Source of the DNA: Candidatus Magasanikiibacteriota bacterium
GTDB taxonomy: Bacteria; Patescibacteriota; Patescibacteriia; Magasanikbacterales; UBA922
Assembly (NCBI GenBank): GCA_041665025.1
Contig: JBAYJP010000005.1
Span: 11,056 to 75,055 of the forward strand
Reading direction: 5' to 3'
DNA length: 64,000 nucleotides
Shown here: positions 1 to 64,000 of the stretch, piece after piece
Numbering within the stretch: position 1 is the stretch's first letter
How the letters are laid out: every line of letters begins with the position of its first letter
Notes under the pieces: generated by a model
Told to the model about the DNA's origin: nothing
The model's input: the letters and a program-made list of their open reading frames with translations, nothing else
The model's database searches: none
Translations under genes and position numbers: made by a program

Positions 1-1305
1 ACGGTTGAAATGTTTACGCCTCTCACCAAAATGAGCAAGCAAATTACGCATGCAGATCATATACCGTCATATGTACGTGAAGCATTTCGAGTTGCGCGTG
101 AAGAACGGCCAGGCGCAGTGCATTTGGAATTGCCCGAAGATGTCGCATCAGAAGAAACAAATTCTGAATTATATGAGCCACTGCATGCGCTTCGTCCTTC
201 TCCATATGTGGAGGCACTGCGTGTTGCTCAAGAACTCGTTCAATCATCAAAGCATCCTCTCATTCTCATTGGGGCAAGTGCAAATCGCAAACGAATTTCC
301 CAATATTTGACTGAGTTTATAAATAAAACAGGCATTCCTTTTGTAAATACACAAATGGGCAAAGGCGTGGTGGACGAACGCCATCCATTGTATTTGGGAA
401 CCGCTGCGTTATCCGAAGGTGATTATGTGCACTGTGCGATTGAGCATGCGGATCTTATTATCAATGTGGGCCATGATACGATAGAAAAGCCGCCGTTCAT
501 TATGCGGCGAGATGGGGCGCGCGTGATTCATTTTAATTTTTTTGCAGCCAAATGGGATAGCGTCTATTTCCCCCAGCATGAAGTGGTTGGCGATATTGGA
601 AATGGACTTGAATATATTACTCGGCATATTGTTCCTCAGACGCATTGGGACTTTTCATATTATCATACGATTAAGCAAGAGTTAGAAACGCATCTTTCGC
701 AGCGCATCGATAGTATGTCATTTCCGCTTATTCCACAGCGCATTATTGCAGATGTGCGTTCCACTGTGCCTGAAGATGGTATTGTAACGCTCGATAACGG
801 TATGTACAAAATTTGGTTTGCGCGAAATTATAAAACATACAAACCAAACACATTGCTTTTGGATAATGCCCTTGCGACTATGGGCGCAGGTCTTCCTTCG
901 GCTATGGTGGCAAAATTGTTACATCCTAATAAAAAAGTTATTTCAGTTGTAGGAGACGGAGGATTTATGATGAACTCGCAAGAACTGGAAACTGCCATTC
1001 GCCTGAAACTTGATTTAGTTATTTTGATTTTGGTAGACAATGCGTATGGCATGATACAGTGGAAACAACAGGCAGGAGGGTTTGCTGATTTTGGACTTGA
1101 ATTTGGCAATCCAGATTTTGTGAAATATGCGCAGAGTTATGGAGCACAGGGATATCGCGTTTCGCCAGAACAGAGTTTACATTATTTACTTGAAAAAACA
1201 TTGAATATACCAGGTGTGCATGTTATTGAAGTGCCAATCGATTATAGCGAAAATGTGAAGGTGTTTGGCGAAGAATTGAAGAATAAATTGTGTAAGTCCC
1301 AGTAA
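1..1305 (+). CDS. Thiamine-diphosphate enzyme, acetolactate-synthase-like. 5' partial; the frame is open to the window edge.
   Basis: C-terminal TPP-binding signature VVGDGGFMMNSQELETA...LVILILVDNAYGMIQW. Codons at 1-9 are in frame, so the gene starts upstream of the window. Confidence 0.7.
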   Translation, partial: TVEMFTPLTKMSKQITHADHIPSYVREAFRVAREERPGAVHLELPEDVASEETNSELYEPLHALRPSPYVEALRVAQELVQSSKHPLILIGASANRKRISQYLTEFINKTGIPFVNTQMGKGVVDERHPLYLGTAALSEGDYVHCAIEHADLIINVGHDTIEKPPFIMRRDGARVIHFNFFAAKWDSVYFPQHEVVGDIGNGLEYITRHIVPQTHWDFSYYHTIKQELETHLSQRIDSMSFPLIPQRIIADVRSTVPEDGIVTLDNGMYKIWFARNYKTYKPNTLLLDNALATMGAGLPSAMVAKLLHPNKKVISVVGDGGFMMNSQELETAIRLKLDLVILILVDNAYGMIQWKQQAGGFADFGLEFGNPDFVKYAQSYGAQGYRVSPEQSLHYLLEKTLNIPGVHVIEVPIDYSENVKVFGEELKNKLCKSQ

Positions 1306-1329
1306 GAGATTTATCATTTTAACAAGTGT

Positions 1330-2697
1330 ATGCCTATTGTATCCCACAATCCAACGACAGGAAAAGATATACAGTCATTTGAAGAACTTTCAATTGATGA
1401 AATTAACGCACGCATAGAATTATCACAGAGCGCATTTCAACATTGGCGTATTGTTTCGTTTGCAGAGCGTTCAGAAAAAATGCATACGCTTGCGACATTA
1501 TTACGTGAAAAAAAATATGAACTGGGTAAACTCGCAACTCTTGAAATGGGTAAGCCTATTACTCAAGCCGTGGGAGAAATAGAAAAATGCGCATGGGCAT
1601 GTGACTATTATGCAGACGATGCAGAGCATATGCTTGCACCCGAACATGTTTCTGCGGATTACGCAGAAAGTTATATACGTTTTGATCCTTTGGGAGTTAT
1701 ACTTGCGATAATGCCGTGGAATTTTCCGTATTGGCAGGTATTTCGGTTTGTAGCACCCGCGCTCATGGCAGGGAATGTTGGTCTGCTCAAACATGCATCA
1801 AATGTTCCCCAATGCGCGCGTGCTATTGAACATATAATTGAGGAAACGGGTTTTCCAAAAGGCGTATTTCAAACACTTCTGGTTGGTTCTGCGAAAGTTG
1901 AACATATTATCGCGCATGACTATGTGCAAGCAATTACGCTTACGGGAAGTGAACACGCAGGGTCTGTGTCTGCGTCGCAAGCCGCAAAGCTTATTAAAAA
2001 GTCGGTATTGGAATTGGGCGGTAGTGATCCATTTATTGTGTTATCTGATGCAGACATTGTGCGTACGTGTGAATTTGCGACAGCTGCGCGCTTGCAAAAC
2101 GCGGGACAAAGCTGTATTGCAGCCAAACGTTTTATCGTCGTTGAGGATCGTTACGACGAATTTATTCAAAATTATCGTGAACAATTTAGCCGATATATTG
2201 TTGGCGATCCTATGGACGAAAAAACTCAGCTTGGCCCTGTTGTTTCTCAGGCAAGTATAGAAGAATTGAAACGCCAGATTAACGAGAGTGTTTTGAAAGG
2301 CGCTGAAATCGTATACGGCGGAAAACAATTAGATAGAGCTGGTTATTTTTTTGAACCAACAATTGTTTCGCATGTAACCAAAGGAATGCCTTTGTATGAC
2401 GAGGAAGCATTTGGGCCAGTAAGTGCAGTGATCATTGTGCACGATGAAGAAAAAGCAATACAAGTAGCCAATGATACGCGTTTTGGTTTGGGAGCGTCTA
2501 TTTGGACAAAAGATATTGAAAAAGCACAAAAACTTGCATCTCATATTGAGGCAGGTAGTGTGTTTATTAATGGCATGGTAAAATCTGATCCCCGGCTTCC
2601 ATTTGGCGGAATAAAAAAATCTGGTTTTGGACGAGAATTATCACATTATGGAATAAAAGAATTTGTAAATGTAAAAACAGTGGTAGTAAATAAATGA
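1330..2697 (+). CDS. NAD(P)-dependent aldehyde dehydrogenase, succinate-semialdehyde dehydrogenase-like
   Basis: 455 aa. ALDH family motifs LELGGSDPFIV, catalytic Cys region QNAGQSCIAAKRF, and C-terminal PFGGIKKSGFGRE. TGA stop. Confidence 0.8.
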   Translation: MPIVSHNPTTGKDIQSFEELSIDEINARIELSQSAFQHWRIVSFAERSEKMHTLATLLREKKYELGKLATLEMGKPITQAVGEIEKCAWACDYYADDAEHMLAPEHVSADYAESYIRFDPLGVILAIMPWNFPYWQVFRFVAPALMAGNVGLLKHASNVPQCARAIEHIIEETGFPKGVFQTLLVGSAKVEHIIAHDYVQAITLTGSEHAGSVSASQAAKLIKKSVLELGGSDPFIVLSDADIVRTCEFATAARLQNAGQSCIAAKRFIVVEDRYDEFIQNYREQFSRYIVGDPMDEKTQLGPVVSQASIEELKRQINESVLKGAEIVYGGKQLDRAGYFFEPTIVSHVTKGMPLYDEEAFGPVSAVIIVHDEEKAIQVANDTRFGLGASIWTKDIEKAQKLASHIEAGSVFINGMVKSDPRLPFGGIKKSGFGRELSHYGIKEFVNVKTVVVNK

Positions 2698-2745
2698 TGT
2701 TTTGACAAATTAGATTATAATTTATACATTTGTTAATGATAAAAA

Positions 2746-2785
2746 AACAACCTCGATTGATTCGAGATTGTTTTTATTTTTCTTC
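2746..2785. terminator. Hairpin aacaacctcga-ttgat-tcgagattgtt flanked by an A-run on the left and a T-run on the right. Bidirectional terminator candidate.
   Basis: 11 bp stem with 1 mismatch and a 5 nt loop. TTTTTATTTTT follows on the plus strand and AAAAAAA precedes it, which is the T-run for the minus strand. Confidence 0.4.
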
Positions 2786-2846
2786 CGCCCTCACATTTCT
2801 CTACAAATATATTTATAAAGAAAGGGGATTGGTAGGGCGGGAGAGA

Positions 2847-3140
2847 CTACTTTCTCTGGCAGACGCGGGAGATGGACTCCCACGTGTTGACGAGGAAGCC
2901 CTTGAGGCTTCTCAGGACGTGGAACGTGTAGTTCCACGTGTCTACGAATAGGGTGGCGAGAGGGCCGCCGAGGAGCTCGGCGGCGCAGCCGAAGAAGATT
3001 CCCTCGATCAGGAGGGCGGCGGGGAATTCAAGGAGTCCGAAGACTCCTCGTCGTTCGCAGGCGACCGCCGTGTAATAGGCGGCGATCCCGAACAGCGTTG
3101 TGAGCGCTAAGAGCGCTCGGATTTTCGCTTTGCGTTCCAC
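2847..3140 (-). CDS. Small GC-rich hydrophobic protein, possibly GlsB/YeaQ/YmgE-like. GTG start.
   Basis: About 96 aa with two hydrophobic segments separated by ERRGVFG. Codons are strongly G/C-ending (GCC, CTC, ATC, GGC), unlike the flanking genes. An AGGAGT Shine-Dalgarno sits 4 nt before GTG at 3138-3140. The six-frame ORF is longer (2847..3191). Confidence 0.5.
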   Translation of the reverse strand: MERKAKIRALLALTTLFGIAAYYTAVACERRGVFGLLEFPAALLIEGIFFGCAAELLGGPLATLFVDTWNYTFHVLRSLKGFLVNTWESISRVCQRK

Positions 3141-3173
3141 GCAGACTCCTTTTTTGCCAGGGTTTGAGAAAAA

Positions 3174-3202
3174 ACAATACCAGAAAAACATGATATTGTC
3201 AA
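3174..3202 (-). promoter_or_regulatory. Sigma70-like promoter for the small GC-rich gene (TTGACA-17-TATTGT on the minus strand)
   Basis: Reverse complement of 3197-3202 is TTGACA and of 3174-3179 is TATTGT, with a 17 nt spacer. Lies 35 to 60 nt upstream of the GTG. Confidence 0.4.
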
Positions 3203-3257
3203 TGAGTGTATTACGGTCTGGACTTTTTATCAGTTTTTTTGCGTTTTGTTATAAACA

Positions 3258-3287
3258 AAAACCCGATCGCTTATTGCGACCGGGTTT
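3258..3287 (-). terminator. Hairpin aaacccgatcgc-ttatt-gcgaccgggttt. Terminator candidate for the minus gene 3323..3700.
   Basis: 11 bp stem with 1 mismatch, followed by a T-rich tract on the minus strand (the A-run at 3253-3260 on the plus strand). Confidence 0.45.
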
Positions 3288-3322
3288 AGTCTAGTATGGG
3301 TGATATGGCCATAGCATCATAA

Positions 3323-3700
3323 TTACATGTCTTCTGTTTCTTTTGGCGTGTATAGCGCGCCCCACGAAGCAAGGATTAACACAATAATACCGAGCACAAG
3401 CGTATTAATATAGGCTACACGATTATCTGTAAAGCCGAGTATAAAAGGCGATAGTACGAGCCATAATCCTATTACTGCATTTGTCCAGCTTGGCCACCGC
3501 ACCTTGGTTCCTTCTTCTGTTTCTCGTAGCGCTGAAAGAGCTATTACTGCTATACCGAAAATAATGCTATTCCACAAAGCTGAAGTTACTTCGGTAAAAC
3601 TGAGGATGAAAGGTGACAAAATTAACCATACGCCAGCGACAATATCTACGCCGCTTGTGGTTTTTACATACATCCTTTGTTGTTGCATGGTTGTTGGCAT
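3323..3700 (-). CDS. Small membrane protein with two LSPFIL(S/G)F repeats, SPW-repeat-like
   Basis: Start is proposed at MPTTMQQQ, preceded by GGGGGGTGA. Two repeated TM segments WLILSPFILSF and WLVLSPFILGF. The ORF upstream of this Met is AT-rich and low-complexity. Confidence 0.45.
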   Translation of the reverse strand: MPTTMQQQRMYVKTTSGVDIVAGVWLILSPFILSFTEVTSALWNSIIFGIAVIALSALRETEEGTKVRWPSWTNAVIGLWLVLSPFILGFTDNRVAYINTLVLGIIVLILASWGALYTPKETEDM

Positions 3701-4065
3701 ATTTTTCACCCCCCTTCTAGTTAGAATTGGGTTATAGAGGTAGTATGGCGTCTTTTTCAAAGGTGTCAAGCATACATTACTGTAGGTCATCATGATTATG
3801 GTATTATTAACATAATTAATAATGTGGATAACCATATTTGACCGTTATGAACAGATGCATTACACTACATAAGTTATGAAACAAGTAATGTTTAGACAAA
3901 ATAATAACAATAATAACAGTCCGATCGGCGGAATGTGTTTTCTTGTTGGATAACTCCAACACCAGTCAACCTCAACACACAACCCGCCGTCACCGGCGGG
4001 TTTAACTATTTTTATACGGAGATATGGAATGAATGAGAAACACTGAAAAAGAAAACAAAATTTAT

Positions 4066-4137
4066 TCCCGGGTAGTTGAGTGGTACAACACCTCGCTGTT
4101 AACGAGGATACCGTTGGTTCGAATCCAACCCCGGGAG
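4066..4137 (+). tRNA. tRNA-Asn (GTT)
   Basis: Manual cloverleaf fold. Acceptor TCCCGGG/CCCGGGA; anticodon stem CCTCG/CGAGG with loop CTGTTAA; T-arm GTTGG-TTCGAAT-CCAAC. Confidence 0.8.
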
Positions 4138-4235
4138 CGAGGAAAATTTTGAATTTACAAATTTACAATTTTTAAAATAATCTTTTAATCTTTCAATCTT
4201 TTAATCTTAAATTTTAATTTAATTCACTAAGAGCG

Positions 4236-4262
4236 TCAGACGTAGGAAAGATTCCTCGCTAC
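4236..4262. repeat. Copy of the short repeat TCATTCCGAGCG-TAGCGAGGAATC in reverse orientation, just upstream of glnA
   Basis: gattcctcgctacgctcggaatga is the reverse complement of tcattccgagcgtagcgaggaatc. Related copies lie at 12521-12556 and 12616-12638. Confidence 0.5.
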
Positions 4263-4282
4263 GCTCGGAATGAGAAAACTAT

Positions 4283-5623
4283 ATGCCCCATGCATACACC
4301 AAGGAGGAAGTTCTCTCGCTATGCGAGAAAGAACGAGTCAAGTTTGTAGATTTGCAGTTCACCGATTTACTCGGTCAACTCAAAGCGGTAACTATTCCTA
4401 TTGAAAAACTGGGAGAGGGAATAGATAGCAATGTGTGGTTTGATGGTTCTTCAATTGAAGGATTTGCGCGTATATCTGAGAGTGATATGTATTTGAAATT
4501 GGATCTTTATACGTTTGCCGTGTTGCCTTGGAGTAAAGAAAGTGTGAATGTAACCGCCCGTTTATTTTGTGATGTGTACAAGCCAAATGGCGAGCCGTAT
4601 GAAAGCGATCCGCGTTATATTTTGAAACAGCAGATTGCTCGGGCAGAACGTATGGGATATGTCTATTATTGCGGGCCAGAGTTGGAATTTTTTCTTTTGA
4701 AACGTGAAAATGGAAATATTGTGCCTATGCCGCATGACCACGCCGGGTATTTTGACCAGGCGACTGATGCGGCAACAGAAGTTCGCAAAGAAATGACCAA
4801 TGCATTGCAAGAACTTGGTATAGAGGTAGAAGCTTTGCATCATGAAGTGGCCGATGGCCAGCATGAAATAGATTTCAAATATGGCGATCCCCTTACAACC
4901 GCAGACAATGCAACCACATTCAAATATGCGCTCAAAATGATTGCAGCAAAACATGGGTTGCATGCGACGTTTATGCCGAAGCCATTTTTTGGAATTAATG
5001 GCTCGGGCATGCATGTGCATCAAAGTATCTTTACCGGAGGCAATAATGCATTTTATGATGCAAACGACGCGTATGGCTTGTCTGAATTAGCGCGATATTT
5101 TATTGCAGGCCAGCTCAAACATATCAAAGCCATGAATGCAGTTCTAAATCCGCTCGTAAACTCATACAAGAGATTAGTGGTAGGGTACGAAGCACCGGTG
5201 TATTTGTCATGGGGACAGACCAACCGCTCAGCACTTATCCGAGTTCCACGCATAAATCCAGCTCGGCCAAAGGCAACGCGAGCAGAACTTCGTTGTCCAG
5301 ACCCTTCGGCTAATCCTTATTTAGCATTTGCCGTCATGCTCGCCGCAGGGTTGGATGGCATAGAAAATAAACTCATGCCACCTACGGCAGTCGAAGAGAG
5401 CGTGTATGAATTTTCGGAGGAAGATATGAAGAACCGCGGTATTGAAACATTGCCCGCAGATTTGTATGGTTCACTTCGCGCTTTGGCAAAAGATGAATTA
5501 ATAAAGAATGTGTTGGGTGATGTCACTTACGCGAAATATTATGCCATCAAAATGAAAGAATGGGATGAATTTAGAATTTATGTAACGGATTGGGAGCGGG
5601 ATAGGTATTTGGGCGTGTATTAA
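4283..5623 (+). CDS. glnA: Glutamine synthetase type I
   Basis: 446 aa. Motifs GPELEFF, KPFFGINGSGMHVHQS and SWGQTNRSALIRVP. Confidence 0.9.
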   Translation: MPHAYTKEEVLSLCEKERVKFVDLQFTDLLGQLKAVTIPIEKLGEGIDSNVWFDGSSIEGFARISESDMYLKLDLYTFAVLPWSKESVNVTARLFCDVYKPNGEPYESDPRYILKQQIARAERMGYVYYCGPELEFFLLKRENGNIVPMPHDHAGYFDQATDAATEVRKEMTNALQELGIEVEALHHEVADGQHEIDFKYGDPLTTADNATTFKYALKMIAAKHGLHATFMPKPFFGINGSGMHVHQSIFTGGNNAFYDANDAYGLSELARYFIAGQLKHIKAMNAVLNPLVNSYKRLVVGYEAPVYLSWGQTNRSALIRVPRINPARPKATRAELRCPDPSANPYLAFAVMLAAGLDGIENKLMPPTAVEESVYEFSEEDMKNRGIETLPADLYGSLRALAKDELIKNVLGDVTYAKYYAIKMKEWDEFRIYVTDWERDRYLGVY

Positions 5624-5678
5624 GTTGAAATATATTGTCCGTTGGGGTACAATTCCATTATTATTTTTGTTTTAATGT

Positions 5679-5984
5679 ATGGGCGTAGAGGACAGTAGAG
5701 GGGATCAAATCGAAGTCTCAAAGGTAGGCGCAGGCATGATTACCATTCAGGACCCTTTGGGGAAAGAGCAGGTAGTTTTATCAGTAGCCAAAGTCACCTA
5801 TCGAGATGGGTCACAAAGATTTTGTCTTGATTCTCATTTTATGGGTTTGCAAATTAGTGCGGATACACACCGGGACCTGGAATATACGCTTATGGAAGCT
5901 CAAGGTATGTTGGCACAAGGAATTTCGGCGCGTGCGGTGGCGGAAGATCTCCAGGGGAGCGGAGTGACGTATTTAGCACAGTAA
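5679..5984 (+). CDS. Hypothetical protein of 101 aa, moderately GC-elevated
   Basis: Intact ORF with an ATG start and no recognisable motifs. Visually about 48-50% GC against about 40% in the neighbours. Confidence 0.35.
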   Translation: MGVEDSRGDQIEVSKVGAGMITIQDPLGKEQVVLSVAKVTYRDGSQRFCLDSHFMGLQISADTHRDLEYTLMEAQGMLAQGISARAVAEDLQGSGVTYLAQ

Positions 5985-6005
5985 TAACGAGAAAAAATCT
6001 ATTAT

Positions 6006-6040
6006 AAAAAATCCACTCCGAGGACCGAAGTGGATTTTTG
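6006..6040. terminator. Bidirectional terminator hairpin aatccact...agtggatt between convergent genes
   Basis: 8 bp stem aatccact/agtggatt with a GC-rich loop, an A-run before and a T-run after. Lies between the convergent genes 5679..5984 (+) and 6094..7176 (-). Confidence 0.4.
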
Positions 6041-6093
6041 TTCACATGTGGTGGACTTATTTTAATGTAGCAGTGAATGGAATTCTAACTGTA

Positions 6094-7176
6094 TTAACGT
6101 CTGTCTATCATAGGTCTCTCTTTTTCTGTACGCATTGCATGTAATATCTCGGTTTCTCTTATAACATCACCTTGTATTTCTCCACGTAAATTACCTTCGG
6201 CGAGCGCCCTCATTTCATCTCTATCATCAGTTCTACTCAAAATATAATTTGTTTTCATCATCAATTGCTGGAAATCAGGTACACCCCTCAAACGAATCCA
6301 ATCATTACTAGGTGGTTGATTCTCGTTATCAGCAAAAAATACCGTTTGGTCATGAGTTAAATCCCGCAGCATATGAAAGAACTTGCTTTCAGTAGTTAAT
6401 GGCGGGTCTTTGGGCAAATCATATAAAAGAATGGCATCTGCATCCCCACAGGCTTTCAATTTTGCTTCTATAGAACTCGCCAATTCTCCAGTAACTCGAA
6501 TGGGTACTATATTTTTTTGTTGCAAAGCATTAAAATGAAATTCTCCATCATCATGACGCAGTAATCTGTCCTCATCTACTTCAATACTACCAGCATTAAT
6601 TCTTGCTATAGGCTGTTCAGTAACCCCATCAAACGCATCTACATTACTTGCCGAATACTTACGTGCATGTGTACCCCGAAAGAGTTTTCCATGAAAACAG
6701 ACCGAGACTTCGTCAACAGGAGGAATTTCATTGCCTGAACGTGCTGCAACTTCAATTGCATCGAGCAAATTCCGCGGACCGTCAGAATCTTTCTCAGCAG
6801 CAGGGGTCATAGAGCCGGTAAATACAACAGGTCGCTTAAGCCCTTCCAATTGGTAACTCATCGCAGCAGCAGACGGACCCATGGTATCGGTACCAAAAAT
6901 TACCACAATTCCATCGTAATTTTGATGTGTTTCAGCAATGTTTTTAGCAAGTAGGTTATAGAATTCAAGATTAGCATCGGACGAGTCAATAAAACGACCA
7001 CCTGGCTTGAATTCCTCCCACTCCAAATTGTATGGGACATCCTGTAATTCAGGAATATTTTTTTGTAATTCTTCAAGTGTCCCTGGCTTTAAGCCTCCAT
7101 TTACAGAGGACGGTTTCATTCCTATCGTTCCTCCAGTATAGATTACGAGAATGTTCCTTTCATTTGGCTGTTTCAT
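6094..7176 (-). CDS. L-asparaginase family protein
   Basis: N-terminal ILVIYTGGTIGM (the asparaginase TGGTIAG motif) and a second conserved block GIVVIFGTDTM. 360 aa. Confidence 0.75.
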   Translation of the reverse strand: MKQPNERNILVIYTGGTIGMKPSSVNGGLKPGTLEELQKNIPELQDVPYNLEWEEFKPGGRFIDSSDANLEFYNLLAKNIAETHQNYDGIVVIFGTDTMGPSAAAMSYQLEGLKRPVVFTGSMTPAAEKDSDGPRNLLDAIEVAARSGNEIPPVDEVSVCFHGKLFRGTHARKYSASNVDAFDGVTEQPIARINAGSIEVDEDRLLRHDDGEFHFNALQQKNIVPIRVTGELASSIEAKLKACGDADAILLYDLPKDPPLTTESKFFHMLRDLTHDQTVFFADNENQPPSNDWIRLRGVPDFQQLMMKTNYILSRTDDRDEMRALAEGNLRGEIQGDVIRETEILHAMRTEKERPMIDRR

Positions 7177-7319
7177 AATAGGTCAGTTAATTAGACGTAT
7201 TTTACTAAATCTACAGTCTTTATGCAATCTATTTGTCATATCAAACTGGTATTTTTGGTTATAAATATTAAAGAGAGGTTATAATTTTTAAGTGATTTAA
7301 TATTATGGTTTTATTCATC

Positions 7320-7349
7320 TTGACACGCTGTGAAGTGGTGGAGTATAGT
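7320..7349 (+). promoter_or_regulatory. Sigma70-like promoter TTGACA-18-TATAGT upstream of the KGG stress protein gene
   Basis: TTGACA at 7320-7325, TATAGT at 7344-7349. Confidence 0.4.
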
Positions 7350-7377
7350 ATAAATGTATACCAAATAAGTATATTAT

Positions 7378-7647
7378 ATGAAAAAAGAAAAAAAACAGGG
7401 CTTTCTCAGCATGACGGTAAAACAACGTCAAGCCATTGCGCGCAAAGGAGGACAATCTGCCCATGCGACAGGCAAAGCTCATAAACTTACATTTGAAGAA
7501 CGAAGTAAAGGCGGACAAAAAAGTCAGGGTAATTTTAAGTATCGCCCCGAAGCGGCAAAAGAAGCAGGGAGAAAAGGGGGAAAAGCCCGAAAACGTAGAA
7601 AGATATTAAGTGAAAATTCACCATCGCCGGTCGGTTTAGTTGGTTAA
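7378..7647 (+). CDS. KGG-repeat general stress protein (YciG/Con-10-like)
   Basis: Repeated KGG motifs (ARKGGQSAHATGKAH, SKGGQKSQG, GRKGGKARK) in a small basic protein. The second Met at 7411 is an alternative start. Confidence 0.55.
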   Translation: MKKEKKQGFLSMTVKQRQAIARKGGQSAHATGKAHKLTFEERSKGGQKSQGNFKYRPEAAKEAGRKGGKARKRRKILSENSPSPVGLVG

Positions 7648-7816
7648 ATTATTTTTTACGTATGCTTTCTGTGGATAACTATTTTGCTTAACTCATTCAC
7701 AAAATGGTACTTTTGCACTCTTCAGAATGCTTGACCGTTTAGACAAGGCGTTTGTATACTCACAACGCCTGTTTTTATTATTTAATTTTTAAAACTAATT
7801 CTTTAACACATCCCCC

Positions 7817-9568
7817 ATGTTGTTACCCAAACGTCTCCTCTCGTTCTTTTTGGCTCTTTCACTTTTATTCACATTTTTCGGTAGTACGCTTGTATCTCCT
7901 GCAGTCGCATATGCAGCATCAAGCGTCTCTATGTCCCTCACTAGTAGTAATGCTCTTTTCGTCAATGAAACTAATTCACTCACTGTTTCAATGAAAGCAA
8001 ACAGTGCACTGCAAGACGCGCTTGTTGATTTCGAATTATACAATAGTTCAAATCAGCGAGTCGTTCAAAAAGTTTTTGAGCATGAAACTCTCGGGTTAAA
8101 TCAATCTCGTATATACACCCTTTCGTGGAAACCAACACAAACAGGCACGTATACATTGCGAACTGGTGTATTTACATCAAACTGGTCATCACTTATTCAA
8201 TGGGAAAATACAGCAGCAACATTTTCAGTGCAGGTTCGTCCTGTAGTAGCAACAACCGTGGCGCCTGCTTCTGCTGCAACAACCCAAGTGTGGTGGCCAT
8301 CTCAAAATGCGACCATATCAGGAGTACAACCATTTAAGGCTGTTCTTTCGGCTACGTCGCTTTCAGATTACCAGATGTATTGGCAGGTCGACGGCGGGCA
8401 GTTGAATTTTATGAACAATAGTTTAGTTGATGTTCCGCACAAAGAATCTCTGGTAAATGTATCGGGGTGGAATTGGAGAGGAAACGGCCCTTATACATTG
8501 AACTTTGTGGCAAAGAATGCAAGCGGTCAGACGATTGCACAAAAACAGGTAGCAATCTACATAGGCACATCTTCACAACAGACAGCGCCTGCGACACCTA
8601 CAACTCCTGTGGTAAATACAACCCAAACACAGACGACCCAAACAACAACTTCCCCTCCAACTCAAACATCTGCACCCGCACAAACTGCTACAGCGCCAAC
8701 CGCGACATCTGTTTCTGGTTTGTATGTAAATCCAAATTCTCCCGCATTGGTTCAAGCGCAACAATGGCAGAGTTCTCGTCCTGCTGATGCCGCACTTATG
8801 AAAAAAATTGGTGACCAGCCAAGCGCGCGATGGTTTGGAAACTGGAATGCCAATATATATACAGATGTAAAAAGTTATGTAGACGCTGCGGCAAGTGCTA
8901 ATGCGACTCCAGTACTTATTGCGTATAATATTCCTCAACGCGACTGCGGTGGATATTCTGCAGGTGGTAGTAATGATCCAGCCGTGTATCGCCAGTGGAT
9001 CACAGATATGGCGCGTGGTATTGGCAATAGAAGCGCAATGATTATTCTCGAACCAGATTCTGTTGCTTTGAATGATTGTCTTTCTTCCACTGACAAACAA
9101 ACTCGTTTTGGTTTGCTCTCGTACGCCGTGGATACACTCAAAGCAAATTCAAACGCACGCGTATATATTGATGCAGGACACTCAAGCTGGGTAGGCGCGC
9201 AAGATATGGCAAATCGTTTGACACAAGCAGGTATTGCACGCGCAAATGGTTTTGCGCTCAATGTGTCAAATTTTTATTCGACACAAGACAACGTGAATTA
9301 TGGAACGCAAGTCTCTCAATATCTTAATGGTAAACACTTTGTCGTGGATACGTCACGGAATGGACGCGGATCAAATGGCCAATGGTGCAATCCGTCTGAT
9401 AGAGCGCTTGGTGAAAAGCCAACACTTAGTACAGGCAATTCACTTGTTGATGGGTTCTTGTGGCTTAAGACTCCAGGTGAATCAGATGGCTCATGTAATG
9501 GTGGACCTTCGGCAGGGCAGTGGTGGCCTGAATATGCGCTTGGGTTAGCACAGAGATCATCATGGTAA
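7817..9568 (+). CDS. Secreted glycoside hydrolase family 6 (cellulase/cellobiohydrolase-like) with a signal peptide and N-terminal Ig-like and X domains
   Basis: Signal peptide, then an Ig-like domain, then domain X (GVQPFKAVLSATSLSDYQMYWQVDGGQLNFM...). A Thr/Gln/Pro linker follows. The GH6 catalytic domain carries YNIPQRDCGGYSAGG, ILEPDSVAL, YIDAGHSSW and FLWLKTPGESDG. Confidence 0.8.
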   Translation: MLLPKRLLSFFLALSLLFTFFGSTLVSPAVAYAASSVSMSLTSSNALFVNETNSLTVSMKANSALQDALVDFELYNSSNQRVVQKVFEHETLGLNQSRIYTLSWKPTQTGTYTLRTGVFTSNWSSLIQWENTAATFSVQVRPVVATTVAPASAATTQVWWPSQNATISGVQPFKAVLSATSLSDYQMYWQVDGGQLNFMNNSLVDVPHKESLVNVSGWNWRGNGPYTLNFVAKNASGQTIAQKQVAIYIGTSSQQTAPATPTTPVVNTTQTQTTQTTTSPPTQTSAPAQTATAPTATSVSGLYVNPNSPALVQAQQWQSSRPADAALMKKIGDQPSARWFGNWNANIYTDVKSYVDAAASANATPVLIAYNIPQRDCGGYSAGGSNDPAVYRQWITDMARGIGNRSAMIILEPDSVALNDCLSSTDKQTRFGLLSYAVDTLKANSNARVYIDAGHSSWVGAQDMANRLTQAGIARANGFALNVSNFYSTQDNVNYGTQVSQYLNGKHFVVDTSRNGRGSNGQWCNPSDRALGEKPTLSTGNSLVDGFLWLKTPGESDGSCNGGPSAGQWWPEYALGLAQRSSW

Positions 9569-9570
9569 AG

Positions 9571-9632
9571 AACACGTAACACGTAGCACATAGCATATGA
9601 GACACATAACTATAACATGTAACTCATAACTA
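9571..9632. repeat. Short tandem-like repeats of the CACGTAACACATAAC type in a 3' UTR
   Basis: aacacgtaacacgtagcacatagcat...cacataactataacatgtaactcataac. Similar to 13510-13562. Confidence 0.4.
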
Positions 9633-9660
9633 AACAGTCCCGAGATAGTCGGGACTGTTT
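9633..9660 (+). terminator. Rho-independent terminator (acagtcccga-gata-tcgggactgt)
   Basis: Perfect 10 bp stem with a tetraloop, followed by a T-rich tract (TTTAGTT). Confidence 0.5.
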
Positions 9661-9729
9661 AGTTAACAATTTGTTCACTTGACAATGGTTCACATGGTAA
9701 ACTATACTAAAATAGTATAAATATACTAT

Positions 9730-10920
9730 ATGCGCACATTATTATACAACATCAAGACAAGCGAACTAACACCAGGCGGTATACTGCGTCTGACGGCTGT
9801 TCCGATGCGTCCACGAGATAGGATGTATTATAAACCAGGACAGTACGCCATGATTGCGTATGAACTTTCAAAAGAATACCAAAAGTTTCATTCCTTTAGT
9901 ATCGTAAGCAGTCCGCTTGATGAACATATTTCGTTTGCTATCAAAGTGTCTGGTCCATTCACGCAGTCACTCGCGAGTTTACCTATAGGTTCTCTTATCG
10001 CAGTGCGTGGTCCATATGGCTCTTTTGTTTTGCGTGAACACGATACCAAAGATAGTGTACTTTTTGCTGCGGGTATTGGCATCACACCATTTGTGAGCAT
10101 GTTGAGGTACGCACATGAGACACAACAGCCTCAGAATATTCATTTATTATATAGTGTTCGATCGTCATGTGATGTTCCATTTATTGATATTATCAATCAT
10201 ATTGGAGAGGATAATTCGCGGATACGTCCAACCATTACTGTCACCGGAGGCGAAGATATTGTGCCCCATGGTTTTATAAAAGGAAGAGTTTCAAAAGAAC
10301 TTATTGAGTCCATAATTCCACGTTCCATTCATGCAACCCGATTTTATATATGTGGTCCATCAGTATTTATTCACGCTGTAGAAGATATGCTGACTGAGTT
10401 AGCTGTACGTCAAAAATATGTATATACCGAAGATTTTGTTCCTTCGGCACGCGTATTATGGAAACAGCCAGTACCGCTTGTAGCAAGTACGGCAGCTATT
10501 GCCGCGTCGGTTTTTGTTTTTTCCCTTGCCACAAATGCGCACGATGTCTCTGCGTTTGCAGATAAATCTTTCAATCGGCTTAATACAATATTTAATGCGA
10601 CAGATGTAAATGCCGCGGTTACTAAACAAAGAGAACAAGTGTTGTCACAAGAACAATATGAAACATACAGCGTGCCGCAAATTACCACAGTGCTCGTGCC
10701 AAGGCAGACGGCTGAGCAGATCAGTGTTATGGAACAAACAGTAGTGACAAAACAAGTGACTGCACAGCCGATACCGCAAGCAGCTCCGGCAGTTGTCCAA
10801 AATCCACCGCGCTCTACAAGTCTAGCACCTCAACAAGTTGCAACTCCTGCTCCCGCTGCTGTACAGCCAAAACCAGTCATCATGCCCACTCCGCCGCCTC
10901 CACGAACACAGGTGTCATAA
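9730..10920 (+). CDS. FNR-type FAD/NAD(P)-binding oxidoreductase module with a C-terminal TM anchor and a Pro/Gln-rich tail
   Basis: FAD-binding RxYS-like motif HSFSIVSSP and an NAD-binding motif. A TM segment AAIAASVFVFSLA near the C terminus is followed by a PQ-rich tail PAAVQPKPVIMPTPPPP. Confidence 0.6.
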   Translation: MRTLLYNIKTSELTPGGILRLTAVPMRPRDRMYYKPGQYAMIAYELSKEYQKFHSFSIVSSPLDEHISFAIKVSGPFTQSLASLPIGSLIAVRGPYGSFVLREHDTKDSVLFAAGIGITPFVSMLRYAHETQQPQNIHLLYSVRSSCDVPFIDIINHIGEDNSRIRPTITVTGGEDIVPHGFIKGRVSKELIESIIPRSIHATRFYICGPSVFIHAVEDMLTELAVRQKYVYTEDFVPSARVLWKQPVPLVASTAAIAASVFVFSLATNAHDVSAFADKSFNRLNTIFNATDVNAAVTKQREQVLSQEQYETYSVPQITTVLVPRQTAEQISVMEQTVVTKQVTAQPIPQAAPAVVQNPPRSTSLAPQQVATPAPAAVQPKPVIMPTPPPPRTQVS

Positions 10921-10995
10921 AAATTATTCTAACTTATACCAATTGTTCCAATTGGTCGAGACAAATATTAATTTCAAATAGATTAAGCCTTTATT

Positions 10996-11499
10996 ATGAG
11001 AAAAAAATATCTCCACATATACAGTTTTTTAGCAGTTTTTCTTATTGCTTTTTTTGCGTGTGCGCCGTCGTTATACGTGCATGCAGAAGATGAGGACGAG
11101 GCTTTCAAACAAGAAATAGAGCGTGTTCGTGAAGAACAAAAACAAGAGCTTGAAAGAGAGCGTGAAGAAGAAAAAAAAGAGGATGAGTACGAAGCAGAAA
11201 GAGAGGATGAATATGAAGATGAAGATTACTTTGAAGGGCCTCAACAAGTCCAGCCACAACCCGAACCTATTGTCGAGGAACAGCCGCTCGAACAACCAGT
11301 GGCACAACAACCAATTATGACTCAAGTAACTGAAACAGTCCCCACAACTCGCGTAGTTGAAAAGCCCGTAATACAAATGGTAGAACAATATCAAACAACG
11401 TATGTAACGCAATATAGAAAGACAAATAACTATATTGTGAGTGATGTAAATATGAATGGCGTAGTTGATCAATTTGAATTGATCGTGGCAGGTAGTTAG
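10996..11499 (+). CDS. Secreted highly acidic protein (Glu/Asp-rich) with a Pro/Gln linker
   Basis: Signal peptide MRKKYLHIYSFLAVFLIAFFACA; an EDEDE/EREREEEKKEDEYE low-complexity stretch; C-terminal DVNMNGVVDQFEL. Confidence 0.4.
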   Translation: MRKKYLHIYSFLAVFLIAFFACAPSLYVHAEDEDEAFKQEIERVREEQKQELEREREEEKKEDEYEAEREDEYEDEDYFEGPQQVQPQPEPIVEEQPLEQPVAQQPIMTQVTETVPTTRVVEKPVIQMVEQYQTTYVTQYRKTNNYIVSDVNMNGVVDQFELIVAGS

Positions 11500-11570
11500 T
11501 GTGGTATTGAGTAGTTTAGTTATCTAAAATTCTTTTAAAATTTTGAATTCCAAATTAAAAATTTACGAGT

Positions 11571-12539
11571 ATGTATTGGACATTCGGCTTTGATGCCTGG
11601 GATACAACGATTTCCGGCACGGTAGATGTCGGAGAAAAGTATGACGAATCGACGTTGGCTGATTTGGAACAGCAATTAAAAGCTGACGCAGAAATGTACG
11701 CGAAGATATGTTCACGTTTTGATAACGCAAGTGAGATATCGCAGTTGAATGAACAAACTGATAACGAAGTGGTTGTGAGTGAACGACTGTCTGATATGTT
11801 GGAAAAGGCGCAAAAGACCTATAGGGAGACACACGGCATATTTGACCCTACAATTTTGAAAGCTCTTGAACATAGTGGGTATGATAAAACATTTTTGAAT
11901 ATCTCTGATGATGATCCATCAACCCATATATACGAAAAACGTGATTTGATTGTGAGACAACACGCGGGACGTCCCCAGTTTAGTGAAATAAGACTACACA
12001 AAGATAAACACAGCGTATATATGCCGCTTGGCATGCGGATTGACCTTATGGGAATTGCAAAAGGGTATTGGGTAGATTATGCGGTTGAACAATTTTTTTC
12101 TGAATATCAATCATTGTGGCTTTCCGCAGGTGGAGATATATATGTGAAAGGCATGGATGAAAAACAAGAGCCGTGGAAAATTATAGTGCAAGATCCGTTT
12201 GACCTTTCAAATAATATCGGCTATTTTACGCATACAGCCAAAAAAGATTTTGGTGTTGCGACATCGGGTATTACGAAGCGCATGGGTATGAGTGGGGCAG
12301 GTAAATGGCATCATATTATTGATCCACGTACTGGCTTGCCATCAGAAAGTGATGTCGTATCAGCTACAGTTTGCGCGCCGAGTGTGGCAGATGCGGATGT
12401 GTATGCCAAGACTGCGGTTATACTCGGGTCTCACCAAGCGCATTTATTTTTTTTATCACGTCCGGAATGTGAGTATGTGCTTGTGGATGTGAATGGGCGA
12501 GTGTATTATTCTCAAAACTTGTCATTCCGAGCGACCTAA
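11571..12539 (+). CDS. apbE: FAD:protein FMN transferase (ApbE family)
   Basis: ApbE motifs IDLMGIAKGYWVDYA, LSAGGDIYVKG and GAGKWHHIIDPRTGLP. Confidence 0.8.
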   Translation: MYWTFGFDAWDTTISGTVDVGEKYDESTLADLEQQLKADAEMYAKICSRFDNASEISQLNEQTDNEVVVSERLSDMLEKAQKTYRETHGIFDPTILKALEHSGYDKTFLNISDDDPSTHIYEKRDLIVRQHAGRPQFSEIRLHKDKHSVYMPLGMRIDLMGIAKGYWVDYAVEQFFSEYQSLWLSAGGDIYVKGMDEKQEPWKIIVQDPFDLSNNIGYFTHTAKKDFGVATSGITKRMGMSGAGKWHHIIDPRTGLPSESDVVSATVCAPSVADADVYAKTAVILGSHQAHLFFLSRPECEYVLVDVNGRVYYSQNLSFRAT

Positions 12540-12640
12540 TGGAGTCGAGGAATCTCTTTTTAAATCACCGAGTGACGCATAGAAAAGGGATCCCTCGATT
12601 GCGCTCATTCGTCCCTCATTCGCTTCACTCGGCATGACAA
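12521..12640. repeat. Imperfect long inverted repeat built from two copies of the TCATTCCGAGCG...GAGGAATC motif family
   Basis: gtcattccgagcgacc...tcgaggaatc at the left; gatccctcga...cactcggcatgac at the right is its near reverse complement. Overlaps the apbE stop and fills the spacer to the next gene. Confidence 0.45.
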
Positions 12641-12650
12641 TTGTAAACAT

Positions 12651-13529
12651 ATGTTCAAGAAAAAAGAAACAATCTACGGAGTCGTCACATTATGTTTAGT
12701 CATTATATTTTCTTTGGTATTTTTTAATACAACAAAGGCACAAACTACATCTTCTATTTATGCTCAAGATCCAGATCCAAAAGATACAGATATAGATGGT
12801 CTCACTGATCAAGGAGAAAAGTATTTGTTTGGGACTGACCCAACTCTACCCGATACAGACGCAGATGGATACCTCGATGGCGCAGAAGTATTGTCACAGA
12901 CTGACCCACTTGATCCTATGAGTCCCGGCACGGTAGCACAAGTGAAGACAATACGTGAAGTTCCATGGCCATGGTACAGCGCCCGAGCCGCGGGGATTAT
13001 TAGTTATATTTTATTATTTTTTATTACGATATCTGGTATTGCATTGTCTACCGGGGCGCTTTATCGCGTGTTTGGACAAGTGTGGGGATGGCGCATGCAT
13101 CAGTGGATTGGGATTATGATGATGGTGAGTGTTGTCGGACATGTAGTCGCGCTTGGGCTTGATACATTTATGAGTTTTTCTCTTGCAGAACTTCTCATAC
13201 CATTTGCGACTGATTACAAGCCAGTGCTCATGGCCTCCGGCATTGTGAGTTTCTATTTTTTTCTCATACTTATTTCCACATCATTATTTGTGATTCAAAA
13301 AAAATACCGTTTGTGGAGATATTTTCATTATTTGTCATTTCCCATGTTTGCTGGAGCATTTGTACATAGTGTGCTCTTGGGTACCGATTCAAAAACGCTT
13401 ACGATGACGATAATGTATTGGGCTACGGCGATTATTGTAGGATTGTTTGTGATTTATCGGATTTTGTATCGGAAGATTCAAGGGAGAGTGTTTCATCAGC
13501 ATCTGGGGCACGTAACACATAACACATAA
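12651..13529 (+). CDS. Ferric-reductase-like bis-heme transmembrane domain protein with N-terminal TSP3-like calcium-binding repeats
   Basis: Signal/TM, then DPDPKDTDIDGLTDQGE...DTDADGYLDGAE (thrombospondin type 3-like Asp repeats). Six TM helices carry His pairs spaced 13 apart (RMHQW...VGHVV and YFHYL...FVHSV), as in NOX/MsrQ heme ligands. Confidence 0.6.
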   Translation: MFKKKETIYGVVTLCLVIIFSLVFFNTTKAQTTSSIYAQDPDPKDTDIDGLTDQGEKYLFGTDPTLPDTDADGYLDGAEVLSQTDPLDPMSPGTVAQVKTIREVPWPWYSARAAGIISYILLFFITISGIALSTGALYRVFGQVWGWRMHQWIGIMMMVSVVGHVVALGLDTFMSFSLAELLIPFATDYKPVLMASGIVSFYFFLILISTSLFVIQKKYRLWRYFHYLSFPMFAGAFVHSVLLGTDSKTLTMTIMYWATAIIVGLFVIYRILYRKIQGRVFHQHLGHVTHNT

Positions 13530-13562
13530 CAAAGTTCACGTAACACATAACAAAAATAGCTC
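13510..13562. repeat. CACGTAACACATAAC-type repeats overlapping the gene end and 3' UTR
   Basis: cacgtaacacataacacataac...cacgtaacacataac. Encodes the C-terminal HVTHNT residues and continues past the stop codon. Confidence 0.4.
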
Positions 13563-13655
13563 CGAAGAGGGGCTTTTATTGTGGTAAGATTTTTTATTAT
13601 AAACATTCTATTGTATAATGATATAGATTAATTTAGTACAGTTGTTTACCTCTAT

Positions 13656-14144
13656 ATGAATAATATTTTTGTATCACATAAAGGAGAGTTTCGCACACAT
13701 ATTGGCATTATGTTTGCGATTTTCATTTTGTTTTTGATCGGTGCGATAACGCTGTTTGCAAATTTTATGCACCGCAATAATATAAGAGAGTTTGAAGAAA
13801 AAGGAAAAGTATATACCGGCATAGTTACGGATAATTATTTTTTTCATACGCCTGAGGTTGGAACTCGAAGCAGTATAAGAACTCGATACATGATTTGTCT
13901 TAAGCCGACCGAACCTATAGAAAATTATGAGTTATTATGTTCGAGTGAATATATTTCGCGCTCATTGGCTCAGAAATACCCGGTAGGGTCCACTATATCG
14001 GGATATTTTCGAAATGATATTTATGAAATTTTGCTTATTCCGGGCATTGAAAGTTGGAGGGGAAACAAGATTTTTCAGTATCTTCCGTATGGATTTTTTG
14101 GTGTAGGCGTGGTACTTTTGTTGTATGCTAAGTTGAAGAAGTGA
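13656..14144 (+). CDS. Hypothetical membrane protein (N- and C-terminal TM helices, DUF3592-like architecture)
   Basis: 162 aa. TM at residues 15-35 and 140-158. A terminator hairpin acagctccggagaggggctgt plus T-run follows at 14183-14208. Confidence 0.4.
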   Translation: MNNIFVSHKGEFRTHIGIMFAIFILFLIGAITLFANFMHRNNIREFEEKGKVYTGIVTDNYFFHTPEVGTRSSIRTRYMICLKPTEPIENYELLCSSEYISRSLAQKYPVGSTISGYFRNDIYEILLIPGIESWRGNKIFQYLPYGFFGVGVVLLLYAKLKK

Positions 14145-14379
14145 ATGATATTGAAGATATTGGGATATTGGATATTAAAACAGCTCCGGAGAGGGGCTGT
14201 TTTTTGGTATTTTATTTCACTTAACTAGTAGTTATACTAAATATTTTTAAATATAATATAACTTTTTGTATATTATAGTAACAAAAACTCTCTCTACTAT
14301 ATACACATCCTCAGAACTTTTCAAATCGCAAATGTATGTGGATAATCAAAACAACCCGCCGCCTGGTGGGTTGTTGCTT

Positions 14380-14706
14380 TTATTTTTTAAGCTCGCATTT
14401 ACTCTCTACGCATGAGACATCATATGTGGGTGGCAGGCAAAAATAATCTGGACAAGCAATTGCGGCTGGATTATTTTTTCTGAAATTTTCTTCGCTTTCT
14501 CTTCCTTCTTTACTTATGGGAAATGTATTACACGTTAGACAAAATCCATGTAATTCATAAGATGTCGTGGTACAATCTTTGTCAGAATTACAGGATAGAT
14601 AATCAAATTGCTCTGCTGTATTTGTAGGATTATTGAGAGTTTTTTTCAGAGAACATCCGAGAGTAATGAATATCACAAGTGATGTAATGAGGAGTATTTT
14701 TTGCAT
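14380..14706 (-). CDS. Small Cys-rich lipoprotein
   Basis: Lipobox-like ITLGC after a hydrophobic signal; eight Cys in 108 aa. Confidence 0.4.
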   Translation of the reverse strand: MQKILLITSLVIFITLGCSLKKTLNNPTNTAEQFDYLSCNSDKDCTTTSYELHGFCLTCNTFPISKEGRESEENFRKNNPAAIACPDYFCLPPTYDVSCVESKCELKK

Positions 14707-14911
14707 ATATTTAAAATAAAAAATATGATATGAGTATACCTCAAGTTAAGTTTTTTTTCCACTTTTTAATTTATACGAAAACAATCCCGCTGGTTCGGGA
14801 TTGTCTGGGTTAAGAAACACCCTGGCTTTCATGCCATTGGTGTAGTGGTAAATAGTTGTTCGCAGTAAGCGGACCCCTCCCAACCTCTGGTTATAGGGGA
14901 GGAGTTGTTGG

Positions 14912-15742
14912 CTACTTCGCATTTACATCTGGCTGATGTATACCAAACGTATTTCCTTCAGTATCAATGAAATATCCTTGCCACGCCATGCCGGGAATTG
15001 CGTGCTTTGGCAGAGCAACAATACCTCCAGCTTTTTCTATTTTTTTAGCTGTTTCATCAAAGTCTCTGACAACTACGGTACAGACAAATGCGTTTGTTCC
15101 TTGTTGTGGGCCTGGGGCTGGAACAGGGCGTTGTAAAAGTCCTCCATCAATACCGTGAGATCCTGAACCCATCGGAGCAGTTACAATTCCCCAATATATA
15201 GGGTCGTCCATCAATTTCGGGAATTGCCATACAAATACATCGCCATAGAATTTCTTCGCGCGTTCTATGTCATCAGCTTGGATTTCAAAGTGTACGACGC
15301 GTTCAATTTTTTGATTTTTGTCGTAGCTTATCATCCAGTTGATGCCAAATTTATCTGTGCACATGCCAAAATATGATCCCCAAAATGCGTCTGCCATGGG
15401 CATGGTGTTTGTACCGCCTTCTGATAATTCTTGAAAGAATTTGTCTGCTTGTTCTCTGTTATCAGCTGTAACTGAAATAGAAATTGCATTACCGGTTCGT
15501 GATTTTTCTATTGATTCGGGCGTGTCACTTCCCATAAGAACACTATTGTTTCCAATAGGGAGCGCTACATGCATAATTTTCTCCCCTTCGTTTTCATTGA
15601 GTGACATGGCTTTTTGAGCTTCGGTCGGTGTATCTTTGAATCGTTGTATAAAGCCAAATTCATTGCCAAAGATTGATTTATAAAAGTTGAAGGCTTCTTC
15701 ACAGTTGTTGTCGAAGCTGAGATACGGGTTTAGTGCGGGCAT
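14912..15742 (-). CDS. VOC superfamily protein, tandem PhnB-like (3-demethylubiquinone-9 3-methyltransferase-domain) repeats
   Basis: N-terminal LNPYLSFDNNCEEAFNFYKSIFG and an internal repeat of the same fold. Confidence 0.55.
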   Translation of the reverse strand: MPALNPYLSFDNNCEEAFNFYKSIFGNEFGFIQRFKDTPTEAQKAMSLNENEGEKIMHVALPIGNNSVLMGSDTPESIEKSRTGNAISISVTADNREQADKFFQELSEGGTNTMPMADAFWGSYFGMCTDKFGINWMISYDKNQKIERVVHFEIQADDIERAKKFYGDVFVWQFPKLMDDPIYWGIVTAPMGSGSHGIDGGLLQRPVPAPGPQQGTNAFVCTVVVRDFDETAKKIEKAGGIVALPKHAIPGMAWQGYFIDTEGNTFGIHQPDVNAK

Positions 15743-15775
15743 ATTTTTAGAATTTAAAATTTTTAATTTTTAATA

Positions 15776-17170
15776 TTATGTATGTACAGGCACTTGCTTG
15801 ACATCAAGTTTGTTCAATTTATAAGTGATCCAAAAATATCCTACTATCGCGGACACAATGTTTCCCGCAACAAGAGATAACCAGACAGAGATAATGGGAA
15901 AATTAAATACATATGTCAATATATACGCAAGCGGAATCGCAATAATGACAAACCGTAAGAATACGATCCAAAATCCAGGCCATGATCTGCCAATTGCTTG
16001 AAACGCGCTTGCCTCAACAAGCGATGCGGCCAAAAATCCATAGGTCAATGCGACAGTCCACATATAATATGTGGCATATTGTGTTACGATCGGGTCAGTG
16101 GTAAATATGCCAATGACAAAGCGGGCAAACAGTGCCACGATAATACCGAGTGCTGTTGCACTAACAGATGCATACAAAAGTCCTTGGCGAAAAGATTGTT
16201 GTGAGCGTTCTAGGTTGCCTGCGCCGATATTTTGTCCCATCATAGCCATAGCGCCAAATCCAAATCCAACTGCGGGCAAAAACGCAAAAAATTCTACTCT
16301 AAACCCCAGACTAAACGCGACCGCTCCGGCTTCAAAAAATTTGGATGAAGTGATGACTGTCAGAGCAGCTACTCCTATAGGATATATGACTTGTGTTATT
16401 GATGCGGGTATTCCGATATCAAGAACTTTTTTTACTGACTGCCATTTGAATGACAAATTCGAAAAATGAAATCGTATTTTTCGTTTTACATTAGACAGCG
16501 AACGTAATGCTATTACAATAAAAACTGCTTGAGAAATAAGTGTCGCTATGGCGGCTCCGGAAATGCCGAGAGCTGGAATTCCTAGCCAACCAAATATCAG
16601 AATGGGATCGAGAATTGAGTTCACCAGTGTTGAAACTGCAAATAGTTTTGTTAACGTGAATGTGTCTCCTTGCGCGTTGAATGCAAACATGATGGTTGTT
16701 AATATGAAAAATAATATGGAGCCCGCTGCAGTAATAGTGAGATATTGACGGGCTGGTTCAAAAATGAGTCCATACGCGCCTGAAGCAACCAGGAGTTGGT
16801 TTCTAAATACGAGTGCGATAATGGTAAAAATAATTCCTGCAATAGCTGCGAGTACAAATGACTGTCCCAGTACGCGCTCTGCTTCAGGTATATTTTTTGC
16901 TCCAATATGCATGGACATGATAACGCCCGACCCAACCGTAATGCCAAAACCAAAAGATATCATGAGAAACAATGCAATTTGAGAAATACTCACCGCGGCT
17001 ATTGCCTCTGCTGATAATTTACTTACCCAATATGCATCTACGAGATTGTAAAGCGTATAGAAAAATATTGAGAGCATCATGGGCCATGCAAGAGACCAAA
17101 GTTGTTTGCGAATAGGGCCAGTTGTGAGATCCTGTTCGTGCATTTCAATTGTGGTAGTTTGTTCGGCCAT
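15776..17170 (-). CDS. MATE family efflux transporter
   Basis: 464 aa, 12 predicted TM helices. N-terminal GPIRKQLWSLAWPMMLSIFFYTLYNLVDAYWVSKL is typical of NorM/MATE. Confidence 0.8.
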   Translation of the reverse strand: MAEQTTTIEMHEQDLTTGPIRKQLWSLAWPMMLSIFFYTLYNLVDAYWVSKLSAEAIAAVSISQIALFLMISFGFGITVGSGVIMSMHIGAKNIPEAERVLGQSFVLAAIAGIIFTIIALVFRNQLLVASGAYGLIFEPARQYLTITAAGSILFFILTTIMFAFNAQGDTFTLTKLFAVSTLVNSILDPILIFGWLGIPALGISGAAIATLISQAVFIVIALRSLSNVKRKIRFHFSNLSFKWQSVKKVLDIGIPASITQVIYPIGVAALTVITSSKFFEAGAVAFSLGFRVEFFAFLPAVGFGFGAMAMMGQNIGAGNLERSQQSFRQGLLYASVSATALGIIVALFARFVIGIFTTDPIVTQYATYYMWTVALTYGFLAASLVEASAFQAIGRSWPGFWIVFLRFVIIAIPLAYILTYVFNFPIISVWLSLVAGNIVSAIVGYFWITYKLNKLDVKQVPVHT

Positions 17171-17190
17171 AGGGTACTGGTTTTATGACG

Positions 17191-17688
17191 TCATGTTTGT
17201 TTATATGCTTCTTGTAATTTTTTGATATCAATTTTTTTCATTTGGAGCATGGCTTGCATAACTCTGCCTGCTTTTTCTTTATCCTTATCTTGCAACATGT
17301 CGCCAAGAATAGTCGGGGTAACCTGCCATGATAGGCCGTACTTATCTTTGAGCCATCCACACTGCTCTGATTCTTTTACTGCGGAAAGTTTTTCCCAATA
17401 ATAATCTACCTCCTCTTGGTCTTTGCAAGCAATCATAAACGATACTGCCTCACTAAGTTTGAAAATGGGTCCGCCGTTTAGGGCAACGAATGTTTGTCCA
17501 TTTAGTTCAAATTCAACGGTTAAGACAGATCCTGCTGGTTGGCCAGAAACTTCAGCTGAGGATTCGTCATAATAGGAAATTTGTTTGATTTTTGATTGGT
17601 TATCTCGCGCAGAAAATATAGATACATAGAATGTGGCCGCTTCTTCTGCTTGGTTATGAAACCAGAGATGAGGAATTATGTTTTGCAT
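17191..17688 (-). CDS. VOC/PhnB-like protein
   Basis: IPHLWFHNQAEEAATFY...GQTFVALNGGP...CGWLKDKYGLSWQV. Confidence 0.6.
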   Translation of the reverse strand: MQNIIPHLWFHNQAEEAATFYVSIFSARDNQSKIKQISYYDESSAEVSGQPAGSVLTVEFELNGQTFVALNGGPIFKLSEAVSFMIACKDQEEVDYYWEKLSAVKESEQCGWLKDKYGLSWQVTPTILGDMLQDKDKEKAGRVMQAMLQMKKIDIKKLQEAYKQT

Positions 17689-17828
17689 ATAGTTTTAATT
17701 GTTAAACTCGAATATCGAAATTCTAAATAAATTCAAATTTTACAAATACTAATGTTCGAAATTATTTTGAACATTAAAATTTTTTGTTTGGATATTATTT
17801 TGAATTTCGTGTTTCGTATTTCGGATTT

Positions 17829-19550
17829 TTAATATACATTTATGCTTCTTGTCCCTTGAGCGATCACACTACCCTGTGCATTCTTTGCAATAAAGGTGAT
17901 ATTGTATGGTCCGGCACCTTTCCAGCCCCACAAACTCACGTCAACCAATGCTTCTTTGTGCGGATAATCTACGTTGCTATCTGCCATACTGTTTAATTGT
18001 CCGCCATCTACTTGCCAATACATAGTGTATTGGGATACGTCGAGACCTTCTACCATTGCCTTGAATGGTTGGACACCTGATGCCGTTATATCACTGCTCG
18101 GCCACCATATATTCACTGCTCCTGAAGAAGGTGGCGGAGTTGGAGGTGGCGTATTTTGGGTTACTGATATAGATGCCGTGTTTGCATTCCATAAATAATT
18201 TTGTGTCCAGTTACTATTGAATATGCCAATCACGACCGTGTATGATCCAGCTACTGTCGGCGTCCAGTTCATGTTGTATTGTTTTGTCTCACTTGCGATA
18301 AAAATTTGTTTGTCAAAAAATTGTTGGTGTATTTTAGTATTTGAACTGTCATATATCTCAACATCGATTATTGTATTGTTTATTGCGTCTCCAGTATTAG
18401 TGATACTCGCGCCAATTTGTATGGGTGTGTTTATTGTGGTCATGTTTGGTGTTGCGGAGACTGCCTGTGTAAAAGAAATTTTTGTTGGCGGGGGAGTAGG
18501 TGCCGTGCCTCCGGCGAACCATGTGCGCATGGTCGTTTCTGCTAATTTGTTTTGTGGCGTGAAGTCCATATCGCCTTGTCCGCCTGCATTTGGATTGCTA
18601 TTCCAGTCCCACAATTGTACACCAACCATGTAGTCATAATTATTCCAATATGAAAATAATGCTTCATACAGTCGTGATTGATTTCCTTCGTCAAATCCGC
18701 CTCCAGCCCAATAATTAAATGGTTCCCACTGAGCCCAGTTCATACTGCGATATCCAACTTCGGTAAACAAAATAGGTTTATTGTATGCATTACGTAAGTT
18801 TGCAATATCATTTTTATTTATGACGTCCCATTTTTGCGTATATGATTGTACTGACGTGTCGTTTGTCGTGAGGGGGAAATAGGCAGATATACCGACATAA
18901 TCCAACGCATCCCAAAATTTGATTCTATTTTTTTCATCGACCCATTGTCCTTGTGCGCCCCAGTTTGCGCTATATGTTAGTTTTCCGGAAAATACCGTCC
19001 GTGTATAGGCAATGAGGTCGCGCCAATTTTGCGTATTGCTCCCATTTGCATTGTCGGCTGACATATTGATAAGTTCTGCGCCAATGGTCATTTCTTCTAC
19101 ATTGTTTGACTGAGCCAGACTGGCATAATGGCCTAGTACTGTTTTGTAGTTGGCAAACCATCGCGCCCGATCTCCTGGATTTATATTGGCGCGCCACTGT
19201 CCGTCATCTGATTCCAAATGAATTTTTATATTTACTGCCATGCTTTTGCTATGAATATATTGAACACCGGCAGCTAGGGAACCGTCTGTGGGCGTATTCC
19301 AATCCCGGTATAAATCTGTCGTCCATACGTTTGCTTGTTTGTAGGGAATAATGAGTGTAATGTAGTTTGCATTTGCGTTTTTTGCATTGTCAATGGATTT
19401 TTTGAATGAATCGCTGCTAAAGTCTGTATTCCAGTTCGGGCGAATGGAAACACCTTTTTGCCAATTTGAAATAGCAGCCTTACTCATGAGAGGCACTGTA
19501 AGAAATATGGCAGTGATGAGTATATAAATTGTGTATTTTAGTTTGGTCAT
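17829..19550 (-). CDS. Secreted clan GH-A (TIM-barrel) glycoside hydrolase (mannanase/cellulase-like) with C-terminal Ig-like and X domains
   Basis: Start proposed at MTKLKYTIYILITAIFLTVPLMSKA (signal peptide). Candidate acid/base block IGAELIN and nucleophile block ILFTEVGY. The C-terminal X domain GVQPFKAMVEGLDVSQYTMYWQVDGGQLNSM is homologous to the N-terminal region of the GH6 protein at 7817. Confidence 0.55.
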   Translation of the reverse strand: MTKLKYTIYILITAIFLTVPLMSKAAISNWQKGVSIRPNWNTDFSSDSFKKSIDNAKNANANYITLIIPYKQANVWTTDLYRDWNTPTDGSLAAGVQYIHSKSMAVNIKIHLESDDGQWRANINPGDRARWFANYKTVLGHYASLAQSNNVEEMTIGAELINMSADNANGSNTQNWRDLIAYTRTVFSGKLTYSANWGAQGQWVDEKNRIKFWDALDYVGISAYFPLTTNDTSVQSYTQKWDVINKNDIANLRNAYNKPILFTEVGYRSMNWAQWEPFNYWAGGGFDEGNQSRLYEALFSYWNNYDYMVGVQLWDWNSNPNAGGQGDMDFTPQNKLAETTMRTWFAGGTAPTPPPTKISFTQAVSATPNMTTINTPIQIGASITNTGDAINNTIIDVEIYDSSNTKIHQQFFDKQIFIASETKQYNMNWTPTVAGSYTVVIGIFNSNWTQNYLWNANTASISVTQNTPPPTPPPSSGAVNIWWPSSDITASGVQPFKAMVEGLDVSQYTMYWQVDGGQLNSMADSNVDYPHKEALVDVSLWGWKGAGPYNITFIAKNAQGSVIAQGTRSINVY

Positions 19551-19564
19551 AAAATTTAAGTTAT

Positions 19565-19641
19565 CTAGGTTGGCTAAGTTGACTAAGTGTAAATTGTACA
19601 CATTTTTGAACTTAGGTACTTAGTTAACTTAGCCAACCTAG
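19565..19641. repeat. Perfect 16 bp inverted repeat CTAGGTTGGCTAAGTT ... AACTTAGCCAACCTAG between two genes of the polysaccharide cluster
   Basis: Arms at 19565-19580 and 19626-19641 with a 45 nt loop. Lies between the stop of the GT-C/GH8 gene and the start of the GH-A gene. Confidence 0.5.
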
Positions 19642-19650
19642 TAAACTCAG

Positions 19651-22245
19651 TTAGTTTTTCGTCAACTGTGTCTGCCACAAATTTGGCGTATTATTTGCAT
19701 ACAGCGCTGTGGCAAACCATGCCCAGTTTTGTGTGTAATAGTTTTTGTCATCGCCCCACTTGCCATTGTGGAACATAGACCAAAAATGATCGCTATATAT
19801 ATCTATTGATTTTTCCGATTGAGAAATATCGAGCGCCGAAAGTGCTCCTGCGTATGTGCTAATGTCATCAAAATTTGCCACAGGGGTTCCGTCTATTTTG
19901 TATCGAGCCTCAATAACATGATCTCTGTCCCATTGTTTGATATAAAATTTTGACACTTGCTCAAGATATGCTTTAGCTTCTGTACTTTCAAACCATTTGG
20001 CATCAAGGGCGAGCCGCCACATGAGACGGAATGCATCGTAGCCATAAATATCGGCGTCTTTTTTTACATGCTCGGCGCTTTCGTAATCTCCCAAGCTCGT
20101 AAGCAAAAACCAATTGGGCACCAGTCCAGTATTATTTTTAAATGTAGGCGATTGCTTTAGTTGAGCTAGTATCACGTACACATCTTCGGCAAGCGCATCC
20201 CAGTTATGGTTTTTATCTATCTGAGCAAATATTTTGTATGATGCCGGAGAAAAATATGATGGATTGATAAGATAACCCGTCTTTGTGTCAGCGCCAGACG
20301 TGAGATAGAGTGTACCATCTACTTCGATAACTCGATTTTCCCAAATACTGTCGAGTATTTCACGGGCGCGTTCCATATATATAGGATCTCCCCACTGCTT
20401 GTAGGCAAACAAAAGTGCAAGTGCGATATCCTCGTCCGCGTCAGTTGCAGTAGAGTAATCCAAAATTGCCTCCGTGCCAGTCGTATTTTTTCCATAGAGC
20501 CACGCGTAGAGTTTGTTACCAGGTAATTTCATGTTATCTTCGGACCAGGAAAATACGCGATCAAATGTTTTTTTGTCTCCCTGCCATACGGCACGTAATA
20601 GTGAATATGATTGTCCCTCAGAGGTTGTAATATTATCTGCTTTAGGATCAATTGTCTTTCCATCTCGCGTAATAAATTCCTTTTTGTATACTTCCCAGCT
20701 TTTCTGGATCACACCATCTTTATTATTTACTTCGCGTATTTCGACCGGGTATCCTTCATCTAAAATATCATAATTATTAAATCGTTTGATAACATGTGAA
20801 TTTTCATATGCTGTCTGCACGAGCGGCAGGGTATCATTGTAGATATTTATGGTAAGTGCTGGAGTAAATAGGAGGTAATCTATACGTTTCCAATCATTAT
20901 TTAAAACAGCGTATTGAACTTGCGGATCAGTGTCTGCTTTCCAATAATAATGTATATTTGTCTTCTCAATATCTTTGAGATTGGGATTTAAATCGACAAA
21001 TGGGTAGTTGTCAATGAGTGTTACTGAACGGGGATTCAAATTATCTTTTACCCATCCAACTGCCTGCACTTGGTTGTACGTTTGGTCAAGAGAAAAAATA
21101 TACCATTTTTGAGAAAGTTCAAAGACGAGTATCAGTGAAATGATTGAAAGTATTCCGAAACGTATAGGCATAAGTGCCACCGGATCTTTTTTCTTCACCC
21201 TTTCTATCACCTGATCTGATAGTAATGCGATACTTATAGAGAAAAGGGCCATGAGCGGTATGATATACCAGTCGAGAACTTGTCCTCTCAGTATAAAGAG
21301 TGTATAGGATAGGCTCATGAGTGCGATCAAAAAAGACCATTTTTTTCTAAATAATAGTACATGTATTATGCTTGCACCGGCTCCTAAAAATAAAAAGAAC
21401 GGCGCGTATGGTAGCCATGTGGTTTGCAATGAGTAGAGAAACGTACTGGTTGATTGCCGATTGATATGAAATCCAAGTGCCTCCATAAGGCTGACGTGGG
21501 GCTGTGTTCCTCCAAGCACTGTACCGCTTGGAAAAAATTCTCCTTTGAGGAGTGCAAATACGGGGTACATTGATATGGCAAGTGAAGCAATGCTTATCCA
21601 TACGACAATGGCAAAATGTTTATTATTTTTGTGTGCTTGCAGTGCGATAATGGCACTCATGCCGACGATAAAAGGGGCTGCGGATTCTTTGGTAAGCACG
21701 GCCATGGCAAACATTATCGCGCTTGCAATGATATATTTAAGACGCATAGGCTTGGTCAGAAGATAGAGCGACCACAAGAACCAAAACATCATAATATTAT
21801 CCAAAAGCACTCTACGATGGAGCATAACAGATAGTGGCGTTATGCTAAATAAGATTGCGGCTATGGCAGAAGGAAATTTTCGTCTTGTTATATTCCATGT
21901 TATGTTATATACAAAATACGTTGAGAAAATCTGTAATATTGCCACAAACAGTCGACCGGTATTTGCCGTCAGACCGCCCATAAAAAAGTCATTCCCCGTA
22001 AAGAAATTCCACAAGGCAATAAAGATCCACCCAAGCGGTGCGTGATCATACCAATAGGTGTATGAGGCCAGTTCGTGTTGGTTTATTACCGCCCAGGCCT
22101 GAGACATATACGTGCCCTCGTCTTCTCGATATGAAGGAAATCCAAACATGTTGGTCATATGCACAAAAGCTGACGCAAGAAGTATTGCTAGGAGTATCCA
22201 ATGTTCTTTGAGCCAGTTTGATTGTGCAATTTGTTCTTTGACCAT
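19651..22245 (-). CDS. Fusion protein: N-terminal GT-C-fold membrane glycosyltransferase (PMT/ArnT-like) plus C-terminal glycoside hydrolase family 8
   Basis: 864 aa. About 11 TM helices with a DE motif in the first loop (FPSYREDEGTYMSQAW), as in GT39/GT83. The C-terminal part has the GH8 proton-donor block TTSEGQSYSLL and the GH8 signature ATDADEDIALALLFAYKQW. Confidence 0.7.
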   Translation of the reverse strand: MVKEQIAQSNWLKEHWILLAILLASAFVHMTNMFGFPSYREDEGTYMSQAWAVINQHELASYTYWYDHAPLGWIFIALWNFFTGNDFFMGGLTANTGRLFVAILQIFSTYFVYNITWNITRRKFPSAIAAILFSITPLSVMLHRRVLLDNIMMFWFLWSLYLLTKPMRLKYIIASAIMFAMAVLTKESAAPFIVGMSAIIALQAHKNNKHFAIVVWISIASLAISMYPVFALLKGEFFPSGTVLGGTQPHVSLMEALGFHINRQSTSTFLYSLQTTWLPYAPFFLFLGAGASIIHVLLFRKKWSFLIALMSLSYTLFILRGQVLDWYIIPLMALFSISIALLSDQVIERVKKKDPVALMPIRFGILSIISLILVFELSQKWYIFSLDQTYNQVQAVGWVKDNLNPRSVTLIDNYPFVDLNPNLKDIEKTNIHYYWKADTDPQVQYAVLNNDWKRIDYLLFTPALTINIYNDTLPLVQTAYENSHVIKRFNNYDILDEGYPVEIREVNNKDGVIQKSWEVYKKEFITRDGKTIDPKADNITTSEGQSYSLLRAVWQGDKKTFDRVFSWSEDNMKLPGNKLYAWLYGKNTTGTEAILDYSTATDADEDIALALLFAYKQWGDPIYMERAREILDSIWENRVIEVDGTLYLTSGADTKTGYLINPSYFSPASYKIFAQIDKNHNWDALAEDVYVILAQLKQSPTFKNNTGLVPNWFLLTSLGDYESAEHVKKDADIYGYDAFRLMWRLALDAKWFESTEAKAYLEQVSKFYIKQWDRDHVIEARYKIDGTPVANFDDISTYAGALSALDISQSEKSIDIYSDHFWSMFHNGKWGDDKNYYTQNWAWFATALYANNTPNLWQTQLTKN

Positions 22246-22266
22246 ATGATTGAGGATTTTATTTTT

Positions 22267-24390
22267 TTATATTGACGTCGGGCTGGTTCGTTGGACTGCA
22301 CGATGTGCATTCACATGCGCTGTCTTTTCCCATGTATTTTTATGTCGCATTTCTCTCACTACTGCGCGCAGAGAAGAATAGCCGAGAATTATCTGGTAAG
22401 GTAAAAATGTGATAAGTAATTTAAACATGATCCAGCGTGGGTATTTCAAATTATATTTTTTGGTGAACTCGTATAATCCAATATTGAGAACAATAAAATT
22501 TATCACGAGCATATACAGAGGCAGTATAGACAGCAAAGTAACAAGTATGGGAAGCTTTACGGTAAATATCATGACTATCGACGCAATAATATATATGAAT
22601 AGAAATGCCTGAATTTCGGGCCAGATAAGCATGTATGCCACAAAAAATCTTTGTGAGATAAGCGGCAGGTTTTTCCATTCCTTTTTTTTAAATACTTGCA
22701 AGAATCCTTGATTCCATCTGGTACGTTGTTTGATAAAACTGCCTAATGTTTCGGGCGTTTCTTCCTGGGTCGCGTGAATTTCATCATAAATAATTCTAAT
22801 TTTTGCTCCCGCTGCGCTCAATTTGATCCCGATATCCGCATCTTCAGTGAGGCAATTCGCATCCCATCCTTCAATTTTATGCAGCCATTCACGTTTGAAA
22901 AATACGGTGTTGCCTCCGAGAGGTATGACATGACGTAGAGCAAAGAAATGGAGCACTGATTTAAACCAGAAAAAATATTCAAGAACATTTAAGGTCGAAA
23001 ACCAATTGGATCGGAAATTGATGAGCTGTACTCCAGATTGCACGACATCCGCGTCATCTCGTATCATGACGGTGTTTATCACTTGATAAATATCTGCATG
23101 CGGAGAATCCTCGGCATCAAACACACACACAATGTCGTGATGTGCGTATTCAAGGGCAAAATTAAGTTTGTCTGGTTTGTTTTTTGGTACGTAGGTAGGT
23201 ACAAGTAGCTGGATATTAGTTTTACCAAGCTCTTTAATTTTATGTTGTACAGCCTCTATCGTTTCGTGGTCATCAGATCTACATACGATAATAATCTCTG
23301 TAAGGTGTTCAGGATATTCTATCTGTGCGATTGCCTGCATAGTTTCTGCAATAACATTTTTTTCATGTAAAGCAGGTACAATGGCAGTAAATGAATAGAG
23401 CGGCGCATAAAAACTTTTTGGCGACTGATTTTGTTCAACGCGTGCAGGGTCGTCCCATGCAAACATCATGCCGGTTAGGGTAAATATACTTTGGATTACA
23501 ATAGCGACTGAGAGAAGTAGAAACAGCAAAATAAGAATATTAGATATTGTTGCAATATTGGCTGTTACGAGGTATATAGAGATTGCGGACAAAAGTATTA
23601 TGATGCCGGAGACTATATACCAGGCAAAGGGACTAAATCCAAGATATATTCGTTTAAGCCGTATGCGCAGGGCGTTATATATGAATTCAGATATATCATG
23701 GAATGACATTTTTGATTTGCCACTTGTACGTTCTTCAAAATGAATAGGCACCTCGACAATACGCGCATGGTTGCGTACTAATTCATCAAGCAATCTTATT
23801 TGAAAAGAAAAACCGCGCGCAGGAATAAAATTGAGAAACACTTTTTCAAGTGCTTCTGATTTAATTGCCTTAAATCCGCTTGTGCAGTCGTGTATGGGGT
23901 AAAGCCCCGCAAACCACCTTGCAATCAAGTTCGCAATTTTGCTATTGAGCCAGCGCATTGTAGACCACTGTGGGGGCAGACTTCCACCTTTGATATATCG
24001 AGACCCGAGTGCCACATCTGCGCCGAGTTCGAGTACCTGTAGCATAGGGGGAATATATTGTGGATTGTGAGAGAAGTCCGAATCCATTTGAATAATGGTA
24101 TCTGCCTTAAGAGCATTGAGTGCATAATTAAATCCTCGCTTATACGCAATACCCAATCCTTGTTTGTCTCCTTCAATAAGATGAATATTTTTTCGGGTCT
24201 TTCCGTATTGTTTCACAAGGTATGCCGTACCATCGGGGGAGTGGTCGTCTACTACGACAATATGTGTATCATATTTTTCATGTGGTATTAGTATTGATTT
24301 TATTTTTTTCATTAGGTCCACAATATTCCCACGTTCATTGTACGTAGGGATAATTATCGCAATAGTTTGTTTTTGTCTTGAACCGGGCAT
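22267..24390 (-). CDS. Tandem family-2 glycosyltransferase: N-terminal DPM-synthase-like GT2, TM region, then a processive beta-glycan synthase-like GT2 (D, DxD, TED, QRTRW)
   Basis: Domain 1: IIIPTYNERGNI...VVVDDHSPDGT...DSDFSH. Domain 2: IVPALHEKN...VFDAEDSP...CLTEDADIG...KQRTRWNQG. TM helices lie between the domains and after the second one. Confidence 0.7.
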   Translation of the reverse strand: MPGSRQKQTIAIIIPTYNERGNIVDLMKKIKSILIPHEKYDTHIVVVDDHSPDGTAYLVKQYGKTRKNIHLIEGDKQGLGIAYKRGFNYALNALKADTIIQMDSDFSHNPQYIPPMLQVLELGADVALGSRYIKGGSLPPQWSTMRWLNSKIANLIARWFAGLYPIHDCTSGFKAIKSEALEKVFLNFIPARGFSFQIRLLDELVRNHARIVEVPIHFEERTSGKSKMSFHDISEFIYNALRIRLKRIYLGFSPFAWYIVSGIIILLSAISIYLVTANIATISNILILLFLLLSVAIVIQSIFTLTGMMFAWDDPARVEQNQSPKSFYAPLYSFTAIVPALHEKNVIAETMQAIAQIEYPEHLTEIIIVCRSDDHETIEAVQHKIKELGKTNIQLLVPTYVPKNKPDKLNFALEYAHHDIVCVFDAEDSPHADIYQVINTVMIRDDADVVQSGVQLINFRSNWFSTLNVLEYFFWFKSVLHFFALRHVIPLGGNTVFFKREWLHKIEGWDANCLTEDADIGIKLSAAGAKIRIIYDEIHATQEETPETLGSFIKQRTRWNQGFLQVFKKKEWKNLPLISQRFFVAYMLIWPEIQAFLFIYIIASIVMIFTVKLPILVTLLSILPLYMLVINFIVLNIGLYEFTKKYNLKYPRWIMFKLLITFLPYQIILGYSSLRAVVREMRHKNTWEKTAHVNAHRAVQRTSPTSI

Positions 24391-24602
24391 ATAAGATACT
24401 GGATGATATATATCATACTAAATAAGTATGCTTTATATTCAGCATACTGCCTGCTCCTGCTCGTGTCAAATATTTTTTGCTTAATTTTATACAAACTTGT
24501 CCACAGAATTCACAATTTATACACAGTTAGTATGAATTTAAACTTGACATCAAATTTTTAGTTTATATTATACTAATATTAATAGGCCAGTTCACACGGC
24601 CG

Positions 24603-25661
24603 ATGCGAGGTAGAGACATGGTGTGGAGGGTGATACTTTCCACTATCATAGGAAAAGAAGAGGCCTCACAGTACGAAGTACTGAAAGTCTCTAATTCAGG
24701 GGTTAGTGGAACATGCGTAGTAATCGTCGCGGATCGTAGAACCGGCAAGCGGTATGCGGTCAAGTACGGTGAAAGTAAGGTTCCACTGACAGAACAGGCA
24801 CAAAACACCCGTCGGATGGCTGAGCTATTCGAGGATGTCAGAATACCTCGAATAGTTCTCTGCAGTCCTCAGCTCCTCATGATGGATGCTGTGGAAGGAG
24901 AGACATTGCAGGAAACAGTCGTGAAGGGGATTTACCCAGCTACGAGCCTCATAAAAATTTTTGAGGCAATACTTCGTGCATTTACGGCCGTGTGGAAAAA
25001 GACAGCACAGCCGTATGATGCGGGTGTGGAGCTCCGTCGTGACCCCAAAGGAAGAATTGAGCGTATATGCAGTAGCTTGTGTGAACACGTTTGTGTAGAC
25101 TTGTCTCTTTGTTCATTCAGGGAGACACCACTGTATGTCAATGGTGTACGCTGTGGTGAACTTGGAACAATGTTTCAGGAACTGACCACTGGCTACAAGC
25201 CTCCTCGCAACATAGTCGAATGTCATGGAGATCCAAATGCCGACAACATCATGATCGACAGCCACAAAGATTGGTGGCTTATCGACATGGAGTGGGCTGG
25301 CTTGCATGATTGGAGAATCATGATGAGCCAGCTCATAGGTTGGTGGATCTCGAATGCTACGTACCTCACGAATGGCACGCCTACATGTAGAGTCCGCAAT
25401 AATCGAATTGAGCTTGACTACCGCATCTCTATGCATCCCGTGGCACAGATGCTCATGGAGATAGCGTGGAGATATGCGGCAGAAGTGGCTCAATCTTTGG
25501 GTGAAGTTGACTGGGAAAGACAAATCCAGTATCAGCTCGGAACCCTCTTGCTGAGCCATGTACGGTTTGCGGAGCAAAGAAACCGCTCCGAATACCGTCT
25601 TGTTTTGCTCGGCGAGGCATTCAAGTTCCTCAACAGGGACGCCTGCCTTAGCCGGCCATAG
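24603..25661 (+). CDS. Aminoglycoside-phosphotransferase (APH)/protein-kinase-like fold phosphotransferase, moderately GC-elevated
   Basis: Catalytic loop ECHGDPNADNIMID (Brenner HGDxxxxN) and the DFG-equivalent WWLIDMEWAG. Judged by eye, about 50% GC against about 40% for the neighbours. Confidence 0.55.
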   Translation: MRGRDMVWRVILSTIIGKEEASQYEVLKVSNSGVSGTCVVIVADRRTGKRYAVKYGESKVPLTEQAQNTRRMAELFEDVRIPRIVLCSPQLLMMDAVEGETLQETVVKGIYPATSLIKIFEAILRAFTAVWKKTAQPYDAGVELRRDPKGRIERICSSLCEHVCVDLSLCSFRETPLYVNGVRCGELGTMFQELTTGYKPPRNIVECHGDPNADNIMIDSHKDWWLIDMEWAGLHDWRIMMSQLIGWWISNATYLTNGTPTCRVRNNRIELDYRISMHPVAQMLMEIAWRYAAEVAQSLGEVDWERQIQYQLGTLLLSHVRFAEQRNRSEYRLVLLGEAFKFLNRDACLSRP

Positions 25662-25703
25662 TTCTTGTGGCCGGTTTCATCATATGATATATAAAATATT
25701 TTT

Positions 25704-26690
25704 ATGACTAAAACTCTTTTGAAAAAAAATAAAAAAGACAAACAGCCTACAACAAGGGATATTAATAAACTTGTTAATTTTGTAAAAGATATATCAGGAC
25801 ATGTGAGAACTGAATTCGTTTCACATTACCAGACTGCCCAGTTGGGGATGTACAGTGGCACAATCGGCAAAGGCGGCGATTATACCAAGCAAGGCGATGC
25901 GCTGGTAGAGCAAATACTTGAGACAGCGTTTCACGAACATCTGGCATTGTACGGTATTACTAATGCGTTTATTATTTCCGAAGAACGCGGACAGTGGTTT
26001 GCAAATTCAATTTCACAGTATTCTGATGATGATATTTTTTGTATCATAGATCCACTCGATGGGTCTCATAATTTACGGCGTCATGAGACGCCCAAACCCC
26101 ATATTTCTTTTTGCATTGGATGTGGGTATGTACAGGATTTATTTTTACAGGGAAATTTTGATGCTGTCGCTGTTGGACTTGTCGAAGATATGTTCTATGC
26201 GGATCAGTATGTGGGTATTCGAGGCCACGGAAGTTTTTTAAATGGCGTGACTATACACGGTTCACCGTTAGACAAACTTGAGGACTCTGTCATAGGAATG
26301 AGTTTAGATCATAAAGGAGAAAAGCTTGGAAAGATGTTTGACTCAGGAATGATGGACATATTGAAACACACAAGTTCTCAGCGTCGTCTAGGATCAACCG
26401 CACTTGATCTATGCCAGGTCGCAACTGGTGATTATGATGCTCACGTAAGCCTAAGTGGTGGTGTGAAGATTCATGATATCGCTGCAGCCCAACTTATCCT
26501 GCGCGAAGCAGGCTGTGTTATTTCGCTGAGAGAGGACAATTCGTCGTGGAGGAAAATAGATGATGTGGTTTCCCTGCTAAAAGACTATGTGCATGGTGGA
26601 GATGCAAGTGTTAGTTCTATGAAATTTCAACTTGTGGCATCAGGAAATAAGGATATTCATCAAAAAGTCATCAGTTTAATAGAAGCCTAA
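25704..26690 (+). CDS. Inositol monophosphatase / fructose-1,6-bisphosphatase family protein
   Basis: FIISEERG, IIDPLDGSHN and KIHDIAAAQLILREAG motifs. Confidence 0.7.
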   Translation: MTKTLLKKNKKDKQPTTRDINKLVNFVKDISGHVRTEFVSHYQTAQLGMYSGTIGKGGDYTKQGDALVEQILETAFHEHLALYGITNAFIISEERGQWFANSISQYSDDDIFCIIDPLDGSHNLRRHETPKPHISFCIGCGYVQDLFLQGNFDAVAVGLVEDMFYADQYVGIRGHGSFLNGVTIHGSPLDKLEDSVIGMSLDHKGEKLGKMFDSGMMDILKHTSSQRRLGSTALDLCQVATGDYDAHVSLSGGVKIHDIAAAQLILREAGCVISLREDNSSWRKIDDVVSLLKDYVHGGDASVSSMKFQLVASGNKDIHQKVISLIEA

Positions 26691-26736
26691 AAAACGAGTT
26701 TTCCACAGGAACTGTAGAAAAATATTTGACCCCAGA

Positions 26737-26800
26737 CACAAATAGGCAGGCTTACTTTTGTTTCACCTGTCCTATTTGTAGTGGGGCAGGCATTTTTTTA
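26737..26800 (+). terminator. Imperfect 21 bp palindrome (ccccagacacaaataggcagg ... cctgtcctatttgtagtgggg) followed by a T-run
   Basis: Follows the stop of the IMPase gene; ATTTTTTAG lies after the right arm. Confidence 0.4.
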
Positions 26801-26830
26801 GTCACGTGTGGATAACTGTCGAAAAATAAT

Positions 26831-26874
26831 TGACAAAAATATATGCATATTATATGCTTATTTATGCATAAAAT
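26831..26874 (+). promoter_or_regulatory. Promoter TTGACA-17-TATGCT overlapped by the palindromes ATATGCATAT and TTTATGCATAAA (candidate TrmB autoregulatory operators)
   Basis: Located immediately upstream of the TrmB-like regulator start at 26875. Confidence 0.35.
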
Positions 26875-27651
26875 ATGCAATTAGATACTTTTAAAAAATT
26901 AGGATTTTCTGACAAGGGTGCCAGTATATACGTGGCACTTTTGAGTTTAGGACCTAGTTCTGTGCGTAAATTAGCTGAATTTTGTGGCTTGAATAGGGGG
27001 ACGACGTATGATACCCTGAAATGGTTGCAATCAGAAGGGGTAGTAGAGTTCTATCAAAAGGATGCGAAACAGTATTTTGTAGCAGAAAATCCAGAAAAAC
27101 TGCTTGATATTGTGAAAAAACGTGATGAGGAGTTGCACGAAGCACAAAAAGAGGTGAGCCGGATGATACCTGAATTGCTCGCACTTCATAACAAAGGAGG
27201 CGAGCGCCCAGTTGCCAGATATTATCAAAAGGAAGAATTAAAAGAAATTTTGGAGGATGTACTCCACGTGTGCGAAGAAACGGATGAGAAAAAATACCAA
27301 ATTTATTCAACTGAGGAAATTAGAGAATGTTTGTATAAAGATTTTCCTACATTTAGTGATGTACGTGTTTCAAAAGGCATCCGTGTTCAGGTTATTGCGA
27401 TTGGTGAAGGCGGAGAACTGAGAGGGCTTGACGAACGCAAATGGCTTGACCCCCTCCACCCTTTGGGTACCTCCCCCCATAAGGGGGAGGGACACACTGC
27501 GCCGTCTGCAACGTACATTATTATTTATCCAGGCAAGACCGCGTATATTTCTCTTGACGCAAAAGCCGAGCCAGTAGGCGTGGTGATTGAAAATCAAGGA
27601 GTGTATGAAACACAGAAGTTAATTTTTGATAATTTGTGGAATAGCTTATAA
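26875..27651 (+). CDS. TrmB family sugar-responsive transcriptional regulator
   Basis: N-terminal wHTH DTFKKLGFSDKGASIYVALLSLGPSSVRKLAEFCGLNRGTTYDTLKWL. Confidence 0.65.
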   Translation: MQLDTFKKLGFSDKGASIYVALLSLGPSSVRKLAEFCGLNRGTTYDTLKWLQSEGVVEFYQKDAKQYFVAENPEKLLDIVKKRDEELHEAQKEVSRMIPELLALHNKGGERPVARYYQKEELKEILEDVLHVCEETDEKKYQIYSTEEIRECLYKDFPTFSDVRVSKGIRVQVIAIGEGGELRGLDERKWLDPLHPLGTSPHKGEGHTAPSATYIIIYPGKTAYISLDAKAEPVGVVIENQGVYETQKLIFDNLWNSL

Positions 27652-27655
27652 ATTT

Positions 27656-28303
27656 ATGTTTAATTACGTATTTATAGATTTTGACAAAACCATTTTTGAC
27701 TGTTTTCAGTTTGAACAAGACATGTGGAAGGTAGCAGAAGAGCGAAAAATTTCGAAGAAAGATTATATAGAAACATATAGACAAGCGATTCATTCGCGAA
27801 CAAAAGATGTATATGATTATACGTTTGAAGGACACATACAGCTTTTGGAATTGAGAGGGTATCATAATCTCGACGGCATGCTGGATGCGTGGGATACATT
27901 GTTGAAAAATAACTATTTGTTTGAGGGTGTTGAAGCATTACTTGGATTTTTGCAGAAAAATTCAAAACATCTGATATTGTTGACTGCGGGGAATAAAAGT
28001 TTTCAGATGAAAAAGATTTCTAGTGCGCCTATACAAATATTTTTTGAAGAAATTGTTGTTTTGGACGGGCATAAGGAAATATATTTGTCTGGTTTGAATA
28101 CACATTTTGGCGGCAGTCTATTCATCAATGATAGCATGAGAGAAAATAATATATTAAAACAAACATTTCCTGATTTAACTATCGTCGTAAGATTTGAGAG
28201 TCGTGATGAACATAACTATACAGAAGAACAGATGAAAGAGTTTGGCGCGCTGTATTTTGTGTCATTGAAAGATATGCTTGAGCATTTTAAACAAATTACA
28301 TAA
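27656..28303 (+). CDS. HAD superfamily hydrolase
   Basis: Motif I FIDFDKT immediately after the proposed ATG at 27656. The six-frame ORF starts earlier and overlaps the upstream gene. Confidence 0.55.
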   Translation: MFNYVFIDFDKTIFDCFQFEQDMWKVAEERKISKKDYIETYRQAIHSRTKDVYDYTFEGHIQLLELRGYHNLDGMLDAWDTLLKNNYLFEGVEALLGFLQKNSKHLILLTAGNKSFQMKKISSAPIQIFFEEIVVLDGHKEIYLSGLNTHFGGSLFINDSMRENNILKQTFPDLTIVVRFESRDEHNYTEEQMKEFGALYFVSLKDMLEHFKQIT

Positions 28304-28334
28304 TATATCAATATTTTTTTTAATCTTGTCGCGT

Positions 28335-29492
28335 ATGAAAGCGCTTATATACGATGCAACAAAAGGGCCTTGGTCGCAAACACGCGGATTTTGGATGTCT
28401 GAAATAGAAAATCCTGTACTTGGGGCGCAAGAAAAAGAGCATGTGATAGTAAAAATGAAATATGCGGGTTTTTGTGGAAGCGACCGTGGGATCTGGTCGC
28501 GCGTTTCGTTTGGAGAAATGATAGAATCATCTTTGCGTACAGAGGGCAAGAGCCAGAGAACTATTGGGCATGAGCTTTTGGGAGAAATAGTAGAAATCGG
28601 CGCAGATGTACAAGAAAAATATAGTTTGCGTATAGGTGATATTGTTTCAGCAGAATCCCACATAACATGTGGCACCTGTTATCAATGCGCGCACGGAGAT
28701 AAACATGTATGTGCAGATGATATTATTATTGGTATTGCCAAAGATGGATGTTTTGCAGAGTATGTGAAATTACCGGCAAAAATTATGTGGAAAACAGATG
28801 TTTCAAAAATTGATCCGCGCATTGGAGCGATTCAAGAGCCGTTTGGCAATGCCGTGCACGCGTGTACGCAAGTTGATTTGAAAGATAAAACAGTCGCTGT
28901 CTTTGGAAGCGGTGCAATTGGCTCGCTCGTTATCATGGTTGCCAAAGGGATGGGGGCAAAAAAAATCATTGCAATAGATACAAGCGACGACAAACTTGAT
29001 ATGGCGCGCGCGGTGGGCGCAGATGAGACCGTTACACTAAACATATCGCCCTTGTCTGACGCAAAACCATGGCAACATAATATATCGGTAACTAAACGTA
29101 TCAAAGAATTGACCAATGGCGTAGGCGTTGATGTGGCTATGGATATGGCAGGTCCGAACGCAAGCGTAAATAACGCAATTCAGTCAGTGCGTCGCGGAGG
29201 GCATGTTGTGTTATTTGGCCTCAAGTCTGGAGATTTTGTCATAGAAAATTTTGAGACTATGATCCGCAATGGCGTACAGATTCACAGTGTTATTGGTCGG
29301 CAAATTTGGGAAACATGGGAGACGACAAAGAAATTGCTTGAAGATCCAGCAACTGGGATTCAAGAAAAAATAAAAAAATATGTGATGAAAGATTTTGAAG
29401 GATCAGTTGTAAAGTTTCATGAATTTGAAAGGGAGAGTTTTGAGGAAAAGATGAAGGAGTATCCGAAGTTGATATTTGATTTTTTGAATTAA
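28335..29492 (+). CDS. tdh: L-threonine 3-dehydrogenase (zinc ADH family)
   Basis: MKALIYD...YAGFCGSDRGIW...GHELLGEIVEIG; zinc ligands CGTCYQCAHGDKHVC; directly followed by kbl. Confidence 0.7.
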   Translation: MKALIYDATKGPWSQTRGFWMSEIENPVLGAQEKEHVIVKMKYAGFCGSDRGIWSRVSFGEMIESSLRTEGKSQRTIGHELLGEIVEIGADVQEKYSLRIGDIVSAESHITCGTCYQCAHGDKHVCADDIIIGIAKDGCFAEYVKLPAKIMWKTDVSKIDPRIGAIQEPFGNAVHACTQVDLKDKTVAVFGSGAIGSLVIMVAKGMGAKKIIAIDTSDDKLDMARAVGADETVTLNISPLSDAKPWQHNISVTKRIKELTNGVGVDVAMDMAGPNASVNNAIQSVRRGGHVVLFGLKSGDFVIENFETMIRNGVQIHSVIGRQIWETWETTKKLLEDPATGIQEKIKKYVMKDFEGSVVKFHEFERESFEEKMKEYPKLIFDFLN

Positions 29493-29589
29493 TAGAACGC
29501 GAATAGAACGAATTAAACTAATCAAAACTAATTCGTTCGGATTCGTCGGATTTGTTTAATCAGTGTTCCATTATTATATGTATCTAAAA

Positions 29590-30765
29590 ATGAAAGAGCT
29601 CTTACAAGGAGAACTAAGCAAAATCAAAGAAGCAGGTTTTTCCAAAGATGAACGTATTTTGGAAACTCCACAAGGTGTTGAAATAGTAACAAACGGGAAA
29701 AAAGTTTTGAATTTTTGCGCAAATAATTATTTAGGATTGGCAAATCATCCAGAAGTAGTACAGGCTGCGCATGACGCACTTGATACCTGGGGATATGGCA
29801 TGAGTTCAGTTCGTTTTATTTGTGGAACCCAGCAACAGCATAAAGATTTAGAAAAGAAAATCAGTACATTTTTGGGAACCGAAGACACTATATTATATTC
29901 ATCATGTTTTGACGCAAATGGTGGATTGTTTGAAACGCTTCTTACTGATCAAGACGCGATTATTTCTGATCAATTGAATCATGCATCCATTATTGATGGG
30001 GTGCGACTATGTAAGGCAGAGCGTTTTAGATACGCGCATAGTAACATGGAAGAACTGGAAACTATTTTGAAACAAACGCAAGTAAAAAGATTTCGTATGA
30101 TTGTGACTGATGGCGTGTTTAGTATGGATGGTGACACGGCTAATTTAAAAGGCATTTGTGATTTAGCAGAAAAATATGACGCTATTGTTGTAGTGGATGA
30201 CTCACACGCAACGGGATTTGTAGGCGAACATGGCAAGGGATCTGCGGAATATTGTGGTGTCGAAGGCCGGGTAGATATTATTACGTCAACTCTTGGTAAA
30301 GCACTTGGGGGAGCCAGTGGAGGGTTCACTTCTGGACGAAAGGAAATTATTGATTATCTCCGTCAGCGATCTCGCACCTATTTGTTTTCAAATACACTGG
30401 CGCCTGTTATTGTGGGTACGTCACTTAAAGTATTTGATTTGCTTTCAACAACGGCCAGTTCGCTTGCAAAACTCCGTGAAAATACTACATACTTCAGACA
30501 AAAAATGTCAGAAGCAGGGTTTGAACTCCATGGAGTAGATCATCCAATTGTTCCTGTCATGCTCTATGACGCAAAAGTTGCAAAAGAGTTAGCTACCAAA
30601 TTACTTGATGAAGGAATATATGTAATTGCGTTTAGTTATCCGGTTGTGCCTGAAGGACAAGCACGTATTCGGGTGCAGATTTCGGCGGCACATGAGCGTG
30701 AACATTTAGATACGTGTATTGAGGCGTTTAAGAAGATTGGGAAAGAAATGGGGATATTGAAATAA
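29590..30765 (+). CDS. kbl: 2-amino-3-ketobutyrate CoA ligase (glycine C-acetyltransferase)
   Basis: [33 protein letters not shown] and PLP-lysine [13 protein letters not shown]. Confidence 0.8.
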
Positions 30766-30799
30766 TATTAGAAAAATATTAAACAAATATTAAATATTT

Positions 30800-31819
30800 A
30801 TGTCACGTCAATTTTTGACCGGTCACGAAGTCGTGGTACAGGCATGTATAGACGCAGGTGCTACACATATGTTTGGTTACCCGATAACTCCTGGCACAGA
30901 AATACTTACCGGGTGGATCAAGCGCGCGCAAGAAAATAAAAATATGCACTATTTGCAAACTGAAGATGAAATAGCTGCAGGATTTATGGTTGCAGGAGCT
31001 ATTATGGCAGGTGAAAAGGCATTTACGGCAACAGCGGGACCTGGTACGACACTCATGCAAGATGCCATGAGCATGGCAGATGGTATGCGACTGCCATTTG
31101 TCGTCATTGTGGGACAGCGTGGTGGACCAAGTTCGGGCACAGTTATTTATTCTCAACAAGAAGTGAATCTTGCTATTCATGGGGGAAATGGTGAGGGTTT
31201 ACGGCTCGTATATTCACCATCTGATGTGAAAGAGCTGTATTGTGTTACACGACTTGCATTTAACAATGCGTGGAAATACAGATTTCCAAATGTTGTGTTG
31301 ACTGATGGATATTTGTTGAAAACAAAACAAGGTGTTGAGCTTGATACTGATATTGAAAATATTGAGGCAACTCCTTTGGTTTCGGATAAGACACAAAAAA
31401 ATATTAGAAATATTTATACGTTTGAAGAAGAATTGTATGAAGAGTTGGGCAAGCAGAAAGAAGATTTTGATGCGATGGCAAAAGAAGTCATAAAGTTTGA
31501 AAGTTATAAAGTTGAAAGCTGCGAAGAACTGATTGTAGCCCACGGTATTGTTGGAGCGGCGGCGAAGGATGCTGTTGATGAATTGCAAAAACAAGGTAAG
31601 AAAGTCGGATTGTTTCGGCCGATCACGTTAAGTCCGTTCCCAAAAGAGGAATTAAATAAATTAGCACAGAATGTTAAACGAATTGTTATTGTAGAATCTA
31701 GTTTGGGTCAGTTGCGAGATTTGGTAAAACAGAATTTGGAGGTTGATGTGAAGATCGAGGGATTGTATAAGCCCGCCGTCGGAATAGAAACCGAAGAAAT
31801 TGTGAAAATGTTCAGGTAA
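30800..31819 (+). CDS. 2-oxoacid:ferredoxin oxidoreductase alpha subunit
   Basis: LTGHEVVVQACIDAGATHMFGYPITPGTEIL...ATAGPGTTLMQDAMSMA. Confidence 0.65.
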   Translation: MSRQFLTGHEVVVQACIDAGATHMFGYPITPGTEILTGWIKRAQENKNMHYLQTEDEIAAGFMVAGAIMAGEKAFTATAGPGTTLMQDAMSMADGMRLPFVVIVGQRGGPSSGTVIYSQQEVNLAIHGGNGEGLRLVYSPSDVKELYCVTRLAFNNAWKYRFPNVVLTDGYLLKTKQGVELDTDIENIEATPLVSDKTQKNIRNIYTFEEELYEELGKQKEDFDAMAKEVIKFESYKVESCEELIVAHGIVGAAAKDAVDELQKQGKKVGLFRPITLSPFPKEELNKLAQNVKRIVIVESSLGQLRDLVKQNLEVDVKIEGLYKPAVGIETEEIVKMFR

Positions 31820-31835
31820 TACGTATCAAATTATT

Positions 31836-33062
31836 ATGTCTGAAAACAAAAATATTTTAGGAGATTTACAACACATTAGAGAAATTGCAAATTTTAGACG
31901 TGAACAAGGTCATTTGCCAACTCATATAAGAAGATCAAAAGAGGAAATGCACCAAGTCAATAGAATTGGAAAAATAAGAAGGCGGTTTAAAGATGGAACC
32001 TTGCCCGATATAGTTCAGAAGAGAGTTGAAGGAGTTGGCGTACGATTAGAACCTGGAAGAGAACGGGAAGAAAATATTAGAGATAGAGTCAAAGCATACA
32101 AATTGTTTGTAAAGAAAACCGGCCGTAAACCTTCTGAATTATCTGATGATCCAAACGAAAGGAAGCTGTCTGATTTTATTAGAAGACTTCGATTGGGATA
32201 CCGAAATGAACAAAGACAAGATGCAGGAGAAGATATTGTAGGCTGTGCTAAACTTCCTGAAGATAGAAAGGATGTTGTTTTAAAAGCAGGTATCATATTA
32301 GAACCTTCAAAAGAACGAGAACGATTATTTGAGGAGGATTTACAAGCAGTTGTGGATTGGAGAGTTGAACACAAAAAATTACCAAGCCAGTATTCATCCC
32401 ATAAGAGAGAAAAATATTTAGCAAGCCGTTTACGTGTTTGGAGATGTTCTTATGCAAACATGAAAGTTCTTGATTCTGGAGAAGTGCCAAGTTCTCATAA
32501 TCGTTTGTCACCGGATAAAATGAAGTTGTTAGAAGATAACGGACTTATTGTCAAAAAGGAAAAGGATTTTTATAACAAAGCAGATGAAGTCCTAGGCTTT
32601 CTAAAGATTCATGGTCGGCTTCCAAGTAGCAATTGGAAAAACGTTTATGGAAGAGAGAGACAGTTAGGTCAACAAATATCGCGTTGGAGACTTGGCTATC
32701 TTGAGGAGGTAAGAAGGTTGTCGGGGAATCCTATGAAAACAAGACGTAGGTTGATGACCAATCATTTGAAATTTCTTGTTGAGAAGGGTGTATTATCTGA
32801 TGATTTTCATCTGATTGAACTTCTAAGTAACAGACGGATGGTTAGACCTATTTCAGAAAGAGACAGTATGATTTGTTTCCCGAAAAAGACAGAGATGAGT
32901 ACCCACCAATGTGGGAAAGATTATATGAATGCTAATGCACTTATGTCTAAAGATGACGTATGTTTTGGGTGTAGGCAAGGTGGCGCCATCCGTGATGGTA
33001 TCGCTAGTAGTCAAGAATTTACACGAGGTAAGAGAACCAAACTAGGAATTATTGATAAATAA
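31836..33062 (+). CDS. Basic Arg/Lys-rich protein with about four helicase-associated (HA)-domain-like repeats and a C-terminal Cys/His cluster, inserted between the alpha and beta genes
   Basis: Repeats such as FRREQGHLPTHIRRSK...; FVKKTGRKPSELSDDPNERKLSDFIRRLRLGY; FLKIHGRLPSSNWKNVYGRERQLGQQISRWRLGY. C terminus CFPKKTEMSTHQCGKD...DDVCFGC. Arg is encoded mainly by AGA/AGG, unlike the flanking genes, which use CGN. Confidence 0.5.
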   Translation: MSENKNILGDLQHIREIANFRREQGHLPTHIRRSKEEMHQVNRIGKIRRRFKDGTLPDIVQKRVEGVGVRLEPGREREENIRDRVKAYKLFVKKTGRKPSELSDDPNERKLSDFIRRLRLGYRNEQRQDAGEDIVGCAKLPEDRKDVVLKAGIILEPSKERERLFEEDLQAVVDWRVEHKKLPSQYSSHKREKYLASRLRVWRCSYANMKVLDSGEVPSSHNRLSPDKMKLLEDNGLIVKKEKDFYNKADEVLGFLKIHGRLPSSNWKNVYGRERQLGQQISRWRLGYLEEVRRLSGNPMKTRRRLMTNHLKFLVEKGVLSDDFHLIELLSNRRMVRPISERDSMICFPKKTEMSTHQCGKDYMNANALMSKDDVCFGCRQGGAIRDGIASSQEFTRGKRTKLGIIDK

Positions 33063-33067
33063 AATAT

Positions 33068-33739
33068 ATGAGTCATTTTTCAAAATTCTGTCCAGGCTGT
33101 GGTCAACCCGTTATATTGCAGACGCTCTATCGCATTTTGCAAGAATTAAAATTGGAAGAAAAAGCAGTACTTGGTTTGGATATTGGATGTGCTCTTTTGG
33201 CATGGGATTTTTTGGCAATTAATACCTTCCAAACCCATCATGGACGCGTAACTCCAACTATGGTTGGATTCAAACGCGCCAATCCAAACGCACTTACATT
33301 TGCATATACCGGAGATGGTGGAGCATACGCGATCGGGTTACAAAGTATTTTACACGCGGCTTTACGCAATGATCCCGTTACGGTGATTGTTTCAAACAAT
33401 ATCGTGTATGGTATGACCGGGGGCCAAACCAGTCCGACTACAGTGAAAGGGCAAAAAACTGACACGTCTCCATTGGGCAATGAGCAGGAACCATTTTTTG
33501 GTCCTGAATTATTACGAACTATAAATAAAAAAGTATATATTGCGCGTACTGCTATGAATGATATAAAACAGCTGAAAGAATATTTAACAAAAGCGATTGA
33601 AGCACAACAGCAAGGTAATTTTTCATTAGTTGAAGTATTAAGTTTTTGTCCAACGAACTGGAAGACAAAAGGAATTGAAACAAATAAATTTTTGGAAGAG
33701 AGGTTGAAGCCAGTATTTGTGACCGGAGAAATATTATAA
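33068..33739 (+). CDS. 2-oxoacid:ferredoxin oxidoreductase beta subunit (TPP-binding)
   Basis: FCPGCGQP N terminus; TGDGGAYAIG...VIVSNNIVYGMTGGQTS. Confidence 0.7.
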   Translation: MSHFSKFCPGCGQPVILQTLYRILQELKLEEKAVLGLDIGCALLAWDFLAINTFQTHHGRVTPTMVGFKRANPNALTFAYTGDGGAYAIGLQSILHAALRNDPVTVIVSNNIVYGMTGGQTSPTTVKGQKTDTSPLGNEQEPFFGPELLRTINKKVYIARTAMNDIKQLKEYLTKAIEAQQQGNFSLVEVLSFCPTNWKTKGIETNKFLEERLKPVFVTGEIL

Positions 33740-33749
33740 ATACTAGATA

Positions 33750-34253
33750 TTGAATATTATGATATTAAAAATTTTATTATCTGGCGACGGAGGTCAGGGA
33801 ATACAATTTATGTCAGATGTGATTTGCAAAGCGGCCTTTGAAAAAGAATGGTTTGTTTCTCATATTCCGAATTATGGTTTGGAACAGCGCGGCGGAATTT
33901 CACTCGCATTTATTCAAATTGCGGACAAAGAAATTGCTTACCCACGCTTTACGAAACCCGATATTATGGCTGTGTTGTCTCATCAGGCGCATGAACGGGT
34001 TAAACAATTTGTAAATGATGAATGCAAAATGCTAAATATCGATAATTACGAAGAAATATTGAAAGAACAAAAAGTCCCCGTGCAAAGTTACAATATTTTC
34101 TTTCTGGGATTATTAGCAAATTTCTTGGAAGAGGAAAATATTTGTAAAAAGGAAGATATTTTTAAGTTGATTGAAAAGAAGTTGAGTGTAAAACCGGGGT
34201 GGGAGGAGAATAAACGAGTATGGGAATTTTCAATTTCAAATTTCAAATTTTGA
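33750..34253 (+). CDS. 2-oxoacid:ferredoxin oxidoreductase gamma subunit
   Basis: ILLSGDGGQGIQFMSDVICKAA...EQRGGISLAFIQIADKEI. Confidence 0.7.
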   Translation: MNIMILKILLSGDGGQGIQFMSDVICKAAFEKEWFVSHIPNYGLEQRGGISLAFIQIADKEIAYPRFTKPDIMAVLSHQAHERVKQFVNDECKMLNIDNYEEILKEQKVPVQSYNIFFLGLLANFLEEENICKKEDIFKLIEKKLSVKPGWEENKRVWEFSISNFKF

Positions 34254-34344
34254 AACAATTTTAAATTATAAAATTTATAAATCGTCCTAGACCCGGACCT
34301 GGAGGGTTTTGAAATTCAAAATTAAAAATTATAAATTTAAATCT
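34225..34344. repeat. AT-rich intergenic repeat family, copy A (ATTTCAAATTTTGAAACAATTTTAAATTATAAAATTTATAAAT ... ATTAAAAATTATAAATTT)
   Basis: Shares long near-identical stretches with 37523-37607 and 41095-41215. Ends at the glmS start. Confidence 0.5.
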
Positions 34345-36186
34345 ATGTGCGGAATAGTCGGTTATATTGGCAACAAACAAGCATTACCCATTCTTATTCA
34401 AGGATTGCGTCGTTTAGAATATCGCGGATATGACAGCGCGGGCGTTGCAGTGATCAATGATCAACAAACAACGAACGACGAACAAATTCAACGCGTTCGG
34501 GCGGTGGGGAAAATAGATATGTTAGCAGAGAAGGTAAAAGATGCCGGTATTTCCGGTAGCATAGGAATTGCCCATACGCGCTGGGCAACTCATGGTGGGG
34601 TAACCGAAGAAAATGCCCACCCGCATTTTGGATGTGACGGAAAATTGGTTATTGCCCATAACGGCATAGTTGAAAATTATCGTGAACTAAAAGAGGCAAT
34701 GGAAGGCAAACATTCATTTACGTCAGAGACTGATACAGAAATCTTGGCGCACCTCATTGAGTCACACTATCATGGTGATCTACGGCAGGCAGTTGAAACA
34801 GCGTTATCCCATGTGCGCGGTACGTATGGGCTTGTGGTTATGCATGCTGATCATCCAGGCACTATTATTGCTGCTCGTCTAGGCAGCCCGTTAGTTATCG
34901 GAATCGGAGACGATGAACATTTTATTGCAAGCGACGCAACACCTATGCTTGCATACACAAAAAAGGTTGTATTTTTGGATGATGGCGATATTGCAGAAAT
35001 TCACAAAGATAGTTTTGTCACCTATGATTTAAAAGATAAAATAATTACTAAACATATAGAAGAAATTGAATGGGATGACGAACAAGCCCAGAAACAAGGA
35101 TATGATCATTTTATGCTCAAAGAAATCTTTGATCAGCCGACCGTTTTTGAAGATGCGATTCGCGGGCGCTACAATATTGATGAGGGGACCGCACATTTGG
35201 GCGGCCTCAATATGAATGATGAGGAAATGAGAAGAGTACATCGTATTGTGCTTATTGCATGTGGTACGGCGTCATATGCAGCAATGGTAGGAAAATATGC
35301 ATTTGAACGTCTGGCAGGAATTCCTACAGAAGTAGATGTGGCAAGCGAATTTCGTTACCGTGATCCTATTATTGACAGTAATACCTTGGTATTTGCTATT
35401 TCACAATCGGGCGAGACACAAGATACCTTGGCTGCGGTGCGTGAAGCAAAACGAAAAGGCGCCTTTGTTCGTGGTATTGTAAACGTCATTGGTTCAACTA
35501 TTGCTCGTGAGACAGATGGCGGTACCTATATTCATGCTGGCCCAGAATTGGCTGTAGCTTCTACCAAAGCATATACCAATATGGTTGCTATCATGATTTT
35601 GTATGCCATTCAATTTGGACGTCTAAAACGTATTACGCTTGCAACCGGACAGCGTTTGATCCACGCCCTGCTCGAAATTCCAGAAAAAATGAATATGATT
35701 TTTGAACAAAATGAACATATAAAAAATCTTGCAGAAAAATATAAAGATTATAAAGATTTCTTGTTTCTTGGACGCGGTATCAATTATCCTGTCGCGCTTG
35801 AGGGTTCGCATAAGCTAAAAGAGATCTCATACATTCATAGTGAGGCTTATCCAGCAGGAGAAATGAAGCACGGAGTTAACGCTCTTCTGGCTCCAGATTT
35901 TCCTATATTTGCCATTATGGCCAAAGATCAATTGTATGACAAAATGAGAAGCAATATTGAAGAGGTTCGCGCGCGCAAATCGCCCATCATATTGCTTGCA
36001 ACACAAGGAGATGAAAAGGCAACAGAACTTGCCAAAGATATCATCTATGTACCCGATACTATGGAACTCCTCGAACCATTACTTAATACTATTCCTTTGC
36101 AGTTATTTGCGTATCACGTTGCAGTCTTATTGGGCAGGGACGTAGATAGACCGAGGAATCTTGCTAAGAGTGTGACGGTAGAATAG
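34345..36186 (+). CDS. glmS: Glutamine--fructose-6-phosphate aminotransferase
   Basis: Start MCGIVGYIG (Cys2 nucleophile); two SIS domains; C-terminal PLQLFAYHVAVLLGRDVDRPRNLAKSVTVE. Confidence 0.9.
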   Translation: MCGIVGYIGNKQALPILIQGLRRLEYRGYDSAGVAVINDQQTTNDEQIQRVRAVGKIDMLAEKVKDAGISGSIGIAHTRWATHGGVTEENAHPHFGCDGKLVIAHNGIVENYRELKEAMEGKHSFTSETDTEILAHLIESHYHGDLRQAVETALSHVRGTYGLVVMHADHPGTIIAARLGSPLVIGIGDDEHFIASDATPMLAYTKKVVFLDDGDIAEIHKDSFVTYDLKDKIITKHIEEIEWDDEQAQKQGYDHFMLKEIFDQPTVFEDAIRGRYNIDEGTAHLGGLNMNDEEMRRVHRIVLIACGTASYAAMVGKYAFERLAGIPTEVDVASEFRYRDPIIDSNTLVFAISQSGETQDTLAAVREAKRKGAFVRGIVNVIGSTIARETDGGTYIHAGPELAVASTKAYTNMVAIMILYAIQFGRLKRITLATGQRLIHALLEIPEKMNMIFEQNEHIKNLAEKYKDYKDFLFLGRGINYPVALEGSHKLKEISYIHSEAYPAGEMKHGVNALLAPDFPIFAIMAKDQLYDKMRSNIEEVRARKSPIILLATQGDEKATELAKDIIYVPDTMELLEPLLNTIPLQLFAYHVAVLLGRDVDRPRNLAKSVTVE

Positions 36187-36207
36187 TTATTAATTCAAAA
36201 TTATTGT

Positions 36208-36876
36208 ATGAAGTACAAAGCCGTTATCTACGATATGGATGGATTACTTATTGATAGTATGATTCATTGGATGCATTCTGATGATCGATTTTATAAACCG
36301 CGTGGAGTTACTTTGACACCGGACTTAATAAAATTTTTGACCGGAAAAAGTTTGCGTGAAAATATGACCTGGCTCAAAGAAGAATATAAACTGGAAGAAA
36401 GTGTAGAAGAACTCATAGTGGAACGTGCGAGAACTACTGACAACATCTATACTGATCTTACTACTGATATGCCCGGGGCGACACGGCTTATCAAACGGCT
36501 TAAACGAGAAGGTTTTAAACAGGCCATTGCCTCTGGCTCAATGTATGAGCGTATTAAGCTGGTGGTTCAGCGTTTTGGTTGGGATATATATTTGGACAAA
36601 CTAATTTCAGCTGACCATGTACAGGATAAAGGAAAGCCAGATCCAGGAATATTTTTACATGCTGCAAAACAATTAGATATTCACCCTGCAGACTGTATAG
36701 TATTCGAAGATGCAGAAAATGGCGTGGTGGCCGCAAAACGTGCAGGCATGACGTGCATTGCAGCGCTAGATAAGCGCTGGAGTTTTGGAGATTTTAGCCA
36801 GGCAGATTTGATTGTTGAGTCTTTGGAAGATAAGAGAATTTTTGATTTTCTAGAATTATCATATGGACAAAATTAA
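36208..36876 (+). CDS. HAD superfamily hydrolase (phosphatase), tandem paralog 1
   Basis: Motif I VIYDMDGLLIDS; C terminus ALDKRWSFGDFSQADLIVESL. Confidence 0.65.
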   Translation: MKYKAVIYDMDGLLIDSMIHWMHSDDRFYKPRGVTLTPDLIKFLTGKSLRENMTWLKEEYKLEESVEELIVERARTTDNIYTDLTTDMPGATRLIKRLKREGFKQAIASGSMYERIKLVVQRFGWDIYLDKLISADHVQDKGKPDPGIFLHAAKQLDIHPADCIVFEDAENGVVAAKRAGMTCIAALDKRWSFGDFSQADLIVESLEDKRIFDFLELSYGQN

Positions 36877-37522
36877 AGCAGTTATATTTGACATGGATGG
36901 AGTGATGGTAGACAGTGAAATCCATTGGCCGGAAGTTGAAAAAGATATATGGCCACAATTTGGAATTAAATTCACACCTGAATTCAAACAAGCAATTGTT
37001 GGAATTAACAGAAAAGATGCGCTGGCTTATGTCAAACAAACATACGGAGTTGAAATTCCCATGGAGGATATAAATGTCATGTACAATGCTGTAGGAGAAA
37101 CGGTCTATAAAGTAAAGTCAAATTTGATGCCTGGAGTTAGAACCTTGATATTGGCATGTAAAAATTTTGGATTTGATTTGGCTATTGCAAGTTCGTCTCC
37201 CTTGGAATGGATAGAAATGGTTTTAGAGAAATTCGACTTAAAATCGTATTTTAAAACTGTCTGTTCCACCACTAGTATGAATGTGCCAGGCAAACCTGAT
37301 CCCGCTATCTATAGTATTACTATGAGACAGCTTGGATTAGAACCTAGCAGTGTAATTATAGTAGAGGATTCTGTTGTTGGAGTTAAATCAGGGAAGGCGA
37401 GTGGTGCCCGTGTAATAGCAGTCCCGGATAAACGCTGGAGTTTTGGAGATTTTAGTCAGGCGGATTTAGTTGTAGAGTCCTTGCAAGATAAAAAGATGTA
37501 TACTTTTTTGGGAATATCATAG
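36863..37522 (+). CDS. HAD superfamily hydrolase (phosphatase), tandem paralog 2
   Basis: VIFDMDGVMVDSE; C terminus VPDKRWSFGDFSQADLVVESL. 14 nt overlap with paralog 1. Confidence 0.65.
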   Translation: MDKIKAVIFDMDGVMVDSEIHWPEVEKDIWPQFGIKFTPEFKQAIVGINRKDALAYVKQTYGVEIPMEDINVMYNAVGETVYKVKSNLMPGVRTLILACKNFGFDLAIASSSPLEWIEMVLEKFDLKSYFKTVCSTTSMNVPGKPDPAIYSITMRQLGLEPSSVIIVEDSVVGVKSGKASGARVIAVPDKRWSFGDFSQADLVVESLQDKKMYTFLGIS

Positions 37523-37607
37523 TCAATTTCGAATTTTGAATTTCAAATTTTGAAATAATTCTAAATTGTTTATAAATTTAAAATTTGAAATTAAAAATTT
37601 ACATACT
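37523..37607. repeat. AT-rich intergenic repeat family, copy B
   Basis: CAATTTCGAATTTTGAATTTCAAATTTTGAAATAATT...ATAAATTTAAAATTTGAAATTAAAAATTTACA. Ends at the start of the next gene. Confidence 0.5.
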
Positions 37608-38588
37608 ATGTCACAAACAAAAAAACGTGTTGTTGTTATTGGTGGAGGAAATGGTAGTGCCGTCAGTCTCGTGGCGCTCAAACAATTTAGCCAGGAATAT
37701 GAACTCTCGGCAGTTATTTCTATGCTTGATTCAGGATATTCCTCCGGTTCTTTACGAAGAGAATTTGGCGTATTGCCATCAGGTGATATTTTGCGTGCCG
37801 TATTGGCTCTTTCAAAATATGATTATCCTTTGCTCAAACAAATCTTTAATCGTAATAGATTGCACAGTCTAACATCACTTAATGAAAAACTAAAAGTTGG
37901 AAGAGGGGCAAGTTTAGGGAATTTATTTTTGACATTTACCGCGTTGCAAGAAAAAGATTTTGTGCGTGCTGTCCGCGCGCTTGAAGAGGCTGTTGAATCT
38001 ATCGGACATGCATATCCTTCGACCCTGGAGCAAGGAGATTTGGTTGTAACACTCGACAACGGAGATGTTATTCGAGGAGAAGGCAATATAGATGAACCTA
38101 CGTATAATCGTACATTGAAAATTGTAGAGGCACATGTTGAACCAGAGGTTTCTGTGTATCAGGAGGCCGCGGCTGTAATGAGAGAGGCCGATGCTATTGT
38201 GATGGGGCCGGGTGATGTATATACGAGCATTATCTCTTCCTTATTATCCAAAGGTACACAAGAGGCAATTGTAGAGTCTAAGGCCAAACTTATTTATATT
38301 GCGGGGAATGCATACCACATTGAGGGAGAAACTGGTCCGACAACTTTGAGTGGGTCGGTGGAAGCTGTTAGTTCCCATGTTCCGCGTAAGTTGGATTATG
38401 TTATTTATAACAACCATGAGTTAAGCGATACACAAAAAACATATTACCAAGAGCGAAAATGGGGATTGCTTACATTTGATCAAGATAATGTGCATGGTCC
38501 AAAGGTTATAACAGGGGATTTTGAACGGTTTGGTGGGGGATTGTGTCCAGACAAATTGGGTGGTATCTTGCATACGTTAATTTCTTAA
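37608..38588 (+). CDS. YvcK/CofD-family (gluconeogenesis factor / 2-phospho-L-lactate transferase-like) protein
   Basis: MSQTKKRVVVIGGGNGSAVSL N terminus. The true start is an internal Met of the six-frame ORF. Confidence 0.65.
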   Translation: MSQTKKRVVVIGGGNGSAVSLVALKQFSQEYELSAVISMLDSGYSSGSLRREFGVLPSGDILRAVLALSKYDYPLLKQIFNRNRLHSLTSLNEKLKVGRGASLGNLFLTFTALQEKDFVRAVRALEEAVESIGHAYPSTLEQGDLVVTLDNGDVIRGEGNIDEPTYNRTLKIVEAHVEPEVSVYQEAAAVMREADAIVMGPGDVYTSIISSLLSKGTQEAIVESKAKLIYIAGNAYHIEGETGPTTLSGSVEAVSSHVPRKLDYVIYNNHELSDTQKTYYQERKWGLLTFDQDNVHGPKVITGDFERFGGGLCPDKLGGILHTLIS

Positions 38589-38600
38589 TATCTTTATTAT

Positions 38601-38933
38601 ATGGAAATCAAAAAACATGAAAAAATGGATGCGTATGCAATAAAGTTTACTGTCGAAGAAAATGGTAAATTGCTTGGGAGATCCTATTTGTATATTATAT
38701 TTAATGAATTGCATCACGAGCCATATGGTCTTTTGGAGGATGTATTTGTAGAACAAGAGGCACGAGGCAGAGGTATTGGTACTATATTGCTTGATGCAGT
38801 TATCAAAGAGGCAAAAGAGAAAAAATGTTATAAACTTATTGCAACGAGTCGTCATTCACGCGAACATGTGCATGAGTGGTATAAAAAAACCGGGTTCAAA
38901 GAACATGGAATAGAATTTCGTATGGATTTATAA
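38601..38933 (+). CDS. GNAT family N-acetyltransferase (small)
   Basis: Acetyl-CoA binding region VFVEQEARGRGIGTILLDAVIKEAKEKKCYKLIA. Confidence 0.6.
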   Translation: MEIKKHEKMDAYAIKFTVEENGKLLGRSYLYIIFNELHHEPYGLLEDVFVEQEARGRGIGTILLDAVIKEAKEKKCYKLIATSRHSREHVHEWYKKTGFKEHGIEFRMDL

Positions 38934-38948
38934 TCTAATTTAAGGCGT

Positions 38949-39371
38949 ATGTGGTATTCTTTTTCTCTCTATGTTGTTGGTTTGGTTGTCTTTTGGTATG
39001 CAATCATATTTCTTATTAGTAAATTGAGCGGATGGAACGCTATAGCTGAGTATTTTCCGTCATCAAGCATTGGACAGACGCCTATATCTTCAAAAAAATT
39101 TCAAAGTATAAAAATAGGCATGTCGAATTATAGCGGAGTTGTATATTTTCATATTTTTCCTGAAGGGCTTAATATGAAAGTCATCACGTTATTCAAGCCA
39201 GGCCATAACCCCATTCTTATACCTTGGCGCGAATTGGTTGTAGAAGAAAATCAGGGCTATTTAAAAAATATGTATCGTTTCAGTTTTCAGTCTTTGGCCA
39301 AGAAGTCTTTTTTCACACCGCGAACGCTCGGTGAGTGGATTGTAGAGCACAAAAAGAAACACAGCTCATAA
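38949..39371 (+). CDS. Hypothetical membrane protein
   Basis: N-terminal TM helix; no motif recognised. Confidence 0.3.
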   Translation: MWYSFSLYVVGLVVFWYAIIFLISKLSGWNAIAEYFPSSSIGQTPISSKKFQSIKIGMSNYSGVVYFHIFPEGLNMKVITLFKPGHNPILIPWRELVVEENQGYLKNMYRFSFQSLAKKSFFTPRTLGEWIVEHKKKHSS

Positions 39372-39372
39372 T

Positions 39373-40701
39373 ATGCTTCAGCAAATTCTCGATCTTCACA
39401 TACACTCCAAATATTCCCGAGCATGCTCGAAGGATTTGGAATTGCCTCATATTGCACAAGCGTGCATGGTGCGGGGTATTGATATTGTCGCGACAGGAGA
39501 TTTTACGCATCCAAAGTGGTTTGATCATATAAAAGAAAGTTTGGCAGAAGATAATGAAGGAATTTACAAACTAAGGGGAACACGGAACAGGGAACAGAGA
39601 ACAGGGAATGTTAGATTTATTATTGGGACAGAATTGTCTTGTATCAAAAAACACAAAGAAAAGACGAGAAGAATTCATCATTGTATATTCGCGCCCAGTA
39701 TTGAAGTCGCGGAAAAATTTAATAGCAGGCTTGGAAATATGGGTTTTAACCTCAGATCCGACGGTCGTCCCATATTAGGTCTTACTTCAAAACAGTTGTT
39801 GGAGATAATGCTCGAGACAGATGAGCGCATGGTCATGATCCCTGCACACGCCTGGACCCCCTGGTTTGGCATATTTGGCTCAAAAGGGGGCTATAGCTCA
39901 CTTGAGGAGGCGTTTGAGGAATTAACGCCGTATATCACTGCTATAGAAACAGGTCTGTCTTCGGATCCAGTGATGAATTGGAGGTGGTCTGCGCTTGATA
40001 CTATTACTCTTGTTTCAAATTCAGACGCACATAGTTGTGCCAAATTAGGCCGTGAGGCAAATGTGATGCAGTTCGATAGTGAAAAAGAAATAACGTATGC
40101 GAACATTTTTAAGATAATCAAAGAAAGTAGCCATATGAAGTTACGTGATAGAGATCATGCGGTTAATAAATTTTTATATACGATTGAATTTTATCCAGAA
40201 GAAGGAAAATATCATTATGATGGGCATCGTGATTGTAAGTTTAGTTGTTCACCGGAGGAAACAAAAAAGTATAACGGTGTATGTCCTAAGTGTAAAAAAC
40301 CGTTGACTATAGGAGTTGAAAATCGTGTGCATGAGTTATCTGATAGAACGACAGAAGAAGCACATGCGTTGAGTAATAAAAAGATTCCGTACAAGAGTCT
40401 AGTTCCACTTCCCGAAATTATTGCTGATGTTTTGGAGTGCGGAGTGAATACGAAACAAGTAAAAGAGATATATGATGGTTTAATCAAAAAAATTGGAAAT
40501 GAATTTCATATTTTGATTTCATCATCTATTGACGAGATAGAAAAAGCAAGCTCAAAAGATGTGGTACGTGCTATTGAAAGAGTGCGTAGCGGACATATAT
40601 ATGTACAGCCCGGGTATGATGGAGAATTCGGAGTGGTAAAAGTTTTTCAAGAGCATGAAGATAGGGGAAAGCCACGACAAATAGGGCTAGAATTAGATTA
40701 A
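39373..40701 (+). CDS. PHP-domain metal-dependent phosphoesterase with an internal C4 zinc ribbon
   Basis: PHP motif LDLHIHSKYSRACS; later HAWTPWFG and SDAHS; CSPEETKKYNGVCPKCKK zinc ribbon. Confidence 0.55.
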   Translation: MLQQILDLHIHSKYSRACSKDLELPHIAQACMVRGIDIVATGDFTHPKWFDHIKESLAEDNEGIYKLRGTRNREQRTGNVRFIIGTELSCIKKHKEKTRRIHHCIFAPSIEVAEKFNSRLGNMGFNLRSDGRPILGLTSKQLLEIMLETDERMVMIPAHAWTPWFGIFGSKGGYSSLEEAFEELTPYITAIETGLSSDPVMNWRWSALDTITLVSNSDAHSCAKLGREANVMQFDSEKEITYANIFKIIKESSHMKLRDRDHAVNKFLYTIEFYPEEGKYHYDGHRDCKFSCSPEETKKYNGVCPKCKKPLTIGVENRVHELSDRTTEEAHALSNKKIPYKSLVPLPEIIADVLECGVNTKQVKEIYDGLIKKIGNEFHILISSSIDEIEKASSKDVVRAIERVRSGHIYVQPGYDGEFGVVKVFQEHEDRGKPRQIGLELD

Positions 40702-40707
40702 AAAACA

Positions 40708-40738
40708 TCCCGACTGAGTCGGGATGTTTTTATAGGAT
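40708..40738 (+). terminator. Rho-independent terminator (catcccgac-tga-gtcgggatg plus T-run)
   Basis: 9 bp stem followed by TTTTTAT. Confidence 0.55.
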
Positions 40739-40746
40739 GTCAGCAA

Positions 40747-40866
40747 TTATTTGCGGCGAGCTGCTTTTCTCTTTTTCTTTGGAGCTGCCTTGCGTTTTGC
40801 TGGTTTTTTTGCAACTTTGCGTTTTGCTACACGCTTCTTTGTTGCTTTCTTTCTTTTGACTGGCAT
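40747..40866 (-). CDS. Very small Lys/Ala/Arg-rich basic protein (histone H1-like / nucleic-acid-binding)
   Basis: MPVKRKKATKKRVAKRKVAKKPAKRKAAPKKKRKAARRK, 39 aa. AAGGAGG lies upstream of the proposed ATG. The longer six-frame ORF upstream has no SD. Confidence 0.4.
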   Translation of the reverse strand: MPVKRKKATKKRVAKRKVAKKPAKRKAAPKKKRKAARRK

Positions 40867-41094
40867 AATAATATATTTACCTCCTTGATGAATAAAAATT
40901 TGTATCCAATTAGGTCTGATGTGACCATGGTACACACCAACGATCACGTGGATACACTATATTTTTACACGACAAGCATCGATGTAAAAATTTTTTTGTA
41001 AAAATATTTCTGATATTTTTACTTCGACCTTTATATATGTAGTTAGTATAGTTTGTTTTTGACTTTTTTTAAATATCAATGCAAGTGAAACTGT

Positions 41095-41215
41095 GTATAA
41101 CTTTTTTAATTTAAAATTTATAATTTTAAATTTTGAAACAATTTTTAATTATAAAATTTTTAAATTGTTTTAAAATTATAAATTTGAAATTAAAAATTAA
41201 TAATACACAACAAAA
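41095..41215. repeat. AT-rich intergenic repeat family, copy C
   Basis: AAATTTTGAAACAATTTTTAATTATAAAATTTTTAAAT...ATTATAAATTTGAAATTAAAAATTAATAA. Near-identical to copy A and copy B segments. Confidence 0.5.
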
Positions 41216-41279
41216 TATTTTTATAAATCATCATGACACATATTAAATAAAAAAGACCATATTGTGCATGATCTGTTTG

Positions 41280-41351
41280 TGCCCTCGCCAGGAATTGAAC
41301 CTGGATTTCCAGCTTCGGAGGCTAGCGTCATATCCGTTAAACTACGAGGGC
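41280..41351 (-). tRNA. tRNA-Arg (CCG)
   Basis: Manual fold of the reverse complement. Acceptor GCCCTCG/CGAGGGC; anticodon stem CTAGC/GCTGG with loop CTCCGAA; T-arm CCAGG-TTCAATT-CCTGG. Confidence 0.75.
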
Positions 41352-41353
41352 AA

Positions 41354-41420
41354 ATGAAAATCCCAAATCTCAATTTTCAAATCCAAATGGAATTTGTCTC
41401 TTGAAATTTGGGATTTTCAT
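41354..41420. repeat. Perfect 15 bp inverted repeat ATGAAAATCCCAAAT ... ATTTGGGATTTTCAT between the two tRNA genes
   Basis: Arms at 41354-41368 and 41406-41420 with a 37 nt loop. Confidence 0.5.
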
Positions 41421-41427
41421 AATAAAG

Positions 41428-41501
41428 TGGGCATGGATGGACTTGAACCGTCGACATCCACCTTATAAGGGTGGCGCTCTAACCAACTGAGCTACATGCC
41501 C
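41428..41501 (-). tRNA. tRNA-Ile with a TAT (UAU) anticodon
   Basis: Reverse complement GGGCATGTAGCTCAGTTGGTTAGAGCGCCACCCTTATAAGGTGG...GGTTCAAGTCC...CATGCCCA. Ile-type D-arm; anticodon loop CTTATAA. One C-A mismatch in the T-stem. Confidence 0.7.
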
Positions 41502-41529
41502 AAAACACACAAATTATAGCAGGTTCACC

Positions 41530-41557
41530 TTGATTTTTCAAGTATCTTTGGTATACT
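41530..41557 (+). promoter_or_regulatory. Candidate promoter TTGATT-16-TATACT for the pseudouridine synthase/gmk operon
   Basis: -10 element lies 10 nt before the ATG at 41568. Confidence 0.3.
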
Positions 41558-41567
41558 CCTCATACTT

Positions 41568-42554
41568 ATGAATAAAAAAGCGAAAACATACAAAGTAAAA
41601 GAAAAAGACGCAGGGAAACGGCTTGATGTCTTTTTGGTTGAACAGCTTTCTTTAAGTCGTTCAAAAGTAAAAAAAATGAGTGATGCTCATTTGTTTTTGA
41701 TAAATAACAGAGAACCTCGAAAGGCAGGAGATACACTCCGTACTGGAGATATGGTTTCTGTGAAAAATGCGACAAGCAGTGCGGACGTTTTGTCGTTGAA
41801 GGGTAATAAAGGACCAAAGTCAAAAGACCCAAAAATTAAAGTGATAGCAGAAGCCAAAGATTATGTTGTTATTGATAAGCCGCACGGCCTCCTCGTGCAT
41901 CCAACAGAGGCAGGAGAATCTTCGACACTTACCTCGTGGTTGGTAAAGAAATATCCTGAAATTAAAAAAGTGGGGGATAACCCCGATCAACGTCCAGGCA
42001 TCGTACATCGCCTAGATAAAGAGGCATCCGGCCTACTCGTGGTCGCGCGCAATCAAAAAATGTTTGACTGCCTAAAAAGACAATTTCAAGAAAGAACAAT
42101 TGAAAAAATGTATTGTGTACTCGTATATGGAAATGTAAAGACAGATCATGGTTTTATTGATTTTGATATCGATCGAGGTAAAGATGGAAAAATGGTGTCC
42201 CGTCCGAAAATTGACAAACTTAAGGTAAAAAATGTTTTAAAAATTCAGGAAGGCAAAGAAGCGCTTACTGAATTTTTCGTCGTAAAACGTTTTAAACGTT
42301 TTACCCTGCTCGAAATTAAGATACACACCGGACGCACGCATCAAATTCGTGTTCATATGTTTGCCTTCAATCATCCAGTAGTAGGTGATATGCTGTATTA
42401 TAATAAAAAGCTCACGAAAAAGGGAGACCGAGCGTTAGATAGATTGTTCTTACATGCCGAGAAACTAGGTTTTGATGATGTGCAGGGCGTTCGTGTGCAT
42501 TTTGAAAGTCCAATTTCCTACGATCTGAACTCATTTTTGAATGAATTAGTCTAA
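41568..42554 (+). CDS. RluA-family 23S rRNA pseudouridine synthase (RluD/RluC-like) with an S4 domain
   Basis: Catalytic motif HRLDKEASGLLVVARN; N-terminal S4-like GKRLDVFLVEQL. Confidence 0.8.
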   Translation: MNKKAKTYKVKEKDAGKRLDVFLVEQLSLSRSKVKKMSDAHLFLINNREPRKAGDTLRTGDMVSVKNATSSADVLSLKGNKGPKSKDPKIKVIAEAKDYVVIDKPHGLLVHPTEAGESSTLTSWLVKKYPEIKKVGDNPDQRPGIVHRLDKEASGLLVVARNQKMFDCLKRQFQERTIEKMYCVLVYGNVKTDHGFIDFDIDRGKDGKMVSRPKIDKLKVKNVLKIQEGKEALTEFFVVKRFKRFTLLEIKIHTGRTHQIRVHMFAFNHPVVGDMLYYNKKLTKKGDRALDRLFLHAEKLGFDDVQGVRVHFESPISYDLNSFLNELV

Positions 42555-42558
42555 TGGT

Positions 42559-43149
42559 ATGAAATACAAAAAAGTAGTTGTCATATCAGGTCCAACAGGA
42601 AGCGGTGAAAGCACTATTACGAATGCCGTTATTAAACGTTTCCCTCATTTTAAGCGTCTAGTCACCGCGACAACACGCAAGCCGAGGCTAAAAGAAAAAG
42701 ATCGCGTTGATTACTATTTTTTTTCCAAAGAGACATTTCTTGAAGAGGTTGATAAGGGAACTATTATTGAATATACATACATTAAAAATAGAGATAGTTA
42801 TTATGGGACCTATAAGCCAGACCTCGATGACAAAATAGACAAAGGATATGTGGTCATTGTAAACGTGGATGGCGTGGGTGTTGATTTTTATAAACGCAAA
42901 TATCATGCCACAGCTATTTTTATCAAACCCGGGTCGCTTGATGACTTGCGCAATCGTATCCAAAAGAGGGATCCGAGTATTGATCCAGGGGAGGTCGAAC
43001 ATAGAATAGAAAACGCGCAGTCGGAAATAAAAAACGAGGAAAAATTTTATGATTATATTGTGTACAATGAAGAAGGGAAGCTCCACGAAGCGGTGGAAGA
43101 GATTGTAGGCGTTTTGAAGAAGGAAAATTATGAACTCGACCCTGCCTAG
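42559..43149 (+). CDS. gmk: Guanylate kinase
   Basis: P-loop ISGPTGSGES; TTRKPRLKEKDRVDYYFFSKETF...YGT. Confidence 0.8.
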   Translation: MKYKKVVVISGPTGSGESTITNAVIKRFPHFKRLVTATTRKPRLKEKDRVDYYFFSKETFLEEVDKGTIIEYTYIKNRDSYYGTYKPDLDDKIDKGYVVIVNVDGVGVDFYKRKYHATAIFIKPGSLDDLRNRIQKRDPSIDPGEVEHRIENAQSEIKNEEKFYDYIVYNEEGKLHEAVEEIVGVLKKENYELDPA

Positions 43150-43301
43150 GCAGGGATTGACAAAATATGTTGTCTGAGGTAGGATATGGGCACTTTCCTT
43201 AGATAAATTTTGAATTTTAACACAGATGATGTTGGGATAGATTTCCAGTCTACCACTAGACCCATAGGAACACCCAACCTCTCATAATATATATACTATA
43301 T

Positions 43302-43634
43302 ATGTCAGAAGATATTCGCCTTGGCTTGAAACCAGGCATGGTGGTGAAAGTCCATCAAAAAATTAAAGAATTGAATACAAAAGGAGAAGAAAAAGAGCGC
43401 ATACAGTTGTACGAAGGCATGATTATCGCTATCAAACACGGTGGTGAACCGGGAGCTACCGTCACCGTACGTAAAGTTTCTGAAGGTATTGGTGTTGAAA
43501 AAATTTTTCCTATCCATTCACCAGTCGTCGCAAAAATTGAGCTCGTCCGACAGATGAAAGTAAAACAATCACGTCCATATTATATCAGGACATACAAGAA
43601 AAAGTTGAAAGAGGTTAAAAAAGAAGTTAAGTAA
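43302..43634 (+). CDS. rplS: 50S ribosomal protein L19
   Basis: VRKVSEGIGVEKIFPIHSP and the overall L19 pattern. 110 aa. Confidence 0.85.
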   Translation: MSEDIRLGLKPGMVVKVHQKIKELNTKGEEKERIQLYEGMIIAIKHGGEPGATVTVRKVSEGIGVEKIFPIHSPVVAKIELVRQMKVKQSRPYYIRTYKKKLKEVKKEVK

Positions 43635-43658
43635 GATACCAACTACAAAATAGTACGA

Positions 43659-43711
43659 CCTGCCTGCCGGCAGGCAGGAATTACGAAATAAAAACCGCCG
43701 AAAGGCGGTTT
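43659..43711. terminator. Two hairpins between convergent genes: the 20 bp palindrome cctgcctgccggcaggcagg, and aaaaccgcc-gaaa-ggcggtttt. Bidirectional terminator.
   Basis: The second hairpin is flanked by an A-run and a T-run. Lies between rplS (+) and uvrA (-). Confidence 0.5.
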
Positions 43712-43735
43712 TATGTATAGGATTTGTGATTTGTG

Positions 43736-46567
43736 TTATGTGTGCATTTGCTTTAGATATTGCCCTGTATAACTATTCTTCACTTTTACTACATCAGCAG
43801 GTACTCCTTGTGCAACAACTTCTCCTCCGTGTTTTCCTCCTTCTGGCCCGAGGTCAATAATCCAGTCAGAAGATTTTATGATGTCTAAATTGTGTTCAAT
43901 AATCAATACGGTATTTCCTTTGTCGACGAGTTGATTTAGCACGAGTAAAAGTTTTTTAATATCTTCAAAATGAAGGCCGGTGCTTGGTTCATCTAGAATA
44001 TACAATGTTTTGCCTGTTGATCTCCGAGAAAGTTCTGTAGCAAGTTTGATGCGCTGTGCTTCTCCTCCAGATAATGTGGTTGCAGATTGGCCTAGTTTTA
44101 CGTAACCCAAGCCTACGTTGCGCAGGATTTGAAGTTTTTCAATGATATTTTGTTTGCCTTGGAAGAATTTATGTGCTTCTTCGACAGTCATGTTGAGTAC
44201 GTCTGCAATATTTTTTTCTTTGTAATGAATCTCAAGGACATCTTTGGTATAGCGCGTGCCATGGCATTCACTACACTCTACAAATACGTCATTGAGGAAA
44301 TGCATGGGGATCGTGACAAACCCATCGCCGCCGCATGCTTCACAACGTCCATCGCCTTTTACATTAAAACTAAATGTGCCTGCAGCATATCCGCGTAATT
44401 TTGCTTCAGGGAGTTCTGCAAATAGATCACGAATAAGCGTAAAAAGTCCTGTGTAGGTTGCGGGATTACTCCGTGGAGTTCGTCCTATTGGCGTTTGGTC
44501 AATGGTAATGACTTTATCAATATTACTTAATCCTTTTATCGTCTTATGCTGACCAGGCTCTGCTTTTGCGTGATAGAATTTTTTTGCTAGGGCTTTACTT
44601 AATATATCTAATATAAGAGTGGACTTGCCTGAGCCAGATACACCCGTAATACTCACGAGCTTTCCGAGCGGAATAGAAACGTCAATATTTTTGAGGTTAT
44701 GTGCTTTGGCCCCAACAATGAGGATATCTTTTCCGTTTCCTTTGCGCGGTTTTGTTGTGGGTTTAATTTGTTCTTTTCCAGTCAAATATTTTCCCGTCAA
44801 TGATTCAGATGATTTTTTTATTTGGGCTGGGGATCCTGCGGCCATGATTTTTCCACCATATTCTCCGGCGCCTGGGCCAATATCAATAATATAATCAGCT
44901 TCCTCCATGATATGTTTGTCATGTTCAACAACAATAATCGTGTTGCCACTATCGCGAAGTTTTTTTAGTGTGGTAATGAGTTGCTGGTTATCTTTGGTAT
45001 GCAGACCAATCGACGGTTCGTCAAGAATATAAATAAGGCCAGACAAACCGGCAGATAGCTGTGTTGAAAGACGAACACGCTGTGCTTCTCCTCCAGATAG
45101 CGTATTGAGCGAACGATCAAGTGTAATATATGAAAGTCCCACATTAATAAGATACGAAAGTCTGCGTGTCAGTTCTTGAGCAATGGGTTGTATTATGTCG
45201 CGTTGAGTTTGTGTGAGCGTTTTTGAAGATGTTGAGTCTGTATGTGTTATTTCTGTGAATAGCTTGCGTGATTCTTCCACGCTCATCTCTACCACGTCTG
45301 CGATAGAATAATCTACAATTTTAATAAACAAGTTATCTTCTTTGAGTCTTTTTTTCTTGCAGACCGAACACACTTTTTCTTGCATGTATTGTTCTATTTC
45401 TTTTTTAATATAATCTGACTTTGTTTCTAGATATCGATTTGTTAAATTTGGTATGACTCCCTCATAATTTATTTTTTTTCCTTGAATCACATATTCTTGT
45501 CCATCGGTGCCATATAATATGATGTTCATGACCGATTGAGGAAGAGTCTCGACAGCGACATCAGTGCTAAAATTGTGTGCACGCGCCACCTCAGATACAA
45601 TGTCTTGATACATTTGTTGATTTCCTGTTAGACGCGTCCATGGTTGTATAGCTCCTTCTGCCAAGGTTAGTTTTGAATTAGGAATAACTAGCTCAGGATC
45701 AACTTCAAGCGTTTTGCCTAAGCCGGTGCATCGCGGGCATGCGCCATAGGGACTGTTGAAACTAAATGACCGTGGCTCTATGGGAGAAAATATTTTATGG
45801 CAAGAGCTGCAGACTGGAGTTTGGGAGTACGAATATTCTTCACCTGTCTCTTCATCCTTAAGTTTGATAAATCCGTTTCCTAAATCAAGCGCCTTTTCTA
45901 TCAAAGATGTTAATTCGTTTGCCTTTATCGTATTTAATTTTCCTATGACAATATCAATATCATAGGTATGTTCTGAGTTGAATGCATATGAAATAAGCTG
46001 TTTTATATCAAATAAAACACCATTGATATGGACGCTGCGATAACCAGATCGTTCAATTTGCATTTTTATTTCTTTTGGACGGACATGCACGTGGTGGACA
46101 AGAGGTGATAACAAAAGCAGATTTTTTTGGTTTTTCGTACGTTTTCTTATTTCCTCAACAATTTCTCCCGGTGAATGAGAAAATACTTTTATATTACACA
46201 CCGGGCACCATTGAATGCCTACTCGTGCAAAAAGTAAACGCAAATAATCATAAATTTCTGTTGCCGTGCCAACAGTTGATCGTGGATTTTGATTTATGGT
46301 CCGCTGGTTGATGGCAATAGTTGGTGAGAGCCCTTGGATATCATCGACTTCTGGTTTGTCTTGAATATCCATAAATTGCCGTGCGTATGCGTTTAAGCTT
46401 TCTGCATACCTTCGCTGTCCTTCGGCATAAATAGTATCAAACGCTAAAGAGGACTTTCCTGATCCGGAAAGTCCTGTAATAACTACGAGTTTGTTTTTGG
46501 GTATTTCGAGCGTGACATTTTTGAGATTATGCACGCGCGCATTAATGATTTTTATGGTGTCGTTCAT
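43736..46567 (-). CDS. uvrA: Excinuclease ABC subunit A
   Basis: Start at [17 protein letters not shown]. Two ABC ATPase modules with [10 protein letters not shown] / [10 protein letters not shown]; zinc fingers CPRC...C. Confidence 0.9.
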
Positions 46568-46584
46568 AGAAAATATTAGTTTTT

Positions 46585-48048
46585 TCAATTTCCTTTTTCA
46601 ATTGGTACTCTTTTTATGGTAAGTGACCCGGAATTATCTGATGGCCATGTGTTTTCTATTTCCAATGTTTTATTAATGACGTTTTCATTGAATAAAACTC
46701 GTAAATATACACCTCTTCTCAATTTTTCAAGAGGAATATAATTTTGCCAGCCAACCATATCCCATGTGCCGACGAGTGCTTGTTTACTATCTTTGCTCAT
46801 ACCAATCCAATAGCGCGCGTCATCAACTCCATTATTTTTTTCCCCAATTTCTCCATACCCCCAAAAACCAACCAGTTTTTTATCTTTAGGACACCATTCG
46901 CTCGATAGTGCCGCGTCACTTTGTGTTGCATCTATGAGTCTTGGAAATTTGAACATCTGAGGTTTAAATGTTTCTCGTTTACTACTTTGCAGAGGTACTG
47001 CCTCATTGGCATTCCCATATCCGTTTCTGAATGTGCCCGGATAAAATTTTCCTTGGCTATCCACACATGCACCTACTAATCCAAATACATCTTTATCGAG
47101 CCAATTCGTCTTGTCTTCAAGTACATTAGCAATATAGGCGACCAGCGGAACATCTATAAGCGTATCTTGCCACATAGAGCCTACGCCGAGGTGTAAAATG
47201 AGTTGTGCATCTTGGCACACCATTTCTGCTTGTTCTGCGGGGCTAGGGGCACATACTTTTCCGCTCTCGCATGCGCTTCCACGACATGTTTGGTTGCCCG
47301 TGTCATACACAAAATAATAATCACCGCATGGGGCGCTGAGACCTGTCTCGCCCTCAAATTTGGCGGTTTTCAACAGTTCTGCACGCTGTTGATCGGACAT
47401 GGTCAGCAAGTCCTTTTGTTTGTATGCAAACGCAACAGTTGTACTGGTGTCAATCATTTCATCGCAGTATGGTGGTACAAGCCCCAATTGATTAATGGCC
47501 CAGATTTGAGGAAGTCGTAGATTGACTAGATAGGGGTTGAGAAGTTTTAAAAGAATATACGAAAATGAAAGAAGTACAAGCCCCACTATCGCGTTTGAAA
47601 TTCTACCTTTTGCTTTTGTTATTGTTTCAGAATTTCCTGCAGATAGCGACCATTGTGCGCCGGCGGTAACAACCATGAAAACAGCAATAATTGTCGCAGC
47701 CATAAAGCCGTATCTTTGGACATATACAATAAATTCACCAATATGAGCGAATTTTGTTTTTCCACCAAAAGAAATGCTTGTTTCAGTTTGTCCAGCCGGC
47801 AAACAAAAACCTAGTTTTTTGCCCGCAGTATCTTCCGTGCCTCCGCATGCTTTTTTTGCATCGTCATGTTCCGATGCGTAATAAACACCGTCTATTGCTA
47901 TTTTTTCATCATTATTTACAAATGGCAATCTATAATTTATACATTCTTGTTCTGTCCAACAACGCTGGTCTACTTGAGCGCTGACTGAAAAAAATGGTGT
48001 AAACAACACACCTGCGATGATAACGGAGAAGATGGCTTTTTTAAACAT
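46585..48048 (-). CDS. Cys-rich secreted/membrane protein of unknown function
   Basis: Signal peptide, two central TM helices, about 20 Cys in the extracytoplasmic parts. No motif recognised. Confidence 0.35.
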
Positions 48049-48131
48049 AGTAAAATGATGAATGCAAAATGACGAATTAAATTGATTTGCTGTAAAGACT
48101 TTTTACCTATCTTTTTATCATTCGACATTTA

Positions 48132-48869
48132 TCATTTAGCATTGTTAAGATGTTTTACGATAATTTCATCCCACTGTTCTTTTGTTTTTACGCCTTCAAT
48201 TACTTCACCATTTACAATATTTGTGGGAGTGCCGCGCAGTTTGAGTGTCTGGCTATCCAAGAGATCCTGATCAATTACCTTTTTGAATGTCTTATTAGTA
48301 AAACAGGTATTGAATTTTTGTATATCCACACCAATTTGTCCTGCACTATTGAACAGAGACGTGTCATCAAGTTGTTTTGTCTTGAAGAGTATATCGGCAT
48401 ATTCCCAAAATTTTCCTTGTTCATTGGCACACATGCTTGTGAGGGCAGCACTTTGTGCATGCTCGTGGATGCTCTCTAGGGGCATGTGTTTGAACACAAT
48501 TCGTATGACCGGTTGGTACGTGGTCATAAGATATGATATAACCTCTTGCTGTTCTTGGCTATAGGGGCATTCAAAATCAGAGAAAGAAATAATAGTGATA
48601 GGTGCGTCTGCAGTACCGTATGTCGGATTGTTTTCATGTATAAAAAGTTCGGGCTGTACTACCGGATCTGGTGCACCGGTGTCGTCTGAGATGGACGAAA
48701 ATTTTTCTTCAAATTTTTGAGTAATTTCTGTTATTTTTTGCCGGGTTCCAAACTTAAATTGCCATGAGTAAAATATGAAAAAAGCAATAAATAGGCATAT
48801 AATTCCGACTGTTACGACACCTAAAATTATGAAAAATATTTTCCAAAATGCGGGGTGTCTTGTAGACAT
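48132..48869 (-). CDS. Membrane-anchored DsbA-like thioredoxin-fold protein with a CPYS active site
   Basis: N-terminal TM; FSDFECPYSQE (CxxS variant of the DsbA CPHC); cis-Pro region GTPTNIVNGE. Confidence 0.55.
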   Translation of the reverse strand: MSTRHPAFWKIFFIILGVVTVGIICLFIAFFIFYSWQFKFGTRQKITEITQKFEEKFSSISDDTGAPDPVVQPELFIHENNPTYGTADAPITIISFSDFECPYSQEQQEVISYLMTTYQPVIRIVFKHMPLESIHEHAQSAALTSMCANEQGKFWEYADILFKTKQLDDTSLFNSAGQIGVDIQKFNTCFTNKTFKKVIDQDLLDSQTLKLRGTPTNIVNGEVIEGVKTKEQWDEIIVKHLNNAK

Positions 48870-48955
48870 AGTATTTTTGAAGAATAACGGTGATAGTATA
48901 GCATATTTTCTTCATTGTCAACAGTGTTAGCTGATGTGCGAAGACCTATATATTG

Positions 48956-48984
48956 TTGACAAGCAGACCTTGTCGTGTTATAGT
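48956..48984 (+). promoter_or_regulatory. Sigma70-like promoter TTGACA-17-TATAGT upstream of secG, with flanking 8 bp inverted repeats TTGTCAACA/TGTTGACAA
   Basis: TTGACA at 48956-48961, TATAGT at 48979-48984. Confidence 0.4.
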
Positions 48985-49040
48985 TGATGCGTTCTATTTG
49001 TATAGTAGAGGTGGGGAGGTAAACTTAATTTTATTATTTT

Positions 49041-49259
49041 ATGCTGTTAAAAGTTATTTCTATTGCGCAAATTATCATCGCAATTTTGCTTAGTATAAGC
49101 ATTTTGCTTCAACAAAAGGGCTCAGGGATAGGTTCAGCCTTTGGAGGCTCAAGCACCATATTTACCACTCGCCGGGGAGTTGATAAGGTGTTGTTTAATG
49201 CGACAATCGTTCTCACCTCTCTTTTTCTAGGATCAGCTCTTCTCAATGTTATTCTCTAG
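49041..49259 (+). CDS. secG: Preprotein translocase subunit SecG
   Basis: 72 aa, two TM helices, LLQQKGSGIGSAFGGSS signature. Confidence 0.7.
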   Translation: MLLKVISIAQIIIAILLSISILLQQKGSGIGSAFGGSSTIFTTRRGVDKVLFNATIVLTSLFLGSALLNVIL

Positions 49260-49308
49260 TTTTTTAGTTATACCATTTTTTGTCAGCTAATTAATTGTAT
49301 TAGTTTTT

Positions 49309-51303
49309 GTGTTTTCTTCTATCTGGAACGTAGTCACTTCTTTAGCAAAAAAATTGCGCATGCGTCGTGTAGAAACATCTCACGATGATACCGTACTTGT
49401 ACGGCATGCCCGCAAGAAAAAAATACCTTCTTTAGGTCAGTTTTTTCATATATCTTTGATATTATCTCGAACCGAGAGAATACTCTTTGTGTGTGCAGGT
49501 ATTCTTTTTTTGGCTGGTTTTTTGTGGGGTGTATATAATCTCACTGGTAGGTATCGTACAGAGGTCCCTGCAGTAGGCGGTTCATACACTGAAGGAGTTA
49601 TTGGCGCACCCCAGCTTATCAATCCATTATTCTCCATGCTGAATGATGTGGATCGAGATTTGGTTTCTCTCATATATTCTGGTCTACTCAGATACGATAG
49701 CAAACATAGACTTGTTCCCGATCTAGCTTCCTCATATGAAATAAGTGAGGATAAAAAAATTTACACATTCAAATTAAAAAAAGATGTTGTGTGGCACGAC
49801 GAGAAACCATTTACCGCACGTGATGTTGTTTTTACGTTTGAGTTGTTGCAAGACACACAAGTAAATAGTCCACTGGCATTGGGGTTTCAGGGAGTCACTG
49901 TTGCCGCGCCTGATGCAGAGACAGTCATCTTTACGTTACCAGAACCATTTTCACCGTTTCTTTCAAATCTGACCCTTGGCGTTTTGCCTGAACATATTTG
50001 GTCGTCTATCCCTGCAGATCAGGTGCGCCTCGCAAAACGCAATTTGCAGCCGGTCGGCACTGGACCGTACCTGTTTACTCGTTTGGTAAAAGATGGTGCG
50101 GGGCTAATTCATCGCGTTGAACTGGGAAGATTTGAAAAATTTTATCGTACGCCCGCTTTTGTTAAAGATTTTGCTTTCGAATATTTTAGCGACTATGAAA
50201 GTCCTTTGGGAGTTATTTCTGCGTTACGTGAACAGACCGTTCAGGGTATTAGTTTTGTACCGTTTGCTTTAAAAAATAAAGTCGAACGCAAACATGTAGT
50301 TTCCTACACACTCCATATACCTCAATATTCAGCGTTGTTTTTTAATTTAAAAAGCAGTCGCGTTTCTTCTGTTGACACACGATTGGCTCTTTATCATGCA
50401 TTAGATAGAGAACGTATTATACGCGATGTTCTTGATCGCGAAGCTACGGTGCTCAATGGTCCGGTCTTGGAAGGACAGCCGGGTTATGACGCTGCTTTGG
50501 GCATGCAAGAATTTTCTTCTGATAAAGCAAATGAACTTTTTGATAAAACATTTGATCGTGTGACAGCGGATGAATATCGCACATTGCTTAGGGACGAACG
50601 TCTTAAAGAGCGTTTGCCTGCAGAAACAGTATCGACAGCTTCTGTTACATCGACAGAACAAATTACTACCACAACTACAACAGTTGATAATTCTGCTCTC
50701 GAGTTGCAGATAGATTCTGAATTGGACAAAGAACTTAATCCAGCCCAATTGTTTTATCGTTTTCCTAAAAAAGGTGACAAAACAGACATCATCGAATTAA
50801 AATTAGTTACGGCGGCTACGCCTGAGTATGCCAAGGCTGCAGAAATAATAGCAGGGTACTGGCAAGATATTGGTATTAAAGTAAGTGTTAAATTGGTGGA
50901 TTCAAAAGATTTGTCTCGAGAGGTACTCAAGGGGCGTGACTATGATGTACTTTTGTATGGTGTTATCTTGGGTGATGATTTTGACCAGTATCCCTTTTGG
51001 CATTCAACACAAATTTCGTATCCGGGATTAAATTTATCTGGTTATGTAAATCGCAAGGTTGATGATTTGCTTAAAAAGATGCGTGAAACTCAAGTAGAAG
51101 ATGAAATTGTTGCATCGAGTAAAGAATTTCAACAAACACTTCTCAATGATGTACCGGCTATTTTTCTTTATACGCCAACATACACGTATGTTTTGTCCGA
51201 TATGATAAAAGGGATTGATGTTGATCGTATTGGCAGGCCGTCAGATCGCTTTGCTAATGTAGCTGAGTGGTATATCAAGACAAAAAATGAGTGGAAGTTT
51301 TAG
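49309..51303 (+). CDS. ABC transporter substrate-binding protein, family 5 (oligopeptide/dipeptide-binding-like), with an N-terminal TM anchor
   Basis: TM ILFVCAGILFLAGFLWGV, then SYTEGVIGAPQLINPLF and the overall SBP_bac_5 pattern. The start codon is uncertain. Confidence 0.65.
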   Translation: MFSSIWNVVTSLAKKLRMRRVETSHDDTVLVRHARKKKIPSLGQFFHISLILSRTERILFVCAGILFLAGFLWGVYNLTGRYRTEVPAVGGSYTEGVIGAPQLINPLFSMLNDVDRDLVSLIYSGLLRYDSKHRLVPDLASSYEISEDKKIYTFKLKKDVVWHDEKPFTARDVVFTFELLQDTQVNSPLALGFQGVTVAAPDAETVIFTLPEPFSPFLSNLTLGVLPEHIWSSIPADQVRLAKRNLQPVGTGPYLFTRLVKDGAGLIHRVELGRFEKFYRTPAFVKDFAFEYFSDYESPLGVISALREQTVQGISFVPFALKNKVERKHVVSYTLHIPQYSALFFNLKSSRVSSVDTRLALYHALDRERIIRDVLDREATVLNGPVLEGQPGYDAALGMQEFSSDKANELFDKTFDRVTADEYRTLLRDERLKERLPAETVSTASVTSTEQITTTTTTVDNSALELQIDSELDKELNPAQLFYRFPKKGDKTDIIELKLVTAATPEYAKAAEIIAGYWQDIGIKVSVKLVDSKDLSREVLKGRDYDVLLYGVILGDDFDQYPFWHSTQISYPGLNLSGYVNRKVDDLLKKMRETQVEDEIVASSKEFQQTLLNDVPAIFLYTPTYTYVLSDMIKGIDVDRIGRPSDRFANVAEWYIKTKNEWKF

Positions 51304-51375
51304 CCTTGATTTAGACAGAGTCGTATTCAGTCTAAATCAATTTTTAATTCTGTTTTAATCAATGCTAAACTTTTA

Positions 51376-51457
51376 GCCGATGTGGTGAAATTGGTATACA
51401 CGTACGCTTCAGGTGCGTATGTCGAAAGACGTGTGGGTTCGAGTCCCACCATCGGCA
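51376..51457 (+). tRNA. tRNA-Leu (CAG), class II with a long variable arm
   Basis: Acceptor GCCGATG/CATCGGC; anticodon stem TACGC/GCGTA with loop TTCAGGT; variable arm TGTCGAAAGACGT; T-arm GTGGG-TTCGAGT-CCCAC; followed by a T-run. Confidence 0.8.
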
Positions 51458-51549
51458 CTTTTTTTTCTTCAATTAATTATTAACGTTACTTCATATCGGA
51501 AGGGGAGGCCTCTAGTGTCTTCTTGCTGTATATGTGGTTTAAACATACA

Positions 51550-53401
51550 TATGGATACTATTACTTCATTTGCACCAAAGCCAGTTGTTGTTTCTAAAAC
51601 ACCTGGATCTTTTGTGCAGCGCAGAAATCCTTCTCGGGGAGGGACATTTGTAAAACAAAATAAGAGACAACAACAGGGTGGCGGATATTATAACCGCAAT
51701 AAACGAGCGCCTCAGACCGCATCATTTGGCGATGCATCACCTCGTCTTCGCATTATTCCATTGGGCGGTTGTGAGGAAGTCGGTCGAAACATGACGCTGT
51801 TTGAATATGGAGATGACATTGTCATTCTCGATATGGGCATTCAGTTTCCCGAAGAGGATATGCCCGGTATTGACTATATTATCCCTAATACCAAATATTT
51901 AGTGGGTAAAGAAAGCCATATACGCGGTGTTGTGTTTAGTCATGGACACCTCGACCATATTGGAGCAGCTCCCATATTGCTTGAAAAGTTGGGCAATCCT
52001 CCCATCGCAGGCCGCGATCTTACCCTTGCGCTTATAAAGCACAAACAGGAAGATTACAAAAAGAACTCATCCAAAAAACTCAAAATGATGCGCATAAAGA
52101 CGGTGCAAGATGTTATTAGACTGGGAAGATTTACCATTAAGTTTTTTCAAGTCGAACATTCAATTATGGATGCCGTGGGAGTAATTTTGGAAACGCCTGC
52201 AGCCACCGTGATTCATCCCGGTGATTGGACGCTTGATCGAGACGCTTCTGGCAAGCCGACTCTTGATTACAATTCTCTTTCGAAGTTGCGCAGGCCTACG
52301 GTGCTTATGCTCGAAAGTTTGGGTGCAACAAATGAAAAACGGTCAGGGACCTATGAAGATATGTATCATAATTTGCAGGAAGCCATGATGACTGCTCCGG
52401 GACGTGTTATTATTGGAACTTTTTCTTCTCAGCTTGAACGCATCAAATGGGTGCTCGACGCGGCTCAAAAGCTTGGCAAAAAAGTTGCGCTTGATGGGTA
52501 TAGTATGCGGATTAATGTTGAAATCGCAAAAGAGCTTGGCTATATTACGGTGAAGAAGGATATGCTTATTGACGTGCGTGAAGTTGAGAAATATCCTGAA
52601 AATAAAATTGTTGTTGTTTGTACCGGTGCTCAGGGAGAAGAAAACGCTGTGCTTATGAGAATTGTGAACGGACAGCATAAATACATTGATTTGAAAAAGA
52701 GCGACACCGTCATATTTTCTTCCTCAGTTATCCCGGGCAATGAGCGTTCTATTCAGAGACTTAAAGACAATATGTATCGCCGATGTGATAATGTGATACA
52801 TGGTGAGCTTATGGATGTGCATGTAAGCGGGCATGCGACACGCGAAGATATTACCGATATGCTCAATCAGATAAAGCCGACATATTTTATTCCGGTATAT
52901 GCGAATCATTATTTTTTGAAAGAAGCTCAAAAACTTGCAATAAAAAATGGTTTTCCTGTTGATAGAATTTTTGTGCCAGATAATGGGACGGTGATCGAAG
53001 TAGACAATAAAGGAGCACAAGTCCTGCCAAAGAAGATCGTGAGCGACTATGTATTTGTCGATGGGCTTGGGGTGAGTGATACACAAAACATTGTGCTTCG
53101 CGATCGCCAGGTACTTGCCGGAGATGGCATGGTCGTTGTCATTGCAACCGTTGACTCGAAGAAGGGCACGCTCATTCAAAATCCAGACATCATATCTCGC
53201 GGATTTGTATTTTTGAAAGATAACAAAGAGCTTATTGAAGATATAAGGCACAAAGTAAAACATTTGGTCATTCAATCAGACCCATTGTCTTGGGCAGACA
53301 CAAATCAAATAAAAAATGATATTCGTGAAAAGATAGGCCAGTTTATTTTTAGTAAGACTGAGAAGAGACCAATGATATTGCCCGTGGTGATTGAAGTATA
53401 A
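51550..53401 (+). CDS. rnj: Ribonuclease J with a basic N-terminal extension
   Basis: RIIPLGGCEEVGRNMTLFEYGDDIVILDMG and HGHLDHIGA (metallo-beta-lactamase fold), beta-CASP and C-terminal domains. The six-frame ORF start at 51413 overlaps the tRNA and is rejected. Confidence 0.8.
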
Positions 53402-53416
53402 TAATCTTAATTTTTG

Positions 53417-53447
53417 ATTATCCACAGTCTGGATTGACTGTGGATTT
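53417..53447 (+). terminator. Rho-independent terminator (atccacagt-ctggattg-actgtggat plus T8)
   Basis: 9 bp stem followed by TTTTTTTT. Contains a TTATCCACA 9-mer. Confidence 0.5.
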
Positions 53448-53536
53448 TTTTTGTGATAGAGTATTCATGTACTGGTACATCGGTACACAATAGTTGAAAG
53501 TTATAATGTTTATACATTCAAAAGTCAAAAAACTGT

Positions 53537-53833
53537 ATGGGTTTTGTCCAGAATAAAAAAGAACTTCTACAGATTTTATCGGGGATAAAAGATATTTCTT
53601 TAATGGAAAATTTTTTGAATGATTTGTTAACCCCTGCTGAAATAAAGGATATTGTAATGCGTTTGCAAATTGTTAAACTGTTGCATCAAGGCGTAACCCA
53701 GCGCGAAGTAGCAAAGAAACTCGGAGTGAGCATTTCAAAAGTAGAGCGGGGTGCGCGTGAATTGTTGGATAAAAAAGGAGGATTTGCGAAAATATTCCGT
53801 CTTCGTCCCACTAGGCGGGACTACGCCGGATAA
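53537..53833 (+). CDS. TrpR-related YerC/YecD-family DNA-binding protein
   Basis: LTPAEIKDIVMRLQIVKLLHQGVTQREVAKKLGVSISKVERG HTH typical of YerC/YecD. Confidence 0.55.
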   Translation: MGFVQNKKELLQILSGIKDISLMENFLNDLLTPAEIKDIVMRLQIVKLLHQGVTQREVAKKLGVSISKVERGARELLDKKGGFAKIFRLRPTRRDYAG

Positions 53834-53952
53834 ATTGGATATTTTTATGTATCGTAATATGTGTATACTATCTCGTGTCTGGCGATGGGCTTCTAGAGAT
53901 TAGCAAGCCCGATTTTGAGTTAGTATTATTTTAACTGCATCGGGTTTGCCCG

Positions 53953-55302
53953 ATGTTTTTGTATTTAGTCTTAATCGTAATCCTTATGAACAACTACCAC
54001 ATCAAACTTACAGAAAAAGATATCCCAGAGTCATATTTGAATCTTTCATATTATCTAGACAAATACTACGGCAAACTTCCTGATCCCCCGTTGCATCCGG
54101 GTACAAAACAACCTGCTGGCCCGCAAGATTTGTCCCCCATATTTCCGATGGGCGTGATTATGCAAGAAGTAAGCTTGGACGAGTTTATTCCTATCCCCGA
54201 CGAAGTGCGTGAATTATACAAAATGTTTCGTCCGTCTCCGCTTATTCGCGCGTATAGATTGGAAAAAGAATTGGACACGCCGGCGCATATCTATTACAAA
54301 TACGAAGGCGGCAATGCAACTGGTAGCCATAAATTAAATAGTGCTTTAGCCCAAGCATATTACAATAAGCAGGAAGGTGTTGAGACAATCGTGACTGAAA
54401 CGGGGGCAGGGCAGTGGGGTTCTGCGTTAAGCATCGCGTGCCATTATTTTGGGCTCAAGTGCAAAGTATTTATGGTGCGTATTTCATACGAGCAGAAGCC
54501 ATATCGTAAAGTGATTATGAAGATGTATGGATCAGACGTCTATTCAAGCCCTTCAATTCAAACAGAATATGGTCGTAAAGTTTTGGAACATGATCCAGAG
54601 ACGCCCGGTAGTCTTGGTATAGCTATTAGTGAAGCGCTCGAGCTTGCAGTACAAGATGAAAAAACAAAATACGCGCTTGGCAGTGTACTTAATCATGTCT
54701 TGCTTCATCAAACAGTAATTGGACAAGAAGCAAAAAAACAAATGGAACTTGCAGGAGAATATCCAGATATGGTAATCGGATGCTGTGGAGGAGGAAGCAA
54801 TTTCGCAGGCATTGCATTTCCATTTATTGCAGATACATTGTCTGGTGTGGAGACAAGCACTCGCTTTATTGGCGTAGAGCCGGTATCGTGTCCGTCGCTT
54901 ACCAAGGGAGAATACAAATACGATTTTGGTGATACTGCACAAATGACCCCACTTCTCAAAATGAAAACGTTAGGTTCGGATTTTATTCCAAGTAAGATTC
55001 ATGCAGGCGGACTTCGCTATCATGGTATGGCACCGCTTGTTTCGTTTTTGCATGAAGAAAAATTTATCGAAGCGCGCGCGTATGATCAATTGGAAGTATT
55101 TGAAGCAGGTACGCAGTTTGCGCGCACTGAAGGAATTATCCCGGCTCCGGAATCATCGCATGCAATAAAAGCAGCAATAGATGAGGCGATGAAGTGCAAA
55201 GAGAGCGGGGAAGAAAAAGTTATATTGTTTAATTTATCAGGGAATGGATTACTTGATTTGCAGGGATATGATGATTACTTAGCGGGGAAGTTGAGGAATT
55301 AA
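53953..55302 (+). CDS. TrpB-like PLP-dependent enzyme (tryptophan synthase beta-2 type)
   Basis: Long TrpB2-type N terminus. [11 protein letters not shown] is the PLP-lysine region and [16 protein letters not shown] the glycine-rich loop. Confidence 0.75.
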
Positions 55303-55304
55303 AA

Positions 55305-55330
55305 AACAACCTCGCTTTTGCAAGGTTGTC
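55305..55330. terminator. Hairpin caacct-cgcttttgca-aggttg preceded by an A-run. Shares the AAAAACAACCTCG left flank with the hairpin at 2746.
   Basis: T-run on the minus strand; lies 70 nt past the stop of the small GC-rich gene. Confidence 0.4.
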
Positions 55331-55399
55331 GTTCTTTCCTCTGTTTCCTGTAATCAAGAAACAAAGGAATGGAAGCTGGGAGGTAGGTCATTCCCCAGC

Positions 55400-55576
55400 T
55401 TAGCTCCGCTCGGGGGTGCGGAACAGGCGCCACTCGAGGATGGCGCCGACGATGCCAAAGGCAATGGCGCCGAGGATGGCACCAGGCTTGCCTTCGCCCG
55501 GTCCCACGAGTGTGGACAGCGCGGCGCCAGCAAAGGCACCGGCTACCGCCAAGTGGGAAGTAATCAGACCTTCCAC
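55400..55576 (-). CDS. GlsB/YeaQ/YmgE-like small membrane protein (Transgly_assoc-like), GC-rich with a GTG start
   Basis: VEGLITSHLAVAGAFAGAALSTLVGPGEGKPGAILGAIAFGIVGAILEW matches the YeaQ pattern PGKDGGG...ILGIVGA..GGW. AAGGAGG lies 6 nt before the GTG. Codons are strongly G/C-ending. Confidence 0.5.
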   Translation of the reverse strand: MEGLITSHLAVAGAFAGAALSTLVGPGEGKPGAILGAIAFGIVGAILEWRLFRTPERS

Positions 55577-55684
55577 GGTTTTCCTCCTTTCCGTGGAAGA
55601 ACACACTCGTTACTAAGCGGGATGTCCGTTTTTCACATGTGTGTTGTTGATAGTCTATACGTTTATAGATCTCTAGTCAAAGAT

Positions 55685-56077
55685 ATGAAAATAATATTAT
55701 TGGATATTTCACAACTCAAAACTCACGAAAAAACTTCTCCCAAACGTGTTAGAAAGGTTGTTGAATTGATCAAAAAGAAAGGCCAATTTATAAAGCCAAT
55801 TATTGTTGAAAAAAATACACATGTTATTCTCGATGGCCATCACCGTATCGAAGCATTAAAAAAATTAGGATACACAAGAGCGCCGTGTTTTTTGGTTGAT
55901 TATATGGATGATGAAGTGAGGGTTTATTTGAGAAGAAAAGATTTGCCCATGAATTTGATCAAGCAATTTATTTTGAGCGTTGCGTTGACTGATAATTCTT
56001 TTGAAAGGAAGACGACAAGACATTATATTCCGGATAGGAGAGGAAAGATACATGTGGCATTAGAGAAGTTGTTATGA
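55685..56077 (+). CDS. ParB/Srx-like nuclease-domain protein (small)
   Basis: MKIILLDISQLKTHEKTSPKRV...IILDGHHRIEALKKLGY. Start at the ATG at 55685. The six-frame ORF extends upstream through the antisense strand of the GC island. Confidence 0.5.
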   Translation: MKIILLDISQLKTHEKTSPKRVRKVVELIKKKGQFIKPIIVEKNTHVILDGHHRIEALKKLGYTRAPCFLVDYMDDEVRVYLRRKDLPMNLIKQFILSVALTDNSFERKTTRHYIPDRRGKIHVALEKLL

Positions 56078-56168
56078 ATTACAAAGATAAAATAATATGA
56101 ACCCATTTGTTTCTCTCTTGTATTTTTTTGCTTAGTTAACTACAATTAAAGCGCGAAGGACAAAATGT

Positions 56169-57407
56169 ATGAAATTATCAAAATTATTAATGGCTATCTG
56201 TATAAGCGCAATTTTCACCCTGGGCATTTTTGGTTTGCATCTGTCTGCTCCAAGCGTGATAAATAATTTTTCAGCAGATAGCAACCGGATTTCGGATGCC
56301 TTCGCAAAAGACATGTATGCATACCACCAAACAAACCCGGAGTTTGCCAGGCGCATAGTTACTTCTTCATTGATTGAAACAGTTCATGTGGTATGTGGCT
56401 TAGATTATGCCTACAGCTTTGTATGGGTAAATTTTAGTTTGTTATTTTTGTGCGGAATTATTTTGTATTATCTTGCGCGAAGTTTTTCACTGTCACATCG
56501 CACCTCACTTTTGACCGTTGCCTTATTTTATACAAGTTTTACTATTTTGTTTGCTTTTTTTGCAGATATTTTCAGCTACGACGACCCGCTGCAATATGTA
56601 TGTATATTCTTGACTATGCTTGCGCTATCGCATAGACAATGGTTTTTTGCTTCATGCGCGTGGTTTGTTGCAGTGTTTGCTCGCGAGACCTCAGTTTTAC
56701 TCATTCCCGGTTTGTTATTGTTATTTTGGTCCTCGCATATTACTCAAGAGTTGCCTCTAAGAAAAAAAATAATATATTTTGCTTTGACTTTTGGAGTTCC
56801 TATTGCGATGTATGTAGGACTTATATATATGTATTTGAGCCATATCAATTTTCTTGAAATGAGTTCGCAGTATTTCCAAAATGAACGCTGGTCGCATGTT
56901 GCTTTTAATTTTGGAAGTCTTCAACAAAGCAGTGAAACCATTATCTCGTTATTTCTGGCAAGTGGAATTATTGTCTACGCACTGTATCACTATATTGTCT
57001 CAGGTTTATCTACAGCTTTTGACAAAAAAGTCTTGCTTGCTTTTCTCATTACCAGCGCAATAAATATACCTCTTGTGTTGCTTGGAGCTCGGGCACGGGA
57101 AGTGCGGTTATTCGCATTTCCTCTTGTATTTATGTGGCCTTTTGCAGGTTGGTATGTGAGTAGGGTTCTCAAGGTTTTTCCGTTTAAAGAATATGTGGAA
57201 AGCTGGCGCAAGAGAGAACACCTCATTTCAAATACTATATTTTTAGTCTTTGGCCTCGTATTAATAGGTGTAGCGTACTTATTTTCTTGGTATGTATATC
57301 AACCGATTAGCAGTGCCGGCATATATTTTCAGATGTATATTTTTGTCCTCTTAGTGTTCGTGATTATTTATGAGCTCATTACTTTTCAGGTTAGAAGTGA
57401 TGTGTAG
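56169..57407 (+). CDS. Polytopic integral membrane protein of unknown function (possible GT-C/polymerase-like)
   Basis: At least 10 TM helices; no diagnostic motif. Confidence 0.35.
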   Translation: MKLSKLLMAICISAIFTLGIFGLHLSAPSVINNFSADSNRISDAFAKDMYAYHQTNPEFARRIVTSSLIETVHVVCGLDYAYSFVWVNFSLLFLCGIILYYLARSFSLSHRTSLLTVALFYTSFTILFAFFADIFSYDDPLQYVCIFLTMLALSHRQWFFASCAWFVAVFARETSVLLIPGLLLLFWSSHITQELPLRKKIIYFALTFGVPIAMYVGLIYMYLSHINFLEMSSQYFQNERWSHVAFNFGSLQQSSETIISLFLASGIIVYALYHYIVSGLSTAFDKKVLLAFLITSAINIPLVLLGARAREVRLFAFPLVFMWPFAGWYVSRVLKVFPFKEYVESWRKREHLISNTIFLVFGLVLIGVAYLFSWYVYQPISSAGIYFQMYIFVLLVFVIIYELITFQVRSDV

Positions 57408-57471
57408 TTTGCCTCTTGTTTTTATAGTCGAGTTTAGATACAATTTAAGTATAATTATTAAAAATTGAGTT

Positions 57472-57972
57472 ATGGCGAGACATTCTGAACTTAGGTTGGT
57501 ACCTCCACTGTCTGAAGATGAACGTAGTCCTGCTTTGCGTGTTATAAAAAAAGAGAGTAGGTTAAACTCTAAAGAGTTGGATGAATATAAGGAACCAAGT
57601 GAAAGAGAAAAAGAAGTTAGCAAGACAAAAAATAGAATCCTTGGTTGCCTTCAGCGCAAGGATGTTGATGGCTTGGTTTCGAATTTGGTTAAGCTGGACA
57701 AATTATTTGTAGGTCGAGATGAAACCATGCTTAGTAATAGTTCTGATGTTCTCAGATCTCAAGTAATAGGTTTTTTCGATAGTATTAAATTCCAGCAAAC
57801 ATTAAAAAATTATCATCTAGAATTGAAAATACAAATGTGTGAGGGGCAAATGGAATTGTTGCTTGGTGAAAATAAAAATGCAGGAAGTAAATTACCTGCT
57901 CAAATTATGTTAATGCAAGAAGGAAATACAGAAATATATATGGGGTCTAAAACATTAGAAACAGAAGATTAA
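57472..57972 (+). CDS. Hypothetical protein
   Basis: ORF only. Confidence 0.3.
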   Translation: MARHSELRLVPPLSEDERSPALRVIKKESRLNSKELDEYKEPSEREKEVSKTKNRILGCLQRKDVDGLVSNLVKLDKLFVGRDETMLSNSSDVLRSQVIGFFDSIKFQQTLKNYHLELKIQMCEGQMELLLGENKNAGSKLPAQIMLMQEGNTEIYMGSKTLETED

Positions 57973-57986
57973 CATAAGTTATGTAT

Positions 57987-59135
57987 ATGTCCAAAAAACA
58001 AATAATTGTCTCAGGTATTCAACCAACGGGCAATCTTCATATTGGAAATTATCTAGGCGCAGTGAAAAATTGGGTAGAACTGCAAAATTCTGGGAAATAT
58101 CAGATGTATATTTTTATTGCAGATTATCATTCACTCACGGGCAATATGAAGCCCAAAGAGCGCCGCGCACAGATTATGCGTACAGCCGCAGAACTTTTGG
58201 CAGCCGGAATTGATCCAGAGAAGACAGTTTTTTGGGTACAGTCTCATGTGCCAGAGCACACTGAATTGGCGTGGGTGTTTAACAGTATAACTCCAATAGG
58301 TGAATTAAAAAGGATGACACAGTTTAAGGATAAGGCAGGTATTAGCGATTATGAGGAAGTAATTGATGAAATTTATAAATATGAAAAAAATAGATTGATT
58401 TTAACTATACTTGCTGAGAGGATGGAAAAAAATAGTGTAAAATATAAGCAACAGAGAGACAAGGCGAAGGAACTTTTGAAAACTATTGAGAAATTAATAA
58501 TTCGGGAAGAGAACAAAGCAAATACCGGTCTTTTAACTTATCCTATTCTGCAAGCCGCAGATATTTTACTGTATCATGGCGAGATGGTACCTGTTGGCCA
58601 AGATCAAATTCAACATGTTGAACTAACTCGTGATGTCGCTCGATGGTTTAATAATCGATATAGCGATTATTTTCCTGAGACAAAACACCTTCTTACTCAC
58701 ATACCAAAAGTCATGAGTTTGGTTGAACCGCATAAAAAGATGAGCAAGAGTTTGGGTGCTGATCATGTGATAGAGCTTGCTGACGAGCCGAGTGTAATTG
58801 AGAAAAAACTCAAAAAAGCAGTGACTGCAACTGAAGGCGGAGGAGAAGCACCAGGCGTTGTTAATTTATTATCGTTATTAAAAGAATTCGGAAACAAAAA
58901 AGTTCATGATGAATTTGTAAAAGCAGAAAAAGATGGAACTATTCGTTATGGCGATTTGAAAAAAGTGCTTGGAGAATCAATTTCAACATATTTTGCAGAC
59001 TTTAGAAGTCGTCGAGCTGAATTGCTTGATAATCATGGTGAACTTGCAGAGATTCTTGGCAAAGGTGCGCAAAAAGCGCAACTAGTTGCGTCGAAGACAA
59101 TGGAAGATGTGAGAGGATTGATAGGAGTAAGATAA
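57987..59135 (+). CDS. trpS: Tryptophan--tRNA ligase with an insertion of about 50 aa
   Basis: HIGH-type QPTGNLHIGNY, YPILQAADIL and KMSKS. An extra segment lies between KDKAG and GLLTYP. Confidence 0.85.
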   Translation: MSKKQIIVSGIQPTGNLHIGNYLGAVKNWVELQNSGKYQMYIFIADYHSLTGNMKPKERRAQIMRTAAELLAAGIDPEKTVFWVQSHVPEHTELAWVFNSITPIGELKRMTQFKDKAGISDYEEVIDEIYKYEKNRLILTILAERMEKNSVKYKQQRDKAKELLKTIEKLIIREENKANTGLLTYPILQAADILLYHGEMVPVGQDQIQHVELTRDVARWFNNRYSDYFPETKHLLTHIPKVMSLVEPHKKMSKSLGADHVIELADEPSVIEKKLKKAVTATEGGGEAPGVVNLLSLLKEFGNKKVHDEFVKAEKDGTIRYGDLKKVLGESISTYFADFRSRRAELLDNHGELAEILGKGAQKAQLVASKTMEDVRGLIGVR

Positions 59136-59165
59136 GCGGATCACATAGCCTAATCAGATAATTTT

Positions 59166-60206
59166 ATGGGACCACAAGAATTTCCCCGTCCTTCTTTTGT
59201 AAAAGAGGGTGTAAAGGTTTCTCCCCTTTTGGAAAATAAAAGATTTGGGGAAGGCAGTTTTGCAGTGGTTGCTAGGCTAGAAAATTTGCCAGAAGAAGTG
59301 CGTGAACACGTCCCAGATGGCTATGTAGTAAAATACTATAAAAATACTGAATTTGATCGTAATTGGGGACAAAGTATTTTTTCTTATGATCGAGAAATAG
59401 GTTATGGTTCAAATGTTTTATTAGATACAGATCTTCAGACATTTTGTACCGATGCATTGATGTTAGCAAGAATTAAAGGTAGTGTTCCGACTGTTGATCA
59501 ACTGCGGGAATATGCCATGGATCGTGGGTTTAAGCTTCAGGAATATCAAATTAGGCAGGCGTGGAAGGTTGTGAGGAGTTATTCGCTATCTGGTATTGCC
59601 AAGAGACTGCAAGATCGTCATGAGTGTGTCAAAGAATTTTTTTCTGATGTTTCTCCAGAATTAGTTGTTCCAACAAAATTTTTAGTAGGTGAAACTTCAG
59701 GAAATCAGAAAAGATTATTTGAAATACAGCCCAATATTCCTGGACGATGTAAATTTTCTATGCCTGATAAATTAAATTTTATAATTTTATGCGTGGGTAA
59801 ACATTATGATCGCCAACGATTAGCAGACACAGAAGGACTAGATGAAAAACATTTTTCAGAAGAAAATCTAAGTCGCATTTTAGAAGAGTCTAGTGTCTCG
59901 GTAGCCAACGAAATCCGGAGGTCTTTCCCCCACGAATCACATGTGATCAAAGAAGAGCTAGAAAGAGTTATGAATAAAGCACCCGACTTTGTATTGGCAC
60001 ATGGCCAGATACCTTATGATATATTTTTTTTAAGTAACATGCTGATTACGAGAAAAGGACCGCGCATTATTGATACAAATTTAGCTGTCCCAAATTTTCC
60101 AGAGGACGAGGGTGTTCATCTGTCTCCGTCTCCCAAACTTGCTGAATATACTTACAACCAAAGCATCCTTTTTTGGAAAAAAGTAGCAGAAAAATTACCC
60201 GGGTAG
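59166..60206 (+). CDS. Hypothetical protein with protein-kinase-like motifs (atypical kinase fold?)
   Basis: Gly-rich loop-like KRFGEGSFAVV and YVVKYYK; later HGQIPYDIFFLSN and IIDTNLA. Weak. Confidence 0.3.
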   Translation: MGPQEFPRPSFVKEGVKVSPLLENKRFGEGSFAVVARLENLPEEVREHVPDGYVVKYYKNTEFDRNWGQSIFSYDREIGYGSNVLLDTDLQTFCTDALMLARIKGSVPTVDQLREYAMDRGFKLQEYQIRQAWKVVRSYSLSGIAKRLQDRHECVKEFFSDVSPELVVPTKFLVGETSGNQKRLFEIQPNIPGRCKFSMPDKLNFIILCVGKHYDRQRLADTEGLDEKHFSEENLSRILEESSVSVANEIRRSFPHESHVIKEELERVMNKAPDFVLAHGQIPYDIFFLSNMLITRKGPRIIDTNLAVPNFPEDEGVHLSPSPKLAEYTYNQSILFWKKVAEKLPG

Positions 60207-60210
60207 GTCT

Positions 60211-61533
60211 ATGAAAAAATCATTATTACCTCTTTTCATTATCTTCAATCTTCTTATTATTTTTTACTTCTGGTTTGTCGGATCAGGAGATCTCATTCTT
60301 TCAGGAAATACAGAACAAATATTATTATCGCTCGGCAGACTATCCGGCTTGTTGGCCGTATTTTTTGTATTACTACAGCTTATCCTTATTGGTCGGCTCA
60401 GTTGGGTTGAATGCGTATTTGGTATGGATAAATTATCGCGTCTGCATCATTGGAATGGCATTATTGCATTTGGATTTATTATTACTCACCCTATTTTACT
60501 CGGACTTTCATACGCACGATTCAATGAGGTCTCTTTTTTTCAGCAGTTAGTCGACTTTACATTCAGATGGGAAGAAGTGGGGGGTGCAGTTTTAGGAACG
60601 TTATTATTTGCCGTCATTGTCATTTCATCTATGGTAGCGGGACTGCGCAAAGTGAAATATGAATTTTGGTTTTGGGTTCATTTTACTGTGTATCTTGCAA
60701 TTTTGCTTGTGTTTGAACATGAGATAGAAGTTGGGGGAGATTTTGTAGGACAACCACTATTTGTGGCGTATTGGTATGCACTATACGCGTTTGCAATTGG
60801 AAATTTGGTGTTATTTAGATTTGTGCGTCCTGCATATTATTTTTATACACATCGTTTTTACGTTGATAAAGTGGTGCGTGAAACAGCAAGTACGGTTTCT
60901 ATTTATATAAAGGGAAGGAAAATGGATCAATTTAAAATTGAAGCCGGGCAATTCATGATTTTTCGTTTTCTAGATGCAAAACGATGGTGGCAAGCGCATC
61001 CTTTTTCGCTGTCATGCGCGCCAAATGATGAATACCTGCGCATTACCGTAAAAAATGTAGGTGACTTTACGTCAGAAATTTCTGGAGTCAAGGTGGGAAC
61101 TCCTGTTTTAGTTGATGGGCCTCATGGCATATTTACTAAAAAAGTTGCACGTAGCAATAAACTATTGTTTGTTGCTGGAGGTGTAGGGATAACGCCCATT
61201 CGGTCGCTTGTTGAACAGATGGCGCAAGAAAAAAGAGAGCTCACCCTAGTTTATTCAAATAAATATAGTAGTGACATTGTCTTTTTTAGCGAACTTGAAT
61301 TGCTTGCCGAGCAGTATCATTTTGAGTTGTATCATGTGCTAAGTGATGATCACGCATGGCAAGGACTCAAAGGAAGGATACATATTGATATGCTTAAACA
61401 GTTGGTGAATGATGTGGATGAACGAGATGTGTATGTATGTGGCCCTCCTGCCATGATGGAAAGTGTCATTAACATATTACAAAAGATGTTTGTTTCAAAG
61501 CAGAGAATTCATTTTGAAAAATTTTCTTTGTAA
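60211..61533 (+). CDS. NOX/ferric-reductase family protein (bis-heme TM domain plus FAD plus NAD(P)H domains), bacterial NADPH-oxidase-like
   Basis: TM His pairs LHHW...ITHP and VHF...EHE spaced 13-14 apart; FAD motif HPFSLS; NAD motifs GGVGITP and CGPPAM. Confidence 0.7.
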   Translation: MKKSLLPLFIIFNLLIIFYFWFVGSGDLILSGNTEQILLSLGRLSGLLAVFFVLLQLILIGRLSWVECVFGMDKLSRLHHWNGIIAFGFIITHPILLGLSYARFNEVSFFQQLVDFTFRWEEVGGAVLGTLLFAVIVISSMVAGLRKVKYEFWFWVHFTVYLAILLVFEHEIEVGGDFVGQPLFVAYWYALYAFAIGNLVLFRFVRPAYYFYTHRFYVDKVVRETASTVSIYIKGRKMDQFKIEAGQFMIFRFLDAKRWWQAHPFSLSCAPNDEYLRITVKNVGDFTSEISGVKVGTPVLVDGPHGIFTKKVARSNKLLFVAGGVGITPIRSLVEQMAQEKRELTLVYSNKYSSDIVFFSELELLAEQYHFELYHVLSDDHAWQGLKGRIHIDMLKQLVNDVDERDVYVCGPPAMMESVINILQKMFVSKQRIHFEKFSL

Positions 61534-61726
61534 CCCTTTCCGTTTTGGTACGGAGTAAAACTTATTAGACATCACATCGCTTGACTTTGCTCACGAGTAT
61601 TTCTATACTCGTCACATGAAATCCCCCATTTCATACTTCTATCTCACTTTTCTAAAAAATAAATAGCAAAAACCCTATCCGGGTTTTTTGTTTTTTTAAT
61701 TTATTTATACATTATCTTATCCCCAT

Positions 61727-64000
61727 ATGGCCATACGGAAAAAAGTTTTACCCCTATTTCTTTTTTCTATTTTATTTTTTTCATTAATTCCTTTTGTATC
61801 AGCCGACGCTCTCACATACGGATTTAAAGTGCAATCATGTACGCAAGATGTTGACGGAGCCTATTTTGTGGTGAATGGAAAAAGTTTGGTCATGAAAAAT
61901 GGATGTACAACAGGGACGAGCCAGATATATGGAATTGAATATACATGTCTCAGCAACACGCGTCTGAAAGTCGAATGGACAGACGAGTGTCCGGTCCAGA
62001 CTCCGGAACCTGAGCCATCTCCCGAACCTACACCCGAACCAACTCCAGCTCCTGCACCCACTCCGACGACAACACCAACACCAGAACCTACGCCAACACC
62101 CACTCAATCACAAGAAGAATATTTGTCTTTGCCGCAATATAGCAGTTTTTATGTGAGCGGTTCATCACAAGTAGTAAATGACACAGGATTTAATATTAGA
62201 AATGGGTGGGGCAATATTGAGCTCCGGTTAGATTATTCTCCCGCATTAAATTTTCAAACATACGAGTATCTTCAATTTACTATTGATTACAATCTTCAAT
62301 CAGGCACATCTGTTTCAGCGCAGACTATTAAACAGCCAACTGAATTGTATACCATGAGCGGATGGGGAAGTGCTCTAGAATCTACGCGGTATCTTTTGCC
62401 TGCAGAGACTACAAGTGGCAATGAGGTCACTGTCCGAGTTCCACTTCAGAGCCTCGTTTCAAGCGGATATAATTCAGCGTACATTAACCATTTATTTTTG
62501 AGATTTTATCCCAACGGAGGTCCAGCCAATATTGACGTAGTACTAAAAGATGTGAAATTAGTCCGTACCATTACGGTGCCGACCCCGGTTCCTGAACCAA
62601 CACCAGAACCTACACCAGTACCTACTCCAATTCCAGAACCTGAACCAACACCAACACCAACACCGGAGCCTGTCCCAGAACCAGAACCACTTCCTGCAAA
62701 TGCCATGGTTATTGACGCAACACAGACAAAAGTCCCGTATGTTGACCGTGGAGTCCTCGGTGGTAATTCAATGAACGATCGAGCATGGGATTATAATTTC
62801 GATATATTTACAGAACTTGGAGGTAATGCACAACCTGTAGGGAATAATCTTAATCGTCCTTTGTGGCGCATGCACATGTGGGACACGGGCGTTCATAAAA
62901 ATTATTGGATGTATGGACAAGGTTTCGGCCGTATGACTGATGGACTGTATAACCCCATGATTCCTCAGACAGATAATGGTCAGACAGTAAGTACGTATAG
63001 CTGGCAATTACAAAAACCAATGAAGGACATGCAAGTTCAATATCCGAGTGGCGAAACAACACAAAATTATTATGAAGTAGAATGGTTTGATCGTTCAGCG
63101 ACATTATCCGAAAAATTTAATCGACATGCTGTTAGTTACACCAAAAAGTCTGGCTCCACGACGCAAATTCATATCATTTCGAATCGAGAACAAACCGGTG
63201 TTACTACATTCCCTGAGCATGGCAGGTATACTCGTTTTGATTTCAAGTTATCTTCTGATGTTCAATACGCCGTGAATAGCGCCGCGCTTATTGGTAAGTC
63301 AAATCAATTTCAGATGGTACTTCGACCTGACAGAAAGTTTGAAATCCGTTTTGGAAATCAAACTGTTGTTTCTTCAGAGGTAGTTGAATTTGACCGATGG
63401 TATGGAATTGAAATATTAACTGATAATACTTCAAAAGTATGGGTTGATGGACAGATGATTGGACAAATAACATTATCATCGCTTGATATCACGCCAAGTG
63501 GTAGGTCAACAGATGTTCGATTTGGCACATTACTTAAGGATTGGGCACAAGATCCTACATTGAATGCGGAAACACAGCGTCAGGATTCATACAAATTCAA
63601 GATTGATGAACTTATGCTTGGTACATCATATTTTGGGACTAATCCTGATATGCCTCTTGATCAGACATTTGCAAATAAATACAAAAACGGAGTGATTGTG
63701 TGGCATAGTTTTGATAACAACATCATGACACTTGATGATTATGGTCAAATGGCAGAAAAAATGAACGCAGAATTGCTGTTACAACTTCCGTCTCCAAAAG
63801 AAACAACCTACGGGTCGCAATCAAATACGTGGACAGGGTTTTTCAAAGATTTATACAGCGTTGAAGGGCTGACCGCAATGATTAAATATATGGTCGGAAC
63901 GCCAGACGCAGACTATGTACAAAAAGTTGAAGAATTGAAACAAGCTGGATGGCCAGTTAATGTTGCCCAGTACAATTATGCAAACTTGCGTGCCAGTCGT
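61727..64000 (+). CDS. Large secreted multidomain protein with two Pro/Thr/Glu linkers (3' partial; runs off the window)
   Basis: Manual translation from the ATG at 61727 stays open to 64000 and is absent from the ORF track because no stop is reached. It has a signal peptide and the linkers PEPEPSPEPTPEPTPAPAPTPTTTPTPEPTPTPT and PTPVPEPTPEPTPVPTPIPEPEPTPTPTPEPVPEPEP. Confidence 0.55.
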   Translation, partial: MAIRKKVLPLFLFSILFFSLIPFVSADALTYGFKVQSCTQDVDGAYFVVNGKSLVMKNGCTTGTSQIYGIEYTCLSNTRLKVEWTDECPVQTPEPEPSPEPTPEPTPAPAPTPTTTPTPEPTPTPTQSQEEYLSLPQYSSFYVSGSSQVVNDTGFNIRNGWGNIELRLDYSPALNFQTYEYLQFTIDYNLQSGTSVSAQTIKQPTELYTMSGWGSALESTRYLLPAETTSGNEVTVRVPLQSLVSSGYNSAYINHLFLRFYPNGGPANIDVVLKDVKLVRTITVPTPVPEPTPEPTPVPTPIPEPEPTPTPTPEPVPEPEPLPANAMVIDATQTKVPYVDRGVLGGNSMNDRAWDYNFDIFTELGGNAQPVGNNLNRPLWRMHMWDTGVHKNYWMYGQGFGRMTDGLYNPMIPQTDNGQTVSTYSWQLQKPMKDMQVQYPSGETTQNYYEVEWFDRSATLSEKFNRHAVSYTKKSGSTTQIHIISNREQTGVTTFPEHGRYTRFDFKLSSDVQYAVNSAALIGKSNQFQMVLRPDRKFEIRFGNQTVVSSEVVEFDRWYGIEILTDNTSKVWVDGQMIGQITLSSLDITPSGRSTDVRFGTLLKDWAQDPTLNAETQRQDSYKFKIDELMLGTSYFGTNPDMPLDQTFANKYKNGVIVWHSFDNNIMTLDDYGQMAEKMNAELLLQLPSPKETTYGSQSNTWTGFFKDLYSVEGLTAMIKYMVGTPDADYVQKVEELKQAGWPVNVAQYNYANLRASR

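Follow-up and report, generated by a model that had tools for sequence, protein, structure and literature searches.

Glycoside hydrolase family 8 (GH8) is an inverting family (CAZy). Hydrolases dedicated to a polysaccharide synthase are found in several Gram-positive systems, including clostridial CcsA/CcsZ with a GH5 enzyme, Streptomyces CslA-GlxA-CslZ and Listeria Pss with the GH8-like PssZ; to our knowledge none of these has been described with a GT-C partner or a fused lipid-sugar synthase. Cellulose-type synthases raise two old questions: what they require a 'cellulase' for, and whether sugars linked to a lipid are ever involved. BcsZ and CelC2 have roles in trimming and length control (PMC5407803; PMC3520766). 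Three-component extracytoplasmic glycosylation systems, in which a lipid-linked sugar is transferred at the outer face of the membrane, are described in general terms in PMC13390465.

The protein considered here is the 864-aa product of an ORF at 19651-22245 on the minus strand of the window, the whole 64-kb stretch of DNA that was analysed. It contains a GT-C domain followed by a small outer domain and then a GH8 domain. The gene directly upstream encodes a 707-aa fusion of a polyprenyl-phosphate-hexose synthase and a processive BcsA-like GT2 synthase. We propose, with a probability of roughly 0.6, that the 864-aa protein serves, on the outer face of the membrane, as the subunit there of a conserved beta-glycan pathway that depends on a synthase and combines four activities. 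The features of the locus are as follows, in the direction of transcription.

24441..24469, minus strand: promoter-like site (TTGACA-17-TATGCT) upstream of the first gene, 10 of 12 matches in a consensus scan; weak, as such sites in the region do not exceed the shuffled expectation
23659..24375, minus strand: polyprenyl-phosphate hexose synthase domain (DPMS/GtrB/ArnC-like GT2), aa 6-244 of the 707-aa protein, Pfam Glycos_transf_2
22267..23532, minus strand: processive membrane GT2 synthase domain with a minimal cellulose-synthase-like fold, aa 287-707 plus stop codon
21091..22245, minus strand: GT-C transmembrane glycosyltransferase domain, aa 1-385, modelled with 11 helices and a cytoplasmic N-terminus, with the invariant D42-E43 in outer loop 1
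20716..21090, minus strand: outer alpha/beta domain, aa 386-510, after the last transmembrane helix (pLDDT, 'mid' HMM)
19651..20715, minus strand: GH8 (alpha/alpha)6 glycoside hydrolase domain, predicted extracytoplasmic, aa 511-864 plus stop codon
17829..19601, minus strand: GH113 glycoside hydrolase with an N-terminal signal or anchor and extra C-terminal domains, which follows as the third gene after a gap of 49 nt

The N-terminal domain has a polytopic GT-C fold of the PMT/ArnT-like branch. Its closest fold matches are protein O-mannosyltransferases, which makes a protein acceptor an alternative. Outer loop 1 opens with an acidic pair, D42-E43, that is invariant in 40 aligned fusions; among 36 relatives that lack the GH8, drawn from several phyla with Actinomycetota among them, E43 never varies and the conservation of D42 is at least 90%. 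We looked for an unrelated membrane anchor devoid of the GT-C Asp/Glu residues and found this conserved pair instead, so the preliminary description was right to call the domain a true GT-C. Twelve residues (D42, E43, D67, H68, R98, R144, D149, N150, K186, E187, E236 and R263) are invariant or nearly so across several phyla at 27-72% pairwise identity. The best PDB sequence match to the N-terminal 510 aa is TM6SF1 at E 0.036, a chance match. Searching the PDB with a full-family profile gave no GT-C match, and a broadened profile gave just Pmt1, weakly, at E 0.17. Since the PDB sequence searches of aa 1-510 gave nothing useful, the assignment rests on Pfam and the fold. A classical PMT (GT39) was rejected, with no MIR domain found by Pfam and Pmt1 reached at E 0.17 only. 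The GT-C probably takes a lipid-phosphate sugar as its donor and modifies the emerging polymer; what links it to a polyprenyl-phosphate donor is gene linkage or fusion to the DPMS/GtrB-like enzyme.

The outer alpha/beta domain is modelled with a pLDDT of about 82-96 over most of aa 386-510 and is also present in relatives that have no GH8. The 'mid' HMM matches nearly all GT-C homologues in the loci, whether fused or unfused, the exceptions being two fragmentary or low-scoring ORFs. The GT-C and outer domain together (aa 1-510) are also found as complete stand-alone genes of 500-550 aa. Helix borders were taken from the structure model. With its eleven helices there are eight lysines and arginines in 26 cytoplasmic loop residues versus six in 124 outer loop residues, in agreement with the positive-inside rule. 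On these two grounds loop 1 of the GT-C and the GH8 domain are predicted to share the outer side of the membrane, the arrangement that the preliminary description had assumed.

The C-terminal domain matches PF01270 at 154.8 bits, for a curated cut-off of 24, and all 40 aligned homologues match this family. Together with the GT-C fold and the 40 fusion homologues, this bears out the earlier reading of the protein as a GT-C fused to a GH8. The domain has the (alpha/alpha)6 barrel fold. E543, D602 and D737 align with E95, D152 and D278 of CelA, within the motifs SEG, DADEDIA and YDAxR, so that the GH8 catalytic acid Glu, the DxDxD Asp and the base Asp at the GH8a position (CelA D278) are all present. 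E543 is kept in 39 homologues and D602 in all 40; D737 is kept in 34, the remaining six having Asn. The profile is closest to endo-beta-1,4-glucanases, among them the cellulose-synthase partners BcsZ and CMCax. A BcsZ orthologue was rejected at 131.7 bits versus an equivalog cut-off of 299 (NCBIfam NF008305). In role, the domain would thus be a BcsZ-like partner of a polymer synthase with no claim to BcsZ orthology, and by analogy it probably trims the glycan in the way that BcsZ does. Some relatives have no GH8, or have a NagZ-like GH3, a retaining enzyme, instead of it; a NagZ-type GH3 or a LysM domain occurs in place of, or besides, the GH8 in some. No single hydrolase chemistry is essential, because relatives swap the GH8 for a retaining GH3 or lose it. 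Public records name such proteins just 'glycosyl hydrolase family 8', and the GT-C half and the surrounding system have therefore been overlooked.

The upstream fusion is context that the preliminary description lacked. Its DPMS-like domain matches the Pyrococcus furiosus Dol-P-Man synthase 5mlz at 2.7e-31 by sequence and at 1.8e-17 by Foldseek, with 33% identity; ArnC and GtrB also match. The synthase domain matches the Pfam families Glyco_tranf_2_3 (139.7 bits) and Glyco_trans_2_3 (89.5 bits), and BcsA at 1.5e-10 by sequence. Foldseek matches it to BcsA, PcManGT (TM 0.75, target-normalised) and hyaluronan synthases. The motifs NKPxxLN, DAED, LTEDAD and QRTRW are conserved, and the best NCBIfam match, which is below threshold, is PgaC/IcaA. 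The presence of this fusion suggests that the GH8 would act as a BcsZ-like synthase partner and that the GT-C would serve a lipid-sugar glycosylation system as its arm on the outer face. The DPMS-synthase fusion would also be compatible with a lipid-primer mechanism instead of decoration.

The GH113 protein scores 156.8 bits in Pfam, and the beta-1,4-mannanases 4cd6 and 3civ match it at about 2e-21. A GH113 lies beside the cluster in three other loci (L007, L008 and L061), and its position suggests that it belongs to the system. GH113, GH44, GH5 and extra GH8 genes are beta-glycanases found recurrently beside the cluster. Pfam results for the three operon proteins, and precomputed ones for the neighbouring genes in related loci, contain no BcsB or PilZ. 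A search of the 64-kb window for GtrA-like ORFs gave none at E<=1, so the flipping step has no gene to account for it here.

Relatives are found in at least 597 species-representative genomes, and the module is especially common in Patescibacteria. Linkage was counted in 80 species-representative loci, which include 72 GT-C genes with enough upstream DNA. An orthologous synthase lies directly upstream of 63 of these 72 genes, in at least four phyla, and seven more have a synthase elsewhere in the locus, three of the seven being second copies of tandem duplicates. The first six lineages examined all have the orthologous synthase directly upstream on the same strand (6/6). The coding regions of GT-C and synthase often overlap, and the two proteins may form a physical complex.

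The same activities occur in different states of fusion. GH8 and GT-C usually form one protein in Patescibacteria and Chloroflexota; cultured Actinomycetota encode the four activities in separate genes that lie side by side. A DPMS-synthase fusion followed by a GT-C-GH8 fusion is the arrangement in Patescibacteria. Chloroflexota (L050 and L080) have a separate DPMS, then the synthase, then GT-C-GH8. The gene order is synthase, GT-C, GH8, DPMS in Frigoribacterium and Microbacterium and DPMS, synthase, GT-C, GH8 in Nocardioides. Arthrobacter (L078) has synthase, GT-C and a DPMS fused to a GtrA-type TM domain, and Streptomyces has synthase, GT-C and DPMS. One protein (P0382) is a triple fusion of DPMS, GtrA and synthase. 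Many relatives also fuse the DPMS to the synthase; in many other lineages the DPMS is separate or missing from the locus. The GT-C and synthase pair outlasts loss of the GH8: in L009 and L010 a complete 512-aa GT-C (P0124) overlaps the gene for a 703-aa DPMS-synthase, with no GH8. In L002 and L005, unassigned proteins of 523-532 aa follow a paralogous dual-GT2 gene and have only a marginal likeness to the GT-C (E 0.03 and 0.17).

In the proposed pathway the C-terminal half of the upstream protein would use a nucleotide sugar to make a beta-linked glycan and thread it through the membrane. Its N-terminal half would load a hexose onto polyprenyl phosphate, as DPMS, GtrB and ArnC do. The lipid-sugar would then be flipped, and on the outside the GT-C would transfer the sugar either to the polymer as it emerges or to the point where the polymer is anchored. 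The GH8 domain, kept at the exit site by the fusion, would hydrolyse the backbone by an inverting mechanism, and may trim, release or length-control the chains, as is expected from BcsZ or CelC in cellulose systems. The backbone is most likely a cellulose-like beta-1,4-glucan, with a mannose- or GlcNAc-containing backbone as alternatives. The hints as to the sugar conflict: the PgaC/IcaA match, the NagZ-type GH3 and LysM point to GlcNAc, GH113 points to mannan and other hints point to glucan.

A different use of the same enzymes is lipid-primed synthesis, in which the Pren-P-hexose from the DPMS would prime the fused synthase, the chain would come out on the outer side still attached to its lipid, and the GT-C, as a ligase, would move the whole chain or GH8-cut blocks to a wall acceptor or to another chain. 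WaaL-type ligases and oligosaccharyltransferases transfer whole lipid-linked glycans with GT-C-like folds, so such a step has precedents. In the window, and in many relatives too, one polypeptide carries both the lipid-sugar synthase and the processive synthase, for which an in-cis hand-off of substrate is a natural reason, and the linkage of the four activities across phyla also fits, as does the resemblance to the lipid-intermediate model for Agrobacterium CelA/CelC/CelDE (PMC3520766). The lineages with a separate or missing DPMS count against this, and the GtrA-type TM domain on the DPMS of P0382 and L078 suggests that a monosaccharide-lipid is flipped. Moreover, the monophosphate-donor GT-C enzymes known to us (PMT, ArnT, ALG, Emb, GtrC and YfhO) transfer single sugars, and we know of no solved BcsA-type synthase that requires a primer. 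We regard lipid priming as unlikely, and the fuller claim that the cluster is a working system for lipid-primed beta-glucan synthesis, complete with the GT-C transfer of lipid-linked chains or GH8-cut blocks, as a little less likely again. If true, this would be the first demonstration of a GT-C that has a monophosphate-linked polymer as its donor, and the old lipid-intermediate and endoglucanase model of cellulose synthesis would be vindicated in another lineage.

The GT-C may instead be independent of the synthase. Mycobacterial MptA/MptB build mannan from Pren-P-Man and Pmt mannosylates secreted proteins; the GT-C could likewise act on the outer face as a second polymerase, or O-glycosylate proteins, with the GH8 as a tethered digestive or remodelling glycanase. 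The fold matches to protein O-mannosyltransferases, the weak profile alignment to Pmt1 and the Dol-P-Man synthase as top match of the DPMS domain all favour this, and a glucan homopolymer of Lactobacillus johnsonii depends on GtrA/GtrB-type genes (PMC7117936). However, it leaves without explanation both the synthase directly upstream of the GT-C in most loci and the fusion of the DPMS to the synthase, not to the GT-C, and the protein lacks the MIR domain that GT39 PMTs have. This independence seems to us distinctly improbable.

We think it very unlikely that the GT-C is a non-catalytic anchor or structural partner of the synthase, in a role like that of BcsB or PgaD, with the GH8 as the sole relevant enzyme. 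The system is without BcsB or another known co-subunit, and the close and often overlapping arrangement of GT-C and synthase suggests a stoichiometric complex; but the twelve conserved residues are ones typical of GT-C catalysis, and the linkage to a lipid-sugar synthase would have no explanation. Least credible of all is the suggestion in the preliminary description that the GH8 is a transglycosylase, with cleavage and transfer by the GT-C as one coupled reaction: the family is inverting, hydrolase-type residues, the acid and base among them, are kept at the CelA positions (E543, D602 and D737), and relatives keep GT-C and synthase with the GH8 separate, missing or replaced by a NagZ-like GH3. 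The functional coupling of GT-C and glycanase that the same description envisaged is supported by the recurrent fusion and the split-gene version in Actinomycetota.

A literature search, which covered few subscription-journal papers, found no description of a GT-C-GH8 fusion or of this cluster. A GT-C-GH8 next to a cellulose-synthase-like gene points to an undescribed route by which several bacterial phyla make and trim a polysaccharide of the cell surface. On the preferred reading, that of a four-activity pathway, the module is compact and widespread, made up of a GT-C, a glycanase and two synthases, one a processive GT2 and the other for a lipid-phosphate sugar, and it unites two textbook routes that are usually kept apart, synthase-dependent secretion and three-component outer-face glycosylation. 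It physically joins all the suspects in the question of the cellulase and the lipid-linked sugar. Almost nothing is known of the cell envelopes of Patescibacteria, which are rich in the module; Frigoribacterium, Microbacterium, Nocardioides and Arthrobacter are cultured and have the split version, which would make the question accessible to genetics.

The locus resembles the Agrobacterium CelABCDE lipid-intermediate model (PMC3520766), of which plant KORRIGAN is an analogue, in that a single pathway brings together a GT2 of cellulose-synthase type, a lipid-linked sugar and a GH8 'cellulase'. Unlike that model, which was itself never established biochemically, the system here includes a GT-C, and the link comes from the genes alone. 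The Actinoplanes 'gsf' GtrA cluster (PMC13390465) was rejected as a counterpart; it has other genes and no GT-C.

Like GtrB/GtrA/GtrC, CsbB/GtcA/YfhO, ArnC/ArnEF/ArnT and Ppm1/Pmt, the system has a DPMS/GtrB/ArnC-like GT2 and a GT-C with an acidic motif in loop 1, and in relatives a GtrA-type TM domain is adjacent or fused (fused in P0382 and in Arthrobacter L078). In contrast to these three-component systems, the lipid-sugar and GT-C pair is joined to a processive synthase and a glycoside hydrolase, with no flippase gene found in the window.

Like BcsA with BcsZ, CelC or CMCax, the locus has a processive GT2 (TED, QxxRW and a BcsA-like fold) beside a predicted extracytoplasmic GH8 with its acid and base. 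Unlike the Bcs cellulose system, it has no BcsB, PilZ or c-di-GMP module among the three operon proteins, and its synthase, of about 420 aa, is a minimal form. Its GH8 scores less than the BcsZ cut-off and is covalently joined to a GT-C, and the system includes a synthase for a lipid-phosphate sugar.

The 864-residue reading frame with an ATG start at 19651-22245 on the reverse strand stands exactly as given in the preliminary description, and so does its pairing of a GT-C glycosyltransferase with a GH8 glycanase on one chain: Pfam finds PMT at residues 94-214 (33 bits, cut-off 22.7) and Glyco_hydro_8 at residues 514-773 (154.8 bits), and the fusion recurs in homologues. NCBI holds an identical protein from a Candidatus Magasanikbacteria MAG, labelled 'glycosyl hydrolase family 8'. 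There are at least 492 homologues; the 120 listed have 806-931 residues, 36-72% identity and, in nearly all, at least 95% query coverage, and their named sources are mostly Patescibacteria (Woesebacteria, Roizmanbacteria, Shapirobacteria, Saccharimonadales). These homologues show the fusion to be a real and conserved one. Its surroundings are as follows.

19651-22245 (-): GT-C-GH8 fusion gene
21 bases upstream of it, same strand: 707-residue protein with two GT2 domains
49 bases downstream of it: secreted GH113, nearest solved relatives beta-1,4-mannanases
14912-15742 (-) and 17191-17688 (-): two genes of glyoxalase/3-demethylubiquinone-9 3-methyltransferase fold (PF06983/PF00903)
15776-17170: MATE efflux gene between these two, just downstream of the GH113 gene
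24603-25661 (+): kinase-like gene (APH/TCAD9, sub-threshold), divergent from the operon

Upstream of the trio lies a promoter-like site, and no convincing terminator was seen between the three genes; the two glyoxalase-fold genes appear unrelated to the glycan module. The N-terminal domain of the 707-residue protein is nearest to Pyrococcus furiosus dolichyl-phosphate mannose synthase, both by sequence (2.7e-31) and by Foldseek (1.8e-17, 33% identity), and is likewise matched by ArnC and GtrB (DPMS-like). The C-terminal domain is nearest to BcsA, the minimal cellulose-synthase-like PcManGT and hyaluronan synthases, and the protein contains the processive-synthase motifs DAED, LTEDAD and QRTRW.

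The structure model of the fusion protein has 11 membrane helices, and with the N-terminus inside there are 8 Lys and Arg among the 26 residues of the short cytoplasmic loops versus 6 among the 124 of the outer loops. This predicts an outer location for loop 1, the remaining conserved loops, the alpha/beta domain at residues 386-510 and GH8, which agrees with the proposed location of GH8 on the same side as GT-C loop 1. Residues P37, D42, E43, G44, Y46, Y62-H68, R98, R144, D149, N150, K186, E187, E236 and R263 are invariant in 40 of 40 aligned fusions, and in 36 relatives without GH8, Actinomycetota among them, most are still invariant or show conservation of at least 90%. The catalytic acid of GT-C enzymes lies just after the first helix, and D42-E43 directly follows helix 1, so the alternative of an unrelated membrane anchor is not borne out. 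R98 and R144xxLLD149 align with R138 and R184-YILLD189 of yeast Pmt1, at an E-value of only 0.17 with a broadened profile. A MIR domain is absent from the fusion protein, and we therefore do not call it a classical GT39 PMT.

When GH8 is aligned with CelA, E543, D602 and D737 match the acid, conserved Asp and base of that enzyme, and they are kept in 39, 40 and 34 of the 40 fusions respectively. In six members Asn replaces D737, the presumed catalytic base (window about 20035-20037); their GH8 may lack activity or rely on a different base. Closest to the GH8 family profile are CelA (1.5e-54) and then BcsZ/CMCax-type endoglucanases (1e-45 to 1e-35); the matches to chitosanases and xylanases are much weaker (1e-23 or worse). 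The GH8 misses the NCBIfam BcsZ equivalog threshold (131.7 bits versus 299).

In six further lineages inspected individually the gene immediately upstream is the orthologous synthase (6/6), often overlapping, and either alone (420-475 residues) or with a DPMS-like domain attached. Relatives were scanned in one genome per GTDB species, giving at least 597 positive genomes, and per-domain HMMs were built and run on the best 80 loci. GT-C is fused to GH8 in 51 of these 80, and the synthase lies directly upstream of 63 of the 72 GT-C genes that have 1.4 kb or more of DNA upstream of them; for seven it is elsewhere in the locus (three being second copies of tandem duplicates), and two lack a same-strand synthase. 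The pair is also kept without GH8, the protein P0124 being a complete 512-residue GT-C whose gene overlaps a DPMS-synthase gene. The fusion state varies with phylum, and the states together link all four activities.

Gene order and fusion state (brackets enclose one gene; hyphen or plus, fused; syn, synthase; GTC, GT-C; L numbers, loci)
Patescibacteria: [DPMS-syn][GTC-GH8] or [syn][GTC-GH8]
Chloroflexota (L050, L080): [DPMS][syn][GTC-GH8]
Frigoribacterium, Microbacterium: [syn][GTC][GH8][DPMS]
Nocardioides: [DPMS][syn][GTC][GH8]
Arthrobacter (L078): [syn][GTC][DPMS+GtrA-TM]
Streptomyces, Streptacidiphilus, Actinoplanes: [syn][GTC][DPMS]

The homologue P0382 is a single chain of DPMS, GtrA transmembrane domain and synthase.

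Several loci have further features. Tandem GT-C-GH8 duplicates follow a single synthase gene at L026:3317-8637, L032:2909-8583 and L046:5872-11995, the second copy in L046 being a GT-C without GH8. A paralogous dual-GT2 gene (DPMS-like plus divergent synthase, 736-750 residues) lies upstream of the main pair at L002:1636-5453, L005:335-4239 and L019:603-2900; the next gene in L002 and L005 encodes a membrane protein of 523-532 residues without a Pfam match, only marginally GT-C-like (E 0.03-0.17), and this pair may be a second synthase/GT-C-like module that is more divergent. DPMS-synthase homologues P0370, P0371, P0372, P0374, P0375, P0379 and P0381 (about 902-906 residues) carry an N-terminal FHA domain, and in L002 the gene right after the fusion encodes a Ser/Thr protein kinase (L002:9647-10639); together with the kinase-like gene of the window these hint at control by phosphorylation. 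In Arthrobacter oryzae the second gene upstream of the synthase-GT-C-DPMS cluster (L078:1146-3695) encodes a galactose-oxidase-like protein with Kelch repeats and a GO-like E-set domain, reminiscent of Streptomyces GlxA. The records of several MAGs with close homologues of CPR type bear the title 'uncultured Gammaproteobacteria', 'Pseudomonadales' or 'Bdellovibrionales' (L018, L021, L025, L029, L031, L033, L036, L037, L039, L040, L044, L053, L075); judged by sequence relationships, these titles look doubtful.

The hydrolase partner varies. Among the best 150 cluster representatives of the GT-C module, 67 have GH8, 58 are apparently stand-alone, and in six a NagZ-like GH3 of a single domain takes the place of GH8; the GH3 has the motifs KHFPGxLGRxxxDPH and SDDL (ISDDL). 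GT-C-GH3 occurs at L053:5953-8598, L073:5986-8409 and L011:6001-9894 (P0232), all three with the orthologous synthase gene still upstream, and in P0198, P0205, P0233, P0182 and P0241; these lineages may have a GlcNAc-containing polymer or acceptor. In P0191, a GT-C-GH8 variant of 1164 residues, an extra LysM domain at the C-terminus suggests that the protein is attached to peptidoglycan or a GlcNAc-containing glycan. Genes for GH5, GH44, GH113 and extra GH8 recur beside the cluster. GH8 is an inverting family (CAZy), and because the hydrolase residues are kept and the partner is variable (retaining GH3, a separate gene, or absent), the transglycosylation first suggested for GH8 is unlikely.

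The most economical reading is a synthase-dependent pathway with the fusion protein as its outer-face subunit. The analysis shows what the domains are, that their catalytic motifs are intact, that the topology is predicted to be same-side and that the genes are linked; the complex, donor, acceptor and sugar are inferred. The synthase would extrude a beta-linked backbone, the DPMS-like enzyme would load a hexose onto polyprenyl phosphate, GT-C would use this lipid-sugar on the outer face, where the emerging polymer is its most probable acceptor, and the tethered GH8 would cut the backbone, as BcsZ and CelC act on cellulose (PMC5407803; PMC3520766). The DPMS-synthase fusion suggests a serious rival, a lipid-primer/ligase scheme. 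It resembles a model for Agrobacterium that was never proven, where lipid-glucose is extended by CelA and oligomers are handed on by CelC, a GH8 (PMC3520766). Because the catalytic residues are invariant and the gene is linked to the synthase, it is a weaker explanation that GT-C is a mannan polymerase working independently, a protein O-mannosyltransferase or a structural component only. For the polymer the clues diverge: a beta-1,4-glucan is suggested by GH8, GH5 and GH44, a mannan by GH113, and GlcNAc by NagZ-type GH3, LysM and a PgaC-like NCBIfam match of the synthase.

Each part of the module is of a kind already known; new are the combination of four activities, the fusion of GT-C to GH8 and its sibling with GH3, and the joining of a lipid-sugar synthase and a cellulose-synthase-like enzyme in one chain. 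We found no description of the combination, of GT-C-hydrolase fusions or of the lipid-sugar-synthase fusion in full-text literature, mostly of non-subscription journals, and an earlier report is possible. The module is widespread, and in Patescibacteria it bears on a cell envelope about which very little is known. Cultured Actinomycetota carry it in split form, which opens an old question to testing: why a 'cellulase' is retained alongside cellulose-type synthases, and whether lipid-linked sugars are involved.

Follow-up and report, generated by a model that had tools for sequence, protein, structure and literature searches.

Why would an enzyme that charges a lipid carrier with sugar be part of the same polypeptide as an enzyme that polymerizes sugars? 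This question is raised by a gene in the metagenome-assembled genome (MAG) of an uncultured CPR bacterium, Candidatus Magasanikbacteria, located in the 64,000-nucleotide stretch of DNA that was analyzed as a whole (the window). The first-pass annotation had described its product as a single polypeptide with two different GT2 domains, one resembling polyprenyl-phosphate sugar synthases and the other processive synthases, and had called their coupling unusual. The gene starts with ATG, and its boundaries proved exact (Table 1). The promoter-like sequence upstream of it is a consensus match only (10/12), and such matches are no commoner in this region than in shuffled sequence. Pfam confirmed the two GT2 domains, PF00535 at aa 12-185 (E 4e-36) and PF13641/PF13632 at aa 334-628 (E 2e-40 and 3e-25), both matches being far beyond chance. 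Re-translation recovered the strings on which the description was built, namely, IIIPTYNERGNI (aa 12-23), VVVDDHSPDGT (45-55), and DSDFSH (103-108) in domain 1, and DAED (425-428), TEDAD (515-519), and QRTRW (555-559) in domain 2.

The two halves are not an internal duplication, since BLASTP of one against the other found similarity confined to a 99-residue Rossmann stretch (28% identity, E 9e-5). The motifs of domain 1 align with those of the Pyrococcus dolichyl-phosphate-mannose synthase (PfDPMS), and DAED, TED, and QRTRW of domain 2 align with catalytic positions of BcsA. Using the AF2 model of the fusion protein (pLDDT 86.7), Foldseek retrieved DPMS, ArnC, and GtrB for domain 1 and BcsA, hyaluronan synthases (HAS), and PcManGT for domain 2. 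As judged from its sequence, the protein joins a lipid-carrier sugar-loading enzyme to a cellulose-synthase-type enzyme. One detail had to be corrected, as the "several" transmembrane (TM) helices said to separate the domains are two (aa ~248-312), with two more after the catalytic part of domain 2 (aa ~583-641). Helices 230-276 and 282-313 of the model and the Kyte-Doolittle hydrophobic segments at 248-312, with a K/R-rich cytoplasmic flank, define the linker, and the four hydrophobic segments of the whole protein alternate with K/R-rich cytoplasmic loops. A two-helix hairpin connects the domains, both of which face the cytoplasm.

Table 1. Coordinates of the features of the locus within the window
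Feature	Position	Strand	Basis or remark
Fusion gene, 707 aa	22267..24390	minus	NCBI MFA6427699.1, annotated just "glycosyltransferase"
Sigma-70-like promoter match, TTGACA-17-TATGCT	24441..24469	minus	Upstream of fusion gene; consensus match only
Domain 1 (aa 6-244), GT-A fold then interface helices	23659..24375	minus	PfDPMS match, Foldseek
DSD (aa 103-105), DxD metal/donor motif of domain 1, followed by H108	24076..24084	minus	Aligned to PfDPMS 89-DADLQH-94
Interface-helix end and TM1-TM2 hairpin joining the catalytic domains (aa 245-313)	23452..23658	minus	AF2, Kyte-Doolittle
Domain 2, catalytic part (aa 321-569), ending in QRTRW interface helix	22684..23430	minus	PF13641, E 2e-40
DAED (aa 425-428), invariant, at BcsA DxD (DADH) position	23107..23118	minus	Alignment
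TED (aa 515-517), invariant, at BcsA TED catalytic base position	22840..22848	minus	Alignment
QRTRW (aa 555-559), invariant, at BcsA QRGRW acceptor-binding position	22714..22728	minus	Alignment
TM3, TM4, amphipathic helix (654-681), C-terminal loop (aa 570-707)	22267..22683	minus	AF2, hydrophobic segments
WEKTAH (aa 687-692), candidate gating loop	22315..22332	minus	Conservation, helix positions
Partner gene, 864 aa, 21 bp downstream of fusion gene	19651..22245	minus	MFA6427698.1, "glycosyl hydrolase family 8"
Partner aa 1-402, PMT/PMT_2-type GT-C membrane glycosyltransferase	21040..22245	minus	Pfam, invariant residues
Partner aa 403-510, small alpha/beta linker domain between GT-C and GH8	20716..21039	minus	AF2 model
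Partner aa 511-864, BcsZ-like GH8 endo-beta-1,4-glucanase domain	19651..20715	minus	PF01270, E 4e-45
Third gene, GH113 (beta-mannanase family) protein	17829..19601	minus	PF22612, E 1e-45

Sequence, fold, and comparative data show that domain 1 is a DPMS-type polyprenyl-phosphate hexosyltransferase. DPMS is its best match, ahead of ArnC and GtrB: PfDPMS (5mlz) was found with E 2.7e-31 as a single sequence and 3.4e-52 with a profile, and the top Foldseek matches were 5mlz, 9ep0, and 5mm1. The functional residues of PfDPMS, as named in PMC5526996, map to the query as follows: E12 to E19, D39 to D49, D89/D91/H94 to D103/D105/H108, R117 to R131, G122 to G136, R131 to R146, S135 to S150, and, in the A-loop, R202 to R221 and K208 to K227. 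All are invariant or at least 90% conserved among 33 homologues (at least 90% each for D103, D105, H108, R131, R146, and S150). The triad R117/R131/S135, which binds the phosphate of Dol-P, is "conserved in bona fide DPMSs," and D89, L69, and F177 are tied to discrimination between mannose and glucose (PMC5526996); the equivalents of the latter, D103, L79, and F/Y194, are retained, and domain 1 is probably mannosyl specific. The sole exception among the residues contacting donor, metal, or lipid phosphate is Lys178, which in PfDPMS contacts mannose and the phosphoester and which is replaced by Ser195, in a variable column. The position of PfDPMS Q93 is also occupied by Ser in domain 1. Eukaryotic DPM1 has Ser at that position too, and the G-Y-x-F-Q surroundings of Ser195 resemble those in eukaryotic DPM1. 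In a bacterial host, undecaprenyl or some other polyprenyl phosphate would presumably serve as the lipid carrier in place of dolichol.

Domain 1 thus has in common with the DPMSs (type III PfDPMS, DPM1, and the catalytic domain of mycobacterial Ppm1) the GT-A fold, the DxD-x-x-H motif, the Arg/Arg/Ser triad, the A-loop Arg/Lys, and interface helices after the catalytic core. Type III DPMSs have a GtrA-like TM domain, whereas Pfam found no C-terminal GtrA/DPMS TM domain in the fusion protein, in which domain 1 is joined instead to the N-terminal TM hairpin of the synthase. Ppm1, for its part, is fused to an Lnt-like domain.

Sequence, fold, and comparative data also identify residues 320-700 as a minimal membrane GT2 of the BcsA/HAS type, in which just four TM segments and three helices of the interface type are present. 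The match to BcsA (4hg6/4p00; E 2e-10) places DAED on DADH, TED on TED, and QRTRW on QRGRW, and Foldseek superposed domain 2 on 4p00 over 442 columns with an rmsd of 5.2. D373 (at least 90% conserved) and D374 (invariant) were equated with BcsA DDG by inspection, the HMMER alignment not having put DD there. The order of helices after the catalytic part matches the IF2-TM-TM-IF3-gating loop arrangement of BcsA and HAS, minus the last TM pair. Following the IF3-like helix in the AF2 model, WEKTAH, with W687, K689, T690, and H692 invariant, is a candidate equivalent of the gating loop FxVTxK (BcsA/CesA) or WGTR (HAS/CHS), placed by position, not alignment. TM3 carries P591 (at least 90% conserved) and Q594 (invariant) in the alignment consensus W-P-E-x-Q.

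The processive GT2 synthases (BcsA, PgaC/IcaA, HAS, and chitin synthase/NodC) and domain 2 share DxD/TED/QxxRW at aligned positions and a build of interface helices plus TM helices, and domain 2 has an invariant W-x-K-T loop at the place where a gating loop would be expected. Domain 2 differs from them in that the last TM pair, PilZ, and a BcsB/PgaD partner are missing, a GT-C gene occupying the position of that partner. It matches PgaC/IcaA with E 5e-32. We rejected its assignment as a PgaC/IcaA orthologue (TIGR03937 111 bits against a cutoff of 422; GT-C/GH8 neighbors, no deacetylase or porin) or as a BcsA orthologue (CelA/BcsA-type TIGR03030 56.7 bits against a cutoff of 699; no PilZ domain, no adjacent BcsB-like gene). 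Sequence and model together suggest that domain 2 is processive; channel and processivity are putative because domain 2 lacks the final TM pair that BcsA and HAS have. Its structural neighbor PcManGT is not known to be a polymerase.

The adjacent gene codes for a second fused protein, a PMT-type GT-C joined to a BcsZ-like GH8, as sequence, fold, and comparative data show. Pfam PMT scored 33 bits on its N-terminal part (cutoff 22.7), and the homologues of the partner matched PMT in 30/32 and PMT_2 in 22/32 cases. D42-E43-G44-x-Y46, in the first loop after TM1, and Y62-T-Y-W-Y-D-H-x-P-x-G-W73 are invariant; D42-E43 thereby matches the acidic catalytic motif that PMT/ArnT-type GT-Cs carry in their first extracytoplasmic loop. 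No solved GT-C structure was detectable by sequence for this domain; with the AF2 model (pLDDT 87), the first GT-C match was AglB. The region between GT-C and GH8 had no family match. The C-terminal domain has the (alpha/alpha)6 fold, the catalytic Glu, and the Asp cluster of GH8: the catalytic Glu is E543 of T-S-E-G-Q (at least 90% conserved), and the invariant residues are S542, Q545, D602, D604, and D606. NCBIfam BcsZ matched with E 3e-38 and 132 bits, under its equivalog cutoff of 299, and the best Foldseek matches were GH8s of cellulose operons, 4q2b, CelA, and Escherichia coli BcsZ (TM values 0.80-0.85). Like bcsZ, this domain is encoded beside a synthase and has the fold of BcsZ/CMCax (TM values 0.83-0.85) and the GH8 motifs. 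BcsZ/CMCax are free in the periplasm, whereas the partner GH8 is covalently anchored to a GT-C membrane domain of ~400 residues.

We then analyzed the distribution of this organization. More than 100 full-length homologues (counted as clusters at 90% identity) share the two-domain architecture of the fusion protein with the same junction, at 40-71% identity, in many samples and lineages. As for the claim that the coupling is unusual, no characterized example and no paper describing this fusion family were found in the literature searched, yet CPR bacteria commonly have this architecture. In the loci of distant homologues, PMT plus GH8 follows the fusion gene in 3/3. A synthase half is directly followed by the GT-C on the same strand in 78/85 loci, or 79/85 with the divergent locus L006; three of the remaining loci (L012, L038, and L054) end too early for the GT-C neighbor to be judged. 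This gene order spans CPR, Chloroflexota, and Actinomycetota, including Streptomyces, and the Streptomyces and Ktedonobacteria loci have the synthase-GT-C pair without adjacent DPMS or GH8. In a Chloroflexia locus (L047), the operon is split into a DPM-like GT2, the synthase, and a GT-C plus GH8 protein. Other proteins have other junctions: a complete type III DPMS, including the four-helix GtrA-like TM domain, is fused to the synthase in L016, L018, and P0119; the synthase and the orthologous GT-C form one polypeptide in P0321 and P0327; and P0371 combines a DPMS-like GT2, GtrA, and PMT_2, its GT-C having no detectable relationship to that of the window. In more than 120 homologues, a polysaccharide hydrolase is attached to the GT-C. 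The hydrolase family varies by lineage, with GH8, GH113 in L006, and GH5 plus CBM3 in Ktedonospora (where a weak GH44/GH39-like match was also found), and every swapped-in family acts on beta-linked glycans. The four domains are found with one another in three phyla, either split or joined in varying pairs.

With a second fused protein next door that probably uses lipid-linked sugar outside the cell, the two genes look like a compact, previously undescribed kit for a decorated surface glycan. The reading that we prefer, with a probability of about one-half, is that the fusion protein is a bifunctional enzyme of the inner membrane and that its gene and the partner gene together make up a module, with four catalytic domains, for building a surface beta-glycan; domain 1 would supply polyprenyl-phosphate-mannose to the partner GT-C, and the GT-C would modify the beta-glycan exported by domain 2. 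Domain 1 would transfer a hexose, most likely mannose from GDP-mannose, onto polyprenyl phosphate at the inner leaflet. The lipid-sugar would then be flipped, which in the sister architectures could be done by the GtrA/DPMS TM domain fused in the same protein. Domain 2 would polymerize and extrude a beta-linked, probably beta-1,4, glycan; the GT-C would use the flipped lipid-sugar to glycosylate the nascent glycan, or something attached to it, at the outer face; and the fused GH8 would trim or release the chain. A synthase-dependent exopolysaccharide pathway would thereby be permanently coupled to an extracytoplasmic glycosylation system of the three-component GtrB/GtrA/GT-C type, and in small CPR genomes the fusion of donor synthase and polymerase would mean a private donor supply for the pathway. 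Several observations argue against this reading: no GtrA-family flippase or domain is found in the fusion protein or elsewhere in the window, Lys178 of PfDPMS is replaced, and domain 2 has only four TM helices. In addition, the classical role of PMT-family GT-Cs is O-mannosylation of proteins and not decoration of glycans, and the GT-C of P0371 shows no detectable kinship with that of the window.

In the known three-component systems (GtrB/GtrA/GtrC, CsbB-GtcA-YfhO, ArnC-ArnE/F-ArnT, and Ppm1-Pmt; PMC11127046 and PMC8035078), a GT-C and a polyprenyl-phosphate glycosyltransferase are encoded in one operon, and domain 1 and the PMT-type GT-C are likewise encoded together, in genes 21 bp apart; GtrA-like domains occur in the sister architectures, and all three parts are fused in P0371. 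Such systems decorate Wzy-, ABC-transporter-, or LtaS-dependent polymers, lipid A, or proteins. The literature searched contained no three-component system tied to a synthase-dependent polymer and none with a donor synthase fused to a polymerase.

The main rival is lipid-primed synthesis, in which the product of domain 1 would be the primer, or acceptor, that domain 2 elongates into a lipid-linked oligo- or polysaccharide; we consider it improbable but a serious contender, and grade in the same way the later step that it calls for, namely, en bloc transfer of the glycan to an acceptor by the GT-C or release of the glycan from the lipid by GH8. The combination of a lipid primer and an endoglucanase is an old proposal for cellulose synthesis in Agrobacterium and plants. 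Coupling of initiating and elongating activities would be the simplest reason to fuse two cytoplasm-facing sites by a short TM hairpin, and with four TM helices and one side of the putative channel open, domain 2 might let a lipid-anchored reducing end move in the membrane. PcManGT reportedly works in the assembly of lipid-linked N-glycans, and en bloc transfer of lipid-linked glycans does occur among GT-C enzymes, AglB being the first GT-C match of the partner. The linkage data fit lipid priming as well as they fit decoration, and the comparative arguments do not separate the two. Against lipid priming stand the sister architectures with a complete GtrA/DPMS TM domain, for which flipping of monosaccharide-lipid has been proposed (PMC12992685); that domain would be superfluous because a lipid-sugar serving as primer would be elongated and exported via the synthase. 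P0371, with DPMS domain, GtrA, and GT-C but no synthase, has the classical arrangement for donor supply, and the Pfam matches of the partner, PMT/PMT_2, are families of GT-Cs that transfer monosaccharides. BcsA, HAS, and chitin synthases, moreover, are known to work without a lipid primer.

A self-priming synthase, which we regard as rather unlikely, would go further: the attached four-TM synthase would elongate the polyprenyl-phosphate-sugar made by domain 1, and the GT-C, standing in the place of BcsB/PgaD, would close the open translocation side. That the GT-C would also move the lipid-linked glycan en bloc, or that the fused GH8 would cleave the glycan off, is equally doubtful.

Still less probable is the coexistence of two unrelated pathways in one operon, Ppm1/Pmt-type protein O-mannosylation (domain 1 and GT-C) and a cellulose-like exopolysaccharide (domain 2 and GH8); that the fusions reflect mere co-regulation or genome compaction is no more probable. 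In its favor, the GT-C matches Pfam PMT, the protein O-mannosyltransferase family, DPMS plus PMT is the canonical pairing, O-mannosylation systems of this type occur in Actinobacteria, and CPR genomes are compact and fusion rich. However, the synthase and the GT-C are adjacent in 78/85 loci, including those of Streptomyces and Ktedonobacteria devoid of neighboring DPMS or GH8, they are one polypeptide in P0321 and P0327, and more than 120 homologues have the GT-C and a polysaccharide hydrolase in one protein. Cross-wise fusions in all combinations would not be expected by chance if the pathways were independent.

We judge it quite unlikely that domain 2 is a nonprocessive or oligomer-forming lipid glycosyltransferase that makes a glycolipid anchor for extension by the GT-C into a lipomannan-like lipoglycan. 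Domain 2 would then resemble GT21/ceramide glucosyltransferase, HpnI, or a processive DAG glycosyltransferase, with the sugars of the GT-C coming from the product of domain 1, an equally unlikely scheme. Matches to PF13506 (GT21; E 4e-7) and HpnI (E 8.5e-10) and the four-TM build are consistent with this, QxxRW occurs in lipid glycosyltransferases as well, and corynebacterial and mycobacterial lipomannan is built by extension of a glycolipid by GT-Cs dependent on polyprenyl-phosphate-mannose (PPM). The best family and structure matches, however, are polymer synthases (PgaC/IcaA, BcsA, and HAS), and the IF2-TM-TM-IF3-loop layout and conserved polar residues of TM3 suit a glycan channel. Furthermore, endo-acting beta-glycanases of several GH families are attached or adjacent in many lineages, implying a polymeric beta-glycan substrate.

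A two-site co-polymerase, in which the alternating sugars of one chain would come from the two GT2 domains, is very improbable. K4CP chondroitin polymerase and the Pasteurella hyaluronan synthase (PmHAS) likewise have two GT-A/GT2 domains per chain, and Foldseek aligned K4CP over both domains with E 2e-13, yet with an rmsd of 16-17 and TM values of 0.23-0.27. Those enzymes are soluble or peripheral, and the K4CP type has no membrane-embedded synthase domain, whereas the fusion protein has one domain of the lipid-phosphate acceptor type and one of the channel-forming synthase type with TM helices in between. Domain 1 retains the triad that binds the phosphate of Dol-P and the A-loop residues of DPMS, sister proteins have a complete DPMS with its TM domain in its place, and its counterpart is a separate small gene in split operons. 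Finally, a chimeric ORF created by misassembly or a frameshift, conceivable for a MAG when the parts are truly separate genes in Chloroflexota, is effectively refuted by the more than 100 independent full-length homologues with the same junction, and the reading frame is continuous, W312 of the linker is conserved, and the AF2 model is confident over the hairpin (pLDDT 65-87).

Synthase-dependent secretion (cellulose, PNAG, hyaluronan, and chitin) and three-component lipid-sugar decoration are regarded as distinct routes. Here, the two are linked through every pairing of their parts (DPMS-synthase, synthase-GT-C, GT-C-GH8, and DPMS-GtrA-GT-C) over three phyla, which points to an unrecognized class of envelope-glycan machines in which a minimal enzyme of the cellulose-synthase kind has a GT-C as its obligate partner. 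Almost nothing about the envelopes of CPR/Patescibacteria has been characterized, and the module is candidate machinery for one of their major surface polymers; the same core gene pair is present in cultivable Streptomyces and Ktedonobacteria, in which genetics is feasible. It offers a natural system for asking if a cellulose-synthase-type enzyme works with lipid-linked sugar, as side-chain donor or as primer. Self-priming, if true, would make it the first natural, genetically hard-wired instance of the long-debated route by lipid primer and endoglucanase for an enzyme of this type.

The third gene of the locus likely starts at the Met codon at 19550, followed by a predicted hydrophobic signal or anchor. 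Outside the window, a GH113 match (53% identical) adjoins the same cassette only in L006, and GH113 is therefore an accessory rather than a core part. In L006, an undecaprenyl-diphosphate synthase gene also adjoins the cassette.

The 707-codon gene lies exactly where the first-pass annotation had placed it, and every peptide string quoted there was found in the ORF, with motif coordinates confirmed by re-translation. The claim that one polypeptide carries two distinct GT2 domains was borne out by Pfam, PDB-sequence searches and Foldseek. Pfam detected a plain GT2 domain at aa 12-185 (PF00535, E = 4e-36) and a separate synthase-type GT2 at aa 334-561 (PF13641, E = 2e-40) and 420-628 (PF13632, E = 3e-25). 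The nearest NCBIfam models were AglJ, Dol-P-hexose transferase, ArnC and PgfS for the N-terminal half and PgaC/IcaA (E = 5e-32) for the C-terminal half, all scoring far under the equivalog cutoffs. An internal duplication was rejected: when aa 1-312 were compared with aa 313-707 by BLASTP, just the first 99 Rossmann-core residues aligned, at 28% identity (E = 9e-5), a level common to any two GT-A domains. The identical NCBI protein, MFA6427699.1, encoded on a 440-kb contig in a Candidatus Magasanikbacteria MAG (Candidate Phyla Radiation [CPR]/Patescibacteria), is annotated solely as "glycosyltransferase."

Features of the window and of homologue loci (L handles) discussed in the text
Feature	Location	Strand	Description
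Fusion gene	window 22267..24390	-	ATG start, 707 aa; domain 1, aa 6-244; domain 2, aa 320-700
Partner gene	window 19651..22245	-	864 aa; 21 bp downstream of the fusion gene
Partner linker domain	window 20716-21039	-	aa 403-510, between GT-C and GH8
GH113 gene	window 17829..19601	-	third gene on the same strand; hydrophobic N-terminal anchor
GH6 gene	window 7817-9568	+	583 aa; GH6 at aa 316-562, E = 4e-66
352-aa ORF	window 24603-25661	+	divergent from the fusion gene
tRNA-Ile	window 41427-41501	-	anticodon TAT; beside tRNA-Arg(CCG)
L006	873-5617		Candidatus Paceibacter sp., divergent locus
L071	4115-11243		Ktedonospora formicarum, synthase-GT-C locus
L016	5935-7200		PfDPMS-like unit
L011	5542-8256		Anaerolineae MAG, FHA variant
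L025	3892-7296		Anaerolineae, SH3_3/Ig variant
L029	3895-7227		Anaerolineae, SH3_3/Ig variant

The best PDB match of domain 1 was the dolichyl-phosphate-mannose synthase (DPMS) of Pyrococcus furiosus, PfDPMS (5mlz; E = 2.7e-31 with the single sequence and 3.4e-52 with a 33-sequence profile), followed by ArnC and GtrB. Foldseek of the AlphaFold2 (AF2) model against the PDB similarly returned DPMS (E about 1e-17), ArnC and GtrB. Using the PDB-search alignment, we located in the query the counterparts of the residues to which the structural study of PfDPMS (PMC5526996) assigns a function. Glu12, Asp39, Asp89, Asp91, His94, Arg117, Gly122, Arg131, Ser135, Arg202 and Lys208 correspond to E19, D49, D103, D105, H108, R131, G136, R146, S150, R221 and K227, respectively, all invariant or at least 90% conserved among 33 homologues (42-71% identity). 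Lys178, replaced by Ser195, is the sole mapped residue lost, and with this exception domain 1 has the sequence features of a DPMS. The equivalents of Asp89, Leu69, Phe177 and His94, tied to mannose recognition in the same paper, are also retained. Type-III DPMS has a transmembrane (TM) domain, whereas the window fusion protein lacks it.

Domain 2 shares the motifs of processive synthases. Its match to Rhodobacter BcsA (4hg6/4p00; aa 287-636, E = 2e-10) aligns DAED425-428, TED515-517 and QRTRW555-559 with the BcsA motifs DADH, TED and QRGRW. The motifs of both domains thus fall on catalytic positions of known enzymes, and the initial assignment of a DPMS-like N-terminal and a synthase-like C-terminal half was correct. 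Orthology to BcsA was rejected, as domain 2 has neither PilZ nor BcsB and scores 57 bits against an NCBIfam cutoff of 699; PgaC was dismissed likewise (111 versus 422 bits). With the AF2 model of the fusion protein, built on the 33-homologue alignment (mean pLDDT 86.7, pTM 0.61), Foldseek retrieved for domain 2 BcsA (442 columns, rmsd 5.2), hyaluronan synthases (HAS) and PcManGT, a "minimal" membrane GT2. The model and hydropathy/positive-inside analysis agreed on four TM segments only, TM1-2 at aa ~248-312 and TM3-4 at aa ~583-641. These segments and the K/R-rich flanks at aa 244-252, 565-580, 644-656 and 680-707 place the two catalytic domains, as well as the N and C termini, in the cytoplasm. 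C-terminal to the QRTRW interface helix lie TM3 and TM4, then an amphipathic helix (654-681) and finally a loop in which W687, K689, T690, H692, H696 and R697 are invariant (33 homologues). This order is that of BcsA and HAS, IF2-TM-TM-IF3-gating loop, except that their final TM pair is absent, and the loop is a candidate gating loop.

The downstream partner is itself a fusion, of an architecture present in more than 120 full-length homologues. Its N-terminal part is a PMT-type GT-C membrane glycosyltransferase (Pfam PMT, 33 bits versus a cutoff of 22.7), with PMT detected in 30 of 32 homologues and PMT_2 in 22. D42-E43-G44-x-Y46, right after TM1, and a YTYWYDHxPxGW block are invariant. Searching the PDB by sequence with this half gave chance matches only; the first GT-C match for the AF2 model (pLDDT 87, pTM 0.81) was the oligosaccharyltransferase AglB. 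The C-terminal part is a GH8 (E = 4e-45) with S542, Q545, D602, D604 and D606 invariant and E543 nearly so. Its nearest NCBIfam model is BcsZ (E = 3e-38); orthology to BcsZ, and that of domain 1 to AglJ or ArnC, was rejected on scores far under the cutoffs. The closest structures are cellulose-operon endoglucanases (Pseudomonas putida 4q2b, CelA and Escherichia coli BcsZ; TM-score 0.80-0.85), with chitosanases and xylanases ranking lower. Between GT-C and GH8 lies a conserved alpha/beta domain of ~110 residues, with invariant D412, D418, K436 and D440 and no family match. We also observed that GH6, GH8 and GH113, three beta-glycan-active glycoside hydrolase families, occur within 15 kb of this small CPR genome.

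A scan of GTDB species representatives yielded 80 further loci, in which the individual window domains were located by tblastn and the ORFs checked. The fusion gene is immediately followed by a PMT+GH8 gene in 3/3 distant homologue loci. More broadly, in 78 of the 85 loci a synthase half 45-64% identical to domain 2 directly precedes a GT-C gene on the same strand. In one further locus, L006, the GT-C gene is in divergent arrangement; three loci (L012, L038 and L054) were too short to judge adjacency, and GT-C is truly missing after the synthase only in L019 and L031. The pair reaches from Patescibacteria to Chloroflexota (Anaerolineae, Chloroflexia, Ktedonobacteria and Thermomicrobiales) and Actinomycetota (Streptomyces, for instance S. 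iranensis DSM 41954 at L065, Micromonosporaceae, Pseudonocardiaceae and Rubrobacteraceae). This adjacency indicated that synthase and GT-C form the conserved core, with the DPMS domain and GH8 as add-ons.

The hydrolase varies by lineage, with GH8 in CPR and some Chloroflexota and no attached hydrolase in the Streptomyces loci. In L006, the genes for GH113, for a PMT-type GT-C that lacks GH8 and for undecaprenyl-diphosphate synthase follow one another divergently from the fusion gene; GH113 seems to replace GH8 there. GH113 was rejected as a core component: apart from the window, L006 alone has a GH113 match beside the cassette, and L067 gave a weak partial match. In L071 the neighbours of the synthase-GT-C pair are a weakly GH44/GH39-like protein and a GH5 cellulase with a cellulose-binding CBM3 module, which suggests that this cultivable organism makes a cellulose-like product. 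A Ser/Thr kinase-WD40 protein is encoded upstream in that locus. Five "uncultured Gammaproteobacteria" MAGs (L014, L017, L019, L020 and L074) also carry synthase and GT-C/GH8 genes; their sequences group with CPR in a rough tree, and the labels may reflect misbinning or mislabelling.

The DPMS-like unit shares an ORF with the synthase throughout the CPR examples and in a single MAG of Anaerolineae (L011), and lies outside its frame, directly upstream, in Chloroflexia, Thermomicrobiales and Rubrobacteraceae. ORF and Pfam analysis confirmed one such split in L047 (284-aa GT2, 459-aa synthase and 991-aa GT-C+GH8). A second fused form, found in L016, L018 and P0119 (a protein of L004/L005), has a complete type-III DPMS with four GtrA-like TM helices N-terminal to the synthase. 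These units are encoded by CPR bacteria. The L016 unit matches 5mlz chain residues 15-372 (E = 5.6e-61) and has Asn at the position of PfDPMS Arg341; strictly defined type-III DPMS is reported to be confined to archaea (PMC12992685, 2026).

The remaining pairwise fusions emerged when 1.84 billion cluster representatives were searched exhaustively with HMMER and the matches analysed with Pfam. P0321 and P0327 combine synthase and GT-C in one chain, the GT-C being orthologous to that of the window (E = 2e-29 and 2e-33) with the DEGTY block kept. In P0371, GtrA and a PMT_2 GT-C share a chain with a DPMS-like GT2 that is 43% identical to domain 1; relatedness of this GT-C to the window GT-C was not detectable. 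In an ~900-aa variant (L011 and P0107-P0118), an FHA (phosphothreonine-binding) domain precedes the DPMS-synthase fusion, which hints at control by Ser/Thr kinase signalling instead of the c-di-GMP/PilZ control of BcsA. The synthase homologues of L025 and L029 (1110-1134 aa) carry N-terminal SH3_3 and bacterial Ig domains instead of the DPMS domain. In the 1447-aa metagenomic protein P0246, the same module contains an inserted oxidoreductase: the chain comprises GtrA/DPMS TM, FAD amine-oxidase-like, GT2 and synthase domains. Fused, split and stand-alone forms are intermixed in a neighbor-joining tree of synthase halves, which is star-like, so that fusion events are not countable.

From these domain identities, topology and linkage we infer as the most parsimonious reading, with a probability of about 0.5, that the module couples a synthase-dependent beta-glycan pathway to a three-component extracytoplasmic glycosylation system. 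Domain 1 would make a polyprenyl-phosphate-hexose; mannose is the favoured sugar in view of the top-ranking DPMS match and the retained mannose-recognition residues. The lipid-sugar would be flipped across the membrane and used on its outer side by GT-C, whose substrate would be the polymer from domain 2, since the fusion of GH8 to GT-C points to that polymer as the substrate at hand. Domain 1 and GT-C fit a three-component system, but the window-type protein lacks the flippase, and a tblastn search of the window recovered no GtrA-like flippase when the L016 and L018 GtrA domains were the queries. A possible flipping role of the DPMS TM domain itself has been discussed (PMC12992685). GDP-mannose pathway genes were not seen among ~40 window ORFs scanned, which is uninformative for 64 kb of a 440-kb contig.

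In the main alternative, which is less probable, domain 2 would elongate the lipid-sugar from domain 1, and the lipid-linked glycan would subsequently be transferred or released by GT-C/GH8. The existence of the fusion itself and the minimal four-TM synthase with one side open are the best arguments for such priming; the sister forms with GtrA, like P0371, speak for a monosaccharide donor that is flipped rather than for a primer that is elongated. The comparative data fit both mechanisms alike and do not discriminate between them. Two independent pathways, protein O-mannosylation and an unrelated exopolysaccharide, are unlikely in view of the single-chain synthase-GT-C fusions and the adjacency of the two genes in most loci. 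Somewhat more doubtful still is that domain 2 forms a glycolipid rather than a polymer. A two-site co-polymerase resembling K4CP is improbable, and an assembly artefact can practically be dismissed.

Within the full-text library searched, we found no account of this fusion, of the synthase-GT-C partnership or of a CPR/Saccharibacteria cellulose-like system; an Actinoplanes paper concerns different clusters. Database names of these proteins are "glycosyltransferase," "XagB" and "glycosyl hydrolase family 8." The gene belongs to a larger conserved module that seems not to have been described before. It is not categorically new, as its domains all come from familiar families and the chemistry proposed for them is of a conventional type. 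What would surprise a specialist is that a minimal cellulose-synthase-like enzyme has GT-C as its obligatory partner and that the pairwise fusions among module parts form a complete set.

Two further observations concern the window itself. The 352-aa ORF has only a sub-threshold TCAD9 (kinase-like) match, and its 2-kb bin has a GC content of 0.43, versus 0.39-0.40 in adjoining bins. The tRNA-Ile gene has an anticodon that is uncommon in bacteria.

Follow-up and report, generated by a model that had tools for sequence, protein, structure and literature searches.

HA (helicase-associated) repeats of the PF03457 type are known from stand-alone proteins, which carry arrays of 4–8 units (e.g. P0006, P0014, P0020 and P0027), and from fusions to SF2 helicase/ResIII proteins of bacteria and giant viruses, with nuclease N-termini of the Mrr or T5orf172 type. 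An HA module is also found beside a DNA-targeting function in the TniQ-HA fusions of Tn7-family transposons (bioRxiv 10.1101/2025.07.27.667033). Here, we describe an HA array of a different setting, encoded by a gene (X) that lies inside the 2-oxoacid:ferredoxin oxidoreductase (OFOR) operon of a Candidatus Magasanikbacteria lineage. The stretch of DNA analyzed, referred to as the window, is 64 kb long, and the locus is organized as follows.

30800..31819, forward strand: OFOR alpha gene (339 aa), intact; Pfam POR_N (1.5e-42) and PFOR_II (2.2e-17), VorB/KorA-type in NCBIfam
31820..31835, forward strand: spacer of 16 nt, TACGTATCAAATTATT, from the TAA of alpha to the ATG of X; A/T-rich and without a Shine-Dalgarno (SD) motif
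31836..33062, forward strand: gene X, an open reading frame with an ATG start (408 aa, 47.7 kDa; four HA repeats and a Cys4 C-terminal module)
33063..33067, forward strand: spacer of 5 nt, AATAT, from the TAA of X to the start codon of beta
33068..33739, forward strand: OFOR beta gene (223 aa), intact; TPP_enzyme_C (5.7e-21) and NCBIfam beta-subunit families
33750..34253, forward strand: OFOR gamma gene (167 aa); Pfam POR (7.6e-17), syntenic with relatives and followed by glmS

The sequence-only reading of this DNA had described a 408-residue protein rich in arginine and lysine, separated from the alpha and beta genes by only 16 and 5 nt. The reading frame (31836..33062, forward strand) and both gaps are exact on checking the sequence; the product contains 12.0% Arg and 9.3% Lys, with a net charge of +27 and a pI of 9.9, and each of its HA units is basic. 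An identical protein is present in the database as a hypothetical protein of Candidatus Magasanikbacteria. The source is a metagenome-assembled genome and X has no homologue above 33% identity, which could point to an assembly chimera or a non-coding reading frame. Such an artefact is extremely unlikely: the alpha-X and X-beta junctions both recur in a separately assembled Logan contig (run SRR6484324), the frame stays open for 1.2 kb at 37% GC, X has significant homologues (E=2.6e-49) as well as conserved repeat and Cys motifs, and the ancestral spacing is kept at the X-stop/beta-start junction. The sequence of this spacer also resembles the ancestral junction between the alpha stop and the beta start, which reads taaATATatg, taaTAATatg, taaTTTTatg and similar in relatives.

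The start context of X is native-like, in that it lacks an SD motif as do other genes of the genome; of 45 gene starts inspected across the window, 41 have no SD-like motif within 25 nt upstream. No terminator-like site was found between alpha and gamma, and promoter-like sites occur at chance frequency. Without a recognizable promoter or terminator of its own, and with no mobility function detected, X is most likely co-transcribed with the OFOR genes and translated between alpha and beta in a series with spacers of 16 and 5 nt, such that translation of beta would come after that of X.

The operon itself is well conserved. OFOR alpha aligns over its full length with 13 Magasanikbacteria-type relatives (58–75% identity), and the closest homologue of OFOR beta among 5.8e9 proteins is 78% identical. 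At all 13 of these loci in the genome collection, the gene order is alpha-beta-gamma(-glmS) and X is absent. The gap between alpha and beta is 3–9 nt at eight of them, while the other five contain 46–111 nt of palindromic DNA. The two closest metagenomic relatives are also devoid of X. A locus with a beta subunit 78% identical (L076) has the arrangement Kbl-alpha-153 nt-beta without X, and in another (L075; beta 77%) the alpha/beta junction contains a tRNA_bind gene unrelated to X. Alpha and beta are adjacent in more distant operons from Bacillota and Melainabacteria as well. As the gene is lacking in about 15 relatives of the Magasanikbacteria type, among them the closest ones available, parsimony favors its insertion. 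Gene X is a lineage-specific insertion into a conserved OFOR operon in one Candidatus Magasanikbacteria lineage, and the insertion into a conserved operon proposed from the sequence alone is thus borne out by the operons of relatives (13 genome loci and two metagenomic relatives without X).

The gene appears to have landed directly 3′ of the alpha stop codon, within the alpha/beta junction. In other lineages, this junction has independently come to be occupied by palindromic hairpin elements, the tRNA_bind gene, a gene for a DUF6338 membrane protein, or small ORFs. The variety of this cargo indicates that the junction tolerates insertions, and no specific invasion mechanism or targeting is needed to account for X.

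Most of the X protein is made up of four tandem units, followed by a short C-terminal region.

31851..32063, forward strand: HA unit 1 (aa 6–76), canonical length without insertion; leave-one-out HMM score 9.5 bits, against a shuffle maximum of 6.7
32064..32315, forward strand: HA unit 2 (aa 77–160), long type, in which 13 residues are inserted between helices 2 and 3; 37.5 bits in the leave-one-out HMM
32316..32555, forward strand: HA unit 3 (aa 161–240), long type; 33.0 bits in the leave-one-out HMM
32556..32804, forward strand: HA unit 4 (aa 241–323), long type; 28.0 bits in the leave-one-out HMM
32805..33059, forward strand: C-terminal region (aa 324–408), containing the Cys4 core at nt 32874..32972

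The repeats are visible only at the profile level, and self-BLAST of X found no internal repeats. When an HMM built from three units was used to score the fourth, with 1000 shuffles for each, none of the 1000 shuffles reached the real score for any unit (best shuffles 6.7–9.1 bits). A 25-nt direct repeat in the DNA is present at unit ends, with a spacing of 252 nt (84 codons). Pfam PF03457 matches the whole protein with E=1.3e-4 and 22.6 bits, below the gathering score of 28.4, and unit 3 is the only unit to match by itself (aa 163–234, E=2.7e-3 alone). A profile of the four units aligns with 16 canonical HA units over 65 columns by hhalign (98.8%, E=6.4e-17), and an HMM of X units picks up canonical HA repeats in register. 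Across the X-type family, 12 of 27 units match PF03457 individually, with P0003, P0007 and P0008, which are close relatives, scoring above the Pfam cut-off. The best unit-level match of unit 1 is P0045, a protein of 84 aa with a precomputed PF03457 match.

The AF2 model of X has three helices in each unit, with pLDDT values of 80–95 across units 2–4 (88–95 in unit 3) and only 45–74 in unit 1. Unit 2 modelled alone also forms three helices (pLDDT 83.8). A Foldseek search against BFVD matched giant-virus SF2 helicases and proteins named 'Helicase-associated domain' (E 1e-7 to 4e-4); the SF2 helicase/ResIII-HA fusions, which give the best structural matches, are also found by sequence (P0012, P0021, P0039). 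Sequence and profile searches of the PDB with the unit profile gave no match. The insertion in the long units has the consensus ...YRNEQxxxxGxxPxxxxRL... in X and its nearest relatives. Thus, the repeats of X are HA (PF03457-type) modules, of which units 2–4 represent a long variant. The roughly four HA-like repeats noticed at the outset are indeed four units, by the shuffling test and the 252-nt periodicity of the DNA. The NMR structure of BVU_0683 was published under a title saying that it 'indicates domain binding to DNA' (Mills et al. 2013, cited in PMC12191111). Judged from its basic HA array, X likely binds DNA, and this is likely how it acts.

The C-terminal region contains four cysteines with the pattern C347-x11-C359-x16-C376-x2-C379, in which only the last pair forms a CxxC knuckle. 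All four residues and their spacing are conserved in two homologues, the stand-alone proteins P0028 (60 aa, E=1.6e-5) and P0035 (91 aa, E=2e-4), on which the conservation of this module outside X rests. The region has no match in Pfam (zinc-ribbon families included), PDB, PADLOC or PHROG, and it is poorly modelled by AF2 (pLDDT 33–56). The module, previously undescribed and belonging to no known family, would probably bind a metal, probably zinc. The sequence-only reading had seen a Cys/His cluster here, possibly HNH-like. The cysteine part of this description stands, but no conserved histidine accompanies it (H357, the sole histidine nearby, is not kept in P0035). The HNH assignment fails on the same ground and because neither X nor its C-terminal 85 residues matches an HNH family in Pfam at E≤10.

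Four conserved cysteines, the tight packing of X inside the operon (16 and 5 nt) and the lack of a delta/ferredoxin gene in this operon would fit an accessory or electron-transfer subunit of OFOR, e.g. a substitute for delta/ferredoxin with an Fe-S cluster held by the cysteines. We consider such a role very improbable, since all relatives have the same alpha-beta-gamma operon without X and the C-x11-C-x16-C-x2-C pattern is unlike the ferredoxin motif CxxCxxCxxxCP, which is absent from X together with any Fer4 profile match. Furthermore, the small Cys proteins (60–91 aa) of the P0028/P0035 type adjoin genes for a RarA-like AAA+ ATPase and a DNA methylase rather than redox genes, and the HA array, a DNA-binding type of module, makes up 80% of X.

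Exhaustive phmmer searches identified P0002, P0003, P0005, P0007 and P0008 as the closest relatives of X (E 2.6e-49 to 1.7e-17). They share a conserved N-terminal domain (N-domain) of ∼270 aa with the motif PYHxIxFPxFxRxxFVCNxxxNATYxVP, which is absent from X. A 469-aa gene between gamma and glmS at another locus (L012) was considered as a carrier of this domain and rejected, the match being marginal (pairwise E=0.004; HMM 13.9 bits, E=0.014). This gene carries an INT_rpt domain. A word-indexed homology search was insensitive for the family, returning X only when X alone was the query and P0045 only when an alignment of 27 units was used. Among the matches listed for a degenerate DNA pattern (WP...WRxx[YWF]RNxQ) in metagenomes, at least 120 loci, none of 120 encodes an HA unit or the N-domain, and all are random matches. 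X is best explained as a member of a rare, fast-evolving family of HA arrays, found as single genes between housekeeping genes of uncultured bacteria.

Arginine codon usage distinguishes X from its neighbors. AGA and AGG account for 31 of its 49 Arg codons (63%), compared to 230 of 824 (28%) in the rest of the window (binomial P=2.7e-7), and the GC content is slightly lower (0.37 versus about 0.40). However, six other genes in the window have AGA/AGG fractions of 0.52–0.79 (four with 10–25 Arg codons and two with 5–7). The same codons are enriched 2–4-fold over neighbors in X and in three of the four relatives whose genomic context is known, or four of five family genes in all. The bias is therefore weak evidence of foreignness in this genome, as it is a family trait in several hosts and is common to a few native-looking window genes. 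The sequence-only reading had contrasted mostly AGA/AGG codons in this gene with CGN in the flanking genes, and the codon usage of X does deviate from that of its neighbors. The signature in different hosts could mean repeated recent transfer, which would fit a more actively mobile gene.

A further family member bears on the possibility that X is a resident regulator or DNA-binding factor of the TrmB-HAD...glmS-HAD-CofD neighborhood, descended from an ancestral HA-array gene that was lost in most lineages. P0004, the closest collinear relative of X, has three long HA units; its gene is flanked by an NTP-transferase gene and glmS, at a locus without OFOR on a contig showing synteny with the window (TrmB 56%, GlmS 72% and CofD 41% identity). 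Its last unit (unit 3) and unit 4 of X are reciprocal best matches, with a score of 141 compared to 93 and 109 for the next best, and a TrmB-family regulator lies within the conserved neighborhood. The location of P0004 would be unlikely for a random landing and hints at old residence or a local function. On the other hand, 15 relatives with the same neighborhood have no HA gene there, so that many independent losses would be required; the positions also differ, X being inside OFOR and P0004 next to glmS, and the two proteins are only 32% identical while GlmS is 72% identical. Two contexts are, moreover, a small sample. Overall, we regard a resident regulator of this kind as improbable.

The suggestion in the sequence-only reading that X is selfish found no positive sign, and the selfishness of X is unproven; X may, as that reading also suggested, have a regulatory role. 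No nuclease, transposase, integrase or recombinase domain was detected in X with Pfam, NCBIfam, PHROGs or PADLOC. Inverted or direct repeats flanking the borders, terminal inverted repeats and target duplications are not present beyond chance, and the two borders have only a TAA stop codon in common. Neither the 64-kb window nor ∼70 related loci contain a further copy. Searches of IMG/VR with X and with the degenerate pattern gave nothing real, and neither INPHARED phages nor PLSDB plasmids yielded a tblastn match to X.

An active, or recently active, selfish gene nevertheless has points in its favor, the idea being that the family moves as single genes into junctions of housekeeping genes and that the HA array recognizes the target DNA, comparable to free-standing homing endonuclease genes or TniQ-HA target selectors. 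Family members with known context lie singly among unrelated housekeeping genes (P0008 between a racemase and a glyoxalase gene, P0007 adjoining PPDK, as well as P0004 and X), and, when 15 billion proteins are clustered at 90% identity, each relative checked falls in a cluster of its own or a very small one, with at most 33% identity to X. The AGA/AGG enrichment in four of five family genes, the fusion of HA arrays to TniQ and nucleases elsewhere, and the ∼270-aa N-domain of the relatives, which could be catalytic, point in the same direction. However, X has neither this domain nor a recognizable nuclease, transposase or integrase, the N-domain itself has no match in PDB (sequence and profile), PHROG or PADLOC, and the repeats, duplications, additional copies and phage, plasmid or viral matches sought above are missing. 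Targeting is unnecessary as well, given the unrelated cargo at the same junction. The patchy distribution of the family over several insertion contexts is compatible with mobility without being specific for it. An active selfish gene is therefore unlikely.

Distinctly improbable, in our view, is the more far-reaching scenario that the long-HA family (X and P0002–P0008) represents an unrecognized single-gene mobile element of ultra-small uncultured bacteria. The HA array would recognize DNA, while a partner domain, which would be the Cys4 module in X and the 270-aa N-domain in most members, would perform or recruit insertion into short junctions of co-translated housekeeping genes. Such an element would ride on the expression of the host operon, with the AGA/AGG signature as the mark of a shared pool of mobile genes.

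With slightly better than even confidence, we favor X being a horizontally acquired, stand-alone nucleic-acid-binding accessory protein that is expressed with the operon and is not an oxidoreductase subunit. This reading builds on what was directly observed, namely the insertion, the repeat architecture and its homology to HA, a Cys4 pattern that is conserved, and no recognizable enzymatic or mobility domain; binding of DNA and zinc, co-transcription and the lack of a role in OFOR would follow as its predicted properties. At present, X is an uncharacterized accessory putative DNA-binding protein, and its biological weight is modest. Its case shows clearly that, in a streamlined genome of the Patescibacteria, even a 3–9-nt junction at which the subunit genes of a core enzyme are coupled in translation can take up a foreign gene of 1.2 kb, and different cargo has entered this junction more than once. 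A long form of the HA module and a Cys4 mini-domain, neither described before, are defined here as well, in a rare, fast-evolving family whose codon usage stands out. Should the family prove to be mobile or to bind specific DNA, it would open a new way to study gene flow and the modular recognition of DNA in these organisms.

Compared to known systems, X is similar to the stand-alone HA-repeat proteins in being a basic array of tandem three-helix modules without an attached enzyme, and both have the motif [FW]xxxxG[HR]xP[ST]...LGxWxxxQRxxY...LxxxxxxxLxxxG[IV]. However, units 2–4 of X and the units of its nearest relatives are ∼84 aa long rather than ∼64–70 aa, the extra length being the 13-residue insertion, and the Cys4 module of X is not seen in the stand-alone proteins. 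The SF2 helicase/ResIII-HA fusions contain HA arrays of the same fold, whereas X consists of the array alone, without their helicase, ResIII or nuclease domain. The resemblance to TniQ-HA fusions is one of functional analogy only, with no TniQ or other transposition genes in or near X. Insertions of the 'moron' type in phage genomes usually have their own promoter and terminator and are located in prophages. X is comparable in being one extra gene of deviating codon usage between genes that are adjacent in relatives, but it has no promoter or terminator signal of its own and resides in a chromosomal metabolic operon. The family of P0002, P0003, P0005, P0007 and P0008 shares with X the long HA unit, the occurrence as single genes amid housekeeping genes and, in three of the four members examined, the AGA/AGG-rich arginine codons; its members have the ∼270-aa N-terminal domain and no Cys4 tail, and X is the reverse.

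An open reading frame encoding a protein of 408 residues, here called X, lies between the alpha and beta subunit genes of a 2-oxoacid:ferredoxin oxidoreductase (OFOR) operon in a metagenome-assembled genome of Candidatus Magasanikbacteria (Patescibacteria/CPR). The protein is identical to the NCBI entry 'MAG: hypothetical protein WCW16_04690 [Candidatus Magasanikbacteria bacterium]'. The genes of this region are:

28278-30765, Tdh-like zinc alcohol dehydrogenase gene and Kbl-type aminotransferase gene, between a HAD gene and alpha
30800..31819, + strand, OFOR alpha subunit gene, upstream of X (POR_N and PFOR_II domains)
31836..33062, + strand, X (408 aa, ATG start)
33068..33739, + strand, OFOR beta subunit gene, downstream of X (TPP_enzyme_C domain)
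33750..34253, + strand, OFOR gamma subunit gene, downstream of beta (POR domain)

The ORF call, domain matches and sequence confirm this reading frame, its OFOR neighbors and the gaps of 16 nt (TACGTATCAAATTATT) to alpha and 5 nt (AATAT) to beta, all of which an earlier sequence-only reading had described. Both junctions are reproduced in a separately assembled Logan contig (run SRR6484324), which makes an assembly chimera unlikely, and we consider it extremely improbable that X is an artefact. No terminator-like site was found between alpha and gamma, and promoter-like hexamers are no commoner there than expected by chance. At all gene starts examined in the window, Shine-Dalgarno-like motifs are nearly missing 5' of the start codons, and the sequence ahead of them is A/T-rich (…TAT/ATT/AAT ATG), and only a few nucleotides separate many of the genes; the A/T-rich start context of X looks native.

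A scan of one genome per species yielded 65 loci encoding relatives of the alpha subunit, including a Magasanikbacteria-type subset of 13 (alpha 58-75% identical). All 13 have the order alpha-beta-gamma, in most cases with glmS next, and a helicase-associated (HA; Pfam PF03457) unit is encoded in none. In eight of these loci, 3-9 nt separate the alpha stop from the beta start (e.g. taaATATatg), and in the other five (L003, L004, L005, L007, L008) the distance is 46-111 nt; both spacers of the latter group that were folded contain long hairpins (-25 kcal/mol in L004, -20 in L005). X is also missing from the two closest contigs. One, L076, which alone shares with the window a Kbl gene 5' of alpha, carries a 153-nt hairpin element (2082-2234, -62 kcal/mol) at the alpha|beta junction; the other, the Magasanikbacteria-type contig L075, has an unrelated 112-aa tRNA_bind (PF01588) gene there (449-787). 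In Gastranaerophilales, the junction holds a gene for a DUF6338-like membrane protein of ~215 aa (L021:4132-4791, L028:4823-5461, L032:7100-7741) or small ORFs (L024, L064), and in more distant Bacillota and Saccharibacteria operons alpha and beta are adjacent. Among 5.8 billion proteins, the best beta match reaches only 78% identity, so there is no sister species for comparison. Given its absence from relatives, X is by parsimony an insertion gained in the window's lineage, in agreement with the proposal that a conserved operon had been invaded, and the alpha|beta junction tolerates insertions. The boundary between X and beta (TAA-AATAT-ATG) resembles the ancestral alpha/beta junction, indicating that the new DNA starts directly after the alpha stop codon. 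The recurrent use of this junction is worth recording.

Elements of 46-153 nt occupy the alpha|beta junction of several Magasanikbacteria relatives. The type found in L076 (2082-2234) and L075 (788-871) ends ...CGCTCGGAATGA, just 5' of the next ATG. Exact intergenic copies of the 12-mer CGCTCGGAATGA are present in the window at 4262-4273(+), 12522-12533(-) and 12626-12637(+), adjoining genes at 4283 and 12539/12651. These sequences look to be REP/MITE-like repeats forming a family within this clade.

The mass of X is 47.7 kDa; it has a pI of 9.9 and a net charge of +27 (Arg 12.0%, Lys 9.3%). Its internal repeats are not visible by self-BLAST, and four units emerge on alignment of residues 6-76, 77-160, 161-240 and 241-323. 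An HMM built from any three units scores the left-out fourth at 9.5, 37.5, 33.0 and 28.0 bits (units 1-4), compared with best scores of 6.7-9.1 bits in 1000 shuffles. A 25-nt direct repeat in the DNA, spaced by 252 nt (84 codons), lies at the ends of units 1 and 2. Units 2-4 represent a long variant of ~84 aa with a 13-residue insertion between helices 2 and 3, and unit 1 is of canonical length. Pfam reports PF03457 for unit 3 only (E=1.3e-4, 22.6 bits), below the gathering score of 28.4. Despite this, homology of X to HA modules is secure: the profile of its four units matches a profile of 16 canonical HA units (hhalign 98.8%, E=6.4e-17), their HMM, run on canonical HA proteins, detects the repeats in register, 12 of the 27 units of the X-type family match PF03457 singly, and the AlphaFold model resembles giant-virus and phage HA-containing proteins in BFVD (E=1e-7 to 4e-4). 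The model has a mean pLDDT of 72 (80-95 for units 2-4) and three helices per unit. The repeat structure and HA identity first read from the sequence are thereby borne out; sequence profile, predicted fold and tandem array all agree with the HA kind, of which X is a divergent member.

The C-terminal region (residues 324-408) contains C347-x11-C359-x16-C376-x2-C379, and AF2 confidence is low over it. It has no match in Pfam, PDB, PHROG or PADLOC. An exhaustive search found the same four cysteines and spacing in two small stand-alone proteins, P0028 (60 aa) and P0035 (91 aa). The gene for P0028 (L072:1964-2146) and the beginning of a RarA-like AAA+ ATPase gene (2104-3030) overlap, and the gene for P0035 (L074:762-1037) belongs to a phage-like series of small ORFs, with a fragment of an N6/N4 DNA methylase next to it. 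The HNH-like nature suggested for this Cys/His cluster was rejected, as the HNH search gave no profile match and no histidine is conserved. The three sequences probably define a new four-cysteine (Cys4) mini-domain with predicted zinc binding and DNA-related contexts. A ferredoxin-type cluster was likewise rejected, as X has neither the CxxCxxCxxxCP motif nor a Fer4 match; despite its place in the operon, X is very unlikely to be an accessory or Fe-S subunit of OFOR.

Searched exhaustively with phmmer, 1.84 billion cluster representatives yielded 46 matches at E<=1e-3. The ten relatives looked up, including the nearest, are singletons or tiny clusters at 90% identity. The nearest (P0002, P0003, P0005, P0007, P0008) are at most 33% identical to X; in them a conserved domain of ~270 aa at the N-terminus is joined to three to five long HA units and always precedes these (loci L200, L071, L069, L067). 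This domain has invariant R, W, F, P and Y positions and the motif PYHxIxFPxFxRxxFVCNxxxNATYxVP...W...K...L...F.M...W, with no match in Pfam, PDB, PHROG or PADLOC. More remote matches consist of canonical HA arrays, and some of these are fusions that include ResIII/Helicase_C together with an Mrr- or T5orf172-type nuclease domain. The X-family genes whose surroundings were recovered are single genes among housekeeping genes: P0008 lies in the order PGI-racemase-[P0008]-glyoxalase-ProB, P0007 adjoins PPDK, P0003 is near Wzy_C and a TrwB-like ATPase, and P0002 is flanked by two unannotated ORFs. No publication connecting HA arrays with Patescibacteria was found.

P0004 (276 aa) consists of three long HA units only, the last of which is the reciprocal best match of the last unit of X. 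Its gene (L070:2933-3763, JGI 3300050212 contig) lies in the order TrmB-HAD-NTP_transferase-[P0004]-GlmS-HAD-CofD, syntenic with TrmB-HAD-[Tdh-Kbl-alpha-X-beta-gamma]-GlmS-HAD-HAD-CofD of the window, but without the OFOR genes. With two cases, this pattern can be read as old residence of an HA-array gene in a variable neighborhood with many losses, as transfer from one related genome to another into a region prone to recombination, or as coincidence. The synteny would suit a locally acting regulator inherited with the glmS neighborhood; with no HA unit in the 13 loci, we regard that as unlikely. The Tdh- and Kbl-type genes are missing from the corresponding position in the 13 relatives, two additional genes separate beta from gamma in L010, and three separate gamma from glmS in L012, indicating that the region between TrmB-HAD and glmS is generally variable. 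The extra L012 gene just 5' of glmS (10183-11592) encodes a 469-aa protein with an 'Integrase repeat unit' (PF14882, E=3.9e-8) and a short motif that bears a weak resemblance to the long-HA family's N-terminal domain (HMM 13.9 bits, E=0.014). L015 (6001-6633 and 7641-10823), whose alpha fragment is the most similar of any relative (79% identity), has alpha cut off after about residue 215; a small ORF comes next, then a 23S rRNA gene with a group I intron, and a second group I intron match lies farther downstream. Either the operon is disrupted there or the contig is chimeric.

The Arg codons of X deviate from those of the window, with AGA/AGG (AGR) making up 31 of 49, compared with 230 of 824 in the other long ORFs (P=2.7e-7), and its GC3 is 0.26 (0.29-0.37 in flanking genes). 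This part of the codon claim stands; as a mark of foreignness the bias is weak, because six other window genes have AGR fractions of 0.52-0.79 (four with 10-25 Arg codons, two with only 5-7). AGR is also enriched ~3-4-fold over neighbors in the relatives' own genomes (P0008, 0.50 vs 0.14; P0004, 0.44 vs 0.13; P0007, 0.36 vs 0.11), P0003 being an exception (0.19 vs 0.15). The bias is thus a family signature, worth recording as such, which may reflect either a mobile gene pool common to the family or the codon usage of Arg-rich proteins expressed at low levels; alone it gives no date for the insertion. Three window ORFs have unusually high GC: 2847-3191(-) and 55299-55604(-), both 0.58, and 24603-25661(+), 0.50, vs ~0.40. 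The first two are short ORFs that may not be real genes. With Rfam at the gathering threshold, the only matches in the window are four tRNAs (4066, 41280, 41428, 51376), none of them at these three sites.

A mobile gene pool would accord with X being an actively selfish single-gene element, as had been suggested. We found no nuclease, recombinase or transposase domain in X (Pfam, NCBIfam, PHROGs, PADLOC), no repeats at its termini or target site, no further copy in the window or ~70 related loci, and no match in IMG/VR, INPHARED or PLSDB. X has neither the coding content nor the terminal repeats expected of autonomous mobile elements, and the selfish reading is improbable.

HA domains fold into a small module of three helices. 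For BVU_0683, the first HA-domain structure to be solved, the title of the paper (Mills et al. 2013, in the reference list of PMC12191111) says that the structure 'indicates domain binding to DNA', and HA modules are reported to be fused to PLD-type nucleases of defence systems (PMC12191111) and to TniQ target selectors (bioRxiv 10.1101/2025.07.27.667033). On these grounds X is taken as a DNA-binding protein. Our preferred reading, held with modest confidence, is a non-enzymatic, multivalent DNA-binding protein. Transcripts started at the OFOR promoter would read through into X, which would be translated in series with its neighbors alpha and beta, and its HA array, by analogy, would bind DNA multivalently with no enzymatic activity. 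The insertion is real and tidy, yet no new mechanism is indicated so far. Compared with described HA proteins, X has a long unit, stands without a helicase or nuclease partner, and carries a Cys4 tail.
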